IMG/VR virus record: IMGVR_UViG_3300046534_001090
Span: 1-55,000 of that record
Reading direction: 5' to 3' (one strand)
DNA: 55,000 nt
Source of the DNA: a virus
Taxonomy: Duplodnaviria; Caudoviricetes
In this document: piece after piece, positions 1 through 55,000 of the stretch
Layout of the letters: each line of letters opens with the position of its first letter
Numbering within the stretch: position 1 is the stretch's first letter
Position numbers and translations under genes: made by a program
The notes under the pieces: model-generated
What the model was told of the DNA's origin: nothing
What the model saw: only the letters and a program-made list of their open reading frames with translations
Databases searched by the model: none

Positions 1-2
1 AA

Positions 3-305
3 CTTTTAGACGAGCTAGATGCTATGCCGGTCAAAAGGTTGATTGTCGAAGAACTGGAAATGGGCGGTGAGTTTTGCACCCTTGGAGTGATTGGAAAATC
101 CAGAGGTATAGATATGACAGCCCTACAACCAGAAGACACAGAGATAGTTTCTGAGAGGCTAAACCTTGCAGAGGCGCTAGTCAGAGAAATAGTTTACATG
201 AATGACGAGGCTGGGTACTTCAAAGAAACACCAGAATGCAGGTTTTCCAGAATGCGAGCGTGGGTAGCCGAGCAGATTAGGCCCGACACCCCAGTTAGCC
301 AATAG
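3..305 (+). CDS. Hypothetical phage protein, 5' truncated by the window edge
   Basis: Frame is open from position 3 (LLDELDAMPVKRLI...); ends in repeat-encoded PVSQ*. Confidence 0.75.
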   Translation, partial: LLDELDAMPVKRLIVEELEMGGEFCTLGVIGKSRGIDMTALQPEDTEIVSERLNLAEALVREIVYMNDEAGYFKETPECRFSRMRAWVAEQIRPDTPVSQ

Positions 306-317
306 GAGGCATTGATT

Positions 318-563
318 GTGAAAGAAGAATTTGAAGTTACAGACAAAGAATTGGCAGATGCTTTTAAGGGTACTAACTTTGGTAGTGCAGAGCCAAGAGA
401 GGTTATGAAAGATACCTTGCTTAAATGCGCTGGAGGTTACTGTACAGGCTACACAGCAGAACGGATTTCCATTGGGCTTGGACTAACAACTGTTAAATGG
501 AAGCTCACAAAGCGTGGCAAAGAAGTGCTTTATAGATCGTTTTGTATGCACATTAAACACTAA
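318..563 (+). CDS. Hypothetical phage protein (cassette gene)
   Basis: ORF 312..563; GTG at 318 lies 8 nt after AGGAGG (304-309) of the repeat. Confidence 0.75.
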   Translation: MKEEFEVTDKELADAFKGTNFGSAEPREVMKDTLLKCAGGYCTGYTAERISIGLGLTTVKWKLTKRGKEVLYRSFCMHIKH

Positions 564-589
564 CCAGTTAGCCAATAGGAGGCGACAGC

Positions 590-757
590 TAATTTATGTT
601 GAAAGTGGCGTTGCGTGATAACGCAAGAGCCTAGTGATTATCCGACGCGGAGTAGGGTTCGCCCCCGAAATAAAGCTGATAGATGAATGGAAATCTGAAA
701 ACGGTCTTTACAGGAAAAGGTGACTGTTAGCTACAGCGCCACTTTCAACATAAATTA
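590..757 (+). ncRNA. Putative structured non-coding RNA of unknown class
   Basis: Perfect 21-bp inverted repeat 590-610/737-757 enclosing hairpins 611-626, 641-651, 655-664 (UUCG loop) and a stem 674-682/724-732 with two G-U pairs on the + strand; no ORF of 60 aa or more. Confidence 0.6.
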
Positions 758-794
758 TAGAACAAACCCAGTTAGCCAATAGGAGGCAGTGATT

Positions 795-1457
795 GTGAGC
801 GTTGAAGGAATGAGTTGTTGTGTTGGAAACTTTGATGATTGTGAATATCCCAACTGCAATGAAGGAACAGTAATTGTGAAAGAACGTCCAATTTTATTCA
901 ATGCAGAAATGGTTAATGCTGTTCGAGCTGGTCGAAAAACTCAGACACGCAGGATAGTTAAATCGTGCCCTCACCCCAACACGGAAAGAGTGCAAAACTT
1001 CTATGGTGAAACATGGGACTGGCTGCGCTATGACGGATTAAGGTTAGGCAGTTTCACATGCCCCTATGGAAAAATAGGTGATCAGATTTGGGTTAGGGAA
1101 ACTTTCTCCGAGACTGATTACAGGACCGCATATAGAGCAGATGTTAACGATGGCATCCACTGTATTGTTGAGAAATGGACCCCATCTATCCACATGCCGC
1201 GATCCGCCTCAAGAATTCAGCTAGAAATAACCCGCGTTCGCGTAGAGAGGCTGAATGATATTAGCGAGGAAGATGCTGCCGCCGAAGGGTGTGATAAATC
1301 TAAGTCAGTTGCAGCTAGGACTATTGGTTGGTGTGAAACCCCTCTCAGAGCATTCAACCGCCTATGGAAGCAAATATACGGTGCAGATTCTTGGAACGCT
1401 AACCCTTGGGTTTGGGTGGTCGAATTTAAAAAGATAGAAAACTCAACTAGCCAATAG
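795..1457 (+). CDS. ASCH/PUA-like phage protein
   Basis: KERPILFNAEMVNAVRAGRKTQTRR, WVRETF, WTPSIHMPR and NPWVWVVEF motifs; start either GTG 795 or GTG 876. Confidence 0.8.
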   Translation: MSVEGMSCCVGNFDDCEYPNCNEGTVIVKERPILFNAEMVNAVRAGRKTQTRRIVKSCPHPNTERVQNFYGETWDWLRYDGLRLGSFTCPYGKIGDQIWVRETFSETDYRTAYRADVNDGIHCIVEKWTPSIHMPRSASRIQLEITRVRVERLNDISEEDAAAEGCDKSKSVAARTIGWCETPLRAFNRLWKQIYGADSWNANPWVWVVEFKKIENSTSQ

Positions 1458-1469
1458 GAGGCATTGATT

Positions 1470-1712
1470 GTGAAAAAGTTTGGCCCTACAAATGGATGGA
1501 AGCGTTTAGGCCGTGGTGTATATGAACATACAAATAATGCTCGTATTCACCGGCTTGGGGTTATCAGGCTTCCTGATATGACTTTCATATCCCTTCACTC
1601 ATGTAAAGCAGAATGCCAGCGAGGCAGGCAGCTTATTAAAATCAATGGTGGTAATCGTAAGCGAGGCTTAATGGCTTGGGCTATCGAACTTTCCACCCCA
1701 GTTAGCCAATAG
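1470..1712 (+). CDS. Hypothetical phage protein (cassette gene)
   Basis: GTG 1470 after the repeat SD; ends PVSQ*. Confidence 0.7.
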   Translation: MKKFGPTNGWKRLGRGVYEHTNNARIHRLGVIRLPDMTFISLHSCKAECQRGRQLIKINGGNRKRGLMAWAIELSTPVSQ

Positions 1713-1720
1713 GGGGCAGT

Positions 1721-1945
1721 ATGACAGTTTATATGTACATAAAAATGTTGGGAGTAGTTATCAGCATTACAGGCACACCCTACACAATGGAAGAATGCGT
1801 TAAAAGTCTTCAGGTTTTGAAGCTACCAGTAGAACTTCAAGTAGAAGCGCACTGCTCATACGATACGCCACAGGTATACACACCTACACCAGAGCAGCAG
1901 AAAACAATTGATGATTGGACAGCCCTTCAACCAGTTAGCCAATAG
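1721..1945 (+). CDS. Hypothetical phage protein (cassette gene)
   Basis: ATG directly after the repeat; ends PVSQ*. Confidence 0.65.
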   Translation: MTVYMYIKMLGVVISITGTPYTMEECVKSLQVLKLPVELQVEAHCSYDTPQVYTPTPEQQKTIDDWTALQPVSQ

Positions 1946-1972
1946 GAGGAATAAACAATAAACACCTAAAAC

Positions 1973-2001
1973 TTGTATATTCCCCCAAAAATCAGTAACT
2001 T
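1973..2001 (+). promoter_or_regulatory. Possible sigma70 promoter
   Basis: TTGTAT-17 nt-TAACTT upstream of the 2050 gene. Confidence 0.35.
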
Positions 2002-2049
2002 TAAGAATCTCGAAAGAGTTGCAGTTAATTAAAAAAGAAGGAGTAAGGC

Positions 2050-2379
2050 ATGAAAAAGATCTATTCGTTTTGGGTGTCGATTTTGCTAGGGATGGTACTG
2101 AGTATCAGCGCCCTAGCTGCGTCACCAATTCTAAACCTTGATTCTGACTCGTATCTGTACCGTCTCGACACATCGGCTGATTTGACTCCTGTGCTGCTTG
2201 CACAAGACGAAAGTATTGTCTTTTTGTTGAAAGACTTTGCAGACTTTGATGTTGGCATCCTGACAGAAAGCTACCTTATGGAACCGGCATTTCAAGTGCT
2301 TAAACCGGAAGGTTATTTAACATCTAGCTATCAAACGGCGCCAATCTTCAATTATGAAGTGGCTTGGCGAAGTTTATAG
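2050..2379 (+). CDS. Exported protein with Sec signal peptide
   Basis: MKK, hydrophobic stretch and ALA cleavage motif; AAGGAG SD. Confidence 0.7.
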   Translation: MKKIYSFWVSILLGMVLSISALAASPILNLDSDSYLYRLDTSADLTPVLLAQDESIVFLLKDFADFDVGILTESYLMEPAFQVLKPEGYLTSSYQTAPIFNYEVAWRSL

Positions 2380-2403
2380 GTTAGCTTAACGAGAGAGAAC
2401 AAC

Positions 2404-2432
2404 AAAAGGCCGGCTGATAGTTGGCCTTTTTT
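2404..2432 (+). terminator. Rho-independent terminator, possibly bidirectional
   Basis: AAAAGGCCGGCT-GAT-AGTTGGCCTTTTTT. Confidence 0.8.
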
Positions 2433-2484
2433 GTTAATTTCAACGCACCATAAACCATTTAATAAATTAAAAAGAGTAATGATT

Positions 2485-2979
2485 ATGGCATCAAGAGGCG
2501 TCAACAAAGTTATTTTAGTGGGCAATGTAGGTAACGATCCTGAAGTTCGGTACATGCCTAACGGCAATGCGGTAGCCAACATATCGATTGCTACCAGTGA
2601 AGTATGGAAAGACAAGGAAAATGGCGAGCAGCAAGAAAAAACTGAATGGCACCGGGTAGTCTTCTTCAATCGCCTAGCCGAGATAGTTGAGCAGTACATC
2701 AAGAAAGGCAGCAAGCTCTATATCGAGGGAAGATTGCAAACTAAATCCTATGAAAAGGATGGCCAGAATCATTATTCGACTGAAATAGTTGCCAGCGAAA
2801 TGCAGATGCTTGACACTAAGAGCACTCAAAAACAGGGTGAGTCCTACAATCAGGGATCCCCGGCTAGAGCCGAGAATAAGAAAAATGACTATTCTGCCGC
2901 AAGGGATGGTGATGCAAACAACCAAAGCCAGCCGGCACCAAGTAATTTCGATAACTTTGATGACGATATCCCGTTTTGA
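2485..2979 (+). CDS. ssb: Single-stranded DNA-binding protein
   Basis: [16 protein letters not shown] start, [15 protein letters not shown] and C-terminal DDDIPF; true start ATG 2485. Confidence 0.97.
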
Positions 2980-3125
2980 CGGTTACCCAAAGGTTTGGCT
3001 CCGCTTATTATTTACCATTATTCGGGCTTAGTTACGCGGTTACGAATATTCTAAATACCAGGGGCATTTTATTACTTTTCTCTTATTCGGGATTGATAGA
3101 TTCTCTTTAATAATCATTATGTTGT

Positions 3126-3881
3126 TTGACTATTATGAGCATTGCAATCAATATAACGGGTATTAAAATTAGATGGGCCGGCCTAGTGAATGTTCCAACA
3201 ACTGTAGAAGAATATGCTGGATATCTTTTTGTATCCCTAACTACGTTTTTCTTCACTTGGGTTTTGAATCGAAAGAAAAACGAAGTTAAGAATGAACAGA
3301 TTGAAGAGAAAGATGATGAGATTAGAAATTTGAGAGCTGCCCTTGCTTATCGTGAGGGGAAGTTAGTACCAGTTCTTGATTGGTCAACGCAGGCCCAGAT
3401 AGACCGAAAGATCCAATTACTGAGGATTGATTTAAAAATCGAGAGAACTTTAATGCTATTTGCCTGCAATGGTAAGCAGGAGCCAACTGAAGTATCAAGC
3501 CTATGGATCAGAAACGATCACAACCAGAAAGAGGATAATCATTACAGGGTTACTTTAGATGATGATTACAGGGAAAGGCTGTATCTGATGAAGAAGTACG
3601 GGTATTTTTCTTTTCCTGCTGATGATGTTCCTGAAAACAGTTTGATAGCTGGTGTATATAAGGATCTAGGAGTTAAGCACTCGTTATGGACAATTCTTTA
3701 CTATGACGAAAACGAAAAGCTAGGAATAGCCGGTTATGTCTTTATGTCGTGGGTTAGGTTTGTTGACAATCCATTTACCGAAGAAGACATTCGGAAAGTA
3801 TTAGCAGTAGTTAATTTTAAATCTAGGAAGATGCTTGATAAAAAAGAGAAAGATCTAGCAATCCTCCTATCGAGGCACTAA
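3126..3881 (+). CDS. Membrane protein, putative holin-like lysis protein
   Basis: Single TM segment (YAGYLFVSLTTFFFTWVL), coiled coil and globular C-terminus; TAATG-coupled to the endolysin-like gene; start uncertain. Confidence 0.5.
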   Translation: MTIMSIAINITGIKIRWAGLVNVPTTVEEYAGYLFVSLTTFFFTWVLNRKKNEVKNEQIEEKDDEIRNLRAALAYREGKLVPVLDWSTQAQIDRKIQLLRIDLKIERTLMLFACNGKQEPTEVSSLWIRNDHNQKEDNHYRVTLDDDYRERLYLMKKYGYFSFPADDVPENSLIAGVYKDLGVKHSLWTILYYDENEKLGIAGYVFMSWVRFVDNPFTEEDIRKVLAVVNFKSRKMLDKKEKDLAILLSRH

Positions 3882-4423
3882 TGACACCAAAACTAGCGCA
3901 TAGCTTTCTTCTCCCTGCTTGTAGGCAATTATTCCCTGATGAGTTAATGGATGATAAGGCGCAGGCTGCAATGCTTACCATAGGAATGCAGGAGTCTGAC
4001 TTCTTGCACCGGCAGCAGCTGATTGGAAACCATAGAAACTGGTGGGAATCAGTTAGAGGACCGGCAACAAGTTTCTGGCAGTTCGAGAAAACCGGTGTTG
4101 CCGCGGTGCTTAGTCACCATAGAGCTGGACCAATGTTTGATGTAGCACTAAGAGCTCTTGGTTACCCAGCTGATGTTAATACGATCCACAAAGCCATTAC
4201 CCATAACGATATCTTAGCGGTAGCCATAGCTAGGTGCCTACTCTTCACTTTCCCCGATAGTTTGCCTGATTCAAATAATCCAGAAGAAGCCTGGCAGCAA
4301 TACCTATGGTGTTGGAGACCGGGAAAACCGAAAGAAAACAGATGGAATTCGCGCTATAATGCGGCTTGGGACATTGTTTCAGGTGTCAACGATAACCACT
4401 TATCACCCGAGATTGGTGAGTAA
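3881..4423 (+). CDS. Putative endolysin (lysozyme-like phage family)
   Basis: QES...HRQQ...GPATSFWQFE and W..YL..WRPGKP motifs recalled from a widespread proteobacterial-phage lysozyme-like family. Confidence 0.7.
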   Translation: MTPKLAHSFLLPACRQLFPDELMDDKAQAAMLTIGMQESDFLHRQQLIGNHRNWWESVRGPATSFWQFEKTGVAAVLSHHRAGPMFDVALRALGYPADVNTIHKAITHNDILAVAIARCLLFTFPDSLPDSNNPEEAWQQYLWCWRPGKPKENRWNSRYNAAWDIVSGVNDNHLSPEIGE

Positions 4424-4424
4424 T

Positions 4425-5141
4425 ATGAAAGATGTAATCAAAGCAGGCTTGTTTGCCGAAAGTGTTTACCACCAAGCTATCCCTAATATCCTAGCGAGCG
4501 AGGTTTTGTTCTATGATTCAATTCTGGACGAAGAAACGCAAACTATTGGGATGGCTTACTACACAGAAAATGCTATATGGCTATGTTTTGCTGGTACTCG
4601 CAATCGCCGTAACTGGCTATCTAACTTCAAGATTATTAAAAAAATGTACGGCGGCATGTTCAAGGCGCATAAAGGCTTTGCGGAATGCGCTGAAGCTCTT
4701 CAGGAGCAGTGTGAGGAAGCCATAGCAAAAAACAAAGATGCCGATATCTATATCGTAGGGCATAGTTTGGGAGGGGCTATAGCTGTTCTCATGGCTACAT
4801 TCCTCTATAAGCATTACGAAATCCGTAACTATACACTGATCACCTTTGGTCAGCCTTGTGTAACCTGGGGGAGAAACATTAAAAAGTATTTCCCTAAGAG
4901 ATATGTTCGCGTGGTCAATGGTAGTGATGCTATACCTAGAAGGCCTGGTATCGGCTATTCTCATGCTGGCTCGTTGCTATACTTAGATAACGATCAAAGG
5001 ACTTGGCGATTAAACCCAACTCGAGTAGGCACTTTTTTTGATAGGCTACCCACGCTATTCGGTCGATTTGGGGATCATTCACAGCAGTATTACAATAAAG
5101 TTTTAGGGCTAATGAAATGGAAAGACTATACTTCTTATTGA
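4425..5141 (+). CDS. Class 3 lipase (alpha/beta hydrolase)
   Basis: FAGT, AHKGF, GHSLGG nucleophile elbow, TFGQP, VNGSDAIP and terminal DH motifs; start ATG 4425. Confidence 0.9.
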   Translation: MKDVIKAGLFAESVYHQAIPNILASEVLFYDSILDEETQTIGMAYYTENAIWLCFAGTRNRRNWLSNFKIIKKMYGGMFKAHKGFAECAEALQEQCEEAIAKNKDADIYIVGHSLGGAIAVLMATFLYKHYEIRNYTLITFGQPCVTWGRNIKKYFPKRYVRVVNGSDAIPRRPGIGYSHAGSLLYLDNDQRTWRLNPTRVGTFFDRLPTLFGRFGDHSQQYYNKVLGLMKWKDYTSY

Positions 5142-5365
5142 TTTTGTCGACACTGATAATTTCATGCACATCAGTTACTTATGATGATAATTCGGGCAAA
5201 TCAGTGCGAGTTGTCGACTTTCACCCTGTCGGCGGTGCTGTCGATCTTTTTATATTCAGGCCGGATGGGACCATACTTGAGGCTACCAGAAGCCAGCCAT
5301 CTAGCGAGGCTTTAGTATCTGCTGTGATTGAAGGTGCTATTGATGGCATTAGCCCGTTAGAATAA
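5117..5365 (+). CDS. Small lipoprotein, possible spanin component
   Basis: MERLYFLLILSTLIISC lipobox-like signal; located in the lysis cluster. Confidence 0.6.
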   Translation: MERLYFLLILSTLIISCTSVTYDDNSGKSVRVVDFHPVGGAVDLFIFRPDGTILEATRSQPSSEALVSAVIEGAIDGISPLE

Positions 5366-5504
5366 TTGTTATGCTTGATAATATAGTGAATACTGCTGTA
5401 ATCATCGTACTGTCGGCATCTTGTCTAAGGTACGCCTGAAGTTTAACCAATTGGAGAGAAATTATGCCCAGAAAGGGTAAAGGATACGGAAAATAAACCC
5501 GCAA

Positions 5505-5738
5505 TTGATTAAGGGTAACTACCCAATCTATGCGATCTTGGTACTGTTGACAGGCGGTAGCGGGTTTAATCTGATTAGTGAAAACGCAGAATCAGAAAAG
5601 ACTGGCGCTACCGCCACTAAATTTCAAGAAATAAATTACGTTCAAGATGTAAAATACGATGCCTTGTTGCAAAGGGTTAATGACTTAAACACTGAGGTAC
5701 AGGTATTAAAGGCTAAAATTAGTAGGAGTCAGCAATGA
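5505..5738 (+). CDS. Small membrane-anchored coiled-coil protein
   Basis: N-terminal hydrophobic stretch and C-terminal heptads (LLQRVNDLNTEVQVLKAKI). Confidence 0.55.
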   Translation: MIKGNYPIYAILVLLTGGSGFNLISENAESEKTGATATKFQEINYVQDVKYDALLQRVNDLNTEVQVLKAKISRSQQ

Positions 5739-5753
5739 AAGGGTTTTTGCAAA

Positions 5754-6197
5754 ATGATAAGTAATATTTTTCTTCCAGGGCTTTATCTTGCTTTCATTGT
5801 AGCGTGGGTATTCTGGCTATTTCAGCATGTTATTCCAGAATTTCTTTGTATAGCCCAAGCGAAGCCAATCCTTTTTATTGTGAGAAATGGTAACACTTGC
5901 TCTATCAAAGTCGGCGGGAGAGGCAAACCCCATTGTTTTGGTGTAGATATTGTCAGTGCTTCTCTCGACTTAACCCATGTTGATTATCAAAAATTTGATG
6001 GGCAGAAATACAGCAGGAGAATTGTTATTACTGGAAGAACGGTTACTTTTTGTCCTGAAATTAAACATAATTTATGCGTCCGGCATGATGCGCCTGCTAC
6101 TGTCGTATTTGGTTCCCCCGAACCGTTACGAGAACGACAGACAATAGTTAATCTGCAAGTCAAAGGTGAAGTGAAATCTTCCTTAATTTCTCGGTAG
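5754..6197 (+). CDS. Hypothetical membrane-anchored protein
   Basis: 147-aa ORF with an N-terminal TM segment. Confidence 0.5.
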   Translation: MISNIFLPGLYLAFIVAWVFWLFQHVIPEFLCIAQAKPILFIVRNGNTCSIKVGGRGKPHCFGVDIVSASLDLTHVDYQKFDGQKYSRRIVITGRTVTFCPEIKHNLCVRHDAPATVVFGSPEPLRERQTIVNLQVKGEVKSSLISR

Positions 6198-6252
6198 GCT
6201 CGCCGGGGGCGAAAAGAGCCATATAGCAACAACTATTAATGGGATTAGCCAG

Positions 6253-7770
6253 ATGGCCAGCAGAGACATAGTAAGATTACCAGTGAGATTAGCAGTAAGA
6301 TTGGCGGTTAGATATCCGGTGTTGCGCTACTTCCTTCCGTTTGATCCTGTGCTTAACAGCTTCGGAGAACTTGCCACAGCTTGGACGCCAGCGGGTGATT
6401 TTAAAGCTGAGATAAACTTTTCATCTACTACGAGTTCTGGTATTTACACACTTTTTGAAAGCAGTGTTGATACGGAGCTTCTCTTTTGGATTAGGGACGG
6501 AAAACTTCAAGCGTATGTTGGTAATGGATCAGGTTGGGTAGTTTCAGCATTTAATGGCGTTGCCACTGTAACAGACGGCAAGTGGCGCAAAGCGGGGCTT
6601 AGTAAAGTTGGCAGCCTTTATACTATTTTTCTTGACGATGTAGCAGAAAGCACAGTAACAAACGCCACGGCTGTTACACCGTCTGTGAGCCTTGCAGGTA
6701 GAAGATGGTCCGGCGGTAACTACTTCCCAGGCGTACTAGCAAACCCCAAACTAACAGACCTAGACACCCCCGCCAACTCTTTAGAATTTAAGCTAAACAA
6801 AGCGACCGGAACCTACGAGTTGCCGGTTGGTAATGTGACGGGCACTGATAAAGTGGTTAACGGCGATTTTAGTCAGGGTACTACGGACTGGACTGTTGCT
6901 AATGCAGGTGCCCAAAACTTAATTTCAGTTGTAGATAGCCAGTTAAATTTTGTAGGAGATGGTTCAGCGGCTTTTGCTCTTGCAGGTAGTGCACCAATGG
7001 CCTTACCGGTCGGTGAAACATTCCTTATTACTGCCGACATAATAGCCTTTTCAGGGGCTATGCGAATGCTACTTGTTTCGGGTAACGCATCAAAAAACAT
7101 AACTTCGACTGGCAAATTTGAGTGGCTTTACACTTCTACAAATGGGGGTAGTCACCCGATGGGTCCATCGTTTAATAATGATGCCAACGCCTCTATAATT
7201 ATTGATAATATCAAAGTTCAGTCATTAACCAACGCTCTCCTGTACAACAACATTCCCGAAGCAAGCAGATTTCAAGCGGGGCTTGTCGGGCGGGATTGGG
7301 AGGGCACTACTACGCTAGTGGCTAATGGTACTTTTGATACCGGTAGTGACTGGTCATTACAGTCGGGGGTTACGATTTCGGGTGGTAAGTTAGTAATAGA
7401 CTCGTCCACAACTTTCGCACCACTAGCGACTCAAAATCTGTCTTTAGCAGACGGGGGCACCTTTAGACTTCGAGCTACTGCAAGCGGGTACGTGGAAGGC
7501 ACTGTTAACGTCCGGCAAGGCACTTCGGGCTCTGGCAATATAATTGAGATGGAAGCGAATGGGGACTTCACACAAAAATTTGGGGGCATAGCGGCATCTA
7601 CACTGGGTATCCGATCTAGCGCGGGTGACACCGAGGCAAACTTAGACACTCTTTCAATCAAATGGTTTTTAGAGGCACCACCCCTGCCAATAGCCTTGTT
7701 CAATTCAAGTGGTATAATGACGTGCGATGGCACACTTTCGTGCTCAGAAATAATACCTTGCGGAGATTAA
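6253..7770 (+). CDS. Beta-sandwich surface/virion protein with LamG/ConA-like and carbohydrate-binding-like repeats
   Basis: VTDGKWRK...YTIFLDD LamG-like segment; two domain starts, VVNGDFSQGTTDW and VANGTFDTGSDW. Confidence 0.65.
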   Translation: MASRDIVRLPVRLAVRLAVRYPVLRYFLPFDPVLNSFGELATAWTPAGDFKAEINFSSTTSSGIYTLFESSVDTELLFWIRDGKLQAYVGNGSGWVVSAFNGVATVTDGKWRKAGLSKVGSLYTIFLDDVAESTVTNATAVTPSVSLAGRRWSGGNYFPGVLANPKLTDLDTPANSLEFKLNKATGTYELPVGNVTGTDKVVNGDFSQGTTDWTVANAGAQNLISVVDSQLNFVGDGSAAFALAGSAPMALPVGETFLITADIIAFSGAMRMLLVSGNASKNITSTGKFEWLYTSTNGGSHPMGPSFNNDANASIIIDNIKVQSLTNALLYNNIPEASRFQAGLVGRDWEGTTTLVANGTFDTGSDWSLQSGVTISGGKLVIDSSTTFAPLATQNLSLADGGTFRLRATASGYVEGTVNVRQGTSGSGNIIEMEANGDFTQKFGGIAASTLGIRSSAGDTEANLDTLSIKWFLEAPPLPIALFNSSGIMTCDGTLSCSEIIPCGD

Positions 7771-7773
7771 ATA

Positions 7774-8340
7774 ATGGCAATCCCAAATATAGAATGTGGC
7801 GTAACTACTGGTGCGGAACTTGCGACTAGAAATAACGCTGCAAAAGATTTAGCAGAGAGGGCCACCACTACTTATTGGTTCGATGCAAACGATGCTGCAA
7901 CAGCGTCTTCACCCATAGCTCATAGCGCCAACTCAACTACTACTTTTTTAACCAATGACGCAGCAGGTTCTAGCACTACGTTCTATAACCCCGATTCAAA
8001 AGCGGCGCTGTGGAACACAGCTACAAACAAGTTTGATTTTAGTAGCTTAAAAACTGGTGATACTGTCGAATTTAGAATTGACGTAAACATAGCAAACGCG
8101 GCGGCGCAGGAGATTAATCTAGTCATGGACCTTGCTGAAGGCAGCGGTAATGAGTATAGCTTAAACGTCAACCATACTTATTTTAAAACGGCCTCGTCAG
8201 GCGATCAGATTACCGCGATGTTTCGCGTGTACATGGGCGATGAGGATACTAGGACGGGGACGGCAAGGTTTAGACTTACGTCAATTGCAGCAACTACTGT
8301 AGTTGTTAATGGCTGGTTTTACCAGATTACGTCGGTTTAA
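7774..8340 (+). CDS. Beta-rich hypothetical virion/fibre-associated protein
   Basis: 188-aa Thr/Ala/Asn-rich ORF 3 nt after the previous gene. Confidence 0.6.
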   Translation: MAIPNIECGVTTGAELATRNNAAKDLAERATTTYWFDANDAATASSPIAHSANSTTTFLTNDAAGSSTTFYNPDSKAALWNTATNKFDFSSLKTGDTVEFRIDVNIANAAAQEINLVMDLAEGSGNEYSLNVNHTYFKTASSGDQITAMFRVYMGDEDTRTGTARFRLTSIAATTVVVNGWFYQITSV

Positions 8341-8357
8341 TAAAGGGACTAAATCTA

Positions 8358-8708
8358 ATGTATTACGCGTATCATATTGGTTTTATACCCCCGCAGCTAA
8401 CAGCCCTATACCCCCATCACGCGGTGTACGGAGGCTTGGCAATATTCGGTGAATCGATTGAAGCAATCACCGGGATAGCTCTTAAGCCCGAAGAGATCAA
8501 CAGCTACATTCACATGGCCCAGTCAGGGAATGAAGCTGACGAAGAACAAGCACGTACTGCTGCCGAAGACGCAATAAGGGAAGCATTGCAACTAGCTTTG
8601 ATGGAACCCGACAGCCGCGAGATTCGAGTAAACGGCAGTCAAGCCCAAACGCTGCATTCGGACTGGATGGCCTCACAGCCAGAGCAATATACAGAGATAG
8701 AACCATAA
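8358..8708 (+). CDS. Hypothetical protein
   Basis: ORF in operon, AAGGG SD. Confidence 0.6.
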   Translation: MYYAYHIGFIPPQLTALYPHHAVYGGLAIFGESIEAITGIALKPEEINSYIHMAQSGNEADEEQARTAAEDAIREALQLALMEPDSREIRVNGSQAQTLHSDWMASQPEQYTEIEP

Positions 8709-8728
8709 ATATGCAAATCACTGAATAT

Positions 8729-8737
8729 TGGTATAAT
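8729..8737 (+). promoter_or_regulatory. Extended -10 promoter element
   Basis: TGGTATAAT in the AT-rich gap upstream of 8779 and the packaging genes. Confidence 0.45.
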
Positions 8738-8778
8738 TAGCTTTTAATAATCATTGATCAAATAAACAGGGCGATAAC

Positions 8779-9087
8779 ATGAGATATTTTACAGCCACGA
8801 TAGCAGACGGAGCCAGTGCGGATATAGATGTTTCCATGCTTGGCCATGAAAGTGGATTTCAAGTCAGTGCGGTTGGTGCTGGTGTCCTTACTGTCAGCAC
8901 TGAAGAAGCAAATTTTACTGGCTTTGTGGAGCAATCAACCCAAACGGCTCAAACTAAGATCTATGACTTAGTGAATGTCAATACGGTTCGCTTGGCTGCT
9001 GCAGGATCTTCAATCATTTATAAGATTACAATGCTAGACAACAAGGCCAGCACCCCAACATCAAATTGGGATAATGCCGGGGTATAA
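8779..9087 (+). CDS. Hypothetical protein
   Basis: 102-aa ORF following the putative promoter. Confidence 0.6.
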   Translation: MRYFTATIADGASADIDVSMLGHESGFQVSAVGAGVLTVSTEEANFTGFVEQSTQTAQTKIYDLVNVNTVRLAAAGSSIIYKITMLDNKASTPTSNWDNAGV

Positions 9088-9134
9088 ATATTACGGTTTA
9101 ACAAGTATTAAATTCAATGCACCAGGAGAAATGT

Positions 9135-9914
9135 ATGAATGATCAAGAAGTAGAAAAAGAAATCGAAGAGAAGGGCTTAAACGCCCCTAGAATCAGCTTA
9201 GAGCACGTAAATTCATTGATATCGATAGTTGAGTATCATGTATTTGCTAACTCTACACTAACAGTCTGCTGCATTACCCTTGATAACGGGTTTACGGTAA
9301 CCGGCGAATCTGCTTGTGCCAGCTATGAGAACTACAACAAGCAACTAGGCGAGAAGATAGCCTATGAAAAGGCCAAGTCTAAGATCTGGATGCTTGAGGG
9401 CTATCTGCTAAAGGATAAACTGCATAACGGGCCTCAAAATGATGAGCCTGTTGATCCAGAGGCTGAATATAAACCCTCCAAACTTAGACGCTCCCCGCTT
9501 AAAGTCGGCCCGACTGCAATTAAACAGCGTTCGCAGAGTATTTATGATGATGTTGGAATGTCAACTATGGCTGCAGACTACTTTACGGATTTCGGCAAGT
9601 TCTTTCCGGAACAGGGATCAAAGCCGACAAAACCCGCTGAAGATAATGTAATGCCATTCGAGCAGACAGCTCTTTGTGTCGATGGTCCTATGCTCGGGGA
9701 TAGAGTTAGTGAATATAGAAAATCTTGGAAAGTCGAAGATGGTAATGGAAATATTGAATACCATTTAGTTCGTTTTATTACTGATGATGGGTTTTGGGTG
9801 GCATGGGCTACAAACAAACATATCAATTTTTTAAAAGCTGTTGCTGGTTTGACTCAAGCTCTTGCTATGCGATCGGGTCGAGATCATAGCGCGGGCTCTC
9901 GGATCAAGAAATGA
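9135..9914 (+). CDS. N4 Gp49/Sf6 Gp66 family protein with long C-terminal extension
   Basis: KGLNAPRI, LTVCCITLDNGFTVTGESAC, ENYNKQLG and KIWMLEGYLLK motifs; AGGAG SD before ATG 9135. Confidence 0.8.
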   Translation: MNDQEVEKEIEEKGLNAPRISLEHVNSLISIVEYHVFANSTLTVCCITLDNGFTVTGESACASYENYNKQLGEKIAYEKAKSKIWMLEGYLLKDKLHNGPQNDEPVDPEAEYKPSKLRRSPLKVGPTAIKQRSQSIYDDVGMSTMAADYFTDFGKFFPEQGSKPTKPAEDNVMPFEQTALCVDGPMLGDRVSEYRKSWKVEDGNGNIEYHLVRFITDDGFWVAWATNKHINFLKAVAGLTQALAMRSGRDHSAGSRIKK

Positions 9915-10234
9915 ATAGGCGTCAATTCATAAAGAAAGCAGCAATAGGGGTGACTGGTGCTATGGTAGCCGGTCCTTCTATTGCGGCTATGTCTGCTGAT
10001 AAAGATCCTTTTTATGAGCTAGATGCCATGATGAAGATTATGATGGATAATCTGTACTATGCTTCTAATCCACCATTGATTGCTGATCATGTTCACGATG
10101 CTATGAAATTCGGGACAGCTATATTCAAGACTCCTGGGACGGCTATATTGAAAACTCATGGGCATAGCCTATCTGTGTATCGATCGAGCGCAAAGATACC
10201 ACTATCAAAGTTCTTGGGTTTAGACGATGAATAG
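9911..10234 (+). CDS. Twin-arginine signal protein with portal-like motifs
   Basis: MNRRQFIK plus h-region and SIAA; ATGA overlap with the upstream gene; MMDN..ASNPPLI and DAMKFGTAIFK segments. Confidence 0.7.
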   Translation: MNRRQFIKKAAIGVTGAMVAGPSIAAMSADKDPFYELDAMMKIMMDNLYYASNPPLIADHVHDAMKFGTAIFKTPGTAILKTHGHSLSVYRSSAKIPLSKFLGLDDE

Positions 10235-10517
10235 GCGTAAATTTCTTTCTATGGCTATACAGGGGGCGGTAGCTGCTATTGCTGCCCCAAGTCTATTGGT
10301 TGCTGAAACCATGTCTGTAGGCGATAACGTCATTACTTTAGAGAATTTAAGAAATATGATTAGAGTTCTTCATGCTAATAAAGCGACTCCAATTACTTAT
10401 CTTGCTCCAATTAGTGGGTTTGTCTTTATAAATTCTTATCTTGAAGAAAACGGTAACTTTTCTGGCGTAGGTTCGCTTGAAATGCCTTGTAGATTTATTG
10501 AGAATAAAAATGAGTAA
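10227..10517 (+). CDS. Twin-arginine signal protein with major-capsid-like segment
   Basis: MNRRKFLS plus h-region; overlaps both neighbours; three blocks colinear with the MCP. Confidence 0.7.
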   Translation: MNRRKFLSMAIQGAVAAIAAPSLLVAETMSVGDNVITLENLRNMIRVLHANKATPITYLAPISGFVFINSYLEENGNFSGVGSLEMPCRFIENKNE

Positions 10518-11217
10518 GCTAATGGATCAGTTGGCATCCATCACTACTAAGAAGCCTACCGTTAAGAAGCCTGCTGCTAAGAAAGCGGTGCCTCGTAAAC
10601 GCAATCCAACCAAACCAGCTGCTAAGAAGCCTGCGCCTAAGACAGTTCCCAAGAAGGCCAAGGTTACCACCAGAACTATCAAGAAGCCTGCACTGCCAAA
10701 GGTAGCTAAACCTGCCCAAGACAAAGCAGAGAAGAATACCGGCTTTAAATTCCCCAAGGGTAACAAATACTGGCATCTTAGGACTAAGACTGGTCGTAAT
10801 TCCAAGTGGGATAATCCTCAACAGCTGTTAGATGACTGCATTAGCTACCTGGAGTGGGTGGATATGAACCCGCTATGGGAAGAGAAGCCATTTTCTTACC
10901 AAGGCGATATTGTTATTGCCAATGTAAATGTTATGCGAGCCGCTACGCTGAATGGATTGCAGATGCACATAGGGATTAGTGATCAAGGATGGCTTAATTA
11001 CAGGGTCAAGCCTGACTTTGTTGGGGTCATAGAGTATGTAGAGAAAGCAATCTATGAGCAAAAGTTCACTGGTGCTGCGGCTAACCTATTGAATGCAAAC
11101 ATAATTTCAAGAGAATTGGGCTTGGCAGACAAAAAAGAGCTTACCGGCGCTGGTGGTGGACCAATAAAAAGCATTACTCGGCAGATAGTTCAGCCCGAGC
11201 AATCTAACAATAATTAA
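10510..11217 (+). CDS. terS: Terminase small subunit (P22 gp3-like) with K/A/P-rich N-terminal extension
   Basis: FPKGNKYW, GRN, YLEWVDMNPLWE and IYEQKFTGAAANLLNANIISRELGLADK match the P22 gp3 pattern. Confidence 0.9.
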   Translation: MSKLMDQLASITTKKPTVKKPAAKKAVPRKRNPTKPAAKKPAPKTVPKKAKVTTRTIKKPALPKVAKPAQDKAEKNTGFKFPKGNKYWHLRTKTGRNSKWDNPQQLLDDCISYLEWVDMNPLWEEKPFSYQGDIVIANVNVMRAATLNGLQMHIGISDQGWLNYRVKPDFVGVIEYVEKAIYEQKFTGAAANLLNANIISRELGLADKKELTGAGGGPIKSITRQIVQPEQSNNN

Positions 11218-11235
11218 AAAATACATGAGGTTTTT

Positions 11236-11610
11236 ATGAGAACAGAATTATTGAAAGAAGCTCAGTTGCCAAGCATCCATAACTTCAGTGACAGAGTTAC
11301 CATTATGCGGGCTGATTACCAACGCTTTGTAAAAAGCTATGGGGCTCTTCTTTATTTCGCCTCAAGGGTGATTGGTATCAAAGAAGACAAAGTTACTGTT
11401 GTAAGTATGGAAACGTTTGAGGTTACAAGATTTAACAATCATAACCGCTACATTGAAAACCTTTCTTTTCCAGTTAGCTCTTACATTGAGGAAATAAACA
11501 AGCTCAAGAAAGAGAACCAAAGACTTAAAACTATTGTTGCTAGAAATTGTTTAGATGAAGATGTTAATGAGGTTAGAAGTAGTAAGAACCTCAATATTGA
11601 CTACCCATGA
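11236..11610 (+). CDS. Hypothetical protein between terS and terL
   Basis: GAGG SD; C-terminal coiled coil. Confidence 0.65.
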   Translation: MRTELLKEAQLPSIHNFSDRVTIMRADYQRFVKSYGALLYFASRVIGIKEDKVTVVSMETFEVTRFNNHNRYIENLSFPVSSYIEEINKLKKENQRLKTIVARNCLDEDVNEVRSSKNLNIDYP

Positions 11611-11650
11611 ATATATGGCTCCTTATCAATCAGAAGACTAGCGGCAATTA

Positions 11651-12976
11651 ATGAATTTACAGATACCTACTGCTGAAGTCTTTGTTCCGCTGCTTGATCC
11701 AGCTAGATATAAAGGCGCTGATGGTGGTCGCGGTAGTGGTAAGTCTCACTTCTTTGCCGGCTTAGGTGTAGAGGATGCACTAAGGTTCCCAGGTGAGGCC
11801 GGTGAAGGAATGCGCTGGCTATGTGGGCGCGAGATACAGAAGAGCTTGCAGCAGTCTGCCAAACACCTGATCGAGACTAAGATTAATGATTTTGGTCTAG
11901 GCGAGAAAGATGGTTTCAAGATATTCAAAGATGTTATCCAGCTACCGGGCGATGGCATCTGCCTATTCCAAGGTCTTCAGGACCATACTTCGGAATCTAT
12001 TAAGTCTTTTGAAGGCATCCATAGATTCTGGAATGAGGAAGCTCAGACTACTTCAGCCCAGACTTTAAAGCTGATTAGGCCCACAATACGTTGGGAAGAC
12101 AAAGTTAGAGGATTAAAGTCTGAACTATGGTTCTCATGGAACGGTCGCAGAAAACTTGATCCAGTTGATATAATGTTCAAGGGTGGCAATCCTCCTACTG
12201 GCTCAAAGCACGTAAGATCCAACTGGAATCATAATCCATGGTTCCCGGATATCCTGAATCAAGAGAGAATGGACTGCCTAAATAATGACCCGGATCAGTA
12301 CGATCATATATGGGAAGGTGATTATGTGTCGGTAATGGAGGGAGCTTATTTTGCCAAACATCTTAAAGAGGCTCGGGCGCAGGGTCGTATCGGTCGTGTT
12401 GGTCCGGACCCTCTCATTACCTACAGAGCTTTCTGTGATTTGGGTGGTACTGGCGCTAGAGCTGATGCGTTTACTATCTGGATTGCTCAATTTGTAAACC
12501 GTGAAATAAGGGTGCTCAACTACTACGAGGCCCAAGGTCAGGATATGGCTACTCATATCACCTGGCTTAGAGCTAATGGCTACAATGAGCAGAATACGGG
12601 TATTTGGTTGCCGCACGATGGCAGCACGAATGATCGGGTGCATGATGTATCGTTTGAGTCAGCATTCAAGTCAGCAGGATTTGCGGTCGAAGTAATACCT
12701 AATCAGGGCAAAGGTGCAGCAAAGGCAAGGATTGAAGCGGGTAGACGGTTATTCCCGTTAATGTGGTTTAATGAAGATCCCTGCAGTGGTGGCCTTGATG
12801 CACTAGGATGGTATCACGAGAAGAAGGATGAGAAGAGGGACATCGGTCTAGGACCGGATCACGACTGGTCTAGCCACGGCGCTGATGCTTTTGGGCTCAT
12901 GGCTGTAGCGTATGAACAACCACGACAAAAATCAAAAAGGAAGGTAAACTCAGTCACTGATCACATGAATATTTAA
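11651..12976 (+). CDS. terL: Terminase large subunit (PBSX family)
   Basis: GGRGSGKS Walker A, REIQKS, IKSFEG, WNEEAQ Walker B, LPHDG and HDWSSHGADAF nuclease motifs. Confidence 0.95.
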   Translation: MNLQIPTAEVFVPLLDPARYKGADGGRGSGKSHFFAGLGVEDALRFPGEAGEGMRWLCGREIQKSLQQSAKHLIETKINDFGLGEKDGFKIFKDVIQLPGDGICLFQGLQDHTSESIKSFEGIHRFWNEEAQTTSAQTLKLIRPTIRWEDKVRGLKSELWFSWNGRRKLDPVDIMFKGGNPPTGSKHVRSNWNHNPWFPDILNQERMDCLNNDPDQYDHIWEGDYVSVMEGAYFAKHLKEARAQGRIGRVGPDPLITYRAFCDLGGTGARADAFTIWIAQFVNREIRVLNYYEAQGQDMATHITWLRANGYNEQNTGIWLPHDGSTNDRVHDVSFESAFKSAGFAVEVIPNQGKGAAKARIEAGRRLFPLMWFNEDPCSGGLDALGWYHEKKDEKRDIGLGPDHDWSSHGADAFGLMAVAYEQPRQKSKRKVNSVTDHMNI

Positions 12977-12993
12977 TTACAGGACGCCCTAGT

Positions 12994-13350
12994 ATGCCTA
13001 AATATGACTTACCCCCATTGCCAAAACCTGAAAAGGATGAAGAAATGGTAGAGAATATGCCTACTACCGGCATGAGCTCTAGCCCTAAATCGCCAGATAA
13101 ATGGCAGAGAACCATTAGTTTGCCTGTTAATGCCGCTATTTTAGAATCCATTAAAGTGGGTGATAATGTCAGCGTTACGCTTATGGGCGAAGTCCACGGC
13201 ACTCAGGACAGTGAAACCAGTGACGATGACTATGACTACAGCAACAACAAATCAATCCGCGTCATGGTGACTTCAATCGAGGCGTATCCTGAAGATATGG
13301 ATGCCATCGAAGAAGAAGACAGCATAATGCAAGGCTATGATCAGGGCTAG
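12994..13350 (+). CDS. Hypothetical acidic head-region protein
   Basis: ORF between terL and portal. Confidence 0.65.
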   Translation: MPKYDLPPLPKPEKDEEMVENMPTTGMSSSPKSPDKWQRTISLPVNAAILESIKVGDNVSVTLMGEVHGTQDSETSDDDYDYSNNKSIRVMVTSIEAYPEDMDAIEEEDSIMQGYDQG

Positions 13351-13359
13351 GCTAACTCT

Positions 13360-15666
13360 ATGAACACTGAAGAATCTAATATGTTGAGCAGCCAAGAAGA
13401 TACGGCTATGGAAGATGATTTTGAGCTTGGTGAAGAAAATGCTCAAGAGCAGCTAAAGCAAAATCTTGAAGCATTAAGCTCGGTTCTTTCTGAATGGCGT
13501 TCGGAAGCTATTAGTTCCAGACAAGCCAGCGGCATTGAAACTGAGTGGACAGAGGACGAGGATTATTACGAAGGTATCGATGACCTTAATCGCAATAGCC
13601 AGCGCCCCAAAAACTCAAAGCCTACAGGTGTAGGATCCTCAGACAATAGCGATACTCAGACAAACAGCACCGGTTCAAAAGTATTCCCCAACATAACTAG
13701 ACCTTTTGTTGATGCGAGTTCAGATAGAACAGCTGATATGTTGCTGCCTGTTGATGATGTTGCCTGGGTTCTTAATCCTACCCCTATTCCTGAAATGGGG
13801 GAGATAGCTGATGGTGAGATACCCCCTGAGATCCTAGCCCAGATTCAGGCTGAAGGTGGCGATGAAGCTGTAATTGAGGCTAAAAAGCAGCAGCTAATTG
13901 AAGAGGTTAGCAAGATAGTTAAAGAAGCTAGAGAGACTGCTGCAAGGGCAGAGAAGCGCATTCAGGATTGGCATATAGAATGTCAGTACCACGCTCATGC
14001 TCGTAAAATGATCAAAGATTGCGCTCGTATCGGCACCGGTGTATTGAAAGGCCCGATAGTCACAAAGAAACAAGTGGTAGCGTATAAAGAAGGCAAGCTC
14101 ATTGTTAAGGAAGAGATTGTTCCTGTTACCCGTAGAATAGATCCAATTAATTTTTATCCTCATGGCGCTTGCGGCGAGTACGTTGATAACGGCTCTTATG
14201 CTATGGACCGTGACGATATTACCCGCAAGAAGCTGGAAGAACTTAAAGGTACGCCAGGTTACTTTGCTTTTCAGTTAGATGCCTGTTTAGAAGAAGGCCC
14301 GATTGAAACCACTGATGTAGCTACTACCGAGCGGCAAAACCGCAAGAAGAAAGACAATAAAGACCTTTTTGATATCTGGTATTTGTACGGCCAAGTTCAG
14401 GTTGAAGACTACCTAAGAGCCTTACAACTTAGACCGGACCTTGATAACGATGAGATAAATGAAGAGCTCAATGCTGTTGAAGGTAAAAAATCAGTCTACG
14501 TTGAGGCCACAATTGTTAATGATCGAATTGTTAAGCTGATTCAAAATACTCTTGATACTGGCGAATTCCCTTACGATTTAATGGTATGGCAGGCAAGGCG
14601 CGGATCTCCATGGGGTATCGGTGTTGGCCGGCAAGTTAGAACAGCTCAAGATATCTTTAAAGCTGCTTGGCGTAACATGATGGACAATGCCGGTAGAGCT
14701 TCAGGCCCACAAGTGATTTGGGATGAAGAGTATATTGAGCCAGCTATCGGTGAGATTTATCAAATCAAGCCATGGGGTCAATGGGTTCTTAAGAAGTCTT
14801 TATCCCAAGGCATGCGGATAGATCAGGTGTTTGCTTTCATTGAAGCCCCTATGTACCAGGCTGAAATGAGAAACATTATTGAAATGGCAATATCTTTAGC
14901 TCAAGAAGCGACTGGATTGCCTCTTATTATGCAGGGTCAAACCGATTCAGCTACGCCAGATACTCTAGGCGGCATGGTACTTCAGAACAATAATGCCTCA
15001 ACTGTTATGCGCGGGATAGCGCGAACCTTTGATGACCGGGTAACCGAGCGGAATGTGCGTAGACACTATACCTATCTGCTGATTTACGGTGAAGACAATG
15101 AGAAGGGCGATTTCAAGGTAGATGCTAAAGGCTCTGCTGGATTGGTTGAGCGTGATATGCAGGCTCCTATCCTTATGAATCTAATGACATTGTTTCAGAA
15201 TCCAGTTTACGGTAAGGATCCTAGGCGCGCAGCAGATGAGTTTCTTAAAGCAATGCGCTTTGATGCTACTCAGTTTGATTACGATGACGAGAAATGGAAA
15301 GAAATGGTTGCCAAGATCATGGAGCCAGTGCCTGATAATGCTGTTGAGATTGCCAATATCCGTAAAGAAATGAATTCTGAAACTCTTGCGAGCAAAGAAA
15401 ATATTGAGGCGTACAAATCTCAAGCTCAAGCTGCACTTAAAAATGCCGAGCAAGAGTTCGAGGTTCTTATGTCTACTGTTAATCAAGATGAGTTGGCATT
15501 TAAAGAGAGTGAGGCGTTTAAGCGCGTTACTGCTCAGATCAAGGGAAAACTGGCTGAAACCATGGCCAGTATTCAAGCCCAGCTTACGATGGGCGATACC
15601 GAAATAGCACCTACACCAGTAGAGCCGGCACAAAGAGCCCCTGCTGGGCAGGCTTATACACAGTAA
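13360..15666 (+). CDS. Portal protein
   Basis: 768 aa after terL; IGTGVLKGP, PWGIGV, MMDN and ATGLP..MQG podoviral portal motifs. Confidence 0.88.
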   Translation: MNTEESNMLSSQEDTAMEDDFELGEENAQEQLKQNLEALSSVLSEWRSEAISSRQASGIETEWTEDEDYYEGIDDLNRNSQRPKNSKPTGVGSSDNSDTQTNSTGSKVFPNITRPFVDASSDRTADMLLPVDDVAWVLNPTPIPEMGEIADGEIPPEILAQIQAEGGDEAVIEAKKQQLIEEVSKIVKEARETAARAEKRIQDWHIECQYHAHARKMIKDCARIGTGVLKGPIVTKKQVVAYKEGKLIVKEEIVPVTRRIDPINFYPHGACGEYVDNGSYAMDRDDITRKKLEELKGTPGYFAFQLDACLEEGPIETTDVATTERQNRKKKDNKDLFDIWYLYGQVQVEDYLRALQLRPDLDNDEINEELNAVEGKKSVYVEATIVNDRIVKLIQNTLDTGEFPYDLMVWQARRGSPWGIGVGRQVRTAQDIFKAAWRNMMDNAGRASGPQVIWDEEYIEPAIGEIYQIKPWGQWVLKKSLSQGMRIDQVFAFIEAPMYQAEMRNIIEMAISLAQEATGLPLIMQGQTDSATPDTLGGMVLQNNNASTVMRGIARTFDDRVTERNVRRHYTYLLIYGEDNEKGDFKVDAKGSAGLVERDMQAPILMNLMTLFQNPVYGKDPRRAADEFLKAMRFDATQFDYDDEKWKEMVAKIMEPVPDNAVEIANIRKEMNSETLASKENIEAYKSQAQAALKNAEQEFEVLMSTVNQDELAFKESEAFKRVTAQIKGKLAETMASIQAQLTMGDTEIAPTPVEPAQRAPAGQAYTQ

Positions 15667-15678
15667 CAGGAGAGATTT

Positions 15679-15972
15679 ATGTCAAAGATATTCCAGAATA
15701 AAGCAGGATTGGTTCTACCCCCTCACTTAGTTGAGGCAAAGGCGCGCAAGCCTGTAGTAGTGTTCTTCTTTAGGTCTGATGATATAGATAAGAATCCCAA
15801 TGATTGGGAGCCCGTTAAGCTCAAAGATGTGCCTAAATGGGTACAGGAAGAAGGTGTTGTTGCGGCTATGATGTTAGGCAACTGTATACAAGATGAAGCT
15901 AAAGATCCTCACTGGTGGGGAGCTAAACGTGTTGAGGTTCAGTCTTTGGAAGCGAATAGGGTGCTCCACTAA
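15679..15972 (+). CDS. Hypothetical protein
   Basis: GGAG SD; coupled to the next ORF. Confidence 0.65.
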   Translation: MSKIFQNKAGLVLPPHLVEAKARKPVVVFFFRSDDIDKNPNDWEPVKLKDVPKWVQEEGVVAAMMLGNCIQDEAKDPHWWGAKRVEVQSLEANRVLH

Positions 15973-16193
15973 TGGCCGGATTACAGCTTGATAACAATGA
16001 TCTTAGCTCAAAGACCTGGGATAAAATCAAAACTTTCTTAGAAGAAAGCCTAATTAAACTAAGATTAGATAACGATAATAGATTAAATGACTGTGACACT
16101 GCGGAAATTCGCGGTAAAATCCAGTTTTGCAAGGATATGCTACGTGCCGGTAAAGACCGGCCAAACATACTGCCGGGTTCAGTAGAAAACTGA
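15972..16193 (+). CDS. Conserved small head-module protein
   Basis: TW..IK..L...LRLDND...TAEIRGKI pattern typical of the gene between portal and scaffold. Confidence 0.65.
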   Translation: MAGLQLDNNDLSSKTWDKIKTFLEESLIKLRLDNDNRLNDCDTAEIRGKIQFCKDMLRAGKDRPNILPGSVEN

Positions 16194-16252
16194 TCCTCGC
16201 TTTTACCAAAGAAGCGCATTAGCCCTTCGGAGAAGACCACAGGAGAGAATGA

Positions 16253-17200
16253 ATGGAAGTTGAAAATAACGAGGTTGAAGAGCAGCAGATAGACGCGGAT
16301 CAGGCCGCAATGGAAGAAGAGTCAGCACTAGAAATGGGTTACGAAGCCGATGATGATTCATCCGCAATAGTTATCCCAGATACAGGTGCAGGCACTGAAG
16401 ACCAGCCGCCTACTGACCAGGATGAAGATCCTGATGAAAACCCGCAAGCAAAGGTAGATGACCAAAAGCCGGATGATGCAAAGATTCCCGCGGAAACTGG
16501 TGACGATGCCTTTATGAAAAAATTTGAGAACCTGATTGATGGACGCTTGAGAAATTATTCAGGCCATATCAATAAGGTTATGGATCAAAAGTTAGAAGGG
16601 TTACAAAACAAAGCAACTGAAGCCGCTAAAGAAGCCGCTAAAGACGCTGGTGGTGATTTGCCCTCTAATCAAAGGATCCAAGCTGCCCTTAAAGATTCAA
16701 AGGCAATGCAAAGGCTAGAAGATGACTTTCCTGAATATGCAGAAGCTCTACGAGAAGCCCAGTCTATTGGTGCTACAGAGCTTAGAGCAGATATCATGGA
16801 AGACGTTAAAAAGCTCCAAAGCAATGCCGTTGATACTAGCGGGTTTGTTAAGTCTGATGACATAGCAGATCTAAAAGAAACCATCGTTACTATGACGCAT
16901 CCAACATGGATATCTGATATTAAGAGTCCTGAATTCTCTTCGTGGATTAATGGCCTAGAAGGTGAGCCTAAAAACCAGGCAAACCTTCTGGCCGCGAGTG
17001 AACGTCCGGCAGATGCTTCAGCGATGATGAAAATGTACTACGATAGTAAGACCTCATCTGAAGAAAAGCCTGCTGCACGTTCTAATTCCAGAAAACGACT
17101 TGAAGCAGCGGCAACCCCCACTGGTAGCAGTGGACATAGACCAACGCCGAAAGTCATGGACGAAGACGATGCAATGGCGCATGGCTACAATAACGGATAG
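16253..17200 (+). CDS. Capsid scaffolding protein
   Basis: Acidic, helical, low-complexity protein immediately before the MCP; AGGAG SD. Confidence 0.8.
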   Translation: MEVENNEVEEQQIDADQAAMEEESALEMGYEADDDSSAIVIPDTGAGTEDQPPTDQDEDPDENPQAKVDDQKPDDAKIPAETGDDAFMKKFENLIDGRLRNYSGHINKVMDQKLEGLQNKATEAAKEAAKDAGGDLPSNQRIQAALKDSKAMQRLEDDFPEYAEALREAQSIGATELRADIMEDVKKLQSNAVDTSGFVKSDDIADLKETIVTMTHPTWISDIKSPEFSSWINGLEGEPKNQANLLAASERPADASAMMKMYYDSKTSSEEKPAARSNSRKRLEAAATPTGSSGHRPTPKVMDEDDAMAHGYNNG

Positions 17201-17236
17201 TCAGCCCTATAGCAGAAGTCTTCCCGGAGACTTAAT

Positions 17237-18283
17237 ATGGGTGGTAATACTTTACTAAATCCGGCTCAGAGAGTCGGCGTAACAAAAGGCGCAATACTTA
17301 AGCATGCAGAGCCTAAAGAAGCTCTTGGCATAACTGGCACACTTCACGATATGGCGAAAAATGTCGGTGATACTGTAAAGTATCGCAGATGGTTGCCTTA
17401 TGGTGGATCAACTACCAACGCTAACACTATCAATCGATGGTCGGTTACTGTTGCGGCACACCAGCTGCAAGAAGGCCAAAACCCTGAAGCTGATGGTTTA
17501 GAATCTCAAGATATCACTGTCACTATGCGTGACTACGGTGCTATCTACTACTACACCAACTACGTTGAAGATCTTTACGAAGATGATATCCCGCGCGCCC
17601 AAAAGATGGTCCTTGGTCAGCGTATGGGTCTTGTCCGTGAAATGATTCGATACGGCACGCTGCAAGGCTGTACTAACAAGTTCTATGCAAGCGGCGCCAC
17701 TCGTGCAACTGTTGCCGGTAAGGTCAGTCTAAATGCGCTTCGGGTTATCTCGAAGTCATTGAAGGGCAATCACTGTGAGTTCATCACTGAGGTTCTTAAG
17801 CCTGGTGCTGCTTATGGTACTACTGGTGTCGAGCAATCATTCCTTGTATTTGTTCACACAGATGCAGAGAACGATATTCGTAACCTTCCTGGCTTTAAAG
17901 AAACCATTATTTATGCCAGCGGTAAGCCTATTCACAAGTGCGAAATTGGTTCGGTGGATAATTATCGATTCCTTATGAGCCCTGAACTTAACCCGATTAT
18001 CAATTCGGGTGCTGCTGTTGGTTCAACTGGTTTGTATTCTACTGGTGGTACTAATGTCGATGTATATCCATTCATCGTTGTTGGTGCTGATGCTTGGGGC
18101 GATGTTGCACTCAAGGGTTCCAGAAGTTTTGATTATTCTCACTTGCCTCCTGGCCAGAAAGATAAATCAGATGTTCTGGGTAAACGTGGGTATGTCGGTG
18201 CAAGTTTCTACTCAGCGATGTTCATCCAGAACGATGGATGGATGGCGGTACTAGAAGCCGGTATCACTTCACTTTCTGCTTAA
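17237..18283 (+). CDS. Major capsid protein, N4-gp56 family
   Basis: TVKYRRW, LQEGQNP, EIGSVDNYRF, VDVYP, G.DAWG and DVLGKRGYVG motifs. Confidence 0.92.
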   Translation: MGGNTLLNPAQRVGVTKGAILKHAEPKEALGITGTLHDMAKNVGDTVKYRRWLPYGGSTTNANTINRWSVTVAAHQLQEGQNPEADGLESQDITVTMRDYGAIYYYTNYVEDLYEDDIPRAQKMVLGQRMGLVREMIRYGTLQGCTNKFYASGATRATVAGKVSLNALRVISKSLKGNHCEFITEVLKPGAAYGTTGVEQSFLVFVHTDAENDIRNLPGFKETIIYASGKPIHKCEIGSVDNYRFLMSPELNPIINSGAAVGSTGLYSTGGTNVDVYPFIVVGADAWGDVALKGSRSFDYSHLPPGQKDKSDVLGKRGYVGASFYSAMFIQNDGWMAVLEAGITSLSA

Positions 18284-18314
18284 TAGCAGACTTAACTTAA
18301 CCATTTAGCTAACG

Positions 18315-18334
18315 GCCTAGCTCGCTAGGCTTTT
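18315..18334 (+). terminator. Hairpin / weak terminator after the MCP gene
   Basis: GCCTAG-CTCG-CTAGGC-TTTT. Confidence 0.55.
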
Positions 18335-18347
18335 AGGGAGAAAACTT

Positions 18348-18833
18348 ATGAAACTGCCAATAGAAGGTTTGACAATGGCAATGGGTAAAGCTGGTGTTGT
18401 TGTCGATGCCGGCGCAACTACCTACGACATTGTTACTGCTTTTGATTTCTGTGTCGATGGAAAGGCTTTTACCAAAGCTACTGTCTCTAACGGTGCTACT
18501 CCGACTTTGGATGGCACTACTGGTGCGGCATTTACTGCTGTACTACCAGATGAGGCTTGCATTTTAGTAATGGCGCTAGACGCTGCCGGTGTTGTGTCTG
18601 TTCACCAAGGACCGAAAGTTACGGTTGATGGTACTAGCGATGAGCTGGATTTTGCAGCTCAACTACCAATGGTTGATCTTAGTGTGTACTGCCCTTTTGC
18701 ATACATTAAGTATCAAACTGCTGGCACTTCAGCTGCAGGCGGTCTAAGACCCGGCACTGATAACTGGAATGCTACTGGCCTAACCAGCACAGCTGTTGAT
18801 CTTATTGCTTATCCGGCTCGTCCGGTAGAGTAA
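18348..18833 (+). CDS. Putative capsid decoration/cement protein
   Basis: Directly after the MCP, strong GGGAG SD, Ala/Thr/Gly-rich. Confidence 0.65.
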   Translation: MKLPIEGLTMAMGKAGVVVDAGATTYDIVTAFDFCVDGKAFTKATVSNGATPTLDGTTGAAFTAVLPDEACILVMALDAAGVVSVHQGPKVTVDGTSDELDFAAQLPMVDLSVYCPFAYIKYQTAGTSAAGGLRPGTDNWNATGLTSTAVDLIAYPARPVE

Positions 18834-18846
18834 TTAAGTTATAATT

Positions 18847-18880
18847 GGGTTCCCGGCTTCGGCTGGGATCCTGTTTTTTT
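18847..18880 (+). terminator. Rho-independent terminator
   Basis: GGGTTCCCGGC-TTCG-GCTGGGATCC followed by a T7 run. Confidence 0.85.
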
Positions 18881-18922
18881 AATCTTTTAAATAGCTTTAA
18901 AACACATACAAGGAATTGCTAT

Positions 18923-19540
18923 ATGAAACTTTTTGATAAAATCGCACGATTGTTTATTAACGATCACATTATGATGAGTGCAGAAGCTACGTTTCGAGTA
19001 ACTAATCCTAATGGGACTACATCTACCGTTGCTCTTAGCCCTGCTGCTCAAAAGCTGGTTACTGAGGCTGCTGCTGGCGTTACTGGTGGCACTGGCACTA
19101 TCTACGCTACCAGTGTAGAGAAGTCAGGGGGATTCATAAGAACCACTATTCTGCTAGACCTAACAGGCCTGGCATCCTCTACTACTGATCTTGATATTAT
19201 CGGCCAAGGCGCTTTAGCTGCTTATTTAGGCCGGATAACTACCGCTCAAAACGGGACCATTCTTGGGGGCAAGGTAACTTGCTTAGAAGCTCCTGCTGGC
19301 GGTGTTACTGATATCGACTTGTATTCTGCTGTTGAAGGCACCGGTGTCTTTGATAGTGGTATTGCGGCTCTTGATGAGACTGCACTTCTAACAGCTGGTG
19401 GTGCTTGGACGCTGATGGAACAACTCGCGCTAGGCGCTGTTCCTGCCACAGATGAATACCTATACCTCACTTGTGGTGCCGCTGGCACTGCTGCTTCTTA
19501 TACCGCTGGCAAGTTCTTAATCGAGCTTGTTGGGTATTAA
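18923..19540 (+). CDS. Putative virion structural protein (head fibre/decoration)
   Basis: AAGGA SD before ATG 18923; Ala/Gly/Thr-rich. Confidence 0.65.
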   Translation: MKLFDKIARLFINDHIMMSAEATFRVTNPNGTTSTVALSPAAQKLVTEAAAGVTGGTGTIYATSVEKSGGFIRTTILLDLTGLASSTTDLDIIGQGALAAYLGRITTAQNGTILGGKVTCLEAPAGGVTDIDLYSAVEGTGVFDSGIAALDETALLTAGGAWTLMEQLALGAVPATDEYLYLTCGAAGTAASYTAGKFLIELVGY

Positions 19541-19593
19541 TCCCTAGTAGTACCTTAGCCCCTTCGGGGGCGTTCTTTTAACAGGAGAAACGT

Positions 19594-20325
19594 ATGCCAA
19601 AGACAGCAACTAATAAAAACGCGGTTAATACTGCTGCGACCAAAACAACTGAACCAAAACTATCGCTTAAAATTCTAGCTGAGAAGCAGTCTGAAACAGA
19701 CAATAAGCTGGATAACATTCTTAACCTGATGACCGGTATTGTTGAAAAGCTAGAGCCAGGCAATGAACCTGAAGAGGTAGTTGATTTCTCAGAGTCGGAG
19801 CAAGGCCAAACTTTATCTAGGGATTCATCTAGTGATGCTATTAATCACCCGTCTATCTCTAAGAACTACGCCGAATCGGAAGATAACTTTACTGGCGGTC
19901 TAGGCGATGCCGAGATTGAGGAAGATAAAGACGGCAATCAGTTTATGCAACAGCCGTTAAATGCAGATGTATCATCCGCTTCATTTAAAGACTGGCTTGC
20001 TAATATGAAGCATGCGAATGAGAAAATATCGATAATGGTTCACCAGACAAGTGAAAATAATGCGGATAAGACCTTAGAGGTTTCTGTAAATGGTCACAGC
20101 ATGATATTCGAGCGAGGGATACAGTACGATAATATCCCAAGATACTTGGTTGAAGCTCTTATTCGCGCTAAGCCTATCCAGTACGACAATCACGAATATA
20201 AGAACAGCGAAGGCTTGCAGGAATACAAGTATGTTGCCCAGCGCGGCCTTAGATATCCCTTTAATATAGTTAATCCAACTTCTCGGGATGAGGGATGGTT
20301 TAAGAACCTACAGGCCCAGCCATAA
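19594..20325 (+). CDS. Hypothetical virion-module protein
   Basis: AGGAG SD; coupled to the adaptor gene. Confidence 0.65.
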   Translation: MPKTATNKNAVNTAATKTTEPKLSLKILAEKQSETDNKLDNILNLMTGIVEKLEPGNEPEEVVDFSESEQGQTLSRDSSSDAINHPSISKNYAESEDNFTGGLGDAEIEEDKDGNQFMQQPLNADVSSASFKDWLANMKHANEKISIMVHQTSENNADKTLEVSVNGHSMIFERGIQYDNIPRYLVEALIRAKPIQYDNHEYKNSEGLQEYKYVAQRGLRYPFNIVNPTSRDEGWFKNLQAQP

Positions 20326-21047
20326 TGGATTTGCTCTCTCTGGTCAGAAGCACTGCTCTTGAATGTAATGTGATCGAGAGTGAAGACGAAATAGCATCCA
20401 CTGCCGGGCAGAGGGGTGATATTTTGCGTGTTATTAATTGGGTTATTGCTGCCTGGCGAGAGCTTCAAACAAGCAGAAGAACGTGGCGCTTTATGCGTTC
20501 GCGTTTCTCTGTTGATACTGTATCAGGCACTAAACGCTATGCTCCTACGGATTGCACAGACACTATTGACTCATCTGCTATTTCTGCCTTTAGGAATTGG
20601 TTTGTTGATAACCCTAGCAATCCACCAAAAATGTATCTTACTTCGGGTGGCGTAGGCAGTCAGTATTATGTTGAGTTTGTGTCATGGGATGATTTTCAGT
20701 CTATTTTTGAAATAGGCACTGTGTCTACTGGCCAGCCTCAGAATGTAAGCGTGGATCCTCAAAACAATCTTGTATTCTGGCCTACACCGAATGCTATCTA
20801 CACCTTCACTGGCGATTACCATAGGGGTGAGCAAGTATTTGTGGCAGGCACTGATGATGCGACTGAGCCTCTTGGCCTACCAAGCATGTTCCATTGGTCC
20901 ATTATCTATGACGCGATGCGTAAGTACGCTAGTGCTGAATCTGCTGATGAGATTCTATACAGATGCGATAACGAAGGCGCGGCACTAAAGAAAGACCTAT
21001 TGCGGGATCAATCGCCTCGATTTAAAGAAGGGAGCCCAATGGCGTGA
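20325..21047 (+). CDS. Head-tail adaptor (tail tubular protein A-like)
   Basis: Position and size; INWVIAAW.ELQ, WRFM, FWPTP and LPSMFH motifs. Confidence 0.75.
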   Translation: MDLLSLVRSTALECNVIESEDEIASTAGQRGDILRVINWVIAAWRELQTSRRTWRFMRSRFSVDTVSGTKRYAPTDCTDTIDSSAISAFRNWFVDNPSNPPKMYLTSGGVGSQYYVEFVSWDDFQSIFEIGTVSTGQPQNVSVDPQNNLVFWPTPNAIYTFTGDYHRGEQVFVAGTDDATEPLGLPSMFHWSIIYDAMRKYASAESADEILYRCDNEGAALKKDLLRDQSPRFKEGSPMA

Positions 21048-23101
21048 GTGCTCGTTTTCAGCCAGATCAGATGAAATACTTGCCGTTTCAAGGCGGCAAT
21101 GATTTCACTACGCCTATTTTACAGCAGCCTCCTGGAAGACTACGGTTTTCAAGAAACATGGAGGTTGACGTTAATAGTGGCTATAACTATTCGCAAGGGT
21201 ATGAAAGATACGATGGCCGGTTAAAGCCGTCAGATGGCCGCTACCAGATATTGGCATGCACCATAACTGGCACAATAGCTGTAACCAATACGATCACTGG
21301 CGATACCTCGGGCGCTACTGGTGTTGTTATTGCAGTAGCTGCTGCCTACGTTATTGTCACCAAAGTAACTGGCACTTTTCAGGATGCTGAAGGCTTAGAG
21401 GTTTCTTCGGTAGTTCAGGCAACTACTACTGATGAGCCTTTTGATAATGACGCGCCTACCCCGCTACTTGATGTTACTTATAAGAATTTAGCTGCCGATG
21501 TTTACCGGGCAGATATTGCCGCTGTTCCGGGCTCTGGATCAGTGTTTGGCGTATTGCGTTACAACAATGTGCTTTACGCCTGGCGAAACAATGCAGGCGG
21601 CACTGCTGCTGTAATGCACAAATCCACAGCTGCTGGGTGGGTAGCTTTAGATCTAGGCAGAGAATTAGCTTTTACTAGCGGTGGCACTGTTGAGATTACT
21701 GAAGGTGCGACCATAACCGGCGCTACTTCGGGTGCGACTGCAGTTATTACCCGGGTAGTCCTTAATACGGGAACATGGGCCGGTGGTGATGCTGTAGGTA
21801 GGGTTATATTCGCAAGTCAGACAGGTACTTTTCAGGCTGAAAATCTTGATATCGGTGGCGATGCAAACGTATCGACTATAGCCGGTAACAGTACAGCTAT
21901 TACACTTTTGCCTAGTGGCAAGATAAGAACATATCAATTTAATTTCGGTGGCGCTGCCGGCACAAAGAGAGCGTATGGCTGTGATGGCGTAAACCGCGGC
22001 TTTGAATTTGATGGCACTGTATATGTGCCTATTAATACCGGCATGGTTACTGATATCCCTAGCCATTTAACGGCATTTAAGTATCAGCTATTTTTCTCCT
22101 TTGGATCCTCGGTGCAAAACTCATCTATAGGTGATCCCTATAATTGGAGCCCGGTGCTTGGCGCCTCAGAGTTTGGTGTTGGGGATGACGTTACCGGCTT
22201 TAGTATTGAGCGAGGGTCACAGACTGGCGGTGCATTAGCGGTATTTAGCCGAAACATCATTCACATGATATACGGGAATAATAGAACTGACTTTACTATG
22301 ATCCCATTAAAGATAGAGGTTGGAGCTCTTGAAGACAGTATTCAAATACTAACTAACACTATAATGTTTGACGATCGAGGAATTATAAACTTAAGAGCTG
22401 CACAAGAATTCGGTAATTTCCAAGATACTATTATGTCCCAGCAAGTAACTAGCTTTATAAAAGCCAAAAAAAGATTAATTACTGGCTCTTGCATAGTAAG
22501 AGAGAAGAACCAATACCGCATTTATTTTAGTGACAAGACAGCTCTTTATGTGACGATGGATGGCGGCGATGTATTAGGGATGATGCCGCAGCAACTAAAC
22601 CATTGCGTTGAAAGCATTACCTCGGTAGAGGGCGTTGAAGATGAAGAAATATTCTTTGGTTCAGATGATGGTTTTGTTTACCAGATGGAGCGAGGCACCA
22701 GTTTTGATGGTGATGATATAGAATGGTTCGGTATCCTTCAGTATTGGCACTGCGACACCCCTCGAGTCAAAAAGCGGTTTAAGTCTGCAGCTGTTGAGGC
22801 TGAAGGCAATGGTTACGCTGAATACGGCATAGGCTATGAGCTTGGCTATGGATCCTCTAATCACAATCAGCCGGACTACGATATTGATAGCCTAAGCGGT
22901 AATTTCGGTGATGCCAGGTGGGACGTATCAACTTTCGGTGATTTCTGGTGGGATGCCGATATAGCAAAATTACAACGTAAGAGATTAACCGGAAGCGCAG
23001 AAAACATATCCCTTATTCTTGCTGGTTCGAGTGATAAATTCGAGCCAATTAGGTTTAGTGGGGCAATCCTTAGATACAAGGTTGGGAGAATTATACGGTG
23101 A
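21044..23101 (+). CDS. Tail nozzle (tail tubular protein B / P22 gp10-like)
   Basis: 685-aa beta-rich protein after the adaptor; FFGSDDGFVYQ and KKRFK motifs. Confidence 0.75.
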   Translation: MSARFQPDQMKYLPFQGGNDFTTPILQQPPGRLRFSRNMEVDVNSGYNYSQGYERYDGRLKPSDGRYQILACTITGTIAVTNTITGDTSGATGVVIAVAAAYVIVTKVTGTFQDAEGLEVSSVVQATTTDEPFDNDAPTPLLDVTYKNLAADVYRADIAAVPGSGSVFGVLRYNNVLYAWRNNAGGTAAVMHKSTAAGWVALDLGRELAFTSGGTVEITEGATITGATSGATAVITRVVLNTGTWAGGDAVGRVIFASQTGTFQAENLDIGGDANVSTIAGNSTAITLLPSGKIRTYQFNFGGAAGTKRAYGCDGVNRGFEFDGTVYVPINTGMVTDIPSHLTAFKYQLFFSFGSSVQNSSIGDPYNWSPVLGASEFGVGDDVTGFSIERGSQTGGALAVFSRNIIHMIYGNNRTDFTMIPLKIEVGALEDSIQILTNTIMFDDRGIINLRAAQEFGNFQDTIMSQQVTSFIKAKKRLITGSCIVREKNQYRIYFSDKTALYVTMDGGDVLGMMPQQLNHCVESITSVEGVEDEEIFFGSDDGFVYQMERGTSFDGDDIEWFGILQYWHCDTPRVKKRFKSAAVEAEGNGYAEYGIGYELGYGSSNHNQPDYDIDSLSGNFGDARWDVSTFGDFWWDADIAKLQRKRLTGSAENISLILAGSSDKFEPIRFSGAILRYKVGRIIR

Positions 23102-24990
23102 CAAATCCATATTATGAAAATGGTAACCAGCCTGCTGATGCTACGAAAGCTGTTGCTAAACGTGTGCGAAATGAATTAGTAAATGTTCAGGCTGGGTTTG
23201 CTAACTTTCCCATTATTGCCGATATGCTTGTTGGCTTTACCTATACGGCAACTACTACAGGCACTGCTAACACCTATGTTGCGGCAGTAAGTGCAAAGGT
23301 AGTCTCATACCTAGATCACCTTAGATTGTCTCTTAGAGTCAACGCAACTAATACCGGCGCTGCCACTATCAATGTTAATGGCTTGGGCGCTAAAGCTATC
23401 AAGGCTACTGATGGATCTGATTTATCTATCGGTGACCTGGTAATAAACCAAGATATAGCAATTGAATACAATTCTGCTGCTGGCTACTTTGTGTACAACG
23501 GGCCTATATTTACTACGGCTACGAGTACAGCTATTGCTGCTGCTGCTGCGGCTGCCATTACTCCCCTTAATTATTCAAGCATAACGGTAGCTTCTACCAC
23601 TTCTGTTTCAGATATCTGGACGGTAGCAGGCAATCAAATTGATTTTACGGGTACTGCTACTGTTATTGCTTTCCCTGCTGCTACTCAGGCCGGGGCAGAG
23701 AGAGTTTTAATATGCGCTGGCGCACCTAGCTTTACTGCTGGTGCTAACCTTTTAATTGATGGGGTTGCTAGTGGCGATACTTATACTTGCGCTGCCAATG
23801 ATACTGTTCTGGTTCGGGCTATTACTACTACACAATTTAAACTAACCATTAGTAGATACAGTGGTAAATCTATTTCTCAAGGAATGCTTCTTAGCGAAAG
23901 AACATCAAACACCATTTTAGCCGCTGCTGATTCTGGTTATTTTGTTGATATAACAGCCAACAACTTTACCCAAACCTTTGATGATGTTGTATCCCTAGGT
24001 TCTGATTGGTTCGCTATTGTACGAAATTCTGGAACAGGAGACATTACTTTAGACCCTTACGGGGCTAACGAGATAGATGATCTTACCGGCTATATCATGT
24101 TCCCCGGCGAGTGTCGTTTAATTCAAGGTAACGGGTCAAAACTAACCTCTATTGTTTTAACTCCTTTTAGCAAAACCTTTACTTCTAGTAGCTCAATCCC
24201 AGCAGGAGGTTTACCTCCTGGATATGCTGGCGCGAATATCACAGGGCAAGGCGCTGGTGGCGGTGGAGGCGGAGGATTTAGAACTGCGTCAAGTAATAAT
24301 TATTCCGGGGGAGCTGGCGGTGGCGGTGGTCTATTAAGCAAAAGATTTATTGCAAAGGCCGAATTTCCCACAACTTCAATCACTGTTGCCATTGGCGCGG
24401 GGGGATTAGGTGGAGCAGCTCGAACAGCAGACGGGGCGGGAATAGATGGTACTGACGGAGGAACCACCACAATAGGGAATCTTGTTATAGGATGGGGAAG
24501 CGGTGGCGGCCAAGGCGGATTAGTAGCAACAACTTCCGTAGGTGGAGGCGCTGCGGGGCTCTCTACAGCAGGAGCAAGCCTAAGCAATGGAAGCGGCTAT
24601 ATAGTACAGCTACTCTCAACACAAGGTGGCGGTTCAAATTCCGGAGGCACAGGAAATAGTCAGTTGCAATGCTTGGATGGTGGAAATGGGGGCGCTGGCG
24701 GCGGCGGAATGAACGTAGCTTCAGTAACATTCTATGTAGGAGGCAGTGGCATAGACTCGGGCGGGAATATTTATGATGGTGGCGCTATTGGCACTGACGG
24801 ACAAAGCGCAACAAGACGCGGCGGTAGTGGTGGCGGTGGCGGGGCATCAAATACAGCAGATGCCGGTGATGGCGGTGATGGATTTCTAGGCGGTGGTGGT
24901 GGTGGCGGTGGGTCAAATGGTGGCGCGTATGATTCTGGCAAAGGCGGTGATGGCGGTGATGGTTACGCCGAATTTATAGGGGTTCTGTAA
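23098..24990 (+). CDS. Tail fibre protein with glycine-rich C-terminus
   Basis: TGTANTY...NTGAATINVNGLGAKAI fibre N-domain; GAGGGGGG repeats. Confidence 0.8.
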   Translation: MTNPYYENGNQPADATKAVAKRVRNELVNVQAGFANFPIIADMLVGFTYTATTTGTANTYVAAVSAKVVSYLDHLRLSLRVNATNTGAATINVNGLGAKAIKATDGSDLSIGDLVINQDIAIEYNSAAGYFVYNGPIFTTATSTAIAAAAAAAITPLNYSSITVASTTSVSDIWTVAGNQIDFTGTATVIAFPAATQAGAERVLICAGAPSFTAGANLLIDGVASGDTYTCAANDTVLVRAITTTQFKLTISRYSGKSISQGMLLSERTSNTILAAADSGYFVDITANNFTQTFDDVVSLGSDWFAIVRNSGTGDITLDPYGANEIDDLTGYIMFPGECRLIQGNGSKLTSIVLTPFSKTFTSSSSIPAGGLPPGYAGANITGQGAGGGGGGGFRTASSNNYSGGAGGGGGLLSKRFIAKAEFPTTSITVAIGAGGLGGAARTADGAGIDGTDGGTTTIGNLVIGWGSGGGQGGLVATTSVGGGAAGLSTAGASLSNGSGYIVQLLSTQGGGSNSGGTGNSQLQCLDGGNGGAGGGGMNVASVTFYVGGSGIDSGGNIYDGGAIGTDGQSATRRGGSGGGGGASNTADAGDGGDGFLGGGGGGGGSNGGAYDSGKGGDGGDGYAEFIGVL

Positions 24991-25415
24991 TGAGAGCACA
25001 CGAAATTGAGAACGGAAAAGTAACAAACACTATAGTCGTTGAAAGTTTAGACTCAAGACCTAATCTTATCAGTGCAGATAATGGGGGTACTATTGGCGAT
25101 AGCTTTGATGGTCAAACCTTCACAACGCCAGAAATAGTTATTAGCCCGCCAAATTCAGTGCCAAAATACGCAGCTATTAAGATTCTCAAGAAGCACGATA
25201 AATATGCTGCTGTAGAAACGATGATAAGTAATATCTCAGATGCTGATATTAAAGAGACTTTTGAGATACTATTCAAAGATCATCCCGAATGGAGTAGAAC
25301 AGGTCCATTTATGTCGATGATTATTGCGGCTAATATATTGACTGAATCTCAAATAGATGAATATTTCATAGAGGCCGATGATTTTGTACAAAGTATTAAT
25401 TTTTCTCAGGGGTAA
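24990..25415 (+). CDS. Tail-fibre-associated protein
   Basis: TAATG-coupled to the fibre; IENGKVTNTIV...IGDSFDGQTF motif typical downstream of Gly-rich fibres. Confidence 0.65.
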   Translation: MRAHEIENGKVTNTIVVESLDSRPNLISADNGGTIGDSFDGQTFTTPEIVISPPNSVPKYAAIKILKKHDKYAAVETMISNISDADIKETFEILFKDHPEWSRTGPFMSMIIAANILTESQIDEYFIEADDFVQSINFSQG

Positions 25416-25418
25416 TTT

Positions 25419-27209
25419 ATGGTCGGCATTATAAACTCGGCAATAAACAAAGCAGATCCTTTATCTAGTATCAAAGGTTACAACGCTGCTACAGCTGGCT
25501 TTGATGAAGAAAAGGATACGGTTGAAGGCAGGCTTAATAGGCTAACCACTAATTCACAGCTTAAGACTGCTGCCAAAGGTGATGCTTTAAAGTTTGGTAG
25601 CGGTCGAGGAATGATCAATAGCAACATGACCGCTGCTGCCGGTGTAGACGCTTTCTACAACCGGGCTACCCCTATTGCTTCTCAGGATGCTGCTTCTAGC
25701 TTGCAGAGCAAACAGTTTGACACAGATCAGACCAATACTGGCTTTCAGTTTTCTGCCGGCGAAGCGAATAAAGGATCTATGTTACAAAGACAAGGCGAAC
25801 AATCTATTGAGCAGATTGGAGAGCAGGGGTCTCAAGAAAGGCTTAACATTTCAGCTAAGGGCACAGTTGATTCTAATCTTCAAAAAGACAAGTATGGCTT
25901 TGAAAACACATTGCAAACTGACCGCTATGGCCTTGAGACAAATCTTCAGACCGGCCTTCAGGTTCTAAGGGGTACGCAAGAAACTTCAAATATTGGTCAA
26001 CGCGGGGATATAGATAAAGATCTTCAGGATGACGCAAACGCAGCTGCCGCGGCTAGACTAGACACTCAAGGCGATCAATCTATAGCTCAAATAGGGGCTA
26101 GGGGAGATATAGAACTTACCTTGCAAGACAAGGCTGATATCGCTGCTGCCGAGAGACTTGTAACTCAAGGACAACAAACAATAGCGCAGATAACTGCCAA
26201 AGGTGACATTGATCTTAGTCTTCAGGATAAAGCCGACCTAGCTGCTGCCGAGAGACTTGTAACACAGGGTCAGCAAGCCATTGCTCAAATCACATCAAAA
26301 GGAGCTGTCGATAAAGACCTTCAGGCCGATGCTGATGCTGCTGCCGCTACTAGACTGGATACACAGGGTGATCAGTCAATTGCACAAATAGGCGCTAAGG
26401 GCGATATCGATTTAAGTCTTCAAGGCAACGCTGATTCAGCCGCTTTAAGTAGATTGGTGACTCAAGGTAATCAAACAATAGCGCAGATAACAGCTAAAGC
26501 CGTGGAAGATCGTACTTTACAAGACAAGGCAGATTTGGCCGCAGCTCAGAGGCAGGTTACTCAGGGTACTCAGGCTATTAATCAGATAAAAGAAAGAGGC
26601 ACAATTGACGCAGGGCTTCAATCTGATGCCGATACTGCTGCTGCTGCCAGGTTAGCCACGCAAGGTACTCAGTCAATTGCTCAGATTGAAGCTCAAGGTA
26701 CTGAAAATATTGCATTAGAAGGTATTCGGAACACCAATCAGACTGCTTTACAGGATCTAAAAAACACTAATGATAGATTAATTAGCGCCAATGGCGCCGC
26801 TGCCACTTTGTTTTCAAACTCTCAGATAGCTATATCTAACATATTGGCTAACTCGGATATGAATACTGCCGCAAAGCAATCGCTTGTTAATACTATTACT
26901 CGTGAGCTTGAAAATGGGCTAACGGCTATAGGCACATTTTCTGACGTTGATGTTACTGAGCTTATTGGTGGCAATACTTCTGTTGGCGGCGGCACTGATG
27001 GTGACGGTAACACTGACGGTAACACTGATTATGATATACCTGAAAACTACAACTGGTCTAATTTTATCAACAAGGAGGGTAATGAAGACTTGGCAGAAAA
27101 CTTCGCCGATCAAACATGGGCTGATACTCCTGAAGAGTGGGCAGAGATTTGGGTTAGAGGCGTATCGGATGGTTCCGATCCTAGATTTTTAGAAGAATTT
27201 GGCATATAA
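25419..27209 (+). CDS. Internal virion/ejection protein with 33-aa repeats
   Basis: Gln/Ala/Asp-rich hendecad repeats; first gene of the ejection block. Confidence 0.7.
   Translation: MVGIINSAINKADPLSSIKGYNAATAGFDEEKDTVEGRLNRLTTNSQLKTAAKGDALKFGSGRGMINSNMTAAAGVDAFYNRATPIASQDAASSLQSKQFDTDQTNTGFQFSAGEANKGSMLQRQGEQSIEQIGEQGSQERLNISAKGTVDSNLQKDKYGFENTLQTDRYGLETNLQTGLQVLRGTQETSNIGQRGDIDKDLQDDANAAAAARLDTQGDQSIAQIGARGDIELTLQDKADIAAAERLVTQGQQTIAQITAKGDIDLSLQDKADLAAAERLVTQGQQAIAQITSKGAVDKDLQADADAAAATRLDTQGDQSIAQIGAKGDIDLSLQGNADSAALSRLVTQGNQTIAQITAKAVEDRTLQDKADLAAAQRQVTQGTQAINQIKERGTIDAGLQSDADTAAAARLATQGTQSIAQIEAQGTENIALEGIRNTNQTALQDLKNTNDRLISANGAAATLFSNSQIAISNILANSDMNTAAKQSLVNTITRELENGLTAIGTFSDVDVTELIGGNTSVGGGTDGDGNTDGNTDYDIPENYNWSNFINKEGNEDLAENFADQTWADTPEEWAEIWVRGVSDGSDPRFLEEFGI
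25968..26660 (+). repeat. Seven 99-bp (33-aa) coding tandem repeats plus a partial eighth
   Basis: QGxQxIAQIxAxGxIDxxLQxxADxAAAxRLxT units starting 25968, 26067 ... 26661. Confidence 0.9.
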
Positions 27210-27212
27210 AAA

Positions 27213-27647
27213 ATGATTAGAAAAGCTACTCCTAGCGATACGCCGGCACTGGTCGATTTATGTATTGAGGCTCTTAACATTGATGCCTATAGCCAGCTTG
27301 TTCCTTCTAGGCAGAGAACATTTTTTGCGGTGCAAGAATGCGTTAATAGTGCTATGAACTTTGCTTGGGTTGCCGAGAAAGATGGTCAGATTATTGGTGG
27401 TTTAGGCGCGCTGGTCATGCCGTTTATGATGTATGAAAGAAATCAGTGCATTATAACTATGTGGTACTGCCGTAAGCCAGGTGACGGTATAATGTTACTC
27501 AATCAATTTATGAAGTGGATAGAAACTAGGCCAATCATTAAGCAGGTTATTTATACCGAAGAGCGCAAGTCTGATCCTAGAATTGCAAAAGCACTTAAGA
27601 AGGTGGGCTTTCAAGACAATCTGCCTATGCACGTTTTAACTAGATAA
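27213..27647 (+). CDS. GNAT-family acetyltransferase
   Basis: MIRKATPSD start, WVAEKDGQIIG and KKVGF motifs; position like T7 gp13. Confidence 0.8.
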   Translation: MIRKATPSDTPALVDLCIEALNIDAYSQLVPSRQRTFFAVQECVNSAMNFAWVAEKDGQIIGGLGALVMPFMMYERNQCIITMWYCRKPGDGIMLLNQFMKWIETRPIIKQVIYTEERKSDPRIAKALKKVGFQDNLPMHVLTR

Positions 27648-27660
27648 GAGGTATACCCCA

Positions 27661-28464
27661 ATGAGTAAGGCACTCAAAAGTATAAAAAAGGTAGTCAAGA
27701 AGGCCTGGGATAATAAGATCATTAGAGGTCTTATTATTGCTGCCACTATTTATGTTGGCGGTGCAGCTCTTGGCGCATGGGGTTCACCTTTTTCAAGTAT
27801 TAATGGTGCATTGGTGAAGGGGGCGGCAGGAGCCGGAGCACCTGTTACCACCTCGGTTCCCGCCTTCACTGCTGGCGGAACATCTGCAGCAACTACAGCA
27901 ACCACCGCAGCAGGAGCCACTACGGGCGCCACTACGGGGGCTACTTTAGGTAATGTAGCTGCAACCGCAGCTCGTGCCGCTCCTACGGGCATTCCGGGGA
28001 TGACTGTTGTTCCCGGTGCTGGTGCTGGCAGTGTTACGGCAGGACAAGTGGCCGGCACAGTCGCACCAGTAGCAGCAGCCGCACCAGCCGCACCATCATC
28101 TATTGCATCATCTGTTGCCAATCCTGATGTTGCTATGGCTCCCGGCCCAACACAAAAGCCCGGAATCATTAGTCGCATGATGAGCGGCGTATCTGAATTG
28201 GGAACAATAGCCAAAGACAATCCTTTGGCTGCTGGAATGCTTGTTTCCGGTGCTGCCAGTGCTATGGGTCCGGATGAAATAGATCTTATGCGCGAGCAAG
28301 AGCGCCTTAGACAAGAAAAAGAAGATGAGGATCTTCAAAGAAGAAATGAGAATTGGGACGTAAGCGGTATTTCGCTTCCTCAATATCAGCAGAGTAATCT
28401 TAAGTTTGCCAGTACAGGCGAGCCAATATTTGCTAACGGCATCATTCAAAGGAGAATGACATGA
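27661..28464 (+). CDS. Internal virion (ejection) protein
   Basis: Basic N-terminus, hydrophobic segment, Ala/Gly/Thr-rich body. Confidence 0.65.
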   Translation: MSKALKSIKKVVKKAWDNKIIRGLIIAATIYVGGAALGAWGSPFSSINGALVKGAAGAGAPVTTSVPAFTAGGTSAATTATTAAGATTGATTGATLGNVAATAARAAPTGIPGMTVVPGAGAGSVTAGQVAGTVAPVAAAAPAAPSSIASSVANPDVAMAPGPTQKPGIISRMMSGVSELGTIAKDNPLAAGMLVSGAASAMGPDEIDLMREQERLRQEKEDEDLQRRNENWDVSGISLPQYQQSNLKFASTGEPIFANGIIQRRMT

Positions 28465-29138
28465 TGGAAGGTGGCATGATTAATTCCCGTATGGGTCCAG
28501 AACAAGATCAGCTCGCGAGTAGCCAGACTTCTCCTGGTGATGGTGAAAGCGAGTCTGATCTTTCAAATCAAGATACCGAGCAGGCATCCGAGCAGCAGTT
28601 AGCCATTGAGGAAGCAGGTAAGACTATCCTTTATGATGATAATTCTAACCAGGCTATTCTTAAAAACCTTGAAGGTGGCGCCGAAGATCCTTATAGGGCT
28701 GTAGCTCAGACTGCCTTTATGCTGGTAGTTGACCTTGATAAAAGATCTGGCGGTAAATTACCGGAAGAAGACCTTGTTCCCGCGGCTATAACCATAATGA
28801 ATGAGATTGCTCTTATCGGATCTATGTCTGGTGCTGTTGAGTTACCGGGCGTGACTATGGATGAGCAGACAAATCAGCCTATTTTAGATGAAGCGGTTGA
28901 AGGTAAGTTAATTCAGAATCTAGTAGTATTGGCCTTAGAAAACGGGGTGATAAGCCCGGAACAGATTCAAGAGCTCGCTAATGATATGGGTGATGAAGAG
29001 CTTCAGGCTATAATTGCACAGCAAGAACAGATTGCCGGTGGCCAACAGGGTCAGGCGCCAGTATCACCGCAAGAACAAGCACCACCACAGCAGGAACAAA
29101 TTGCAGGCACACAGCCGCAGGGGGCTATGAATGGCTAG
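28461..29138 (+). CDS. Hypothetical acidic protein in the ejection block
   Basis: Overlap-coupled to both neighbours. Confidence 0.65.
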   Translation: MMEGGMINSRMGPEQDQLASSQTSPGDGESESDLSNQDTEQASEQQLAIEEAGKTILYDDNSNQAILKNLEGGAEDPYRAVAQTAFMLVVDLDKRSGGKLPEEDLVPAAITIMNEIALIGSMSGAVELPGVTMDEQTNQPILDEAVEGKLIQNLVVLALENGVISPEQIQELANDMGDEELQAIIAQQEQIAGGQQGQAPVSPQEQAPPQQEQIAGTQPQGAMNG

Positions 29139-29814
29139 AGGTATCGCTGGTAAATTTCTACGGGGTGTTAATGCTGTAGCTGCTCCTGCTGCTCTTGCAC
29201 AGCAGCAATCCAATATTGAACAGAAGCGCATGCAGATTCTGCAAGGTTATGCACAGCAAAATATGCAGGCCCAGCAAGATTTTAATGTTGCCAGTGATGA
29301 CCGCAGGCAGGGTTATGCTGTTGAGAATCTTGAGACTGCTCAAGGGTATGCAGAAGATAACCGGGCGGCAGATCAAGCATTTAGTAGAGTTGAGAATGCT
29401 GCCGATCGATCCTTGCAAGTCGAAAGAAACGAGATGGCAGGCGAGACTTTAGATATTGAAAGAGATAGATTTGAAATTGCCAAAGAGCAGGCAGTTGTTG
29501 CGCTGGAAAGTGCCGAACTTGGTCTTGCTGACAAGAAGAGGCTTGAGGGTTTATATCAAATTGTTGCAGATGTTAATTCTGCTGAAGAGGCGAGAGATCA
29601 AGCTGCAGAAGCTATTAATCAACTTACCGGGAAAGGTGGTAATGAAAGCTATAGCGCAATAACGGCATTTAGTGAGCCTAATGAATATGGCGAGCAAACC
29701 AAGGCTGCGGGTGTTCTCAATAGAAGAACTGGCGAACAAGAGTGGATATCCCCAAGTTATGGCAATAACCAAGATGATGATCCTTTAGGTATACGGTCGA
29801 GAATCAGAAAATAA
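29131..29814 (+). CDS. Internal virion (ejection) protein
   Basis: Gln/Ala-rich helical protein, TAATG-coupled to the giant gene. Confidence 0.65.
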   Translation: MARGIAGKFLRGVNAVAAPAALAQQQSNIEQKRMQILQGYAQQNMQAQQDFNVASDDRRQGYAVENLETAQGYAEDNRAADQAFSRVENAADRSLQVERNEMAGETLDIERDRFEIAKEQAVVALESAELGLADKKRLEGLYQIVADVNSAEEARDQAAEAINQLTGKGGNESYSAITAFSEPNEYGEQTKAAGVLNRRTGEQEWISPSYGNNQDDDPLGIRSRIRK

Positions 29815-32800
29815 TGACATTAGAAGAAATCCGGCAGAAGTATCCTCAGTATGCTGATCTGAGTGATCAGGTACTTGCGGATTCCTTGTATGAAAGCTCT
29901 TACTCAGATATTGAACGTCCTGAGTTTGATTCCCTTGTGGGTTTTCAGGCTAAACCTGATGCTCCTAATGCCAGCATTATTGATACCGCTCTTGATTATG
30001 GTATCGATTTTTCATCCGGCGCTGTTAGCTTGGGCGAATCGGTTGTTGGTATTGGTGATCTGCTAACAGGGAACTTAGTTGGCAAAGGTCTATCTTCTAT
30101 TGGCTATGACCCTGAAAAGACTAGAGAAATACTCAAGTCAGGCTATAGCCCTGAAAGAAAGCAGCAACTAGAAGAAGTTCAAGCTGCTGAAGGCTTTCTT
30201 AATACTGTTATTGCAGCAATTCAAAATCCCGGTGTGGCCATTGGCACAATCATTGAATCAACTCCTTATTTGCTAGGTAGTGCTGCACTGGTTAGATCTG
30301 CCGGCACTTCAATGCTGGCAAGCAAAGGCATAACGCCTGGAACAAAAGCCGCACAGATATTCTTTAAAGACCCCAAAGTTCTGACTAAGTTGGCTACTAT
30401 CGGCGCCATTAGTGAAGGAGCTATGGCCGCGGGCAGCATCCAAGAACAGGCAAGGCAGGAAGGGCAGGGCTATTTTGATTCAGCTGGCTATGCTCTTGCG
30501 GCGGGAGCCGGCACAGCTCTTATAGGCAGGCTTGCATCCAGAATACCGGGCTTTGGTGATTTGGAAACCACTGTTGGTACTGCCGGCTTAGGTGCAGGCG
30601 AAGGGTTTACTACCGGCAGACTCAAACAAGCCATTATGGATATCGGCAAGGGTGCTATTCAAGAAGGTGTGCTCGAGGAATTACCTCAGTCTGCACAAGA
30701 GCAAGTATTCAGTAACCTAGCACTTGATAAGCCATGGAATGAGAACGTGCCTGAAGCTGCTGCCATGGGCTTGATAGCCGGTGCCGGCATGGGTGGTGGT
30801 GTAGGTATTATCCGCACTGCTATGCGTAGAAAAGATATCGAAGAAACAATTGCAGGGATTACCGACCCTGATAAATCAATCGATGACGCTATCTCAGAAG
30901 CTGATCAGATCCTTCAGGGTAATGAGGTTGAGTTTAACGCGGCTATTGAATCATCTGCTATTGAGTCTCAGGCCAAAGAGCGAAGCGATATCATTCAAGA
31001 TATCCAAAACCAGATAGCCGAAGCTGACAAGAAAATTGAGAAGGCCCGCGGTGATAGAAGCCAATCTGATATTGATACGGCCACTACTGAAAGGCAGGGA
31101 TTAAGGTCAGAGCTATCGAACATGATAGGCATGGACCTTGATACAACTTTTAACCCTACTGTTAGCAACATGGAAGCTACTCTTATTCCGGGCGAGCAGA
31201 TACCTGGCATTGATATAGTTAGACAGGCACTAGGTCTTGAGATAGAAACAGATCAGCAGTCTCAGGCCCGTCTAGATGGCACTCTTGGCAATGTAGACTT
31301 TACCCCTACTGCTAACACCGATTTATCAATAGCTCCACGTGAAACCGCAGAGGATACGGGAGGCATAGACTTTGAGCGCCCCGAGATAACTACTAGCAGG
31401 CTAGAGCCTAGCGCAAATATACAAACCAGCCCTATTGAATCTGTTGACTTCAAAACAACGGATCTTGCTATTGAGACTAACGATCAGGCTAATAGCCGGT
31501 TATCTTCCAATAATACAACCGTAGACTTCCAGCCTAGCAAGACTTCCAGCATGGAGTTAGCGCCTAAAACCGCTCCTACCACTGGCAGTATCGACTTTGT
31601 TCGGCCAGAAAGGACTACAAGCCAATTAGATGGTGCCGAAACACAGCGCCCCGGCGAGCAGATACCTTCCGTTGATTTTGAAAGGCCAACTGCTTTATCT
31701 ACTACCGATATTCCCGCTACAAATCAGGATGCTACTACCAGCGCCCCAGCTGTCGATTACAATCCAGATAGACTACCTCTTGTTAAAAGCGATGGGACCG
31801 CATTTAAAACAGAAAAATCGGCCACTATGTCAAAGCAGTTTAAATCTGTACCTGGTGCGACTGTTATTCCTGTAGACGGTGGTTTTGCTGTTAAGCCTCC
31901 TACCGCCGAGCAAGTTCAGGCTACTAAAGATCAAGCTGCTGAAGCTGACAAGGCTTCTACCGAACTATCCACAAAGATTAGAGGTATTGTAGGGCGATCA
32001 GAAAAGCTAAGCGATGCAAGAACCGCTGTTGCTCGAGAGCTTGGCAATGAAGTTACTCAGCAGCAAGAACAGAATATCAAGTCTTACTGGAATCAGGATC
32101 AGCAAAAAGCCCGTAAACAGATTAAGGAAAGCGATTCACTAGCTGTTGCAATAGCGAAGCTAGGCGGCATTGATATGAGCTACCGCGAGGATATGACTCG
32201 CGATACTACTGAAAACAAGATGGTTCCCGGTGTCGGCGCCATGTTTAACAAGAAAGGTACTAGCCCTGATGATATGGCTACTGCCTTGCTGCAGTACAAC
32301 TACCTTACTCAGTCTGAAATTGATAACGCGATGGATAACGGGGGTGTTAATGCGCTTGCCGATCTAATCAATGAAGAGCTTGCTGGCGGGAAGAAGCGGT
32401 ATCAGGTTGGATCTGCTTTTGAGCAAGAGCAGATGAATGCTGAAATTGATGCCGAGTACCTTGAACAGAAACAAATTGTTGAAGAAGATCGTGACGATGT
32501 ATATTCTGAGATTGCTGCCGAATACGGCCAAGAAATAGCTGACCAGGCTAGGGTTTATGATCAAGATACTGAAGACTATGTTTATACGCTAGAATCTGAC
32601 CTTGATTCTCAGATGGAATCTCAAATTCAACAGGAGAGGGATTTAGAAAATGAAACAATCAACCAAGACGCGGCAGAGGCCAGCACCACCACCAGTGATG
32701 AGTCCATTGGGCAAACTGCTGACCAACAGAGCGGATTCGCTAGAACAGAGGATCAAAACGCTCAAGAAGAAGACTTCCAGCTAGGCCAGCAATCAGATGC

Positions 32801-35800
32801 TGATATCTTGGCTCAAGAGCGCGCGCAGAAAGCTGCTGACGATACCGCCAAAAAAGCTGAAGAAAAGCAAAAGGCTGACGATGAGTTAGGTGATTTTAAT
32901 CTTGCCGGCTCAAATTCGGCGGTAGACCAGGCTGAATCTCGCGGCCAAGGCAATATGTTCGATGCCATGGGCCGGGCTCCTGTCTCTGATACTGAGGCAG
33001 AGGTTCAAAGACTAACTAAGCAAGTAAACAAAGGCGAAGGAACAGATCAGCTTAGAGCTAAAGCCGGTGGTGAGTTTGGCCCTAATGGGGAGTGGTATGA
33101 AGGTGGTAAGTTTATCGCTACTACAAACCTTCCTAAAAGAATGCAAGTGTGGCTAAAAAACGCTACTAGAAATACAGAAGTTCTTACCGAGTTTGCGACT
33201 GACGATACCCCTGCCAAAAAATCTATTCCTCGTATTGGTCAATTCCCGATTGTTTCTGGCATTGCTGATGCTTATGGGGCGTTTGGTCCTCAGGGGAAAA
33301 CAAGCGATGGCCGCGAAGAGTGGATGAGAGAAAACTATAGCCCGGATCTTTATGCTGAAATAGTGAAAGCCAGGGATTTGTATATCAGTGGCGATAGATG
33401 GGTAAGCGTGCTTGATTTTCCTCTTTCTGCCAATGTATCCGATCTATCTCGAATGATTGTCAACGATATTGCTGTGCCAGAAGAGGCAATAATTAACAGG
33501 GACCAGAAAGTTCAAGACAATATTCGCGCTGTGCAGAAAGCGTATGAAAATGAGTTTTCAGATATTGTCACCACTCCCGCCGAAACATCTAGCGCCGAAT
33601 TAGTAGATGCTGATATCTTTGAAGCTATAGATAATGCCGCAGATTACAACAAGAAATTAGAAAATAGCTACGTAGAGCGCAATTTCTCAGACCAGATTTC
33701 TGCTGAATTCTTAAAAATTCGCACTAGGACAAAGCGCAACGAATGGTTAGACGATAATCTAACCGGCGACCAAGAAAATGAATTGCAGGATTTGTATAAT
33801 TTAGATGAGGATAGGCTTAACGAATTGTCTCAATACGTGGGTCAGTTTGATGATAGCTCCCCGCAAGCCATGGGAAAAAGCATTGCCTTGTGGTTTAAAG
33901 ATGTTGATTCTAAAAATTTCAAAGATACCCCGCAATACGCTGGAATTCTTAGTGCGCTAGAGTTTGCGAAATCAAAAAACTGGGACTTAAATACGGTAAT
34001 GGTTGGCGCTACTGATCGAATTAATGAGTGGGCTGGTAGCGATGCGGCTGAATTATTCCCTAGATTCTTCGGGCAAGATGCCGACAATACCCGCACCATA
34101 GAGCAGGTCCAGCTTGAATATCAAGCTGTAGAGGTTCTTAACGGCGATGATATGACTGAGTCTCGCCTTGAACAACAAGATACCTTGAGAGAGGAAGCTA
34201 AGGATCTACAGGTAGAAAAAGCTCAATCCATGCTTGATGAGGGCAAGGTTCCTGTATTTCAGGAAGGTGATCTTTATTACACAATTACCCCTTCTACCAG
34301 ATCACAAGGCAAGTACCAGCTTACTACCTACAATAAGACTGGTGCGCTTGGTGACACTACCCTTAATTCCCTTGAAGCAATCAATCGAGAACTTCAGTTA
34401 GCCTCGGCTACCATATTGCCAGAATCAGAAGCTGATAAGGTTATGGGCGATATAGCGATTGCTGAAGGTGAGTTTCAGGAGAGAAGAACTAAATCACAAG
34501 AGCAGGCGAATGATCCTGCCAGTCAAGCTATCTCACAATTTACCACTGCCATTAAGGATCTCACTGATCAATTAAAGGCTCCTGCTGCTACGGGTCAAGC
34601 TACTCAAACTGTTGCCGAACCAGATGTAAAATCAACTCCATTAAGTCAAGCCGATGAACAAGTTTCTAAAATACCTGATGGCGACTTGCCTATTGATGAG
34701 TTTAAGGCGGCTTTTGAATTCGTTGTTGAAAACAAGGAAGCTATTAAAACTGAACTTAGCAGTAGTATGACTAAGGCTCAATTGCTAGACAGACTAGGCG
34801 CTTACGAATCCTCTCGCTATAAAAATGAAAAAAAGTCGATGGTTGTATCTACTGTTTTTGACGATATTTTAAGCGACTTCTTGGCGCCCACTGCTGGCGA
34901 ATCTGGAATGATTAGCTACTCTATTGGCATGGGCGGTGATGCTACTCAATCTAAGAGGAATAAGATAAATGCGCTTACTCAGGAAGATTTAGATAACCAT
35001 GCTACTCGCATAGAGCAAAGCAGGAAAGACCGCGCCAAAGCTCTTGAGGAAAAAGAAGAAGGCATTGAAAACCCTGAAAGTATTCAGGACTATGAAAATT
35101 TACTTAATAAGCTTGCTCGTGAAAATGAAGTAAAAACCTTTGCTGAGGCTCGTAACTTACTACCGTTAGATCAGCGTATGGAATTTGATGTGTTAAAGGC
35201 CGCTGAATCAAGAGGTAAGCGCGTTGATAATAAGGATGCAGAAAAAACAAGACTTCAAACTTCGGATATAGCTCAAGTTGGTGAAATTATTGAAACTACT
35301 CACACCAAGAAAGGCTATGACCTTTTTGTTATTCAGCTCGAAGACCGTATTGAAAAGGAAGAATATCAAAAACTAAATGCGTCTGCTAAAAAACTGGGCG
35401 GTCGTTACTCATCGTTTAGAGGGAGTGGGGCTATACCAGGCTTTACTTTTACTGAGCGTGATAATGCTGAAGCATTTCAAAAGCTGGTTGGTGGTGATAC
35501 TGATCAAGCGCAAGAAGTCGCGCAGGCCCGTAGGGATGAGTTTAAAGATGATAAGTCACAGTCTGCTGTCGAGCGCCTTAGAACTATGGCAGATTCCCTT
35601 GAAGAAAGAGCTAATACGTCATTAAATCAAGACAGAAAAGAAAATACGGCTCGCAGGGCAGGGATGGCAGCTAGTGCTACTGCTAAAGCTGAAGCTGAAA
35701 TTGCTATGGCTCAAACCATGAATAATATTGCCAACTCTATTGAGTCTGGTGATGCTCAATTTTTAGATCAAGTTAGAACTAAAACCCAAGTAGAAATGCT

Positions 35801-38800
35801 GGATTCTTTTATTCATATTGCCAAAAGTGAACAGGCGTATGAAATGTTCCCCGGCGATTACACTAAACAGCAAAATTTTAAATACTCAGAGCCAACAGCC
35901 GAAACAGCTGAGAAAGCGGTTTTCCCTGCTTACGTTGCTTGGAGGTCTGATCTAGCCAAGTTAGGAAGACAGCTCCAAGAAATACCAGGCACTAAGCGCA
36001 TGGGCGACAATCTAATAAAAGTTGCTGATGATGTTAGTTCTCAATATACAAAATGGGCAAAAGATAATTTAATCGAAGCATCTGTGTTTAAAAAAGCTGA
36101 TGGTTCTTTAGCGGCATTTTCTACAAAGAAAGCCGCTCTAGCTTCTATATATGTTTCTGGGTTTAGCGGGCAGGCCATTCCATTCCAGGTCAAAAGAGGT
36201 GAGCATGTTATAGTTTTGAGCCCTTCTGAAGCTCAAAAAAGGGGAATATGGGAAGGCCAAGAGGATAAAAAAATATCCTTGTCCAAAGATTTTTCAAGCG
36301 AGCTAATTACAAAGTTAAATCGCAAGTCGGTTGATGTTCCTTGGATACTTGATTCTGCTCACGCCAAACGCAAGCGGCTTTCTGCGATGAACATTGAAAC
36401 CCCTGCTGAATTTAGATCGATGATGCAAGAATACATTGCAAGCAAGTCTCAAGCCAAAGAGCCAAACAAAATCAAGGAACTTGAGAGGGCTATGGTTGGG
36501 CGCCGTAATGATGGTTTAGATTTTTTCCCAACTCCTGCTCTTGTTGCTGGCGAAATGATTGATGCTGCTGGCATTGAAGAGGGAATGACAGTTTTAGAGC
36601 CTTCTGCGGGCATGGGTCATATCGCAGACCAGGTACGCCAAGCAGGTTTCGAGCCTGACGTTGTTGAAATATCTGGCGATAGACGAGAACTGTTAGAAGC
36701 TAAGGGTTATAACGTAATCGATACAGATTTTCTTGAGACTACGGATAAGTATGATCGCATAATAATGAATCCTCCTTTTTCTGACCGCAGGGATTTTGAG
36801 CATGTTCAACACGCCTATTCTCTGCTCAACGAAAATGGTCGCTTAGTTGCCATTGTTGGTGAAGGTGTTTTTTTTGGCAGTGACAAGAAAGCAAAAGAAT
36901 TTAGAGACTGGTTTGAATCTACTGGTGGTACTGATGAGAAATTAGCAGAAGGTACTTTTCAAGATCCGTCTTTGCCAGTAACAACTGGTGTTAATGCCCG
37001 CATGATCGTAATAGACAAATCTTCTGATGAAGATGTTCTATTTAGCGATGATGATATCCTTCAAATATCCAAACTTCAGGCAGATCCTGATGTTAGAGGA
37101 TTAAAGGTAGAGAAGATCAGGGGGTCACTAGCCCCGGCTCTTGCGAATCTAAATCAGATAGATGGCTTTGATGTAGAGATACTTCAATCGGTTGGTGATC
37201 TTCCACCAGGCGCGTTAAACCAGACTGACAAGAATGGCCGGTACAAAGGCGCATTCTACCAAGGCAAGGTGTATCTATTCGCTGATAACCTGAATAGCCG
37301 GCGCGATGCCGAGACTACACTCGCGCATGAGCTGGTAGGCCATAAAGGGGTGCTTGTTGGCGCCACTGCTGAAGAGTGGTCAGGCATTAAGAAAGATATA
37401 AATAACCTTCTAAAATTGAAGAATGCTACTGCTGTAGATATTGCCAGTGAGACTAACCGCAGATACAAGAATTTAAAGCAAGGCAGTGAAAACTGGAATA
37501 AAGAATTTCTGGCCATTGCTGCCGAGCGTAGATCATTGCGCGGCACTTTAAAAGATATGGTAGAGCGGGTTAAGGCCATTGTTCGCAGATACATGAAAGA
37601 GCTTGGCTTTAAAGGTCCGTTCGCTGAATCAGATATCGAATCAATACTTCAAAACTCTGAGCAGAATCTTCGCAATCGTAGGGGTGATCCTAGAGCTAAT
37701 CCTAATGACTCATTTTTGGGTGTTAGTGATTTACCAATGGACACAGAATCGCGACTACAGAGAGCCAGGGATATGGGCTTTGATACAGATACTGTTTATT
37801 ACCATAAATCAAAAAACGACTTTGAGGAATTTTCTAGGGACGCTGAATCAGGCTGGACGATCGACAAGAAAACAAATGGGATTTATTTCGCCAGCGATCG
37901 TGATTATGTAAATATGTATTCTGGAACTACTGTTTACCCTACATATTTAAAGAAGGGAGCAAGGATTAAAGACGTTAGCTCTAACTTGGAGCTATCAGAT
38001 CAGCACAAAGAAACCAGAAAGGCTGAACAAGACGGATTTACGGCTGTAAGAATTACAGACAATTCTTTGGGTGAGTTTATTGTTTTTGACCCTTCCCAGA
38101 TACGCTCAGTCAACGCAGAGTTTGATCCAGATTTCTCAGATAGCGGCAATATCTTAATGAGCCAGGAAGAGCCCGATAGCGCATTAAAAGAAATAGCTGA
38201 TCGAGTATTGGCTAAAACTAATCGGGGATCCTTTGCAAACACTTTAAAGCAGTCTATTGAAGACCATAAGGACAATTGGCAATCAACTATGCGAAGAGGT
38301 TTGGTTGATGAGTACCAGTCTATCGCTGACCTTGAAACAGCCCAATATGGGGAGCTTAGGGATGCCACAGATTCGGCATACAAAGCGGCTACTTTCAGCA
38401 AGAAAAGTGGAACAGTATTAGATTCGGTTATGACCTATGGTGCGCCAGTGTATAAGGATGGCGGCATAGAGATTGATGAAAGCATGCCAGGTCTAGTTAA
38501 AATCTTTGAGCCCTTGGCTATGCGCGGGATGGTTCGAGAATGGGAATTGTGGGCCGGTGCTGTTAGAGCTAAGAGGCTAATGGCTGAAGGCCGCGAAAAC
38601 CTATACACGCAAAAAGATATCGATACTATTCTTGGGTCTGTTACCGGCAAGAAGTTAGAGCTGTATCAAAAGATTCAGCGTAACTGGACCGCATTTAATA
38701 AGCGCATGCTAGATTTTTCTGAAGCAGCTGGCCTGATCAATCCTGAAGAGCGACAACTATGGGAAAGTGATGATTATGTGCCTTTCCATCGCATATCAGA

Positions 38801-40778
38801 ATTGCCTACAGATAACCCAAAGAACAAAAGCGGTAACACTAAAGGTTTGGCCGGCAAGAAGTCTGGGATTACCCAGCTTAAAGGTGGCGTAGAGCAGATT
38901 AGTATCATGGAATCTATCGTGCGTAATACAACAAGCATGATCGATGCGTCCATGAAAAACATTGCCATGCAAAGAACTATTGAATTAGCTGAAAAAACAG
39001 GAGTTGTTGAAGAGGTTAGCGATGCGACTATCAGTGATGAAGAGGCTATTAAGCGGCTTGATGATTATGGGATTCAGTACACTGACAAGAATTTAGGCGC
39101 CTACAAGAGTCTACTAGCTAAGAACGATGCTAGAAACGGCACTGTTAGCGTTAGTGTTAATGGCAAGCCTAAGAGATACCTGGTTAATGATCCTGTCCTA
39201 CTGCGAGCGATGAACGGACTAGGACCGACCGGGATAGAAGGCGTAATGAAGATCTTTAGAATGCCAAAGATGCTGCTGACTGAATTGATAGTAGCGGATC
39301 CATCATTCTCGTTAAGAAACTTCACGCGAGATACTTTGTCTACGTGGGTAACCGTCAACGGGATTAAGAGAAATCCTATTTCCGATGCAGTTAAAAATGT
39401 GCGTAATGCTTACAATGAGACTGATACGTTAAAGAGCATGCGTATTCAGGGTGTTGGTGGCGGCTCATTCTACGATGTAACACCTGAAGGCGTTAGGTCG
39501 CACTTAGAAAAAGTAAGCGGTGATGCGTCTATTGGGACAAGTGTTGCTGAATTTTGGCAATCATACAAAAAAGTCCTTGGCACAACTGAGTTAGCAAACA
39601 GAATGGCTGTGTATGACGCAGTGATTAAGGCCGGTGGTTCTAAAGCGGAGGCTGCTTACCAGGCAGATGACGTACTAAACTTTACTAGGCATGGTGAATG
39701 GAAAGCTATTAACTTCCTCATCCAGTCAGTACCGTTTATGAATTCCCGTATACAGGGCTTAGACAGGCTTGCTAGAGGCGCTAAAGAAGGAACTACTAAA
39801 GCTCACCAGTTCAATCAGCAATTTATGATGAAAGGCGCTGTGTACACCGCAGCGACATTGGCGCTATTGGCCGCTAATTGGGATAACGAAGACTATTGGG
39901 ATCTTGAGGAATGGGAGCGAGATACTTATTACCATTTCTACACGCCTGGTGGCGGGCATTTCCGTATGCCTAAACCTTTTGAGGTTGGCGCTATATTTTC
40001 TACTGTTCCTGAGAGACTGTTTGAGCAGTTCAGGGAAGATGCCAATATGAAGCTGCTAGGCAAGCGCATGCTTAGCATGTTCGCCAATACCTTCGCTTTT
40101 GATCCTGTTCCTCAGATTTTCAAGCCTGCTTATGAAGTGGCAAAGAATGAGAGCAGCTTTACCAAGAGACAGATTCTTAGTCAGGGCATGAAGTATGCTT
40201 CACCAGAAGCTCAGTACACGCCTTATACCAGCAAAACTTTTATTGAACTCGCTGATGCTATGCCTGATTCCGCTCCCGAGTGGATGCGCTCACCAGCTCG
40301 CCTAGAACACCTTTACAGGGGTTATTTAGGAACTCTAGGGGGATATGTCCTGTTAGGCAGTGATTTCATAGCTAGGCAGGCTACAGGTGCTCCACCACGG
40401 CCAGAAGCGCGAATAAGAGACATACCTGTACTGAATTCTTTTATCCGGGATGGCGTTCAAAGCAATAAGCAGCTAGGCAAGATCTATGATCTGTCGAACG
40501 ATATTAATGAAATATACACTGCCATGAACAAGTACCGTAAGGAAGGCGCCTCTCAAAAAGCGATTAGTCTTCTAACTAACAACAAAGAAAAACTAAGGTT
40601 GCGTATAGCTCTGAACAAGACAACTACGCAGATGGGAAATATCGGTGCTCAAATCAGGAAGGCATACGATAGCAAAACTCTTAATCCAGCAGAAAAGAGA
40701 AAGATGATTGATGATCTAACAACGAGAAGGAATGCTATTGCTAAAAATGCCGAGAAAAGGTTTAGAGATTTCTTCTAA
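29814..40778 (+). CDS. Giant polyvalent virion protein (DarB-like): adenine MTase, metallopeptidase, ART-like and LPD38-like domains
   Basis: 3654 aa; DFFPTP/VLEPSAGMG/IIMNPPF (~36519-36779), HELVGH (37326-37343), YYH..GIYF..VYPTYL..FIVFDPSQIRS (~37740-38150), RMPKPFEVG C-terminal region. Confidence 0.85.
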   Translation: MTLEEIRQKYPQYADLSDQVLADSLYESSYSDIERPEFDSLVGFQAKPDAPNASIIDTALDYGIDFSSGAVSLGESVVGIGDLLTGNLVGKGLSSIGYDPEKTREILKSGYSPERKQQLEEVQAAEGFLNTVIAAIQNPGVAIGTIIESTPYLLGSAALVRSAGTSMLASKGITPGTKAAQIFFKDPKVLTKLATIGAISEGAMAAGSIQEQARQEGQGYFDSAGYALAAGAGTALIGRLASRIPGFGDLETTVGTAGLGAGEGFTTGRLKQAIMDIGKGAIQEGVLEELPQSAQEQVFSNLALDKPWNENVPEAAAMGLIAGAGMGGGVGIIRTAMRRKDIEETIAGITDPDKSIDDAISEADQILQGNEVEFNAAIESSAIESQAKERSDIIQDIQNQIAEADKKIEKARGDRSQSDIDTATTERQGLRSELSNMIGMDLDTTFNPTVSNMEATLIPGEQIPGIDIVRQALGLEIETDQQSQARLDGTLGNVDFTPTANTDLSIAPRETAEDTGGIDFERPEITTSRLEPSANIQTSPIESVDFKTTDLAIETNDQANSRLSSNNTTVDFQPSKTSSMELAPKTAPTTGSIDFVRPERTTSQLDGAETQRPGEQIPSVDFERPTALSTTDIPATNQDATTSAPAVDYNPDRLPLVKSDGTAFKTEKSATMSKQFKSVPGATVIPVDGGFAVKPPTAEQVQATKDQAAEADKASTELSTKIRGIVGRSEKLSDARTAVARELGNEVTQQQEQNIKSYWNQDQQKARKQIKESDSLAVAIAKLGGIDMSYREDMTRDTTENKMVPGVGAMFNKKGTSPDDMATALLQYNYLTQSEIDNAMDNGGVNALADLINEELAGGKKRYQVGSAFEQEQMNAEIDAEYLEQKQIVEEDRDDVYSEIAAEYGQEIADQARVYDQDTEDYVYTLESDLDSQMESQIQQERDLENETINQDAAEASTTTSDESIGQTADQQSGFARTEDQNAQEEDFQLGQQSDADILAQERAQKAADDTAKKAEEKQKADDELGDFNLAGSNSAVDQAESRGQGNMFDAMGRAPVSDTEAEVQRLTKQVNKGEGTDQLRAKAGGEFGPNGEWYEGGKFIATTNLPKRMQVWLKNATRNTEVLTEFATDDTPAKKSIPRIGQFPIVSGIADAYGAFGPQGKTSDGREEWMRENYSPDLYAEIVKARDLYISGDRWVSVLDFPLSANVSDLSRMIVNDIAVPEEAIINRDQKVQDNIRAVQKAYENEFSDIVTTPAETSSAELVDADIFEAIDNAADYNKKLENSYVERNFSDQISAEFLKIRTRTKRNEWLDDNLTGDQENELQDLYNLDEDRLNELSQYVGQFDDSSPQAMGKSIALWFKDVDSKNFKDTPQYAGILSALEFAKSKNWDLNTVMVGATDRINEWAGSDAAELFPRFFGQDADNTRTIEQVQLEYQAVEVLNGDDMTESRLEQQDTLREEAKDLQVEKAQSMLDEGKVPVFQEGDLYYTITPSTRSQGKYQLTTYNKTGALGDTTLNSLEAINRELQLASATILPESEADKVMGDIAIAEGEFQERRTKSQEQANDPASQAISQFTTAIKDLTDQLKAPAATGQATQTVAEPDVKSTPLSQADEQVSKIPDGDLPIDEFKAAFEFVVENKEAIKTELSSSMTKAQLLDRLGAYESSRYKNEKKSMVVSTVFDDILSDFLAPTAGESGMISYSIGMGGDATQSKRNKINALTQEDLDNHATRIEQSRKDRAKALEEKEEGIENPESIQDYENLLNKLARENEVKTFAEARNLLPLDQRMEFDVLKAAESRGKRVDNKDAEKTRLQTSDIAQVGEIIETTHTKKGYDLFVIQLEDRIEKEEYQKLNASAKKLGGRYSSFRGSGAIPGFTFTERDNAEAFQKLVGGDTDQAQEVAQARRDEFKDDKSQSAVERLRTMADSLEERANTSLNQDRKENTARRAGMAASATAKAEAEIAMAQTMNNIANSIESGDAQFLDQVRTKTQVEMLDSFIHIAKSEQAYEMFPGDYTKQQNFKYSEPTAETAEKAVFPAYVAWRSDLAKLGRQLQEIPGTKRMGDNLIKVADDVSSQYTKWAKDNLIEASVFKKADGSLAAFSTKKAALASIYVSGFSGQAIPFQVKRGEHVIVLSPSEAQKRGIWEGQEDKKISLSKDFSSELITKLNRKSVDVPWILDSAHAKRKRLSAMNIETPAEFRSMMQEYIASKSQAKEPNKIKELERAMVGRRNDGLDFFPTPALVAGEMIDAAGIEEGMTVLEPSAGMGHIADQVRQAGFEPDVVEISGDRRELLEAKGYNVIDTDFLETTDKYDRIIMNPPFSDRRDFEHVQHAYSLLNENGRLVAIVGEGVFFGSDKKAKEFRDWFESTGGTDEKLAEGTFQDPSLPVTTGVNARMIVIDKSSDEDVLFSDDDILQISKLQADPDVRGLKVEKIRGSLAPALANLNQIDGFDVEILQSVGDLPPGALNQTDKNGRYKGAFYQGKVYLFADNLNSRRDAETTLAHELVGHKGVLVGATAEEWSGIKKDINNLLKLKNATAVDIASETNRRYKNLKQGSENWNKEFLAIAAERRSLRGTLKDMVERVKAIVRRYMKELGFKGPFAESDIESILQNSEQNLRNRRGDPRANPNDSFLGVSDLPMDTESRLQRARDMGFDTDTVYYHKSKNDFEEFSRDAESGWTIDKKTNGIYFASDRDYVNMYSGTTVYPTYLKKGARIKDVSSNLELSDQHKETRKAEQDGFTAVRITDNSLGEFIVFDPSQIRSVNAEFDPDFSDSGNILMSQEEPDSALKEIADRVLAKTNRGSFANTLKQSIEDHKDNWQSTMRRGLVDEYQSIADLETAQYGELRDATDSAYKAATFSKKSGTVLDSVMTYGAPVYKDGGIEIDESMPGLVKIFEPLAMRGMVREWELWAGAVRAKRLMAEGRENLYTQKDIDTILGSVTGKKLELYQKIQRNWTAFNKRMLDFSEAAGLINPEERQLWESDDYVPFHRISELPTDNPKNKSGNTKGLAGKKSGITQLKGGVEQISIMESIVRNTTSMIDASMKNIAMQRTIELAEKTGVVEEVSDATISDEEAIKRLDDYGIQYTDKNLGAYKSLLAKNDARNGTVSVSVNGKPKRYLVNDPVLLRAMNGLGPTGIEGVMKIFRMPKMLLTELIVADPSFSLRNFTRDTLSTWVTVNGIKRNPISDAVKNVRNAYNETDTLKSMRIQGVGGGSFYDVTPEGVRSHLEKVSGDASIGTSVAEFWQSYKKVLGTTELANRMAVYDAVIKAGGSKAEAAYQADDVLNFTRHGEWKAINFLIQSVPFMNSRIQGLDRLARGAKEGTTKAHQFNQQFMMKGAVYTAATLALLAANWDNEDYWDLEEWERDTYYHFYTPGGGHFRMPKPFEVGAIFSTVPERLFEQFREDANMKLLGKRMLSMFANTFAFDPVPQIFKPAYEVAKNESSFTKRQILSQGMKYASPEAQYTPYTSKTFIELADAMPDSAPEWMRSPARLEHLYRGYLGTLGGYVLLGSDFIARQATGAPPRPEARIRDIPVLNSFIRDGVQSNKQLGKIYDLSNDINEIYTAMNKYRKEGASQKAISLLTNNKEKLRLRIALNKTTTQMGNIGAQIRKAYDSKTLNPAEKRKMIDDLTTRRNAIAKNAEKRFRDFF

Positions 40779-40873
40779 AGGCCAGATCCGGTTAGGTATA
40801 GGGCAATCTGAATCAACATGCCGATGATTGCCAATACCAGTATTACCCCCATCCAAAAATTCCACTTCTTCAT
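40775..40873 (-). CDS. 32-aa single-TM peptide, below the ORF-track cutoff
   Basis: MKKWNFWMGVILVLAIIGMLIQIALYLTGSGL; ATGA overlap with the upstream gene and GGGAAG SD. Confidence 0.6.
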   Translation of the reverse strand: MKKWNFWMGVILVLAIIGMLIQIALYLTGSGL

Positions 40874-41217
40874 TCTATGTGCTTCCCTGTAACTAGGGTT
40901 TGTACGTTGTATGTAAAGCCATTATGGTTAAATTTCATTTCTCCAAAATGTGCAGTTTTAGGCTTTATACGTGTGCATCTTTCGCCTTGATTGATCGCAT
41001 AATCACAAACTATATTTGAATTAAAAATTTCTTTAGCCCAATCTCGCACTGTGCATAGCCCGGTAGAATCTTCTGGCTCAACTTCTGCGCTTGGCAGCAT
41101 CCAATAATTGAAAGTAGATTTAATCGATAGACAATTAACGCAAATCATAACGGCTTTACTGCCATCTGTTAGGTCTACTGCTGGGATATTAAATGTGTGA
41201 ATATGTTTGCATTTCAT
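40870..41217 (-). CDS. Hypothetical protein (possible Zn ligands CKH / CVNC)
   Basis: AGGA SD; 115-aa ORF. Confidence 0.6.
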   Translation of the reverse strand: MKCKHIHTFNIPAVDLTDGSKAVMICVNCLSIKSTFNYWMLPSAEVEPEDSTGLCTVRDWAKEIFNSNIVCDYAINQGERCTRIKPKTAHFGEMKFNHNGFTYNVQTLVTGKHIE

Positions 41218-41295
41218 AAGACTTATATCCTAGTGTTTTTCATACCTTTGGTGATAGACTTGATCATTCTATATGTTGTGTATATCTCTCAGTTT

Positions 41296-41320
41296 AGCCG
41301 GGGTCAGACCCGGCTTTTTT
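41296..41320 (+). terminator. Rho-independent terminator, + orientation
   Basis: AGCCGGG-GTCAGA-CCCGGCT followed by a T-tract. Confidence 0.75.
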
Positions 41321-41343
41321 ATGCGCGTTAATAAACTATTAAA

Positions 41344-41610
41344 TTAAAGGCTTGCCGATCGAGCAATTTTCTTAAGTCTAAGTTTTAATTTATCGTTTTC
41401 AGTTCTAAGCGAGTCCTGAACAGCAAATAGCTGGGCTACTGAAGCTCTTGTAGGAACAAGCATATAAGATCTTATTAGCCTATTCTTATCCTTTACTTCA
41501 GTTACAAAGTCATTTTCACAATCTTTTAAAAACCGATTTGCCCTATCGAATTGCTGTATTGTGTATTGCTGTCCGTTGCTCACTAAGTACAAACCTGCTG
41601 GTTTACCCAC
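41344..41610 (-). CDS. Hypothetical protein
   Basis: ORF in the minus-strand operon; start uncertain. Confidence 0.5.
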   Translation of the reverse strand: MGKPAGLYLVSNGQQYTIQQFDRANRFLKDCENDFVTEVKDKNRLIRSYMLVPTRASVAQLFAVQDSLRTENDKLKLRLKKIARSASL

Positions 41611-41876
41611 TTACCGTTAAGGTAAACCCTTTCCATTCTGCACCGAGTAGTGCCAACAGGTGGCACCGTAGGGATACGGATAGGCTTAAAACTTGGCGAT
41701 TGGATTGGCCTAACAGATGGCGGTCTAACTGTTGGAACCCGGATAGCGGAGTCGCATATCTGCTTTTGGATAGCCGGTGTCGATAACTTAAAATCGTGAT
41801 CTACCCAAACCCATTTACATGCAGCCAGGCTAGATTGCGAAATTAACATAATCGTTATTGCTAGTAGTATTTTCAT
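41583..41876 (-). CDS. Small exported Cys/Pro-rich protein
   Basis: MKILLAITIMLISQSSLA signal peptide; four Cys; Pro-rich PTVRPPSVRPIQSPS segment. Confidence 0.7.
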   Translation of the reverse strand: MKILLAITIMLISQSSLAACKWVWVDHDFKLSTPAIQKQICDSAIRVPTVRPPSVRPIQSPSFKPIRIPTVPPVGTTRCRMERVYLNGKWVNQQVCT

Positions 41877-42322
41877 GGTTCTTCCTTATCGGTGGTTGGG
41901 GTGTTCTTGGCTAACTTCTGGCTATTAAGTTGTGCAACGATATCGCAAAGTGATGCTTGCTTTGCGGCTCCATCGTCACCATTTAACAGCACATCAATCT
42001 CTCTAACCAATCGCTTATTGTCGATGCTTATCAACGCATAGTCTTTAATCAATTCCATCAGCTTGGCCTTGTCTTGCTCTAGCTGCTTCTCTATGAGCAA
42101 AAGCCTGTCCTGTTCTTCGCTTGCTGTCTTATATAAATCAGTTAGCGCCTGAACTTCTCGCTCTAGCTTCTCTATTTTAGATGTAACGCTTTTAAGGAAT
42201 TCACGAGATTCCCTCGGCATTTCAACATTTACTCTATCTGAGGCTATGCCCTCTAAAACACTCGCGGTGGAAATTTTAAATTCACCAACAAACATCTTCC
42301 TAAACTGTTTTCCGTTAATCAC
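41873..42322 (-). CDS. Ead/Ea22-like coiled-coil phage protein
   Basis: LVREIDVLLNG..GAAKQASLCDIVAQ motif; GGAGG SD. Confidence 0.6.
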   Translation of the reverse strand: MINGKQFRKMFVGEFKISTASVLEGIASDRVNVEMPRESREFLKSVTSKIEKLEREVQALTDLYKTASEEQDRLLLIEKQLEQDKAKLMELIKDYALISIDNKRLVREIDVLLNGDDGAAKQASLCDIVAQLNSQKLAKNTPTTDKEEP

Positions 42323-42426
42323 ACAGACCTCCTGTTACTTGCATTGGGGCTCTAATTTAATATCTCTTTATATCAATGACTTATGCTATCTTTTTTTATA
42401 AAGTTTCGTTTAAATAGCGTTTGGGC

Positions 42427-42858
42427 TTAGGGTTTAAGGGCTTGCTCTATCTCTTGCGTTAGAGTGTATTTTCTCTTCACGTACTCGATGGGTATTTCTA
42501 GCTCGTTAATCATGGCCAAGGCGATCGCGTCTTCCTTCTTCATGCAAAGCACTGCGTATTCAGCGCAGTCTCTACTAATGGTCACGCTATCGCTAGAGGG
42601 TAGGGCATCGCGCTGGTCAATCAGTGATGCGGCTCTTTTTCCTAGCATTTCTCTACCTGCCGCGTCATTAGGGCAGGCTAAATCAGCAACTAAATCCCAT
42701 GCCAGATTGTTAAGAACTTTATCCTCGCTGGCAGCTTGTGGGGCGGGGGTGTTGTTAGTTTGTCGATCTTTATGCCCGCAATCCTGCCTACCGCATTGAT
42801 TCAATCCGGCGCTGTCTGGGACATTGCAAGCAGGGCAGCTGTACTCTTTATCACTCAT
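42427..42858 (-). CDS. Hypothetical protein (N-terminal CxxC)
   Basis: AAGGTGAG SD; 143 aa. Confidence 0.6.
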   Translation of the reverse strand: MSDKEYSCPACNVPDSAGLNQCGRQDCGHKDRQTNNTPAPQAASEDKVLNNLAWDLVADLACPNDAAGREMLGKRAASLIDQRDALPSSDSVTISRDCAEYAVLCMKKEDAIALAMINELEIPIEYVKRKYTLTQEIEQALKP

Positions 42859-42879
42859 AGTCTCACCTTGATGTTTGGG

Positions 42880-43107
42880 TTATAAATAAATATGCCCGCC
42901 AGTTCTGACTAGGGTTGCTTGCTTCTCTTCATCACTAAGGGCGTTCCAATCGTTAAACAATCCCCAAAAGCTATCGGGGATATTCTGTACTGGGTCACCT
43001 TTCTTATTTAGCGGGCAAGGACCGCAGTAAGGATGTAACTCAAATTGCTGGCCCTCGTATTCGTAATCGTTGCCGCCCATATTTAGATGAATTGCCATAT
43101 CTCTCAC
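42880..43107 (-). CDS. Hypothetical protein
   Basis: FELHPYCGPCPL.K.GDP motif; operon position. Confidence 0.6.
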   Translation of the reverse strand: MRDMAIHLNMGGNDYEYEGQQFELHPYCGPCPLNKKGDPVQNIPDSFWGLFNDWNALSDEEKQATLVRTGGHIYL

Positions 43108-43113
43108 CTTACA

Positions 43114-43410
43114 TCAAAACAAATTTTTCTGACCAGGCTGATCTGCTCTGATCACTCGATAACGGTACAATCCATTGCCGACAAATTCCTTGGTCACATC
43201 ATGGCCACCAAATCTAGGCTTTCTTAGATGCCTTAGTTGAGCAGATACCGATGCTTCTGGATCACCAGTTTCATCTGATATCTGCCCAAGTGTGCGCCAG
43301 CTACTATCTTTCATGCAATCCCATACACGTTTGATCTGACCTGTTAGCCGAGCATCATCGCGCTTAGGCTGATAGTCAGCACCATTAAACATCTGTTTGT
43401 ATACGACCAT
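43114..43410 (-). CDS. Winged-HTH phage protein
   Basis: WRTLGQISDETGDPEASVSAQLRHLRK HTH-like motif. Confidence 0.7.
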   Translation of the reverse strand: MVVYKQMFNGADYQPKRDDARLTGQIKRVWDCMKDSSWRTLGQISDETGDPEASVSAQLRHLRKPRFGGHDVTKEFVGNGLYRYRVIRADQPGQKNLF

Positions 43411-43431
43411 AATCCAAGCCTTTCGTTAGTA

Positions 43432-44559
43432 TTAAATCGTCCAGACTTTATTAACCGCCATCAAGAAAACGTTCTTGCCGTATCCGGCATAGAACTCTGC
43501 GCCTGCAAAATCAGTGGTAAAGTTGGGTTGGTAAGTAACCAGGCTAAGTAGGTTTATTTTCTTGAGGGGATAGTCAGTTAGAAAAGGAACAACCCCCTGC
43601 TCTATAGGAAGCCACGAGTCATCCCCCTGATTGTGCTTGATAAGAGCTTGTCCATTAGGTAACACGGCACCCGCCCAAATATTAGTAGTGGTGCCTATAA
43701 GATCATCGGGAACTTGCAGCCTCGCGGAAAAAGCACTTGGTGTTAGCAGGTTCTTAAATATGCCGGAGCGTTCAGGTGTCCCAACCCCTTTAAAGTATCT
43801 AATGCACCACGCTTCTGGGCGCAAAGAATTAACGACTGAAAACGGTAGGCCCGTATAGCCTTTATCTCCGTGACCTTGCCCCCACCAGTTGGCGAGTAGG
43901 AACATTTGCAACTCCATGTCGTAGCCCACAATATACATATAGTGCCTTCCAATGGCTGGGTTTTCAGCGTCTTCAACCTGATATTTATGTTCGGTCCAAT
44001 GACCTTTAAGGCTGAAAATTGAGTCTGTAACGCGTATACCCAAGCCTACTATCATCCCCTCATTTAAAGCGGAGCAAACGCGATGAACTTTTTCTTCTTC
44101 GGTGTACTGGGGCCCTACTGGAATTACAGCCTCGTAATCAGCTATCAAGTTTGGCTTTGCTAAAGCGTATGTTTCTGGGCTGGGTATTGTGTTATTTGCT
44201 TCTTCAAGGTACGGATACTCATGCTCTTGGCATACCCCAACAGTTGAAAGCGCCTGCAACGCATCACGGATGTAAACGCCATACTGCCCCACATAGCCAC
44301 CCAACACCTTGGTTGAGTTGTGCATAAACTGCCTAGATGGGATAAATAGTCCTCCATCGCCATCTATTTTGCGAGCAAGATCAAAGTAATTGCCATTGGC
44401 TACACAAGCGCCTTGCGCTAACTGATTAACCAAACCAACACATGACCATCGAAGGTCTAGGGATTTTGGCAACTCTTCGGGCATGAAGGGCGAAATGTAG
44501 TCGTGGTCCCTTGGATCGACTGTAGGTACTGCGTTTCCTGCTAACTCAAACTTTTGCAT
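43432..44559 (-). CDS. Papain-like (C1A) cysteine peptidase
   Basis: LPKSLDLR, NQLAQGAC (oxyanion Gln, catalytic Cys), GRHYMYIVGYD (His), ANWWG (Asn); likely start ATG 44559. Confidence 0.88.
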   Translation of the reverse strand: MQKFELAGNAVPTVDPRDHDYISPFMPEELPKSLDLRWSCVGLVNQLAQGACVANGNYFDLARKIDGDGGLFIPSRQFMHNSTKVLGGYVGQYGVYIRDALQALSTVGVCQEHEYPYLEEANNTIPSPETYALAKPNLIADYEAVIPVGPQYTEEEKVHRVCSALNEGMIVGLGIRVTDSIFSLKGHWTEHKYQVEDAENPAIGRHYMYIVGYDMELQMFLLANWWGQGHGDKGYTGLPFSVVNSLRPEAWCIRYFKGVGTPERSGIFKNLLTPSAFSARLQVPDDLIGTTTNIWAGAVLPNGQALIKHNQGDDSWLPIEQGVVPFLTDYPLKKINLLSLVTYQPNFTTDFAGAEFYAGYGKNVFLMAVNKVWTI

Positions 44560-44671
44560 CTTCATCATCCTCACAAATACAGTTAGTTTCTAATTCACCA
44601 CAGCTTTTACACTTTTTATGCTCAGCCTGGTAATCATCTTCTTCTACAGGTTTCATATTTCTTCTACCATT
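44546..44671 (-). CDS. 41-aa acidic Cys-cluster peptide, not in the ORF track
   Basis: MVEENMKPVEEDDYQAEHKKCKSCGELETNCICEDDEDAKV; starts 1 nt after the rdgC stop and overlaps the peptidase start. Confidence 0.55.
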   Translation of the reverse strand, partial: NGRRNMKPVEEDDYQAEHKKCKSCGELETNCICEDDEDAKV

Positions 44672-44672
44672 T

Positions 44673-45578
44673 TTATTCTTTGAGGCCGGACCCGCCAAGC
44701 GCACTACAAAGAGAAAGTATTATTTTTGAGATATTGCTAATTGATAAAAGAATATCTGCCTGGGCTCTTTGCTCATCAGACTCATCTGGGTTTTCTTCAA
44801 GAGTATCTTCTTCTTTAAATTCAAGAAACTTAATGCCCTTAATTCCTAGTGATTTAGTAAATACGACCCTTACCAGATTCTGATAGATAAGCTCTATCTC
44901 GGCGCCATACATATTATGCTCGGCAATAAGTTCGCGGCCCATAGGGATTAGTTCTGGCTCACCCTTTAATGTGTGAACTTCGCCGCCGTTGCCAGCTAAC
45001 CTTGCATACTCACCAATACGAAAAGCAGAAGGAAGATTGTTATCGATTGCGTTAGCGTTAAACCATCCAGCTATACCCATATCAACTGGATACTTACACT
45101 CAATAGGCTTGACCGGCAGACTGCCAGTGCAGCTTCTAATAAGGTTAGTCATCTTATCAGCCTGATTCTCTGAGCTGGCATCCACAATTAGCAGGTGATT
45201 CTTTAAATCAAATACCGCATGGATTCTTTTGTGCTTAGTAAACGCTTGGGGTAGCAATGATGCAGTAACATCATCTTGAATTTGCTTGCGCTCTTTGCGA
45301 TACATTTTACGTTGTTCTTTTTCTTCTATCCGCTCAATAATTTCATCCGCTTTTCTGCGAACGACTTCAGCGGGAAGTATCTTCTCTTCGATATTGATGC
45401 AAAGAAGAGCTAGATCACCGAACAAGTTTAAATGAGAGGAAAACCCAAGAGGCACTACAAAGCCGGCAGAGCTAAACTGGTAGTCGCTGCAAGGCACAAA
45501 CATCTGCTCTTCAAACATGGCCTCATCCATTTCTGGAAGGGTTGAATAGGTAAAAATACTTGCGTTTTTAAAGAACAT
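44673..45578 (-). CDS. rdgC: Recombination-associated protein RdgC
   Basis: MFFKNA..F, SAGFV.PLG, EEKILPAEVV, LLPQAFTK, VDASS and RSCTGSLPV.P motifs. Confidence 0.92.
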   Translation of the reverse strand: MFFKNASIFTYSTLPEMDEAMFEEQMFVPCSDYQFSSAGFVVPLGFSSHLNLFGDLALLCINIEEKILPAEVVRRKADEIIERIEEKEQRKMYRKERKQIQDDVTASLLPQAFTKHKRIHAVFDLKNHLLIVDASSENQADKMTNLIRSCTGSLPVKPIECKYPVDMGIAGWFNANAIDNNLPSAFRIGEYARLAGNGGEVHTLKGEPELIPMGRELIAEHNMYGAEIELIYQNLVRVVFTKSLGIKGIKFLEFKEEDTLEENPDESDEQRAQADILLSISNISKIILSLCSALGGSGLKE

Positions 45579-45741
45579 CTAAACTCTCCGTAATATTCTC
45601 AGCCAGTTTCACAGAATCAACTTTCTTCTGCTTTATATAGGTAAGCAATCTTCCTTCTGCTATTTCTCTTGATCTATTAAAGAAGGCTGCTTTACCTAAT
45701 TTTGCCATATACCAATTTGGCGCTAATTCTTTTGTTATCAC
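45568..45741 (-). CDS. 57-aa hypothetical protein, not in the ORF track
   Basis: AGGAG SD then GTG; fills the csrA-rdgC gap and overlaps the rdgC start. Confidence 0.55.
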   Translation of the reverse strand: MITKELAPNWYMAKLGKAAFFNRSREIAEGRLLTYIKQKKVDSVKLAENITESLDVL

Positions 45742-45756
45742 TTTGTTCTCCTAGTG

Positions 45757-45963
45757 TTAGTCCACTTTTTCGGATTGAATTTTTTCGTGAACTTCCATTC
45801 TGTTCACTGGAACAGATTTGTCAGCAATTATACCTATCCTTGCTCGACCATTCTTTATATCCAAAACAGTTATTGTAATTTCAGCATTTTCACCTATCAC
45901 AAAACTTTCGCCTATTTTTCTAGTGAGCAGTAGGCATCCTTTTTCGTAATGATTATCGTCCAT
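45757..45963 (-). CDS. csrA: CsrA/RsmA family RNA-binding translational regulator
   Basis: LLLTRKIGESFVIG...ITVLDIKNGRARIGIIADKSVPVNRMEV; ATG 45963 with AGGTG SD. Confidence 0.88.
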   Translation of the reverse strand: MDDNHYEKGCLLLTRKIGESFVIGENAEITITVLDIKNGRARIGIIADKSVPVNRMEVHEKIQSEKVD

Positions 45964-46059
45964 TTTAACACCTATGTTTCTAATCTTGATTGGGTAGTTA
46001 TTAAAGGTGATAGAACAGCTTGTAATAAATCCCAAGCTGTTCTGCAGTCCACTTTTTTG

Positions 46060-46638
46060 CTAGACCGCCCCAATATCTTTAAGGGCAAAATAAACTTCCT
46101 TGGCGCCAATGGTGTCAGCGAGAGCTCTATGAGTTTCCTTGAATACGTCTTCACCAAAGAAGTGAGCATGAGCCTTTACCAGAGAAGGTGTTTTACCGCC
46201 GATATGCTTTTGAGCTAATCTCATAGCGCAAACATAAAGATCCTTGTCTTCTTTCCAGCTTCTCATTGCTTCAGGATCAAACCGATATCGCATCTGAGCT
46301 ATCCGCAAAATTCTGTTATCGAAGACAGTGTTGAAGGCCATACGAACATCGCAACGCTCGTACATGACCATGAACTGATCTAAGGCACTAATCTCGGGAA
46401 TACCCTCATCCATCGCTCTTTCCATGGTAATGCCATGCTTTTGAAACGCTTCAGAGCTTTCATCCCATGACCAGCCATCTGGCTTAATAATGAATGACAT
46501 TTCATCAAGAGTTTCACGAGTAGAGGTATCCACTAACTGAGCTGCTATCTCAACAAGGTGTGGCTGGGCAGCATCATTACTTGGGATTCCCCAATTAGGA
46601 AGGCCGGTAGTCTCTGTATCAAACGAAAGTAATTTCAT
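46060..46638 (-). CDS. DEDDh 3'-5' exonuclease (DnaQ-like)
   Basis: FDTETTG, HGIT, AFN..FD and HRALAD motifs. Confidence 0.9.
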   Translation of the reverse strand: MKLLSFDTETTGLPNWGIPSNDAAQPHLVEIAAQLVDTSTRETLDEMSFIIKPDGWSWDESSEAFQKHGITMERAMDEGIPEISALDQFMVMYERCDVRMAFNTVFDNRILRIAQMRYRFDPEAMRSWKEDKDLYVCAMRLAQKHIGGKTPSLVKAHAHFFGEDVFKETHRALADTIGAKEVYFALKDIGAV

Positions 46639-46665
46639 AACTTATAGTCCTGGCTCTAGTGAGTT

Positions 46666-48627
46666 TTAAAGGTTTTCTATGTCGCTGGCAGTAATGGTTA
46701 TCAGAGTATAATTGCACTCGTTTGTTCGAGTTCCTATATGGATGCCTTTACCAGATAGATCTTCTATCTCAATAAATTGAGATTTGGGTCCATTTTCAAC
46801 CAAGCGAATAACAATACCCTTCTCTTTAAACAACCGATCAAAGAGAACTCTATTATCAGAATCAGGGATATCAGCAGCCTCACTAACAGGAGCAGTAGTT
46901 GCAAATTGCATAGGCTTAGGAGTTTCAATAGCCGGCTTAATGGATTCAGCAGGATTGACAGTCTGGGTAGGCTTCTCTTGTTCTTTAGCCTTAAGATCAT
47001 CAAGTGCTTTCTGATCATCTAGCGCCTTTTGATCATCCAATGCTTTCTTAACGTCAACAAGTTCTTGCCTGGCATCCTGATACACCTGAATGGCATCATC
47101 AATCAACTTCAAAGCACCTATTTTCTTATCGTTAACTTCGATAGAAAATTCTTCCATGCTGGTTGGGTCTATTGCTGAAATATTAGATTTAGCAACAGCA
47201 AGGTGCGCTTCTTCCATTTCTGGGATCATAGAAACAGTGATATCTATCGTGCTCAAAACATCTTTATGTTTCTGGATACGCTCACTATTTAAACGATCCA
47301 GTTCTTCTTTGTAAATTCTAATTTCAGACAAAATGTGCAGTGTCAAATGCTCACTACCCATCTGGCATAGAGATTGAAGATCTTGAAATAAAGGCTGGTA
47401 AACCGCTTCGATCTTTTTAATGCGAGCAAGGTTAGCTCTAATCAAATCGCGCTTTTCGGTTAGCGATATCTTTACTTCTGCTATCTCATCATTAATAGCA
47501 CTTTGCATATTATCCAAAGAACGCTTGCCCTTGATCACTTCTGAGAAATCGGGAACTTTAAAGCCAGGGACAAAAACACCATCGGCAGAAAACTCTTTGT
47601 TGGCTTGAGCTACAGCTTCTCTGAATACGGATACAGCAGACTCAATTAGCTTTATTCTACGGCTTTCTTTTTGATCTTTAATTTGCCGCTGAAGATTAAG
47701 CCGAGTTTGGCGAGCCATGTTTTCCCTAATATCTTCTACAGCCGATATAATTGAATCAAGGTTAGCCTTGCTAGTTAGCTGCTCTTTAATGCCAACACAC
47801 TTACCCTCTATATCCTGAAGCCACTTAACATCTTGTTCGGCATTGGCAAAGTCTTGATCACTATCTAGCTCAACAGGGATCTGGCTTATGATTAACGCAG
47901 CCTGCTCTTTAAACTGCTTGATATTGTCTTCGGTAACTAACTGGCCACTAACGTCAACGCGAAGAACTGGAAGTGAATCAGTACGCTTACGGCCTATTAC
48001 CTGCTCTACCTTAGCCGTAGGAACATAATCAGCAACATCTTTATCTAATTGCGCCCAGGCCTTGATAAGCTGCTCTCTTCTTCCAGCAACCGGCCTATAG
48101 TCCATCCAAGCAAAGTTTTCTTGAGTGCCATCAGAGCAAACAAAAATACAACGCTGCATGTTTTGATTAACTAGGAACTGGTGCTCTAACTGCCAGAAAA
48201 TATATGGCGGTAGATCCTTTTCCTTAACAGCATTGAAAAGGCCGACATTGAACTGCTTATGCTCAAAAGTAGTATCGTTAGCATCCAGCGAATTAACACC
48301 ATCATAAGACGCTAGATATTCGCCTAGTGTGCAGGTAATTGGGTATAGATCTTCGCCAAATATTTCTTCAACAACCGCTCTTGCTTTGGCTTCAGTCTCA
48401 TGGCCGCGGGTAAATACAACTCGCTCAACATAGTCGCTGTATTCTTTAGGCTCCAAAGTAGCCTTTTGATGGATCAACTCATCGCGCTTAACATTGGGAT
48501 GACAACCCATCATCATTGGCGCCTCACTAGCTGTTTTAGTCTTTGGAATAGCTCTTAAAGCATGCCATTCGGCAGATCCTTGGGGGCATGTATGCGTTAT
48601 CATTTCCATTGCTGTTTCCTTTTTCAA
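46666..48627 (-). CDS. YqaJ-like (lambda-exonuclease family) nuclease with long coiled-coil extension
   Basis: QGSAEWHALR, TASEA, GHETE..AR, ASYDG, FEHK and WQLEHQ motifs; true start may be a few codons downstream. Confidence 0.88.
   Translation of the reverse strand: MKKETAMEMITHTCPQGSAEWHALRAIPKTKTASEAPMMMGCHPNVKRDELIHQKATLEPKEYSDYVERVVFTRGHETEAKARAVVEEIFGEDLYPITCTLGEYLASYDGVNSLDANDTTFEHKQFNVGLFNAVKEKDLPPYIFWQLEHQFLVNQNMQRCIFVCSDGTQENFAWMDYRPVAGRREQLIKAWAQLDKDVADYVPTAKVEQVIGRKRTDSLPVLRVDVSGQLVTEDNIKQFKEQAALIISQIPVELDSDQDFANAEQDVKWLQDIEGKCVGIKEQLTSKANLDSIISAVEDIRENMARQTRLNLQRQIKDQKESRRIKLIESAVSVFREAVAQANKEFSADGVFVPGFKVPDFSEVIKGKRSLDNMQSAINDEIAEVKISLTEKRDLIRANLARIKKIEAVYQPLFQDLQSLCQMGSEHLTLHILSEIRIYKEELDRLNSERIQKHKDVLSTIDITVSMIPEMEEAHLAVAKSNISAIDPTSMEEFSIEVNDKKIGALKLIDDAIQVYQDARQELVDVKKALDDQKALDDQKALDDLKAKEQEKPTQTVNPAESIKPAIETPKPMQFATTAPVSEAADIPDSDNRVLFDRLFKEKGIVIRLVENGPKSQFIEIEDLSGKGIHIGTRTNECNYTLITITASDIENL
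46993..47046 (-). repeat. Three 18-bp coding repeats (KALDDQ)
   Basis: KALDDQ-KALDDQ-KALDDL in the exonuclease tail. Confidence 0.8.
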
Positions 48628-48651
48628 TTTAAAACGGATTAATTAGTTGGT

Positions 48652-49578
48652 TTAGCTTTGCTCTTGATCGCTGGCCGGGGCTTCCTCAGTCGGCGCAGGC
48701 TTGGGTTTTAGTGTATTGATACCGGCCAGCTGCTCTTCAGTGAAGTTATACATAGTCCCAACAGTATCAATTATTGACTTGGTTGTTTTGCCGGCCTCAA
48801 CCGCTTTAGCCCATTTAGGAAGATTAGTTTTAAACTTTTCATCCGAGTAAAAGGGCAGCTCATTTTCTGGCACAGACTCACCTGGTATATCTGTCTCAGG
48901 ATCAGGTTCTATTCTGCCTGCACTATCATCAAGCTCTTCAGCTGCATAAACACCCATCAATGACTGAGGCGCAAAACGTCTAATGTACTTGCGAACTGCG
49001 GCATAGGTAATCTGCTGCTGGGGATCCAAGGCCCATCCGGTCGAGAAGCGCGGGTAACACTGGGCCAGTAAAACGGTTATCTCTCTAGGCTCAGTCTCGC
49101 CACTAAGAGTAGCGGTAACTTTAACGCCTAGACCTTCTTCGTCCTTTTTGTCCCAACCAGGCACGTAGTATTTCTTGTCATTTTTTTCGCTTGTCTGTTC
49201 CTTTACCTTGCCAAGTATCTTTTTCCAATCACCAATGAACTCAAAATTAGGCTGGGTCTTAAGCGCACCAGATGAAACAGCCACTGAGTTAATCAACTGA
49301 GCTTCATAACCTATGATGCCGCCAGGTGTAACAAACGTCTTCTGAGCCACTACATGAGGCAGCATGCCCCATTGCATGGCCTGCATTACCACCGCTAGGC
49401 AGTCTGAAGGCTTGCCGCGAAAGTGAATAGGGATAGTGGCAACACCTTTAGCCATAAAATCAGCAAACGTCATCATTGATTGAAGATTTTGCGGATTCAT
49501 TATCGACTGAGCTGTGCTCGGGCCTCTATCGTAAGTGCTGATAGCTGTTGAGTTGTTGTCTTCTGTGTTATCTGACAT
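48652..49578 (-). CDS. recT: RecT-family single-strand annealing protein
   Basis: IPIHFRGKPSDCLAVVMQAMQWGM.P..VAQKT, GYEAQL, W..DPQQQ and GVY..EEL; adjacent to the YqaJ exonuclease. Confidence 0.85.
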   Translation of the reverse strand: MSDNTEDNNSTAISTYDRGPSTAQSIMNPQNLQSMMTFADFMAKGVATIPIHFRGKPSDCLAVVMQAMQWGMLPHVVAQKTFVTPGGIIGYEAQLINSVAVSSGALKTQPNFEFIGDWKKILGKVKEQTSEKNDKKYYVPGWDKKDEEGLGVKVTATLSGETEPREITVLLAQCYPRFSTGWALDPQQQITYAAVRKYIRRFAPQSLMGVYAAEELDDSAGRIEPDPETDIPGESVPENELPFYSDEKFKTNLPKWAKAVEAGKTTKSIIDTVGTMYNFTEEQLAGINTLKPKPAPTEEAPASDQEQS

Positions 49579-49619
49579 TATTTTCTCCTGAAAAATAAAG
49601 TACGGGTTAGATAGTTTGG

Positions 49620-49787
49620 CTATTTGCCATCATCGATGAAGAATTCATCAAAGGCATCCATTGCACTGGACATAAGATCGGCGTCATCTGAATCTATTTC
49701 GACAGGGGAATGATAATTGTCGTTCGGGGCTTCGCCGGGAGAGGCAACGCGATTGGGGTCATCCGGTATATCGTATTTTCTTGGCAT
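49620..49787 (-). CDS. 55-aa acidic protein, first gene of the leftward operon, not in the ORF track
   Basis: GGAGG SD; MPRKYDIPDDPNRV...SAMDAFDEFFIDDGK. Confidence 0.65.
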   Translation of the reverse strand: MPRKYDIPDDPNRVASPGEAPNDNYHSPVEIDSDDADLMSSAMDAFDEFFIDDGK

Positions 49788-49828
49788 TTCCTGCCTCCTA
49801 ATTCCATTAAGATCAAACTACGGAGTGA

Positions 49829-49858
49829 ATTATGGTCCTAATGAATGCTTGCTGTCAA
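49829..49858 (-). promoter_or_regulatory. Leftward sigma70 promoter
   Basis: TTGACA-18 nt-CATAAT on the minus strand. Confidence 0.7.
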
Positions 49859-49877
49859 CACTTTTGCGCTAAATAGT

Positions 49878-49907
49878 TTGCGTGTAGAAAATATACCATG
49901 CTAAGAT
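49878..49907 (+). promoter_or_regulatory. Rightward sigma70 promoter
   Basis: TTGCGT-18 nt-TAAGAT with extended -10 TG. Confidence 0.6.
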
Positions 49908-49935
49908 TCGCTTGAAATTTACTAAGGAGCTATTT

Positions 49936-50169
49936 ATGACCATTAAGCTAAAAGACAAGCCAGCCTTCAAAGCATTAGCTGCCTTGAAGAAAGAGAGATA
50001 CACCCTTACAAATATTGTTGCCAAGATGCCAAAGGCAAAGGCTTGCAGTATTTCTAACCTAAGTCGCATTGCGAAGGGAAAGCAGGATTGCTGGCCTGAA
50101 CTGGAAAAAACCATTATTGCCGTAAAAATCAAACTTATTGGACCTGATAGCAAAGCAACAAAGGATTAG
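49936..50169 (+). CDS. Cro-like HTH regulator
   Basis: First rightward gene; TLTNIV...CSISNLSRIAKG HTH-like; AAGGAG SD before ATG 49936. Confidence 0.6.
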   Translation: MTIKLKDKPAFKALAALKKERYTLTNIVAKMPKAKACSISNLSRIAKGKQDCWPELEKTIIAVKIKLIGPDSKATKD

Positions 50170-50171
50170 TA

Positions 50172-50975
50172 ATGCACTTTTACTCTTGGAATATTGGTGA
50201 CTTTAATCTCCATACATCGCATTTAACCCTTGAGGAAGAGGGGGTTTATCGCCGTCTTTTGGATTTCTATTACGACACAGAGCTGCCGATACCAATAAAA
50301 ACCCAGCCGGTTATTCGTAGGTTACGATTGCTTTCTTACGAGCCTATAGTGGCATCTATTTTGGAAGAGTTTTTCTTTAAGCAGGCTGATGGGTGGCACA
50401 ATTTAAGGGCTGATATTGAGATAGATGACTATCACGCCAAGGCTAGGACAGCTAGGGTAAACGGCAAAAAAGGAGGAAGACCCAAGAAGAATGGGGCTCC
50501 TAAAACCCAATCGGTTATTTTAAATAACCCAGAAGAAACCCAGCCGGTTATTTTAGCTAACCCAGACCTAACCCAGACGAAAGCTAAACAAGAACTAATA
50601 ACTAATAACGAAGAACTAATAACCAATAACTACGTTAATCCGTTTCCACGGCTTAAAAGTTTGAATGGAATAGATTTTTCTCTATGGCCTAATCTTCCAG
50701 GCGATAAGACCATGGCATCTTGGCTTAAGTGCCGAGCAAAGAAAAAACTCGTTAATAGCCAAGAGGCGATGGATCTTACTTTGCGCGAAGTTATCAAGGC
50801 TAGTGAGTTTGGGGCAAGCGCAAATGACTGCATCTGGATGGCTGCAGCTAGAGGTTGGGGAGGATTTAAGGCAGATTGGATTAAGAAAGATATTGCGAGC
50901 GATAACCCTAGTTACCAGGGCAATCTACTGAAATCTAAAATTGGATCAATAATGGACAGGAGCTGGGCCGAATGA
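50172..50975 (+). CDS. Replication initiator (YdaU/DUF1376 N-terminus)
   Basis: MHFYSWNIGDF...T.HL..EEEGVYRRLLDFYYD, WHN.RAD.EI and NGKKGGRP motifs; internal iterons. Confidence 0.88.
   Translation: MHFYSWNIGDFNLHTSHLTLEEEGVYRRLLDFYYDTELPIPIKTQPVIRRLRLLSYEPIVASILEEFFFKQADGWHNLRADIEIDDYHAKARTARVNGKKGGRPKKNGAPKTQSVILNNPEETQPVILANPDLTQTKAKQELITNNEELITNNYVNPFPRLKSLNGIDFSLWPNLPGDKTMASWLKCRAKKKLVNSQEAMDLTLREVIKASEFGASANDCIWMAAARGWGGFKADWIKKDIASDNPSYQGNLLKSKIGSIMDRSWAE
50503..50632 (+). repeat. Iteron cluster, probable replication origin
   Basis: 33-bp units at 50503 and 50536 (AAACCCA..CGGTTATTTTA..TAACCCAGA), extra TAACCCAGA, isolated copy at 50299-50315, then two A-rich 21-bp repeats 50591-50632. 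Confidence 0.8.
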
Positions 50976-51670
50976 TCGAACTATTACACATTGACTGCAT
51001 GGAATACCTGAAAGGCCTTGAGGATAACGCTTTCGAGTTGGCGATTGTAGATCCTCCCTATGGGTTGGGGGAAGACGGGGGCACTAACCGTAACCATGGT
51101 GTAAAGCAAGCCAATGGAACGGTCCTAAACTGTTTTGATGGACAGTATAAAAATAAAAATTGGGATAAAGAGCCTCCATCGGAAAAATATTTTTTAGAGC
51201 TTTTTCGAGTTTCCAAAAATCAAATCATATGGGGGGCTAATTACCACCCGGTTGCACTTCAGGGCGGGGCTATTGTTTGGGATAAAGTTAATGATGGCGC
51301 TGATCAGTCAGGTGCAGAGATAGCGTTTTGCAGTCTTAATAATCGCGTGGATATAGTTAGATTTATGTGGCGCGGGATGATGCAAGGTTTGTCTGTTGAA
51401 AAAGGAACGGTGCAGCAAGGCAATAAAAAACTCAACGAGAAAAGAATTCATCCTACCCAAAAGCCTATAAAACTCTATGAATGGCTCTTAAAAAATTACG
51501 CCAAAGAAGGCGATGGGATCCTCGACACTCACCTAGGCTCAGCCTCGAGCGCAATAGCAGCACATTACGGCGGGTTTGATTTTGTAGGGTGCGAGCTTGA
51601 CGAAGATTACTACAAGGCGGCGGTAAAACGCTTTGACGCAGAAACAAAACAGCAGGCCATGCAATTATAA
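50972..51670 (+). CDS. DNA methyltransferase, N6A/N4C family (beta-type motif order)
   Basis: IVDPPY, HPTQKP and ILDTHLGS motifs. Confidence 0.92.
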   Translation: MIELLHIDCMEYLKGLEDNAFELAIVDPPYGLGEDGGTNRNHGVKQANGTVLNCFDGQYKNKNWDKEPPSEKYFLELFRVSKNQIIWGANYHPVALQGGAIVWDKVNDGADQSGAEIAFCSLNNRVDIVRFMWRGMMQGLSVEKGTVQQGNKKLNEKRIHPTQKPIKLYEWLLKNYAKEGDGILDTHLGSASSAIAAHYGGFDFVGCELDEDYYKAAVKRFDAETKQQAMQL

Positions 51671-51682
51671 TTAATACAGGAG

Positions 51683-51904
51683 TTGGGCCGAATGAGCAAA
51701 AGTAGCTTTATAGAAGATCTAGGACTGTCTAAAGTAGGCGCTCGGATTACAGGAATACACAAAGGAGTCTATATAAACCTACCGATTCCTTCTTGTAGTG
51801 ATCAAGACTGGCCGGCTGAGATTATAAAGGGACTAAATCAACAGCTTCAACAGACCTCTCAAGCCCAGCGACCAGCGAAGGAGCAGTGCCTAGATGAAGA
51901 CTAA
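51683..51904 (+). CDS. Hypothetical protein
   Basis: AGGAG SD; overlaps the next gene. Confidence 0.5.
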   Translation: MGRMSKSSFIEDLGLSKVGARITGIHKGVYINLPIPSCSDQDWPAEIIKGLNQQLQQTSQAQRPAKEQCLDED

Positions 51905-52295
51905 ACCAGATTTCAAGATTGGAGAGAACTACCTGCACCGTTGGTGGATATTGCCTAGAAACCGATATTTCAATATTTATCTTCATCGCTTCTATCGCTC
52001 GGATGATGATAGAGCTCTACATGATCACCCTTGGTGGAACTGCAGCATTATCTTGAGTGGATCTTACCGGGAGCATTTTAAGGCTCGAAGTGTCATTAGA
52101 AAGGCCGGTGACATTATATTTCGATTTCCTAAGACTGCTCATAGGATCGAATTATTAGATGGTCCAGTAACTACACTATTCCTTACAGGCCCGAAGATAA
52201 GGGATTGGGGGTTTCATTGCCCGAAGGGATGGCGGCATTGGAAAGATTTCACTAATCCAGAAAACAGCGGATTACCTGGCAGGGGTTGCGATTGA
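51894..52295 (+). CDS. Cupin-like phage protein
   Basis: YLHRW...NIYLHRF..SDDDRALHDHPW...GSY.E...HRIEL...WGF motif. Confidence 0.75.
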   Translation: MKTKPDFKIGENYLHRWWILPRNRYFNIYLHRFYRSDDDRALHDHPWWNCSIILSGSYREHFKARSVIRKAGDIIFRFPKTAHRIELLDGPVTTLFLTGPKIRDWGFHCPKGWRHWKDFTNPENSGLPGRGCD

Positions 52296-52795
52296 AAAAT
52301 ATACACCTTAAAAAAACTCAGTACGGATTTGAGGCAGCTACCGAAGAAGACCTTGAAGCTATCAGCTTGTACCCAGAAGGTTGTTTTTGTGTTGGCGATA
52401 TCGTTAAGCCCCGGAACGCTGAATTCCATAGATTGGGAATGGGATTACTGAGGTTTGGCTATAAGTATTTTGATCCACCAGGAAGCGTAATGGTCGATGG
52501 TGTTGAGGTTCCGGTAACAAAGAGCTTTGAGGCATACCGGAAACTGGTGACTATTAAGGCTGGATACTATGACGCAGTATCTACGTTCGATGGGAGAGGA
52601 ATAGTCTTAGAAGCTCACTCAATCAGTTACAGCGGCATGGAAGATGGCGAATTCCGAGAGTATTACAAGAATGTTAAGGATCTATTGTGGAGTGAGATAT
52701 TCAGCTCTTACGATGGATGGACAGAAGATCAGTATAACGAAGCAGTACAAAACTACATGGACGGTAAATACGGGAATATCAATGCCAAAAAGTAA
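52286..52795 (+). CDS. DUF1367-like phage protein
   Basis: PRNAEFHR, KSFEAYRK..TIKAGYY and SISYSGMEDGEF motifs. Confidence 0.75.
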   Translation: MRLKNIHLKKTQYGFEAATEEDLEAISLYPEGCFCVGDIVKPRNAEFHRLGMGLLRFGYKYFDPPGSVMVDGVEVPVTKSFEAYRKLVTIKAGYYDAVSTFDGRGIVLEAHSISYSGMEDGEFREYYKNVKDLLWSEIFSSYDGWTEDQYNEAVQNYMDGKYGNINAKK

Positions 52796-53162
52796 AACAT
52801 CAGGGGTCAATAAAAAGTTAAGCCAAGCAGGGATTGCAGCCTGGTTAGGAAGTGTAGCCGATTACGGCTGTGTTGTTTCAAGGGAGTCTAGTGTCGAGGT
52901 TCATCATGTATATGGCCGAACGTATAAGCACAACAAAACATTGATTGGCCATTTATATGTTTTGCCATTAGCTATCAGATATCACAATGTTCACAGCAAT
53001 CACTTTGCCAATGTTACGCACTGGCCCAAAAGGTTTGGTATTGAGTTTGGTTATCAGCGCGACCTGTTTAAAAATATGTGTCTGTCAATGATCGAAGATG
53101 GCATTGATGTTCCTATATCCGCAGAAGAAATGGATGCAATACTCGATTCACCACTTAGGTAA
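52782..53162 (+). CDS. Ref/DUF968-like HNH nuclease, degenerate
   Basis: GCVV...EVHHV.G...VLPL...H pattern; start ATG 52782. Confidence 0.55.
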   Translation: MPKSKTSGVNKKLSQAGIAAWLGSVADYGCVVSRESSVEVHHVYGRTYKHNKTLIGHLYVLPLAIRYHNVHSNHFANVTHWPKRFGIEFGYQRDLFKNMCLSMIEDGIDVPISAEEMDAILDSPLR

Positions 53163-53167
53163 TAAAA

Positions 53168-53656
53168 ATGAAAGGAATGAGCGGGCATCAAAGCCATGCA
53201 ATGTTAAAAGATGAGTGGCTAACCCCACCAAGTATAATTTCAAAATTAGGTTCTTTTGATTTAGACCCTTGTTCACCTATAGATCGACCCTGGGATACAG
53301 CCAAAACACATTACACGCTAATCGATGATGGATTGAACAAAGATTGGTTTGGCCGCGTTTGGTGTAATCCTCCCTATGGTAAAGAGGCTGCAGTTTGGCT
53401 TTCAAGAATGGCTTTTCATGGAAGTGGAATTTCATTGATTTTTGCAAGAACAGAAACAAAAATGTTTTTTGACCATGTTTGGGGGAAAGCCACCGGACTG
53501 CTTTTTATTAAAGGAAGATTATATTTTCATCATGTTAATGGCTCAAAGGCAAAATCTAATGCTGGTGCGCCTTCTGTGCTTATTTCCTATGGTGAAAATG
53601 ATGCTAATTATTTAATGAATTGCGGTATTGATGGAAAATTTATTGATCTGAGGTAG
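53168..53656 (+). CDS. Phage Dam-like N6-adenine DNA methyltransferase
   Basis: DEWLTP, FDLDPC, DGL..DW.GRVWCNPPY and ARTET motifs. Confidence 0.9.
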   Translation: MKGMSGHQSHAMLKDEWLTPPSIISKLGSFDLDPCSPIDRPWDTAKTHYTLIDDGLNKDWFGRVWCNPPYGKEAAVWLSRMAFHGSGISLIFARTETKMFFDHVWGKATGLLFIKGRLYFHHVNGSKAKSNAGAPSVLISYGENDANYLMNCGIDGKFIDLR

Positions 53657-53658
53657 AT

Positions 53659-54000
53659 ATGCCAAGAATTAACATTAAGCCACTAAGCGTAAACGAAGCA
53701 TGGAAAGGCCGGCGATTCAGAACGGATAAATACAAAGCCTACCAGCAGCATTGCTCGCTAATACTGCCTAGAAAGATCGATGTGCCTGAAGGCAAGTTGA
53801 AGCTCACTTTGATATTCGGCCTATCTAATATGGAAGCTGATTACGACAATCCCATTAAACCCTTTCAGGACATTATTTCAGCTAAGTACGGATTTAATGA
53901 CAATAGGATCTATGCGGGCTATCAGGAGAAGGTTGAGGTTGATAAAGGGAGTGAATTTATAGCCTTTAAGCTAGAGGCTTTCAAATCTTCATTAAAATGA
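53659..54000 (+). CDS. rusA: RusA-family Holliday junction resolvase
   Basis: PLSVN..W, DYDNPIK..QD and FNDNRI motifs. Confidence 0.85.
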   Translation: MPRINIKPLSVNEAWKGRRFRTDKYKAYQQHCSLILPRKIDVPEGKLKLTLIFGLSNMEADYDNPIKPFQDIISAKYGFNDNRIYAGYQEKVEVDKGSEFIAFKLEAFKSSLK

Positions 54001-54077
54001 CGCAAAAACACTTGCGGTATAGTTAATATTAGAATACTCTTAAATCCTAGATCGAAAATTAATAGCAGGAGAGCTAT

Positions 54078-54383
54078 ATGAAAATCGTAAGTAACCATTA
54101 CCCCAAAGTATGTCATGCCAAGCCCGGCGATATAATTCAGCTTCTTGAAGATGATAGTGAGCCCGGCAAAGGTTTGTATATGGTTTGTATTTATTGGCGA
54201 GAAGGCCAAAAGAAAAGCAGAAAACCGCTTAACGGCTTGAATGGCCTTTATAATATTGAGCAGCCATTGTTTTTGGTAAATATTGAAACTGGTGAAGCCA
54301 AGAACATGATTCACTTATCAGAAAGAGCAAGCATTATTAATGATGCTGAGTTGGTTGTTCCTGGTGTGACATTGGAATCTTGA
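54078..54383 (+). CDS. Hypothetical protein
   Basis: AGGAG SD; upstream TTGCGG-17-TACTCT possible promoter (54012-54040); downstream hairpin ~54404-54424. Confidence 0.6.
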   Translation: MKIVSNHYPKVCHAKPGDIIQLLEDDSEPGKGLYMVCIYWREGQKKSRKPLNGLNGLYNIEQPLFLVNIETGEAKNMIHLSERASIINDAELVVPGVTLES

Positions 54384-54490
54384 TTAATTAAACAATCTCA
54401 AACAAGCCTCTTAATTGGGGCTTTGTGGGTGAAAGACATAAGAGTTTTAAAATTCCCGGCAACGGCCTTAACTACTTAAAAGACTGATCA

Positions 54491-54769
54491 ATGCCTAATA
54501 AAAAATGCAGGGAGCTAACTAAAAAAGAATTTAGCGATTACGCCAGCGGCATGAGCGTTAAAGAAATAGCAGTTGGCAAAGACATAAGTCATTCCAGTAT
54601 TAATAAAAAACTGAAAGAGGTCGGTGTTATAAGAAGTAAAGAAGATGCCGTAAAACTTGCTCGGTCGCGTAATTCAGATGTAACTAGCCAAAGTAATTTG
54701 ACCCCAAAAGGGAAAGGCAATTCTTATAATGGCTTCCTTTCGCAAGACTGGCTTAGTCGCAAGCTATAG
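54491..54769 (+). CDS. Small HTH-like protein
   Basis: YASGMSVKEIA....ISHSSINKKLKEVGV. Confidence 0.55.
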   Translation: MPNKKCRELTKKEFSDYASGMSVKEIAVGKDISHSSINKKLKEVGVIRSKEDAVKLARSRNSDVTSQSNLTPKGKGNSYNGFLSQDWLSRKL

Positions 54770-54780
54770 ACAAATAAGGA

Positions 54781-55000
54781 ATGATGACAATGCAGACCCA
54801 TTTAACTCAGCAGCATTTAAAGAATAACCCAGAGAAACTAGCTCGGTTCAATAAAGTAATAATTCGATCAGGGCAATGGGGGTATTGGTGGCGCGCAAAT
54901 GGGGCCGGATACACGGAGAGAATTGAGGAAGCAGGAATTTACGAAGTAAACGATGCTTGGCTTTCCGTCAAACACTGCGGGCCTGAAAAGAAAATCGTAC
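54781..55000 (+). CDS. Hypothetical protein, 3' truncated
   Basis: AAGGA SD, ATG and open frame to the window end. Confidence 0.5.
   Translation, partial: MMTMQTHLTQQHLKNNPEKLARFNKVIIRSGQWGYWWRANGAGYTERIEEAGIYEVNDAWLSVKHCGPEKKIV

Follow-up and report, generated by a model that had tools for sequence, protein, structure and literature searches.

What could two small overlapping genes contribute to an uncultured polar marine tailed phage, given that they precede its DNA-packaging genes, open with almost the same DNA and then continue into unrelated proteins? The two genes, ORF A and ORF B, were analysed within the window, the whole stretch of 55,000 nucleotides, together with the portal and major capsid protein (MCP) genes of the same phage.

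Organisation of the locus

The genes are arranged in the order gp49-like > ORF A > ORF B > terS and each junction of this chain is an overlap, of 4 nt between the gp49-like gene and ORF A, of 8 nt between ORF A and ORF B and of 8 nt between ORF B and terS. The gp49-like gene ends in a TGA that falls within the first bases of ORF A (ATGA), and the ATG of terS is located 8 nt within the 3' end of ORF B. The preliminary description had placed two overlapping, translationally coupled genes directly upstream of terS, and this arrangement is confirmed by the three overlaps and by the family matches of terS. Between positions 8000 and 12000 there is no excess of promoter-like sites (4 sites against 8.9 expected) or of terminator-like sites (1 site against 3.0 expected). 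The genes considered here are the following.

9117..9914, plus strand: gp49-like gene of the N4 gp49 / Sf6 gp66 family (PF13876, E 2.4e-27; phrog_322, E 7.3e-51)
9911..10234, plus strand: ORF A, 107 aa, Tat-type leader and a cargo with possible portal-like motifs (ORF call, TIGR01409)
10227..10517, plus strand: ORF B, 96 aa, Tat-type leader and a putative MCP-like cargo (ORF call, TIGR01409 score below cut-off)
10510..11217, plus strand: terS (phrog_606, E 2.3e-43; PF16677, E 2.6e-19)
13360-15666: portal gene (PF23899, SU10_portal, E 5.2e-12; phrog_332, E 3.6e-21)
17237-18283: MCP gene (phrog_1357, E 1.3e-54)

Solved capsid chains with the HK97 fold match the family to which this MCP belongs (9e99_A, E 1.1e-19).

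ORF A and ORF B are genuine genes. The codon log-odds of ORF A is +0.205 in frame and negative in all five other frames, that of ORF B is +0.299 in frame and negative in the others, and both are comparable to the value of terS (+0.210). In addition, both ORFs recur on further contigs. It is extremely improbable that one or both are non-functional, with ORF B representing a junk insertion that stayed open by chance. The poor structure models of both proteins would fit such an origin, as would the isolation of ORF B, which has no homologue beyond its own 90% cluster among 1.84 billion representatives, one spurious repeat match aside. Against it, the coding signal reaches the level of terS and is positive in frame only, coupling is preserved by exact stop-start junctions, ORF B is intact on at least nine more contigs with a single substitution, and the leader and C-terminal half of ORF A are kept across alleles.

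Shared start and Tat-type leaders

An identical 12-mer, ATGAATAGGCGT, opens both genes and these are its sole two matches in the window; by chance 0.32 matches are expected at up to one mismatch, and two or more occur in 6 of 100 shuffles. The common start stretch extends over 17 nt, 16 of which are identical. The encoded N-termini, MNRRQFIKK... in ORF A and MNRRKFLS... in ORF B, display a twin-arginine motif at residues 2-8 (NRRQFIK and NRRKFLS, respectively). The Tat consensus is approximately (S/T)-R-R-x-F-L-K and lies near the N-terminus. Among 1239 start sites followed by 40 aa or more, an RRx[F..] motif occurs together with a hydrophobic stretch scoring above 1.6 only in ORF A and ORF B, their best 12-residue hydrophobicity being 1.68 and 2.26, respectively, with ORF B at the top of the motif scan. 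The candidate leaders are delimited as follows.

9911..9997, plus strand: ORF A candidate leader, residues 1-29, with a G/A/T-rich h-region (TIGR01409, 19.2 bits)
10227..10310, plus strand: ORF B candidate leader, residues 1-28, with an A-rich h-region (TIGR01409, 13.6 bits, below cut-off)

The cut-off of the TIGR01409 TAT_signal model, 16.7 bits, is passed by ORF A and missed by ORF B, and Pfam PF10518 was reported for neither protein at E<=1. Candidate cleavage sites, identified by eye, are SIA/A and MSA/D in ORF A, and VAA/I and LVA/E in ORF B. A feature search of the ESM Atlas with ORF A leads to Tat-signal clusters at scores of 0.82-0.87, values that serve as leads only; no score of at least 0.9 and no TM of at least 0.5 was returned for the ORFs. 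When the two proteins are compared by BLASTP, residues 1-24 alone align (11/24 identical, E 3e-4). All 4 full-length alleles of ORF A share the same residues 1-31. Thus, the near-identical DNA starts and the mutually unrelated mature parts of the original account both stand, and the RRxF motif, whose conservation had been made a test of the proposal, is kept with the leader in all full-length homologues seen. The twin-arginine signals themselves are upheld as a motif in both proteins and as a recognised family match in ORF A, and not as a family match in ORF B.

The ORF B cargo resembles a conserved MCP segment

The resemblance concerns the following pair of segments.

10323..10397, plus strand: ORF B residues 33-57, putative copy of MCP segment 160-184 (hhalign, HMMER, conserved-column match)
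17714..17788, plus strand: MCP residues 160-184, conserved helix-plus-strand segment, counterpart of the putative ORF B copy (conservation across 46-61 MCPs)

This resemblance was first judged to be due to chance because pairwise BLASTP, Smith-Waterman, the structure models and Foldseek were all null, and the judgement was reversed by family profiles. When the two ORFs are compared pairwise with portal and MCP by BLASTP, the best E values are 0.03 and 2.7, the latter for ORF B with its own MCP. The Smith-Waterman score of that pair is 24, below the shuffle mean of 27.4 and reached by 250 of 300 shuffles. Similarly, with a single MCP sequence as template, the MCP is placed 28th of 52 for ORF B (P 0.39). 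Against a profile of 61 MCPs, hhalign scores ORF B at 28.8 (P 3.8e-4, probability 36%), a score attained by none of 140 natural fragments (maximum 16.8) and none of 140 shuffles (maximum 18.1). A second run against 46 MCPs gives P 0.0011 and a probability of 20.7%, and with permissive gaps ORF B residues 29-96 become colinear with MCP residues 156-251 (P 1.4e-4, probability 53%); overall, the hhalign probabilities range from 2 to 53%. HMMER assigns ORF B 10.8 bits against the MCP family, far under any family threshold, with E 9.5e-6 at Z=1, that is, per comparison. ORF B ranks 1/4025 in a set of 25 real sequences and 4000 shuffles, and 2/6237 among small ORFs, with E 0.056 across that set.

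Within the aligned segment, ORF B is identical to the MCP family consensus at 12 of 25 positions and to its own MCP at 7 of 25, and its own MCP ranks 58th of the 61 family members. ORF B matches all four MCP columns whose conservation is at least 90%, MCP residues Arg-169, Arg-173, Asn-178 and Thr-184 corresponding to Arg-42, Arg-46, Asn-51 and Thr-57 of ORF B (R169, R173, N178, T184 and R42, R46, N51, T57). The retention of the most conserved columns alongside so distant an own MCP argues for continued selection and not for drift. The family profiles support the view that the ORF B cargo holds a diverged copy of a conserved MCP segment; on a wider reading, ORF B would be a shrunken copy of approximately MCP residues 156-251, with 160-184 as the solid core of the match. 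As judged from the alignments, the match is to the family consensus and not specially to the phage's own MCP. ORF B had been said to align with the MCP of this genome, and of that claim the family relationship is retained and the particular affinity to this MCP is not.

Compared with HK97-fold MCPs (phrog_1357; 9e99, 9d7z, 9d82, 9bgn), with which it shares the alignment of residues 33-57 to 160-184, the ORF B cargo differs in having at most 68 residues against 348, in being much diverged and in bearing a leader, such that neither the fold nor a shell is possible. The complete HK97 fold (N-arm, E-loop, P- and A-domains) is not found in this 68-residue cargo, which aligns at most to MCP 156-251.

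Possible portal-like motifs in the ORF A cargo

For ORF A the corresponding comparison is with two conserved motifs of the portal protein.

10019..10081, plus strand: ORF A residues 37-57, hypervariable, resembling portal motif 433-453 (m2; hhalign)
10091..10135, plus strand: ORF A residues 61-75, conserved, resembling portal motif 218-232 (m1; hhalign)
10112..10159, plus strand: 24-nt tandem duplication, GTAIFKTP / GTAILKTH, in the m1-like segment (repeat search, copies 83% identical)
14011..14055, plus strand: portal residues 218-232, conserved motif m1 (conservation across 32 portals)
14656..14718, plus strand: portal residues 433-453, conserved motif m2 (conservation across 32 portals)

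The m1-like segment is matched by hhalign with a score of 23.7 (P 0.0081), and ORF A matches 4 of the 6 m1 columns whose conservation among portals is at least 90%. The m2-like segment appears as the second match (P 0.042, or 0.014-0.021 with a profile of the ORF A alleles); it agrees with the phage's own portal at 9 of 21 positions, and this portal is the closest of the 32 (rank 1/32). The order of the portal-like motifs in ORF A is permuted, 433-453 preceding 218-232, and one of them is tandemly duplicated. None of 110 natural fragments and none of 120 shuffles attains the top score, and the portal ranks first of 52 window proteins for ORF A. On the weaker side, hhalign probabilities are 1.3-4.9%, HMMER ranks ORF A 31/4025 and 80/6237 against the portal, the top-scoring motif changed when the profile was deepened, and Smith-Waterman with shuffles gives no support for pairwise resemblance. 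A resemblance of ORF A to two conserved portal motifs is thus suggestive, at P of approximately 0.003-0.04 per test, and the proposal that ORF A aligns with portal motifs keeps its two motif matches and finds no backing in the HMMER ranks.

The opposite affinities of the two cargoes bear on a function in interference with, or exclusion of, related phages, in which consensus-like fragments would bind the head or ejection components of relatives while the phage's own divergent MCP is spared. The closeness of ORF B to the family consensus and its distance from its own MCP would suit such a putative role, as would a presence that varies among close relatives, and mobile elements are known to disturb the virion assembly of competitors, as described in the available text on Tai (PMC11364771). 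However, the m2-like segment of ORF A is closest to the phage's own portal, the reverse of the ORF B pattern, and a cytoplasmic assembly poison needs no export leader, which leaves this role very improbable.

Specificity, library and structure comparisons

In 92 comparisons, comprising 23 small ORFs and four family profiles, the best is ORF B with the MCP family (P 7e-4) and the next is ORF A with the portal family (P 0.013), followed by a third at P 0.034. The scaffold-family and terL-family control profiles are null (P 0.34-0.6). In PHROGs and Pfam, no capsid or portal family was matched by either ORF, even at E<=10 or E<=1. The AlphaFold2 models are unreliable, with pLDDT of 43.6 and 41.3 for the two ORFs. 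Foldseek against BFVD gave no match at E<=0.001 for either ORF (69 and 38 listed), and portal and capsid proteins are absent among the matches shown for these low-quality models; at such pLDDT values the Foldseek outcome is meaningless. A sequence search of the PDB yielded a single match for ORF A, a prenyltransferase at E 0.1, and none for ORF B. Profile and structure matches of the mature regions had been set as a check, and its result is divided: the ORF B profile match to the MCP family stands, the ORF A-portal match is suggestive and the structural comparison contributes nothing.

It is somewhat unlikely that the two genes encode ordinary small exported or membrane-anchored, moron-like proteins with a role at the envelope, for example in superinfection exclusion or lysis timing. 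The head resemblance would then be functionless, due to chance in ORF A and a leftover of the gene's raw material in ORF B, an account of the resemblance that is itself somewhat doubtful. Several results agree with it: the leaders are the sole feature recognised by libraries, the family is tiny (three homologues for ORF A, and for ORF B no homologue beyond its own cluster), presence and alleles vary by strain, the ORF A-portal statistics are weak, and the phage's own MCP is no nearer to ORF B than other MCPs. It is set against the conservation in ORF B of all four of the most conserved MCP columns despite the 7/25 identity to its own MCP, and against the finding that the two ORFs with Tat-type leaders are the two best of the 92 comparisons between small ORFs and head families. 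Periplasmic exclusion proteins are typically expressed early; in contrast, coupling ties the present pair of genes to the packaging operon.

Distribution and allelic variation

ORF B lies in a block that is delimited by alignment with a relative from Tara (L003).

10231..10513, plus strand: 283-bp block with ORF B and an ATGA at each flank (window against L003 alignment)

Relative to L003, in which ORF A abuts terS, this block is an insertion at the terS start codon. ORF B is present in 4 of 4 ice-metagenome runs and missing from L003, and L002 has no counterpart upstream of terS. The sequencing runs listed for the locus include no RNA data set. The ORF A homologues are P0001 (95% identical), P0002 (78%), P0003 (69%) and P0010, P0003 being a shorter gene call of the P0010 allele. 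The ORF B cluster has five members, and its variant P0006 (S63N) occurs on nine contigs. The repeat match mentioned above, P0005, is a 1957-aa rubrerythrin-repeat protein (E 1.6e-4); it was rejected as a relative, its score being summed over four repeats and ORF B being without the metal-binding cysteines. Searches by tblastn with ORF A and ORF B against GenBank phages gave no match at E<=1, and scans of IMG/VR with both ORFs gave no relatives. Tat-leader ORFs were sought at five portal loci and at the best 80 of 272 loci of MCP relatives, and none was convincing in those 80 MCP-relative loci.

Variation within ORF A is uneven. The m2-like segment is hypervariable behind an invariant leader, occurs as three alleles and is swapped for 68 other letters in two of the runs (X3 and X5), and the m1-like segment is invariant across alleles. 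The second copy of the 24-nt duplication is missing in contigs of all four ice runs and in P0010. ORF A and ORF B are thus accessory and fast-evolving. ORF B combines four features, namely a Tat-type leader, a cargo of less than approximately 100 aa with putative head-protein motifs, an accessory distribution and the proximity of packaging genes. ORF A has the leader, the size and position, and the accessory distribution, and its head-motif cargo is suggestive.

Putative function

The best explanation, to which we assign a rough probability of 0.45, is that ORF A and ORF B encode late, co-translated accessory mini-proteins of two modules, a Tat-type leader and a head-motif cargo, which act as putative molecular mimics. 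The first module would be the leader of approximately 25-30 residues, and the second a cargo of approximately 70 residues composed of divergent versions of those head-protein motifs that are most conserved. The cargo of ORF B would be the MCP-segment copy and that of ORF A probably consists of look-alikes of portal 433-453 followed by 218-232. The mini-proteins would be produced alongside the portal and capsid proteins, and the leader would direct them to the Tat translocon or the inner membrane, where they would be exported or remain anchored by the uncleaved leader. The cargo may compete, as a mimic, for a partner that normally recognises conserved head-protein surfaces; candidate partners are a host immune sensor of capsid or portal and a component of a competing related phage. 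As a point against mimicry, an exported protein can hardly act on cytoplasmic sensors.

A more specific form of this mimicry, 'export-tagged self-mimics', is unlikely in our estimate: the two tiny proteins would display, behind the Tat leader, the best-conserved surface motifs of capsid and portal, capture the partner that recognises these motifs, and then clear it from the cytoplasm or fix it at the membrane. That the tandem portal-type and capsid-type mimics would be exchangeable cassettes at the terS start, their variable segments recording an arms race, is held to be just as unlikely. The same low expectation applies to the partner such mimics might have, either a sensor by which the host detects head proteins or, in rival related phages, proteins for ejection or assembly. 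No description of a mini-gene design with an export leader and a head motif was found in the literature searched.

Besides a poisoning of competitors' assembly, the preliminary description proposed decoys that bind Avs4-, CapRel- or Lit-like sensors and either retain them at the membrane or take them out via Tat, a putative activity that we consider improbable. Avs-type proteins are much larger than known Tat cargo, and binding of a fragment could activate a sensor instead of blocking it; the literature searched also gave no precedent. What speaks for decoys is that the segments putatively copied belong to the best-conserved regions of head proteins, where sensors would be expected to bind, that co-translation with packaging and head genes would make the proteins available while triggers accumulate, and that the hypervariable segment of ORF A fits an arms race. 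Furthermore, Tat exports heterodimers with a leader on one partner only, and this hitchhiker-type export of a leader-less partner is established according to the available text (PMC10924467).

Relation to known systems

With Tat signal peptides and small Tat substrates (TIGR01409/PF10518) the two proteins share the motif N-R-R-x-F-[IL]-[KS], a weakly hydrophobic G/A-rich stretch and small residues, and Tat substrates, including uncleaved Rieske-type anchors and, in hitchhiker heterodimers, the partners that bear the leader, are the closest analogues of the leaders. They differ from these substrates in being phage-encoded, in having a cargo of approximately 70 aa without a cofactor-binding or enzyme domain and in bearing leaders that are candidates from sequence. 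In the available part of a Klebsiella study, a SignalP-6.0 screen of its phages found a Tat motif in none of their proteins (PMC13412088), and the available text of a 2026 Tat review mentions phage four times and never as a source of Tat substrates. If the leaders and mimicry hold, the two proteins would join the small number of Tat substrates encoded by phages.

The Tai/Ati systems of tail-assembly inhibition, found in prophages, PICIs and P4-like satellites, are likewise small accessory genes that act via phage structural components with a logic of self-protection. In contrast, Tai targets tails and, in the available text, is not described as a fragment of its target and has no mention of an export leader (PMC11364771). 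No sequence relation between Tai/Ati and ORF A or ORF B was found. Periplasmic superinfection-exclusion proteins such as T4 Spackle, T5 Llp and P22 SieA are also small, phage-encoded, envelope-directed and active against incoming phages but are not described as copies of virion motifs in the accounts available. T4 Spackle, T5 Llp and P22 SieA use Sec or lipoprotein signals.

Were the cargoes indeed bait, they would represent a new class, either of counter-defence by phages or of weapons between phages, and would point to the capsid and portal surfaces recognised by cells or rival phages. Relatives with and without ORF B and three portal-like alleles of ORF A behind an invariant leader constitute a natural experiment, and function is therefore testable via simple swaps. 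Should the resemblance be functionless, the locus would still illustrate cleanly how a cassette inserts where a stop and a start codon share an ATGA.

Gene order around terS

The completeness of the window is estimated at 91% in its IMG/VR virus record, and the sequences nearest to it stem from Tara ocean and ice metagenomes. No close relative was found among GenBank phages, where 8 records match and each covers at most 7% of a 3-kb query, and no integrase was present among the window genes scanned. ORF A and ORF B, two small genes each with a Tat-type leader and a cargo of about 70 residues, occupy the following gene order.

Genes around terS
6253-7770, +, tail-fibre-like gene
7774-8340, +, acyltransferase-like gene
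between the acyltransferase-like and gp49-like genes, +, two genes without known function
9117-9914, +, gp49-like gene (N4 gp49 / Sf6 gp66 family; PF13876, E 2.4e-27)
9911-10234, +, ORF A (107 aa)
10227-10517, +, ORF B (96 aa)
10510-11217, +, terS (phrog_606, PF16677)
11236-11610, +, 124-aa gene between terS and terL (no family match; no head-gene profile match)
11651-12976, +, terL
13360-15666, +, portal gene (SU10_portal PF23899)
between the portal and MCP genes, +, scaffold-like gene
17237-18283, +, major capsid protein (MCP) gene (phrog_1357)

Junctions, coupling and leaders

The overlaps along the chain gp49-like gene/ORF A, ORF A/ORF B and ORF B/terS, read at the junctions, measure 4, 8 and 8 nt, which confirms the preliminary description of overlapping coupled genes directly upstream of terS. 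The start at these three successive junctions takes the form ATGA[A/G]TA[A/G] (9911-9918, 10227-10234 and 10510-10517), a motif holding a stop in both other frames, with TGA ending the gp49-like gene, TAG ending ORF A and TAA ending ORF B. An upstream gene in either frame thus terminates on the start of the next gene, so that a cassette could be inserted with translational coupling unbroken. No promoter-like or terminator-like excess was found between the coupled genes. The codon log-odds of ORF A and ORF B are positive in frame only and comparable to terS. The two are real, coupled, accessory genes with Tat-type leaders.

Both ORFs open with the same 12-mer, the common stretch extending to 17 nt, as expected from the near-identical DNA starts reported earlier. 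A weakly hydrophobic stretch comes after each of their N-termini, MNRRQFIKK in ORF A and MNRRKFLS in ORF B, and this combination was found at no other site among the 1239 start sites scanned. The Tat signal profile TIGR01409 scores ORF A at 19.2 bits (cut-off 16.7) and ORF B at 13.6 bits, below the cut-off, while a Pfam search reported PF10518 for neither; the assignment of twin-arginine signals to both genes stands for motif and hydrophobic stretch, and by the TIGR01409 cut-off for ORF A alone. The proteins can be aligned up to residue 24 and not beyond, their mature parts being unrelated as first stated.

Relation of ORF B to the MCP family

The cargoes had been described as miniaturised mimics of the phage's own portal (ORF A) and MCP (ORF B). 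BLASTP matches ORF A to the portal with E 0.03 over 21 residues and ORF B to the MCP with E 2.7. The Smith-Waterman score of 39 for ORF A against the portal is matched by 14 of 300 shuffles and equalled or exceeded by three other window proteins, and the score of 24 for ORF B against the MCP lies under the shuffle mean. PHROGs and Pfam gave no capsid or portal family for either ORF, and Foldseek searches against BFVD with their models, which were of poor quality, gave no matches at E<=0.001. Pairwise methods alone offer nothing persuasive for mimicry, and by them the resemblance would probably rate as chance.

Family profiles were built from relatives, first with 6 portals and 5 MCPs and then with 32 portals and 61 MCPs (80 IMG/VR loci). 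In hhalign, ORF B residues 33–57 match MCP residues 160–184 of the family profile, and the match strengthens with profile depth from P 0.0045 (5 sequences) to P 3.8e-4 (61 sequences; probability 36%), a second test with 46 MCPs giving P 0.0011. Two null sets fell short of the observed score of 28.8, the highest value being 16.8 among 140 natural 68-residue fragments taken from the other window proteins and 18.1 among 140 shuffles; Gumbel extrapolation places the observed score at about 1e-5. HMMER without filters yields 10.8 bits (E 9.5e-6 for one comparison), ranking ORF B first of 4025 with 4000 shuffles included and second when the small ORFs of the window and of the 80 loci are pooled, 6237 in total (E 0.056 for that set). 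Permissive gap costs produce a colinear alignment of ORF B 29–96 to MCP 156–251 (P 1.4e-4), whose portion past residue 57 contributes little to the score and should not be taken as established. When 23 small ORFs were compared with four head-gene family profiles (92 comparisons), the best pairs were ORF B with MCP (P 7e-4) and ORF A with portal (P 0.013), the third-best reaching P 0.034; cross pairs, and the scaffold and terL families, were null.

These comparisons support an MCP-derived core in ORF B. The matched segment shares 12 of 25 positions with the family consensus, against 7 of 25 with the phage's own MCP (rank 58 of 61), and keeps all four columns conserved at 90% or above (R169, R173, N178 and T184). 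By this pattern ORF B is an old or foreign copy keeping the invariant residues, and not a recent copy of the resident MCP gene; the proposed MCP resemblance is supported against the family profile and does not extend to a close match with the own MCP. Going by the order in which HK97-fold elements usually occur, MCP 160–184 would correspond to the first A-domain helix and strand; this placement draws its support from the MCP alignment to solved capsid chains and a helix predicted at ORF B 38–50 in a low-confidence model.

A copy of MCP residues 37–62 was also found in a relative with 59% MCP identity (L025:3905-4150). It belongs to a leaderless ORF of 81 aa, lying some 1.7 kb upstream of the portal gene, whose score against the MCP profile (16.1 bits; E 2.2e-7 for a single comparison) is the highest among the 6237 small ORFs. 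This ORF may represent a further capsid-motif mini-gene, or else the remnant of a gene.

Relation of ORF A to portal motifs

ORF A residues 61–75 match portal 218–232 (P 0.0081) and residues 37–57 match portal 433–453 (P 0.042 as second hit, 0.014–0.021 with an allele profile). Both segments are among the most conserved portal motifs, their order in ORF A is permuted relative to the portal, and the window allele carries the core of the 218–232-like motif as a tandem duplication. None of 110 natural fragments and none of 120 shuffles reach the top score (shuffle maximum 23.1 versus 23.7). The portal ranks first of 52 window proteins for ORF A, with P 0.03, about the chance expectation for the best of 52, and HMMER is lukewarm (ranks 31 of 4025 and 80 of 6237). 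The claimed resemblance to the portal is suggestive, with odds near even. The preliminary observation is partly confirmed; on the structural side of its interpretation, the profile comparisons give support for ORF B and are suggestive for ORF A.

In another relative's locus, a 114-aa ORF (L064:3234-3578) matches the portal C-terminus with 58.9 bits; this contig's portal gene has probably undergone a split or a frameshift.

Distribution and variation

Three homologues of ORF A were found among 5.8 billion clustered proteins, and with cluster look-ups the number of full-length alleles comes to four. Across these alleles the leader (residues 1–31) and the C-terminal half are conserved and residues about 32–50 occur in three quite different versions, each with 7–9 of 21 portal-like positions, partly differing ones; the leader is invariant and the portal-like segment hypervariable. 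P0003, P0007 and P0009 are shorter gene calls of the same genes and not leaderless forms, full leaders being present in the homologues P0010 (ORF A) and P0006 (ORF B). ORF B has no relatives outside its own 90% cluster; when 1.84 billion representatives were searched in full with HMMER, a repeat protein was the sole match, and it was spurious.

The Tara relative contig L003 has the order gp49-like gene, ORF A (95% identical), terS, and ORF B is absent. The difference from the window is a 283-bp block carrying ORF B with ATGA at each edge, so that the inserted block takes over the start codon of terS and brings a fresh one with it. Identity between the two is 95.4% for ORF A DNA, 90.3% for the terS start and 69% for the gp49-like protein, and ORF A differs by 5 amino-acid replacements, 6 synonymous substitutions and its stop codon. 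In ice-metagenome contigs ORF B is present in all four runs with both junctions bridged. ORF B is gained or lost in a cassette-like manner. The variable segment of ORF A is swapped for 68 other letters in two of these runs, X3 and X5, and its 24-nt tandem duplication is missing from the contigs of all four.

In X3 and X5, 315 other letters stand in place of the 124-aa gene that separates terS from terL. This position (11217-11658) is the packaging operon's second variable slot. In the gp49-like gene of the same contigs, 41 nt (9475-9517) are exchanged for 89 letters and a 22-nt deletion lies near the end (9874-9895), by which, reading the frames, the gene stops at the junction's TAG and not TGA.

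A survey of more distant relatives for Tat-leader ORFs found none upstream of terS in L002, none at five portal loci and, under loose criteria at the best 80 of 272 MCP-relative loci (929 kb), six candidates, four of them antisense and none convincing.

Proposed role and known systems

The mini-proteins would be expressed late together with the head proteins, their leader would target them to the Tat translocon or the inner membrane, and the cargo may serve as a mimic. Candidate targets are a host sensor of head proteins, as in the decoy role first proposed, a component of rival related phages, or another. A target that is not part of this phage would fit the consensus-like character of ORF B, and an export leader is difficult to square with an action confined to the cytoplasm.

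ORF A and ORF B share the leader with Tat signals and small Tat substrates but differ in cargo; ORF B has a segment in common with capsid proteins but not the capsid fold. Tai/Ati systems (PMC11364771) likewise act through structural components and periplasmic exclusion proteins follow a like logic of envelope action, but the design of ORF A and ORF B differs from both. The SignalP-6.0 screen in PMC13412088 detected no Tat motif in any of its phages' proteins. No account of Tat-leader proteins made up of virion motifs turned up in the literature searched, and the design of a Tat leader joined to a virion-motif mini-protein seems not to be in print.

Other features of the window

A class-3 lipase gene (4359-5141; PF01764 E 1.5e-23, phrog_21992) follows a phrog_3108 gene of unknown function, and a single 3654-aa ORF spans 29814-40778 downstream of the tail and ejection genes. 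Genes for a RecE-like exonuclease, a RecT-like annealing protein and a further exonuclease cluster at 44673-49578 (− strand); the + strand carries, at 50172-51670, a gene for a primosomal or replication-initiation protein and one for a DNA methyltransferase.

What the first reader, a model, noticed from the sequence alone, without database searches (positions are those of the whole stretch)
10227..10517. Tat-signal protein B is a loop-deleted, colinear miniature of part of the major capsid protein
Three blocks align in order with the MCP (nt ~17723-17974): ITLENLRNMIRVLHANKATPIT vs VSLNALRVISKSLKGNHCEFIT (7/22 identical, gapless, hydrophobic pattern kept); GFVFINSYLE vs FLVFVHTDAE; VGSLEMPCRFI vs IGSVDNYRFL. 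The loops between the blocks are largely removed. The divergence argues against a recent duplication, and retention of only core elements suggests selection for a compact capsid-domain mimic (inference).
Basis: partly seen in the sequence, partly recalled or inferred. Interest (0 to 1): 0.85.

Follow-up and report, generated by a model that had tools for sequence, protein, structure and literature searches.

The report
Export-tagged mini-protein with capsid-like helix
A small, optional phage gene joins a bacterial export-type leader to a short stretch that resembles a conserved helix of the capsid proteins of its phage group; its function is unknown.

Summary
B (10227-10517) is a real, optional 96-codon gene. 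It has a Tat-type leader shared with neighbour A, followed by a ~70-residue cargo.

Against MCP FAMILY profiles, block 1 is clearly non-random. B residues 32-61 match the conserved helix segment at MCP 159-189.
- Three separate samples of the family give 9.5-14.1 bits.
- B ranks 1 of 5161 real phage-protein pieces, and 0 of 20000 shuffles reach its score.
- In a blind six-frame scan of the window, B is the only frame besides the MCP that stands out.

Block 3 is weakly echoed and block 2 is not. The tail reaches only P 0.03-0.18. No fold could be predicted (pLDDT 41).

B is missing as an exact 283-nt cassette from a relative that is ~88-92% identical in the flanks. It has no homologues elsewhere.

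My reading: an export-leader-tagged mini-protein carrying a capsid-family segment in the consensus version, not the phage's own version. Function is untested.

The scan has noted the same design before on other DNA. Those notes are unchecked AI notes. My three literature searches (listings only) showed no description.

The parts
10227..10517 (+). Gene B: 96 codons, leader plus cargo
   Evidence: ORF, translation. Its ATG overlaps the stop of A, and its stop overlaps the ATG of the small terminase gene. The codon-usage score in frame is 0.429 per codon. That is higher than 49 of 53 other genes of the window, and 0 of 106 off-frame controls reach it.
10227..10304 (+). Tat-type leader of B (residues 1-26): N-R-R-K-F-L, then an Ala/Gly-rich hydrophobic stretch
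   Evidence: TIGR01409 scores 13.6 bits, below the 16.7 cut-off. It is 11/24 identical to the leader of A, BLASTP E=3e-4. 16 of the first 17 nt are shared with A. 0 of 1000 shuffles reach the leader-leader score. The cleavage site is inferred only.
10320..10409 (+). Capsid-like segment of the cargo (B residues 32-61), matching MCP family positions 159-189
   Evidence: figures are in the observation check. The best single MCP is P0070, Smith-Waterman score 67. B's low-confidence model puts a helix at 38-50, which under this alignment falls on MCP helix 165-177.
10410..10499 (+). Tail of the cargo, with weak colinear echoes of MCP family invariants: B 62-71 against MCP 217-226, 81-85 against 237-241, 89-91 against 244-246
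   Evidence: Chaining test gives P about 0.03 at gap costs 4 and 6, and 0.10-0.18 at gap cost 2. Chain printed. HMMER alone sees nothing here: rank 4246 of 10330 against the whole model and 321 of 10330 against the sub-model.
10227..10509 (+). 283-nt presence/absence cassette, running from B's ATG to the base before the small terminase ATG
   Evidence: In run X9, a 1050-nt contig joins 10230 to 10549. The 35 letters between re-create the start of the small terminase gene. A therefore runs straight into the terminase gene with the same overlap design (tables 5, 5c, 8). B is present in contigs of X2, X3 and X7 (table 8).
9911..10234 (+). Gene A: 107 codons, second Tat-type leader protein, directly upstream of B
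   Evidence: TIGR01409 scores 19.2 bits and 20.8 bits in the six-frame search, both over the cut-off. Only close relatives exist, at 69-95% identity, with a swapped middle segment. A weak portal-motif match is described under Noticed in passing.
17711..17803 (+). The segment of the phage's own MCP (residues 159-189) that corresponds to B 32-61
   Evidence: The MCP matches phrog_1357 at 1.3e-54, and sources name relatives 'N4-gp56 family major capsid protein'. The model shows helix 165-177 with block pLDDT 88-93. The own version shares only 7 of 27 residues with B.
10510..11217 (+). Small terminase subunit gene, directly downstream of B
   Evidence: phrog_606 at 2.3e-43 and PF16677 at 2.6e-19.

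Best explanation
B is a real accessory gene restricted to one narrow phage lineage.

Shown:
- It is coding.
- It is translationally coupled into the operon gp49-like gene, A, B, small terminase.
- It comes and goes between close relatives as an exact start-codon-to-start-codon cassette.
- Its first ~26 residues are a twin-arginine-type leader related to the leader of neighbour A.
- Cargo residues 32-61 reproduce, in the family-consensus version, the conserved helix-plus-flanks segment (positions 159-189) of N4-gp56-family capsid proteins.

Inferred:
- This segment descends from a capsid gene of that family. The source was either another phage or an old state, not the present own gene.
- The rest of the cargo may keep faint colinear traces of the same domain.
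- The leader takes the protein to the host Tat system. The cargo then ends up outside the cytoplasm, or anchored in the inner membrane.
- Most likely mechanism, held at low confidence: it presents a free copy of a conserved capsid element to something that recognises or binds that element. It would act as a decoy or competitor, or as an exclusion factor in the envelope. It does not build capsids.
For: Gene reality:
- Codon-usage score 0.429 per codon, above 49 of 53 genes; 0 of 106 off-frame controls reach it.
- Start and stop overlaps on both sides.
- Exact 283-nt cassette polymorphism.

Leader:
- RR-x-F-L motif and hydrophobic stretch.
- Likeness to A's leader, E=3e-4.
- A passes the TIGR01409 cut-off.

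Capsid-like segment:
- hhalign P=1.4e-3 with 41 MCPs, improving to 2.1e-4 with 204.
- HMMER 9.5 and 10.3 bits, rank 1 of 5161 real pieces.
- An HMM made only from IMG/VR loci gives 10.8 bits, rank 1, best null 9.4.
- An HMM of 7 distant named-phage MCPs gives 14.1 bits (i-Evalue 8.7e-7 for one comparison), rank 1 of 5161, next 8.3. 0 of 20000 shuffles reach it, and reversed B is not reported.
- Best-of-121 Smith-Waterman score 67; 0 of 1500 shuffles reach it.

Specificity:
- Of HMMs for 10 structural families, only the MCP puts B first. The others rank it 672-3262 or do not report it.
- Best-of-family Smith-Waterman P is 1.6e-3 for the MCP and 0.047-0.90 for the other nine.
- Blind six-frame scan: B is second only to the MCP.
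- Among 1772 small ORFs of about 110 phage loci, B ranks 1 with the distant HMM. It ranks 2 with the 204-sequence HMM, and the one ORF above it itself carries an MCP motif.

Lead only:
- The ESM Atlas feature search with the cargo returns, as nearest named clusters, 81-92-residue proteins. In these clusters 14-36% of members carry PF17236 (SU10 capsid), or 82% carry PF20911 (capsid GP7). The score is 0.77, below the tool's noise line.
Against: - There is no likeness to the phage's own MCP beyond chance.
A look-elsewhere factor of up to about 100 applies, and I tried three HMMs.
- The established match is only about 30 residues of an amphipathic helix with flanks.
- One unrelated piece reaches nearly the same level on two measures. 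Residues ~490-560 of the 3654-residue ORF score hhalign 26.3 against B's 27.3, and best-of-family Smith-Waterman 65 against 67. It does not do so in HMMER.
- One of 113 shuffles reached hhalign 28.1 against B's 30.6.
- Pfam, PHROGs (including the MCP's own phrog_1357), NCBIfam, PADLOC and PDB sequences give no capsid hit for B.
- PF17236 and PF20911 hit nothing in this genome, not even the MCP.
- No fold is available.
- B has no homologues outside a cluster of more than 90% identity. A donor lineage is therefore unseen.
- 80 loci (921 kb) of phages with this MCP type hold no convincing Tat-leader small ORF. Four related records have no TIGR01409 hit.
- B's own leader is under the TIGR01409 cut-off. 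2 of the 5 cluster members were called from Met9, without the RR motif.
- Export and function are wholly untested.
Confidence: 0.55

Rival explanations
1. One reading: the whole cargo is a colinear, loop-deleted miniature of the MCP A-domain. It would fold as a compact capsid-domain mimic kept by selection.
For: - Block 1 is established.
- The tail chains colinearly onto MCP family invariants F220, Y226, G238, R244 and F245. Its score is better than 96-97% of real pieces and of shuffles at gap costs 4 and 6, and well above the upstream control region, 21.3 against 11.9.
- hhalign's greedy alignment is colinear too.
- The blocks lie on core elements of the MCP model.
Against: - The tail signal is weak: P 0.03-0.18 depending on gap cost, and 0.16-0.33 in the earlier test.
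- HMMER reports no second domain.
- The implied deletion removes a core strand and a helix, not loops.
- B's low-confidence model is all-helical, with no strands.
- No selection test was possible.
Confidence: 0.15
2. Chance: B is an unrelated orphan secreted protein, and the helix match is the tail of the noise picked out by a reader who was looking for self-matches.
For: - The pair was chosen after the fact among about 54 proteins.
- The pairwise tests are null.
- One unrelated piece nearly equals B on two measures.
- The shuffle tail for hhalign is heavy: 28.1 in 113 shuffles.
- All public family libraries are silent.
Against: - The score rises as more, and more distant, MCPs are used: 9.5, then 10.3 and 10.8, then 14.1 bits. 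This is expected for a match to conserved family positions.
- 0 of 20000 shuffles reach B's score, and B ranks 1 of 5161 with a 5.8-bit margin.
- In the blind window scan B has a 10-bit margin over the next frame.
- Extrapolating the shuffle tail gives roughly 1e-6 to 5e-6 per comparison. That is my inference. It leaves about 1e-3 after a factor of 100 for choice and 3 for models.
Confidence: 0.15
3. Convergence: the segment evolved independently to resemble the capsid helix, or both share a generic helix-cap motif. There is no descent from a capsid gene.
For: There is no nucleotide likeness to any MCP gene. The match covers only one secondary-structure element.
Against: The shared positions include polar and capping residues as well as the hydrophobic face. 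They also extend past the helix into the following loop, up to the L-A-P stretch.
Confidence: 0.08
4. B is not a working gene. It would be a decaying remnant, or a young proto-gene, made when A's start region was duplicated in front of the terminase gene.
For: - B is dispensable in a close relative.
- It has no homologues elsewhere.
- Its first 17 nt nearly repeat A's start.
- No fold is predicted.
Against: - The in-frame codon-usage signal is strong.
- The frame is intact in every full-length copy on record, with at most one residue changed.
- The coupling architecture is precise on both sides.
Confidence: 0.07

Closest known systems
N4-gp56-family major capsid proteins (HK97 fold; phrog_1357). 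Solved relatives are named 'Major capsid protein' in PDB entries 9d7z, 9e99, 9d82 and 9bgn.
   Same: B residues 32-61 match the family's conserved helix segment at positions 159-189, including near-invariant L168, L175, N178 and T184. There are weak colinear echoes of F220, Y226, G238, R244 and F245.
   Different: B has about 70 cargo residues against about 350 in an MCP. It matches no capsid profile above any inclusion threshold. It lacks most of the domain, carries an export-type leader, and is optional. That N4 gp56 has the HK97 fold is recalled knowledge, not tested here.
Twin-arginine (Tat) signal peptides (TIGR01409)
   Same: B has an N-terminal R-R-x-F-L motif followed by a mildly hydrophobic Ala/Gly-rich stretch. 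Neighbour A passes the curated cut-off.
   Different: B scores 13.6 bits against a 16.7 cut-off. There is no basic residue before the presumed cleavage site (sequence). The cargo is tiny and has no known cofactor. Export is untested.
Tat 'hitchhiker' small subunits, such as hydrogenase-2 HybO carrying HybC (recalled, from no call)
   Same: A small leader-bearing protein could carry a leaderless folded partner across the membrane. A cargo that copies a capsid contact element could in principle bind a partner.
   Different: No partner is known, and I ran no binding test. This is a functional analogy only.
Phage T4 Gol peptide and the Lit protease (recalled, from no call)
   Same: It is a precedent that a short internal stretch of a major capsid protein can be what a host system recognises. 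A free copy of such a stretch could therefore matter.
   Different: Gol is part of the capsid protein itself and acts in the cytoplasm. B is a separate gene with an export-type leader, and no sensor is known here.
This scan's earlier notes of 'Tat-type leader plus pieces of the phage's own capsid, portal or terminase' on other genomes. These are unchecked AI notes.
   Same: The design is the same: a leader, a small optional gene, and a cargo resembling a conserved piece of a structural protein. Neighbour A weakly resembles a portal motif.
   Different: Here the likeness is to the family consensus rather than to the phage's own copy. B also has no sequence relatives, so membership in their 'large family' could not be tested.

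Membership tests
N4-gp56-family major capsid protein (HK97 fold) | Match to the family profile over most of its length, above an inclusion threshold | tested here: not met
   PHROGs gives B no family at E<=1, while the MCP hits phrog_1357 at 1.3e-54. My own HMMs align only 27-29 residues, at 9.5-14.1 bits.
N4-gp56-family major capsid protein (HK97 fold) | Conserved helix segment (family positions 159-189) | tested here: met
   Rank 1 of 5161 real pieces with three HMMs, and 0 of 20000 shuffles as high. The blind window scan puts B second to the MCP.
N4-gp56-family major capsid protein (HK97 fold) | Downstream invariant residues in the same order (F220, Y226, G238, R244, F245) | tested here: inconclusive
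   The chain is found, but P is 0.03-0.18, and 0.16-0.33. HMMER sees nothing. Near-invariant H207, T208 and D209 have no counterpart in B.
N4-gp56-family major capsid protein (HK97 fold) | A-domain-type fold | tested here: inconclusive
   AlphaFold2 on the single sequence gives pLDDT 41.3. The Atlas model is at 0.35. Foldseek against viral models returns 38 matches, all with E>=1.9, and none is named as a capsid protein.
Tat signal peptide (TIGR01409) | Twin-arginine motif followed by a hydrophobic stretch at the N-terminus | tested here: met
   Read from the sequence. With my strict motif filter, B is the only ORF of the window that passes.
Tat signal peptide (TIGR01409) | Score at or above the curated cut-off of 16.7 bits | tested here: not met
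   B scores 13.6 bits, E=0.067. A scores 19.2 bits and 20.8 bits.
Tat signal peptide (TIGR01409) | Tat-dependent export | not testable with these tools
   Needs a reporter fusion in tat-plus and tat-minus cells.
Phage accessory ('moron'-like) orphan gene | Present or absent between close relatives without disturbing neighbouring genes | tested here: met
   An exact 283-nt cassette is missing in a contig of run X9 and present in X2, X3 and X7. It is also absent upstream of the small terminase gene of a relative whose MCP is 86% identical.
The scan's undescribed 'leader-tagged structural-protein fragment' genes | Cargo significantly like the phage's OWN structural protein | tested here: not met
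   Own-MCP comparisons are at chance. The likeness is to the family.
The scan's undescribed 'leader-tagged structural-protein fragment' genes | Sequence kinship with other members | not testable with these tools
   The notes give no sequences. B has only relatives of more than 90% identity.

The most novel reading that the evidence does not exclude
A and B would be two members of an undescribed class of phage genes. Each joins a Tat-type export leader to a short, conserved piece of a virion protein: a portal motif in A, a capsid helix in B. The pieces are exchanged as start-codon-to-start-codon cassettes next to the packaging genes. Once exported or membrane-anchored, they would act as decoys or competitors for whatever recognises those conserved virion elements.
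Probability: 0.4. Interest if true: 0.8.

Novelty: categorically new. Interest (0 to 1): 0.6.

Why it matters
If the reading holds, a phage makes a separate, probably exported mini-protein out of a conserved element of a capsid protein. That is a use of capsid sequence outside capsid building. None of my three literature searches showed it in their listings.

It would give a concrete, small, testable object, about 70 residues, with natural plus and minus variants. Two questions become testable: what recognises conserved capsid elements in or around the cell, and why phages would use the folded-protein exporter.

Method point: the pairwise comparison with the phage's own protein was blind to the signal. 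Only family profiles revealed it, and distant family members revealed it best.

This instance is a weak one. Only about 30 residues match, B has no relatives, and there is no fold. It mainly adds to a pattern that the scan has noted on other DNA.

Tried and rejected
- Pairwise tests against the own MCP were at chance: BLASTP, Smith-Waterman, loop-tolerant gap costs, best ungapped segment, and rank among 54 proteins. Searches reversed that for block 1.
- Family libraries gave no informative hit for B: Pfam, PHROGs, NCBIfam, PADLOC.
- Homologue searches returned only B's own cluster of more than 90% identity. In the 1.84-billion-representative search, the one extra hit was P0009, a 1957-residue protein of repeated units, at E=1.6e-4 summed over 4 stretches. 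I set it aside as repeat inflation.
- tblastn against phage records found nothing. The IMG/VR scan with B found nothing.
- B's AlphaFold2 model (pLDDT 41.3) and its Foldseek search are too poor to use. The Atlas search with the whole protein gave nothing, score 0.80. phmmer of the cargo against PDB gave 0 hits at E<=10. PF17236 and PF20911 gave 0 hits in the own genome.
- Relatives fetched through the small terminase (1 locus), the large terminase (17 loci), the portal (5 loci) and the MCP (80 loci) hold no A or B homologue. The best phmmer E-values were 0.54-1.2.
- They also hold no convincing RR-leader small ORF. There were 2 antisense candidates, none, and 9 unconvincing candidates.
- dN/dS could not be done. 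Only one residue varies, and 116 of the DNA differences were not listed.
- No RNA holder was listed among the sequencing runs.
- Complex prediction was not sent, because I claim no binding. Supplements of papers were not consulted.
- Papers: I saw only search listings and four 'phage' passages of PMC13673990. None concerned phage-encoded Tat cargos.
Full report
WHAT IS AT THE COORDINATES

The window is a whole virus record: 55000 bp, linear, estimated 91% complete, 43.8% G+C. Runs that hold this stretch are labelled ice and marine metagenomes.

B is the ORF 10227-10517, 96 residues. It lies in a same-strand run of genes:
- a gp49-like protein (PF13876);
- A (9911-10234);
- B;
- the small terminase subunit (ATG at 10510; phrog_606, PF16677);
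- the large terminase subunit;
- an SU10-type portal.

The capsid protein (MCP) is 17237-18283. It matches phrog_1357 at 1.3e-54. Sources name its relatives 'N4-gp56 family major capsid protein'. Its family profile finds four solved 'Major capsid protein' chains at E 1e-19 to 3e-14.

The 3654-residue ORF carries a polyvalent-protein domain, LPD38 at 6e-42. I therefore do not call this an N4-like phage in the polymerase sense.

B IS A REAL, OPTIONAL GENE

- B's ATG overlaps A's stop, and its stop overlaps the terminase ATG.
- A codon model trained on the other genes gives B 0.429 per codon in frame. That is above 49 of 53 genes, and 0 of 106 off-frame readings reach it.
- Contigs of four public runs were laid on 9100-11300. 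B is present in X2, X3 and X7.
- In X9, a 1050-nt contig joins 10230 to 10549. The 35 letters between re-create the terminase start.
- The net loss is 283 nt, exactly B's ATG to the base before the terminase ATG. The flanks are about 88-92% identical.
- A relative with an 86% identical MCP lacks both A and B.
- B has only relatives of more than 90% identity: 5 cluster members with one S/N change. Nothing else turned up among 1.84 billion representatives except a repeat-inflated hit.

THE LEADER

- B starts with M-N-R-R-K-F-L, followed by an Ala/Gly-rich hydrophobic stretch.
- A starts almost identically: 11/24 residues, E=3e-4, and 16 of the first 17 nt.
- 0 of 1000 shuffles reach the leader-leader score. 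The two mature parts show nothing.
- TIGR01409 scores A at 19.2 and 20.8 bits, over the 16.7 cut-off. B scores 13.6, under it.
- Two of the five cluster members were called from Met9, without the motif. That may be a gene-caller's choice.
- Export is inferred, not shown.

The strings and counts are right, but the comparison is at chance:
- BLASTP best E=2.7, elsewhere in the protein.
- Smith-Waterman score 24, against 27.7 +/- 4.5 in 1000 shuffles.
- Loop-tolerant costs give z 0.5-1.1, and the best ungapped segment scores 24 against 26.5.
- The MCP ranks 42nd of 54 window proteins.
- There is no nucleotide likeness.

THE FAMILY LEVEL REVERSES THIS FOR BLOCK 1

- At first I discounted it. Among 206 real pieces of other window proteins, one scored 26.3 against B's 27.3, although 286 further pieces reached only 20.6.
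- I then found that B is much closer to other family members than to the own MCP. Identities over 27 columns are 7 for the own MCP, with a median of 9 and a maximum of 13 among 121.
- The seven MCPs at least 80% identical to the own one score lowest, median 28 against about 40 for the rest.
- Best-of-121 Smith-Waterman is 67, with 0 of 1500 shuffles and 0 of 380 window pieces as high. One piece reached 65.
- With 204 MCPs, hhalign gives P=2.1e-4 and probability 46%. One of 113 shuffles reached 28.1 against B's 30.6.
- HMMER gives 9.5 and 10.3 bits, rank 1 of 5161 real 70-residue pieces. These pieces came from ORFs of at least 150 residues in about 100 phage loci, with 84 MCP-like ORFs removed. 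They are partly redundant, so the effective number is smaller.

As a replication I built an HMM from only seven distant MCPs of named phages, 21-32% identical to the own MCP (identities; records fetched).
- B scored higher still: 14.1 bits, at the same helix, rank 1 of 5161 with the next at 8.3.
- 0 of 20000 shuffles reached it (maximum 10.7), and reversed B was not reported.

Specificity:
- Of HMMs for ten structural families, only the MCP puts B first.
- Best-of-family Smith-Waterman P is 1.6e-3 for the MCP and 0.047-0.90 for the other nine.
- In a blind scan of all 506 open frames of the window with the seven-sequence HMM, the MCP scores 210.5 bits, B 14.1, and the next frame 3.6.
- Among 1772 small ORFs, B is first with that HMM and second with the 204-sequence HMM. 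The ORF above it is itself an 81-residue ORF with an MCP motif.

THE REST OF THE CARGO

- HMMER sees nothing in residues 60-96: rank 4246 of 10330 against the whole model and 321 of 10330 against the downstream sub-model.
- An averaged-profile test gave 16-33% of shuffles as good.
- Chaining on HMM log-odds with free-length gaps gave 3-4% at gap costs 4 and 6, and 10-18% at gap cost 2. An upstream control region scored well below.
- The best chain is B 62-71 on MCP 217-226, B 81-85 on 237-241, and B 89-91 on 244-246.

In my MCP model (pLDDT 76.9):
- block 1 is helix 165-177;
- 202-206 is a strand;
- 208-215 is a helix;
- 236-247 is a hairpin.

The implied deletions would remove core elements, not only loops.

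B's own model is unusable (pLDDT 41.3). Its helix at 38-50 does coincide with the MCP helix under the alignment.

OTHER LEADS

- The Atlas feature search with the cargo alone returned small-protein clusters with capsid Pfam families as the nearest named clusters. These were PF17236 in 14-36% of members and PF20911 in 82%. The score was only 0.77, below the tool's noise line, and I had no call left for controls. Those two families hit nothing in this genome.
It scores 3.3 bits against a 65-portal HMM, with 1 of 10000 shuffles as high, and ranks 15 of 4550 real pieces.

CONTEXT FROM THE SCAN

After my first negative reading, look-ups showed a dozen earlier follow-ups on other genomes. They describe Tat-type leaders joined to pieces of capsid, portal or terminase proteins.

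These are unchecked AI notes. I did not count them as evidence, but they made me test the family level. My own searches of 80 loci of this MCP type found no further leader-tagged ORF.

READING

B is best described as a leader-tagged mini-protein with a capsid-family helix segment in its consensus form.

- Origin from a capsid gene of another phage, or from an old state, is inferred.
- A donor lineage is unseen.
- Function is unknown.
- I favour a decoy or competitor role for the exported or anchored cargo, with low confidence.

Noticed in passing
window 9911-10234 (gene A): A's cargo weakly matches a conserved portal motif. A's H-V-H-D-A-M-K-F-G-T-A-I-F-K-T-P stretch falls on portal HMM positions 214-230. 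It scores 3.3 bits, with 1 of 10000 shuffles as high, and ranks 15 of 4550 real pieces. The second copy of the 8-residue tandem repeat that follows is a 24-nt indel, missing in runs X2, X3 and X7. Residues 32-50 are swapped for other sequence in two relatives.
   Followed up: partly
window 29814-40778, residues ~490-560 of the 3654-residue ORF: This piece resembles MCP family positions 153-216, right next to B's segment. It scores hhalign 26.3 and best-of-family Smith-Waterman 65, and includes an L-x-P-S-A-N...T-S-P-I-E stretch. HMMER does not rank it high. It may be chance or another capsid-like piece; this is unexplained.
   Followed up: partly
window 29814-40778: The giant ORF carries LPD38 (6e-42) and weak methyltransferase matches. 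It is therefore a polyvalent protein rather than an N4-type virion RNA polymerase.
   Followed up: partly
L042:3905-4150 (+), IMG/VR phage with the same MCP type: An 81-residue ORF lies just downstream of that phage's large terminase gene and 6 kb upstream of its MCP. It carries the MCP family's V-F-x-R-W-L-P-Y-G motif: 14.5 bits, i-Evalue 6.5e-7, HMM positions 37-61. It has no RR leader. It may be another capsid-fragment ORF or a gene remnant.
   Followed up: partly
window 17711-17803 (own MCP residues 159-189): The phage's own lineage has diverged from the family consensus in this helix. It shares 7 of 27 residues with B, against a family median of 9 and a maximum of 13. The 7 MCPs at least 80% identical to the own one all score lowest.
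   Followed up: yes
window 9417-9547, 9475-9517 and 9874-9895 (3' half of the gp49-like gene 9117-9914): Relatives differ here by replacements and indels: a 129-nt skip with 27 other letters in X9, a 41-nt stretch replaced by 89 letters in X3 and X7, and a 22-nt deletion. The C-terminal half of this gene is mosaic.
   Followed up: no
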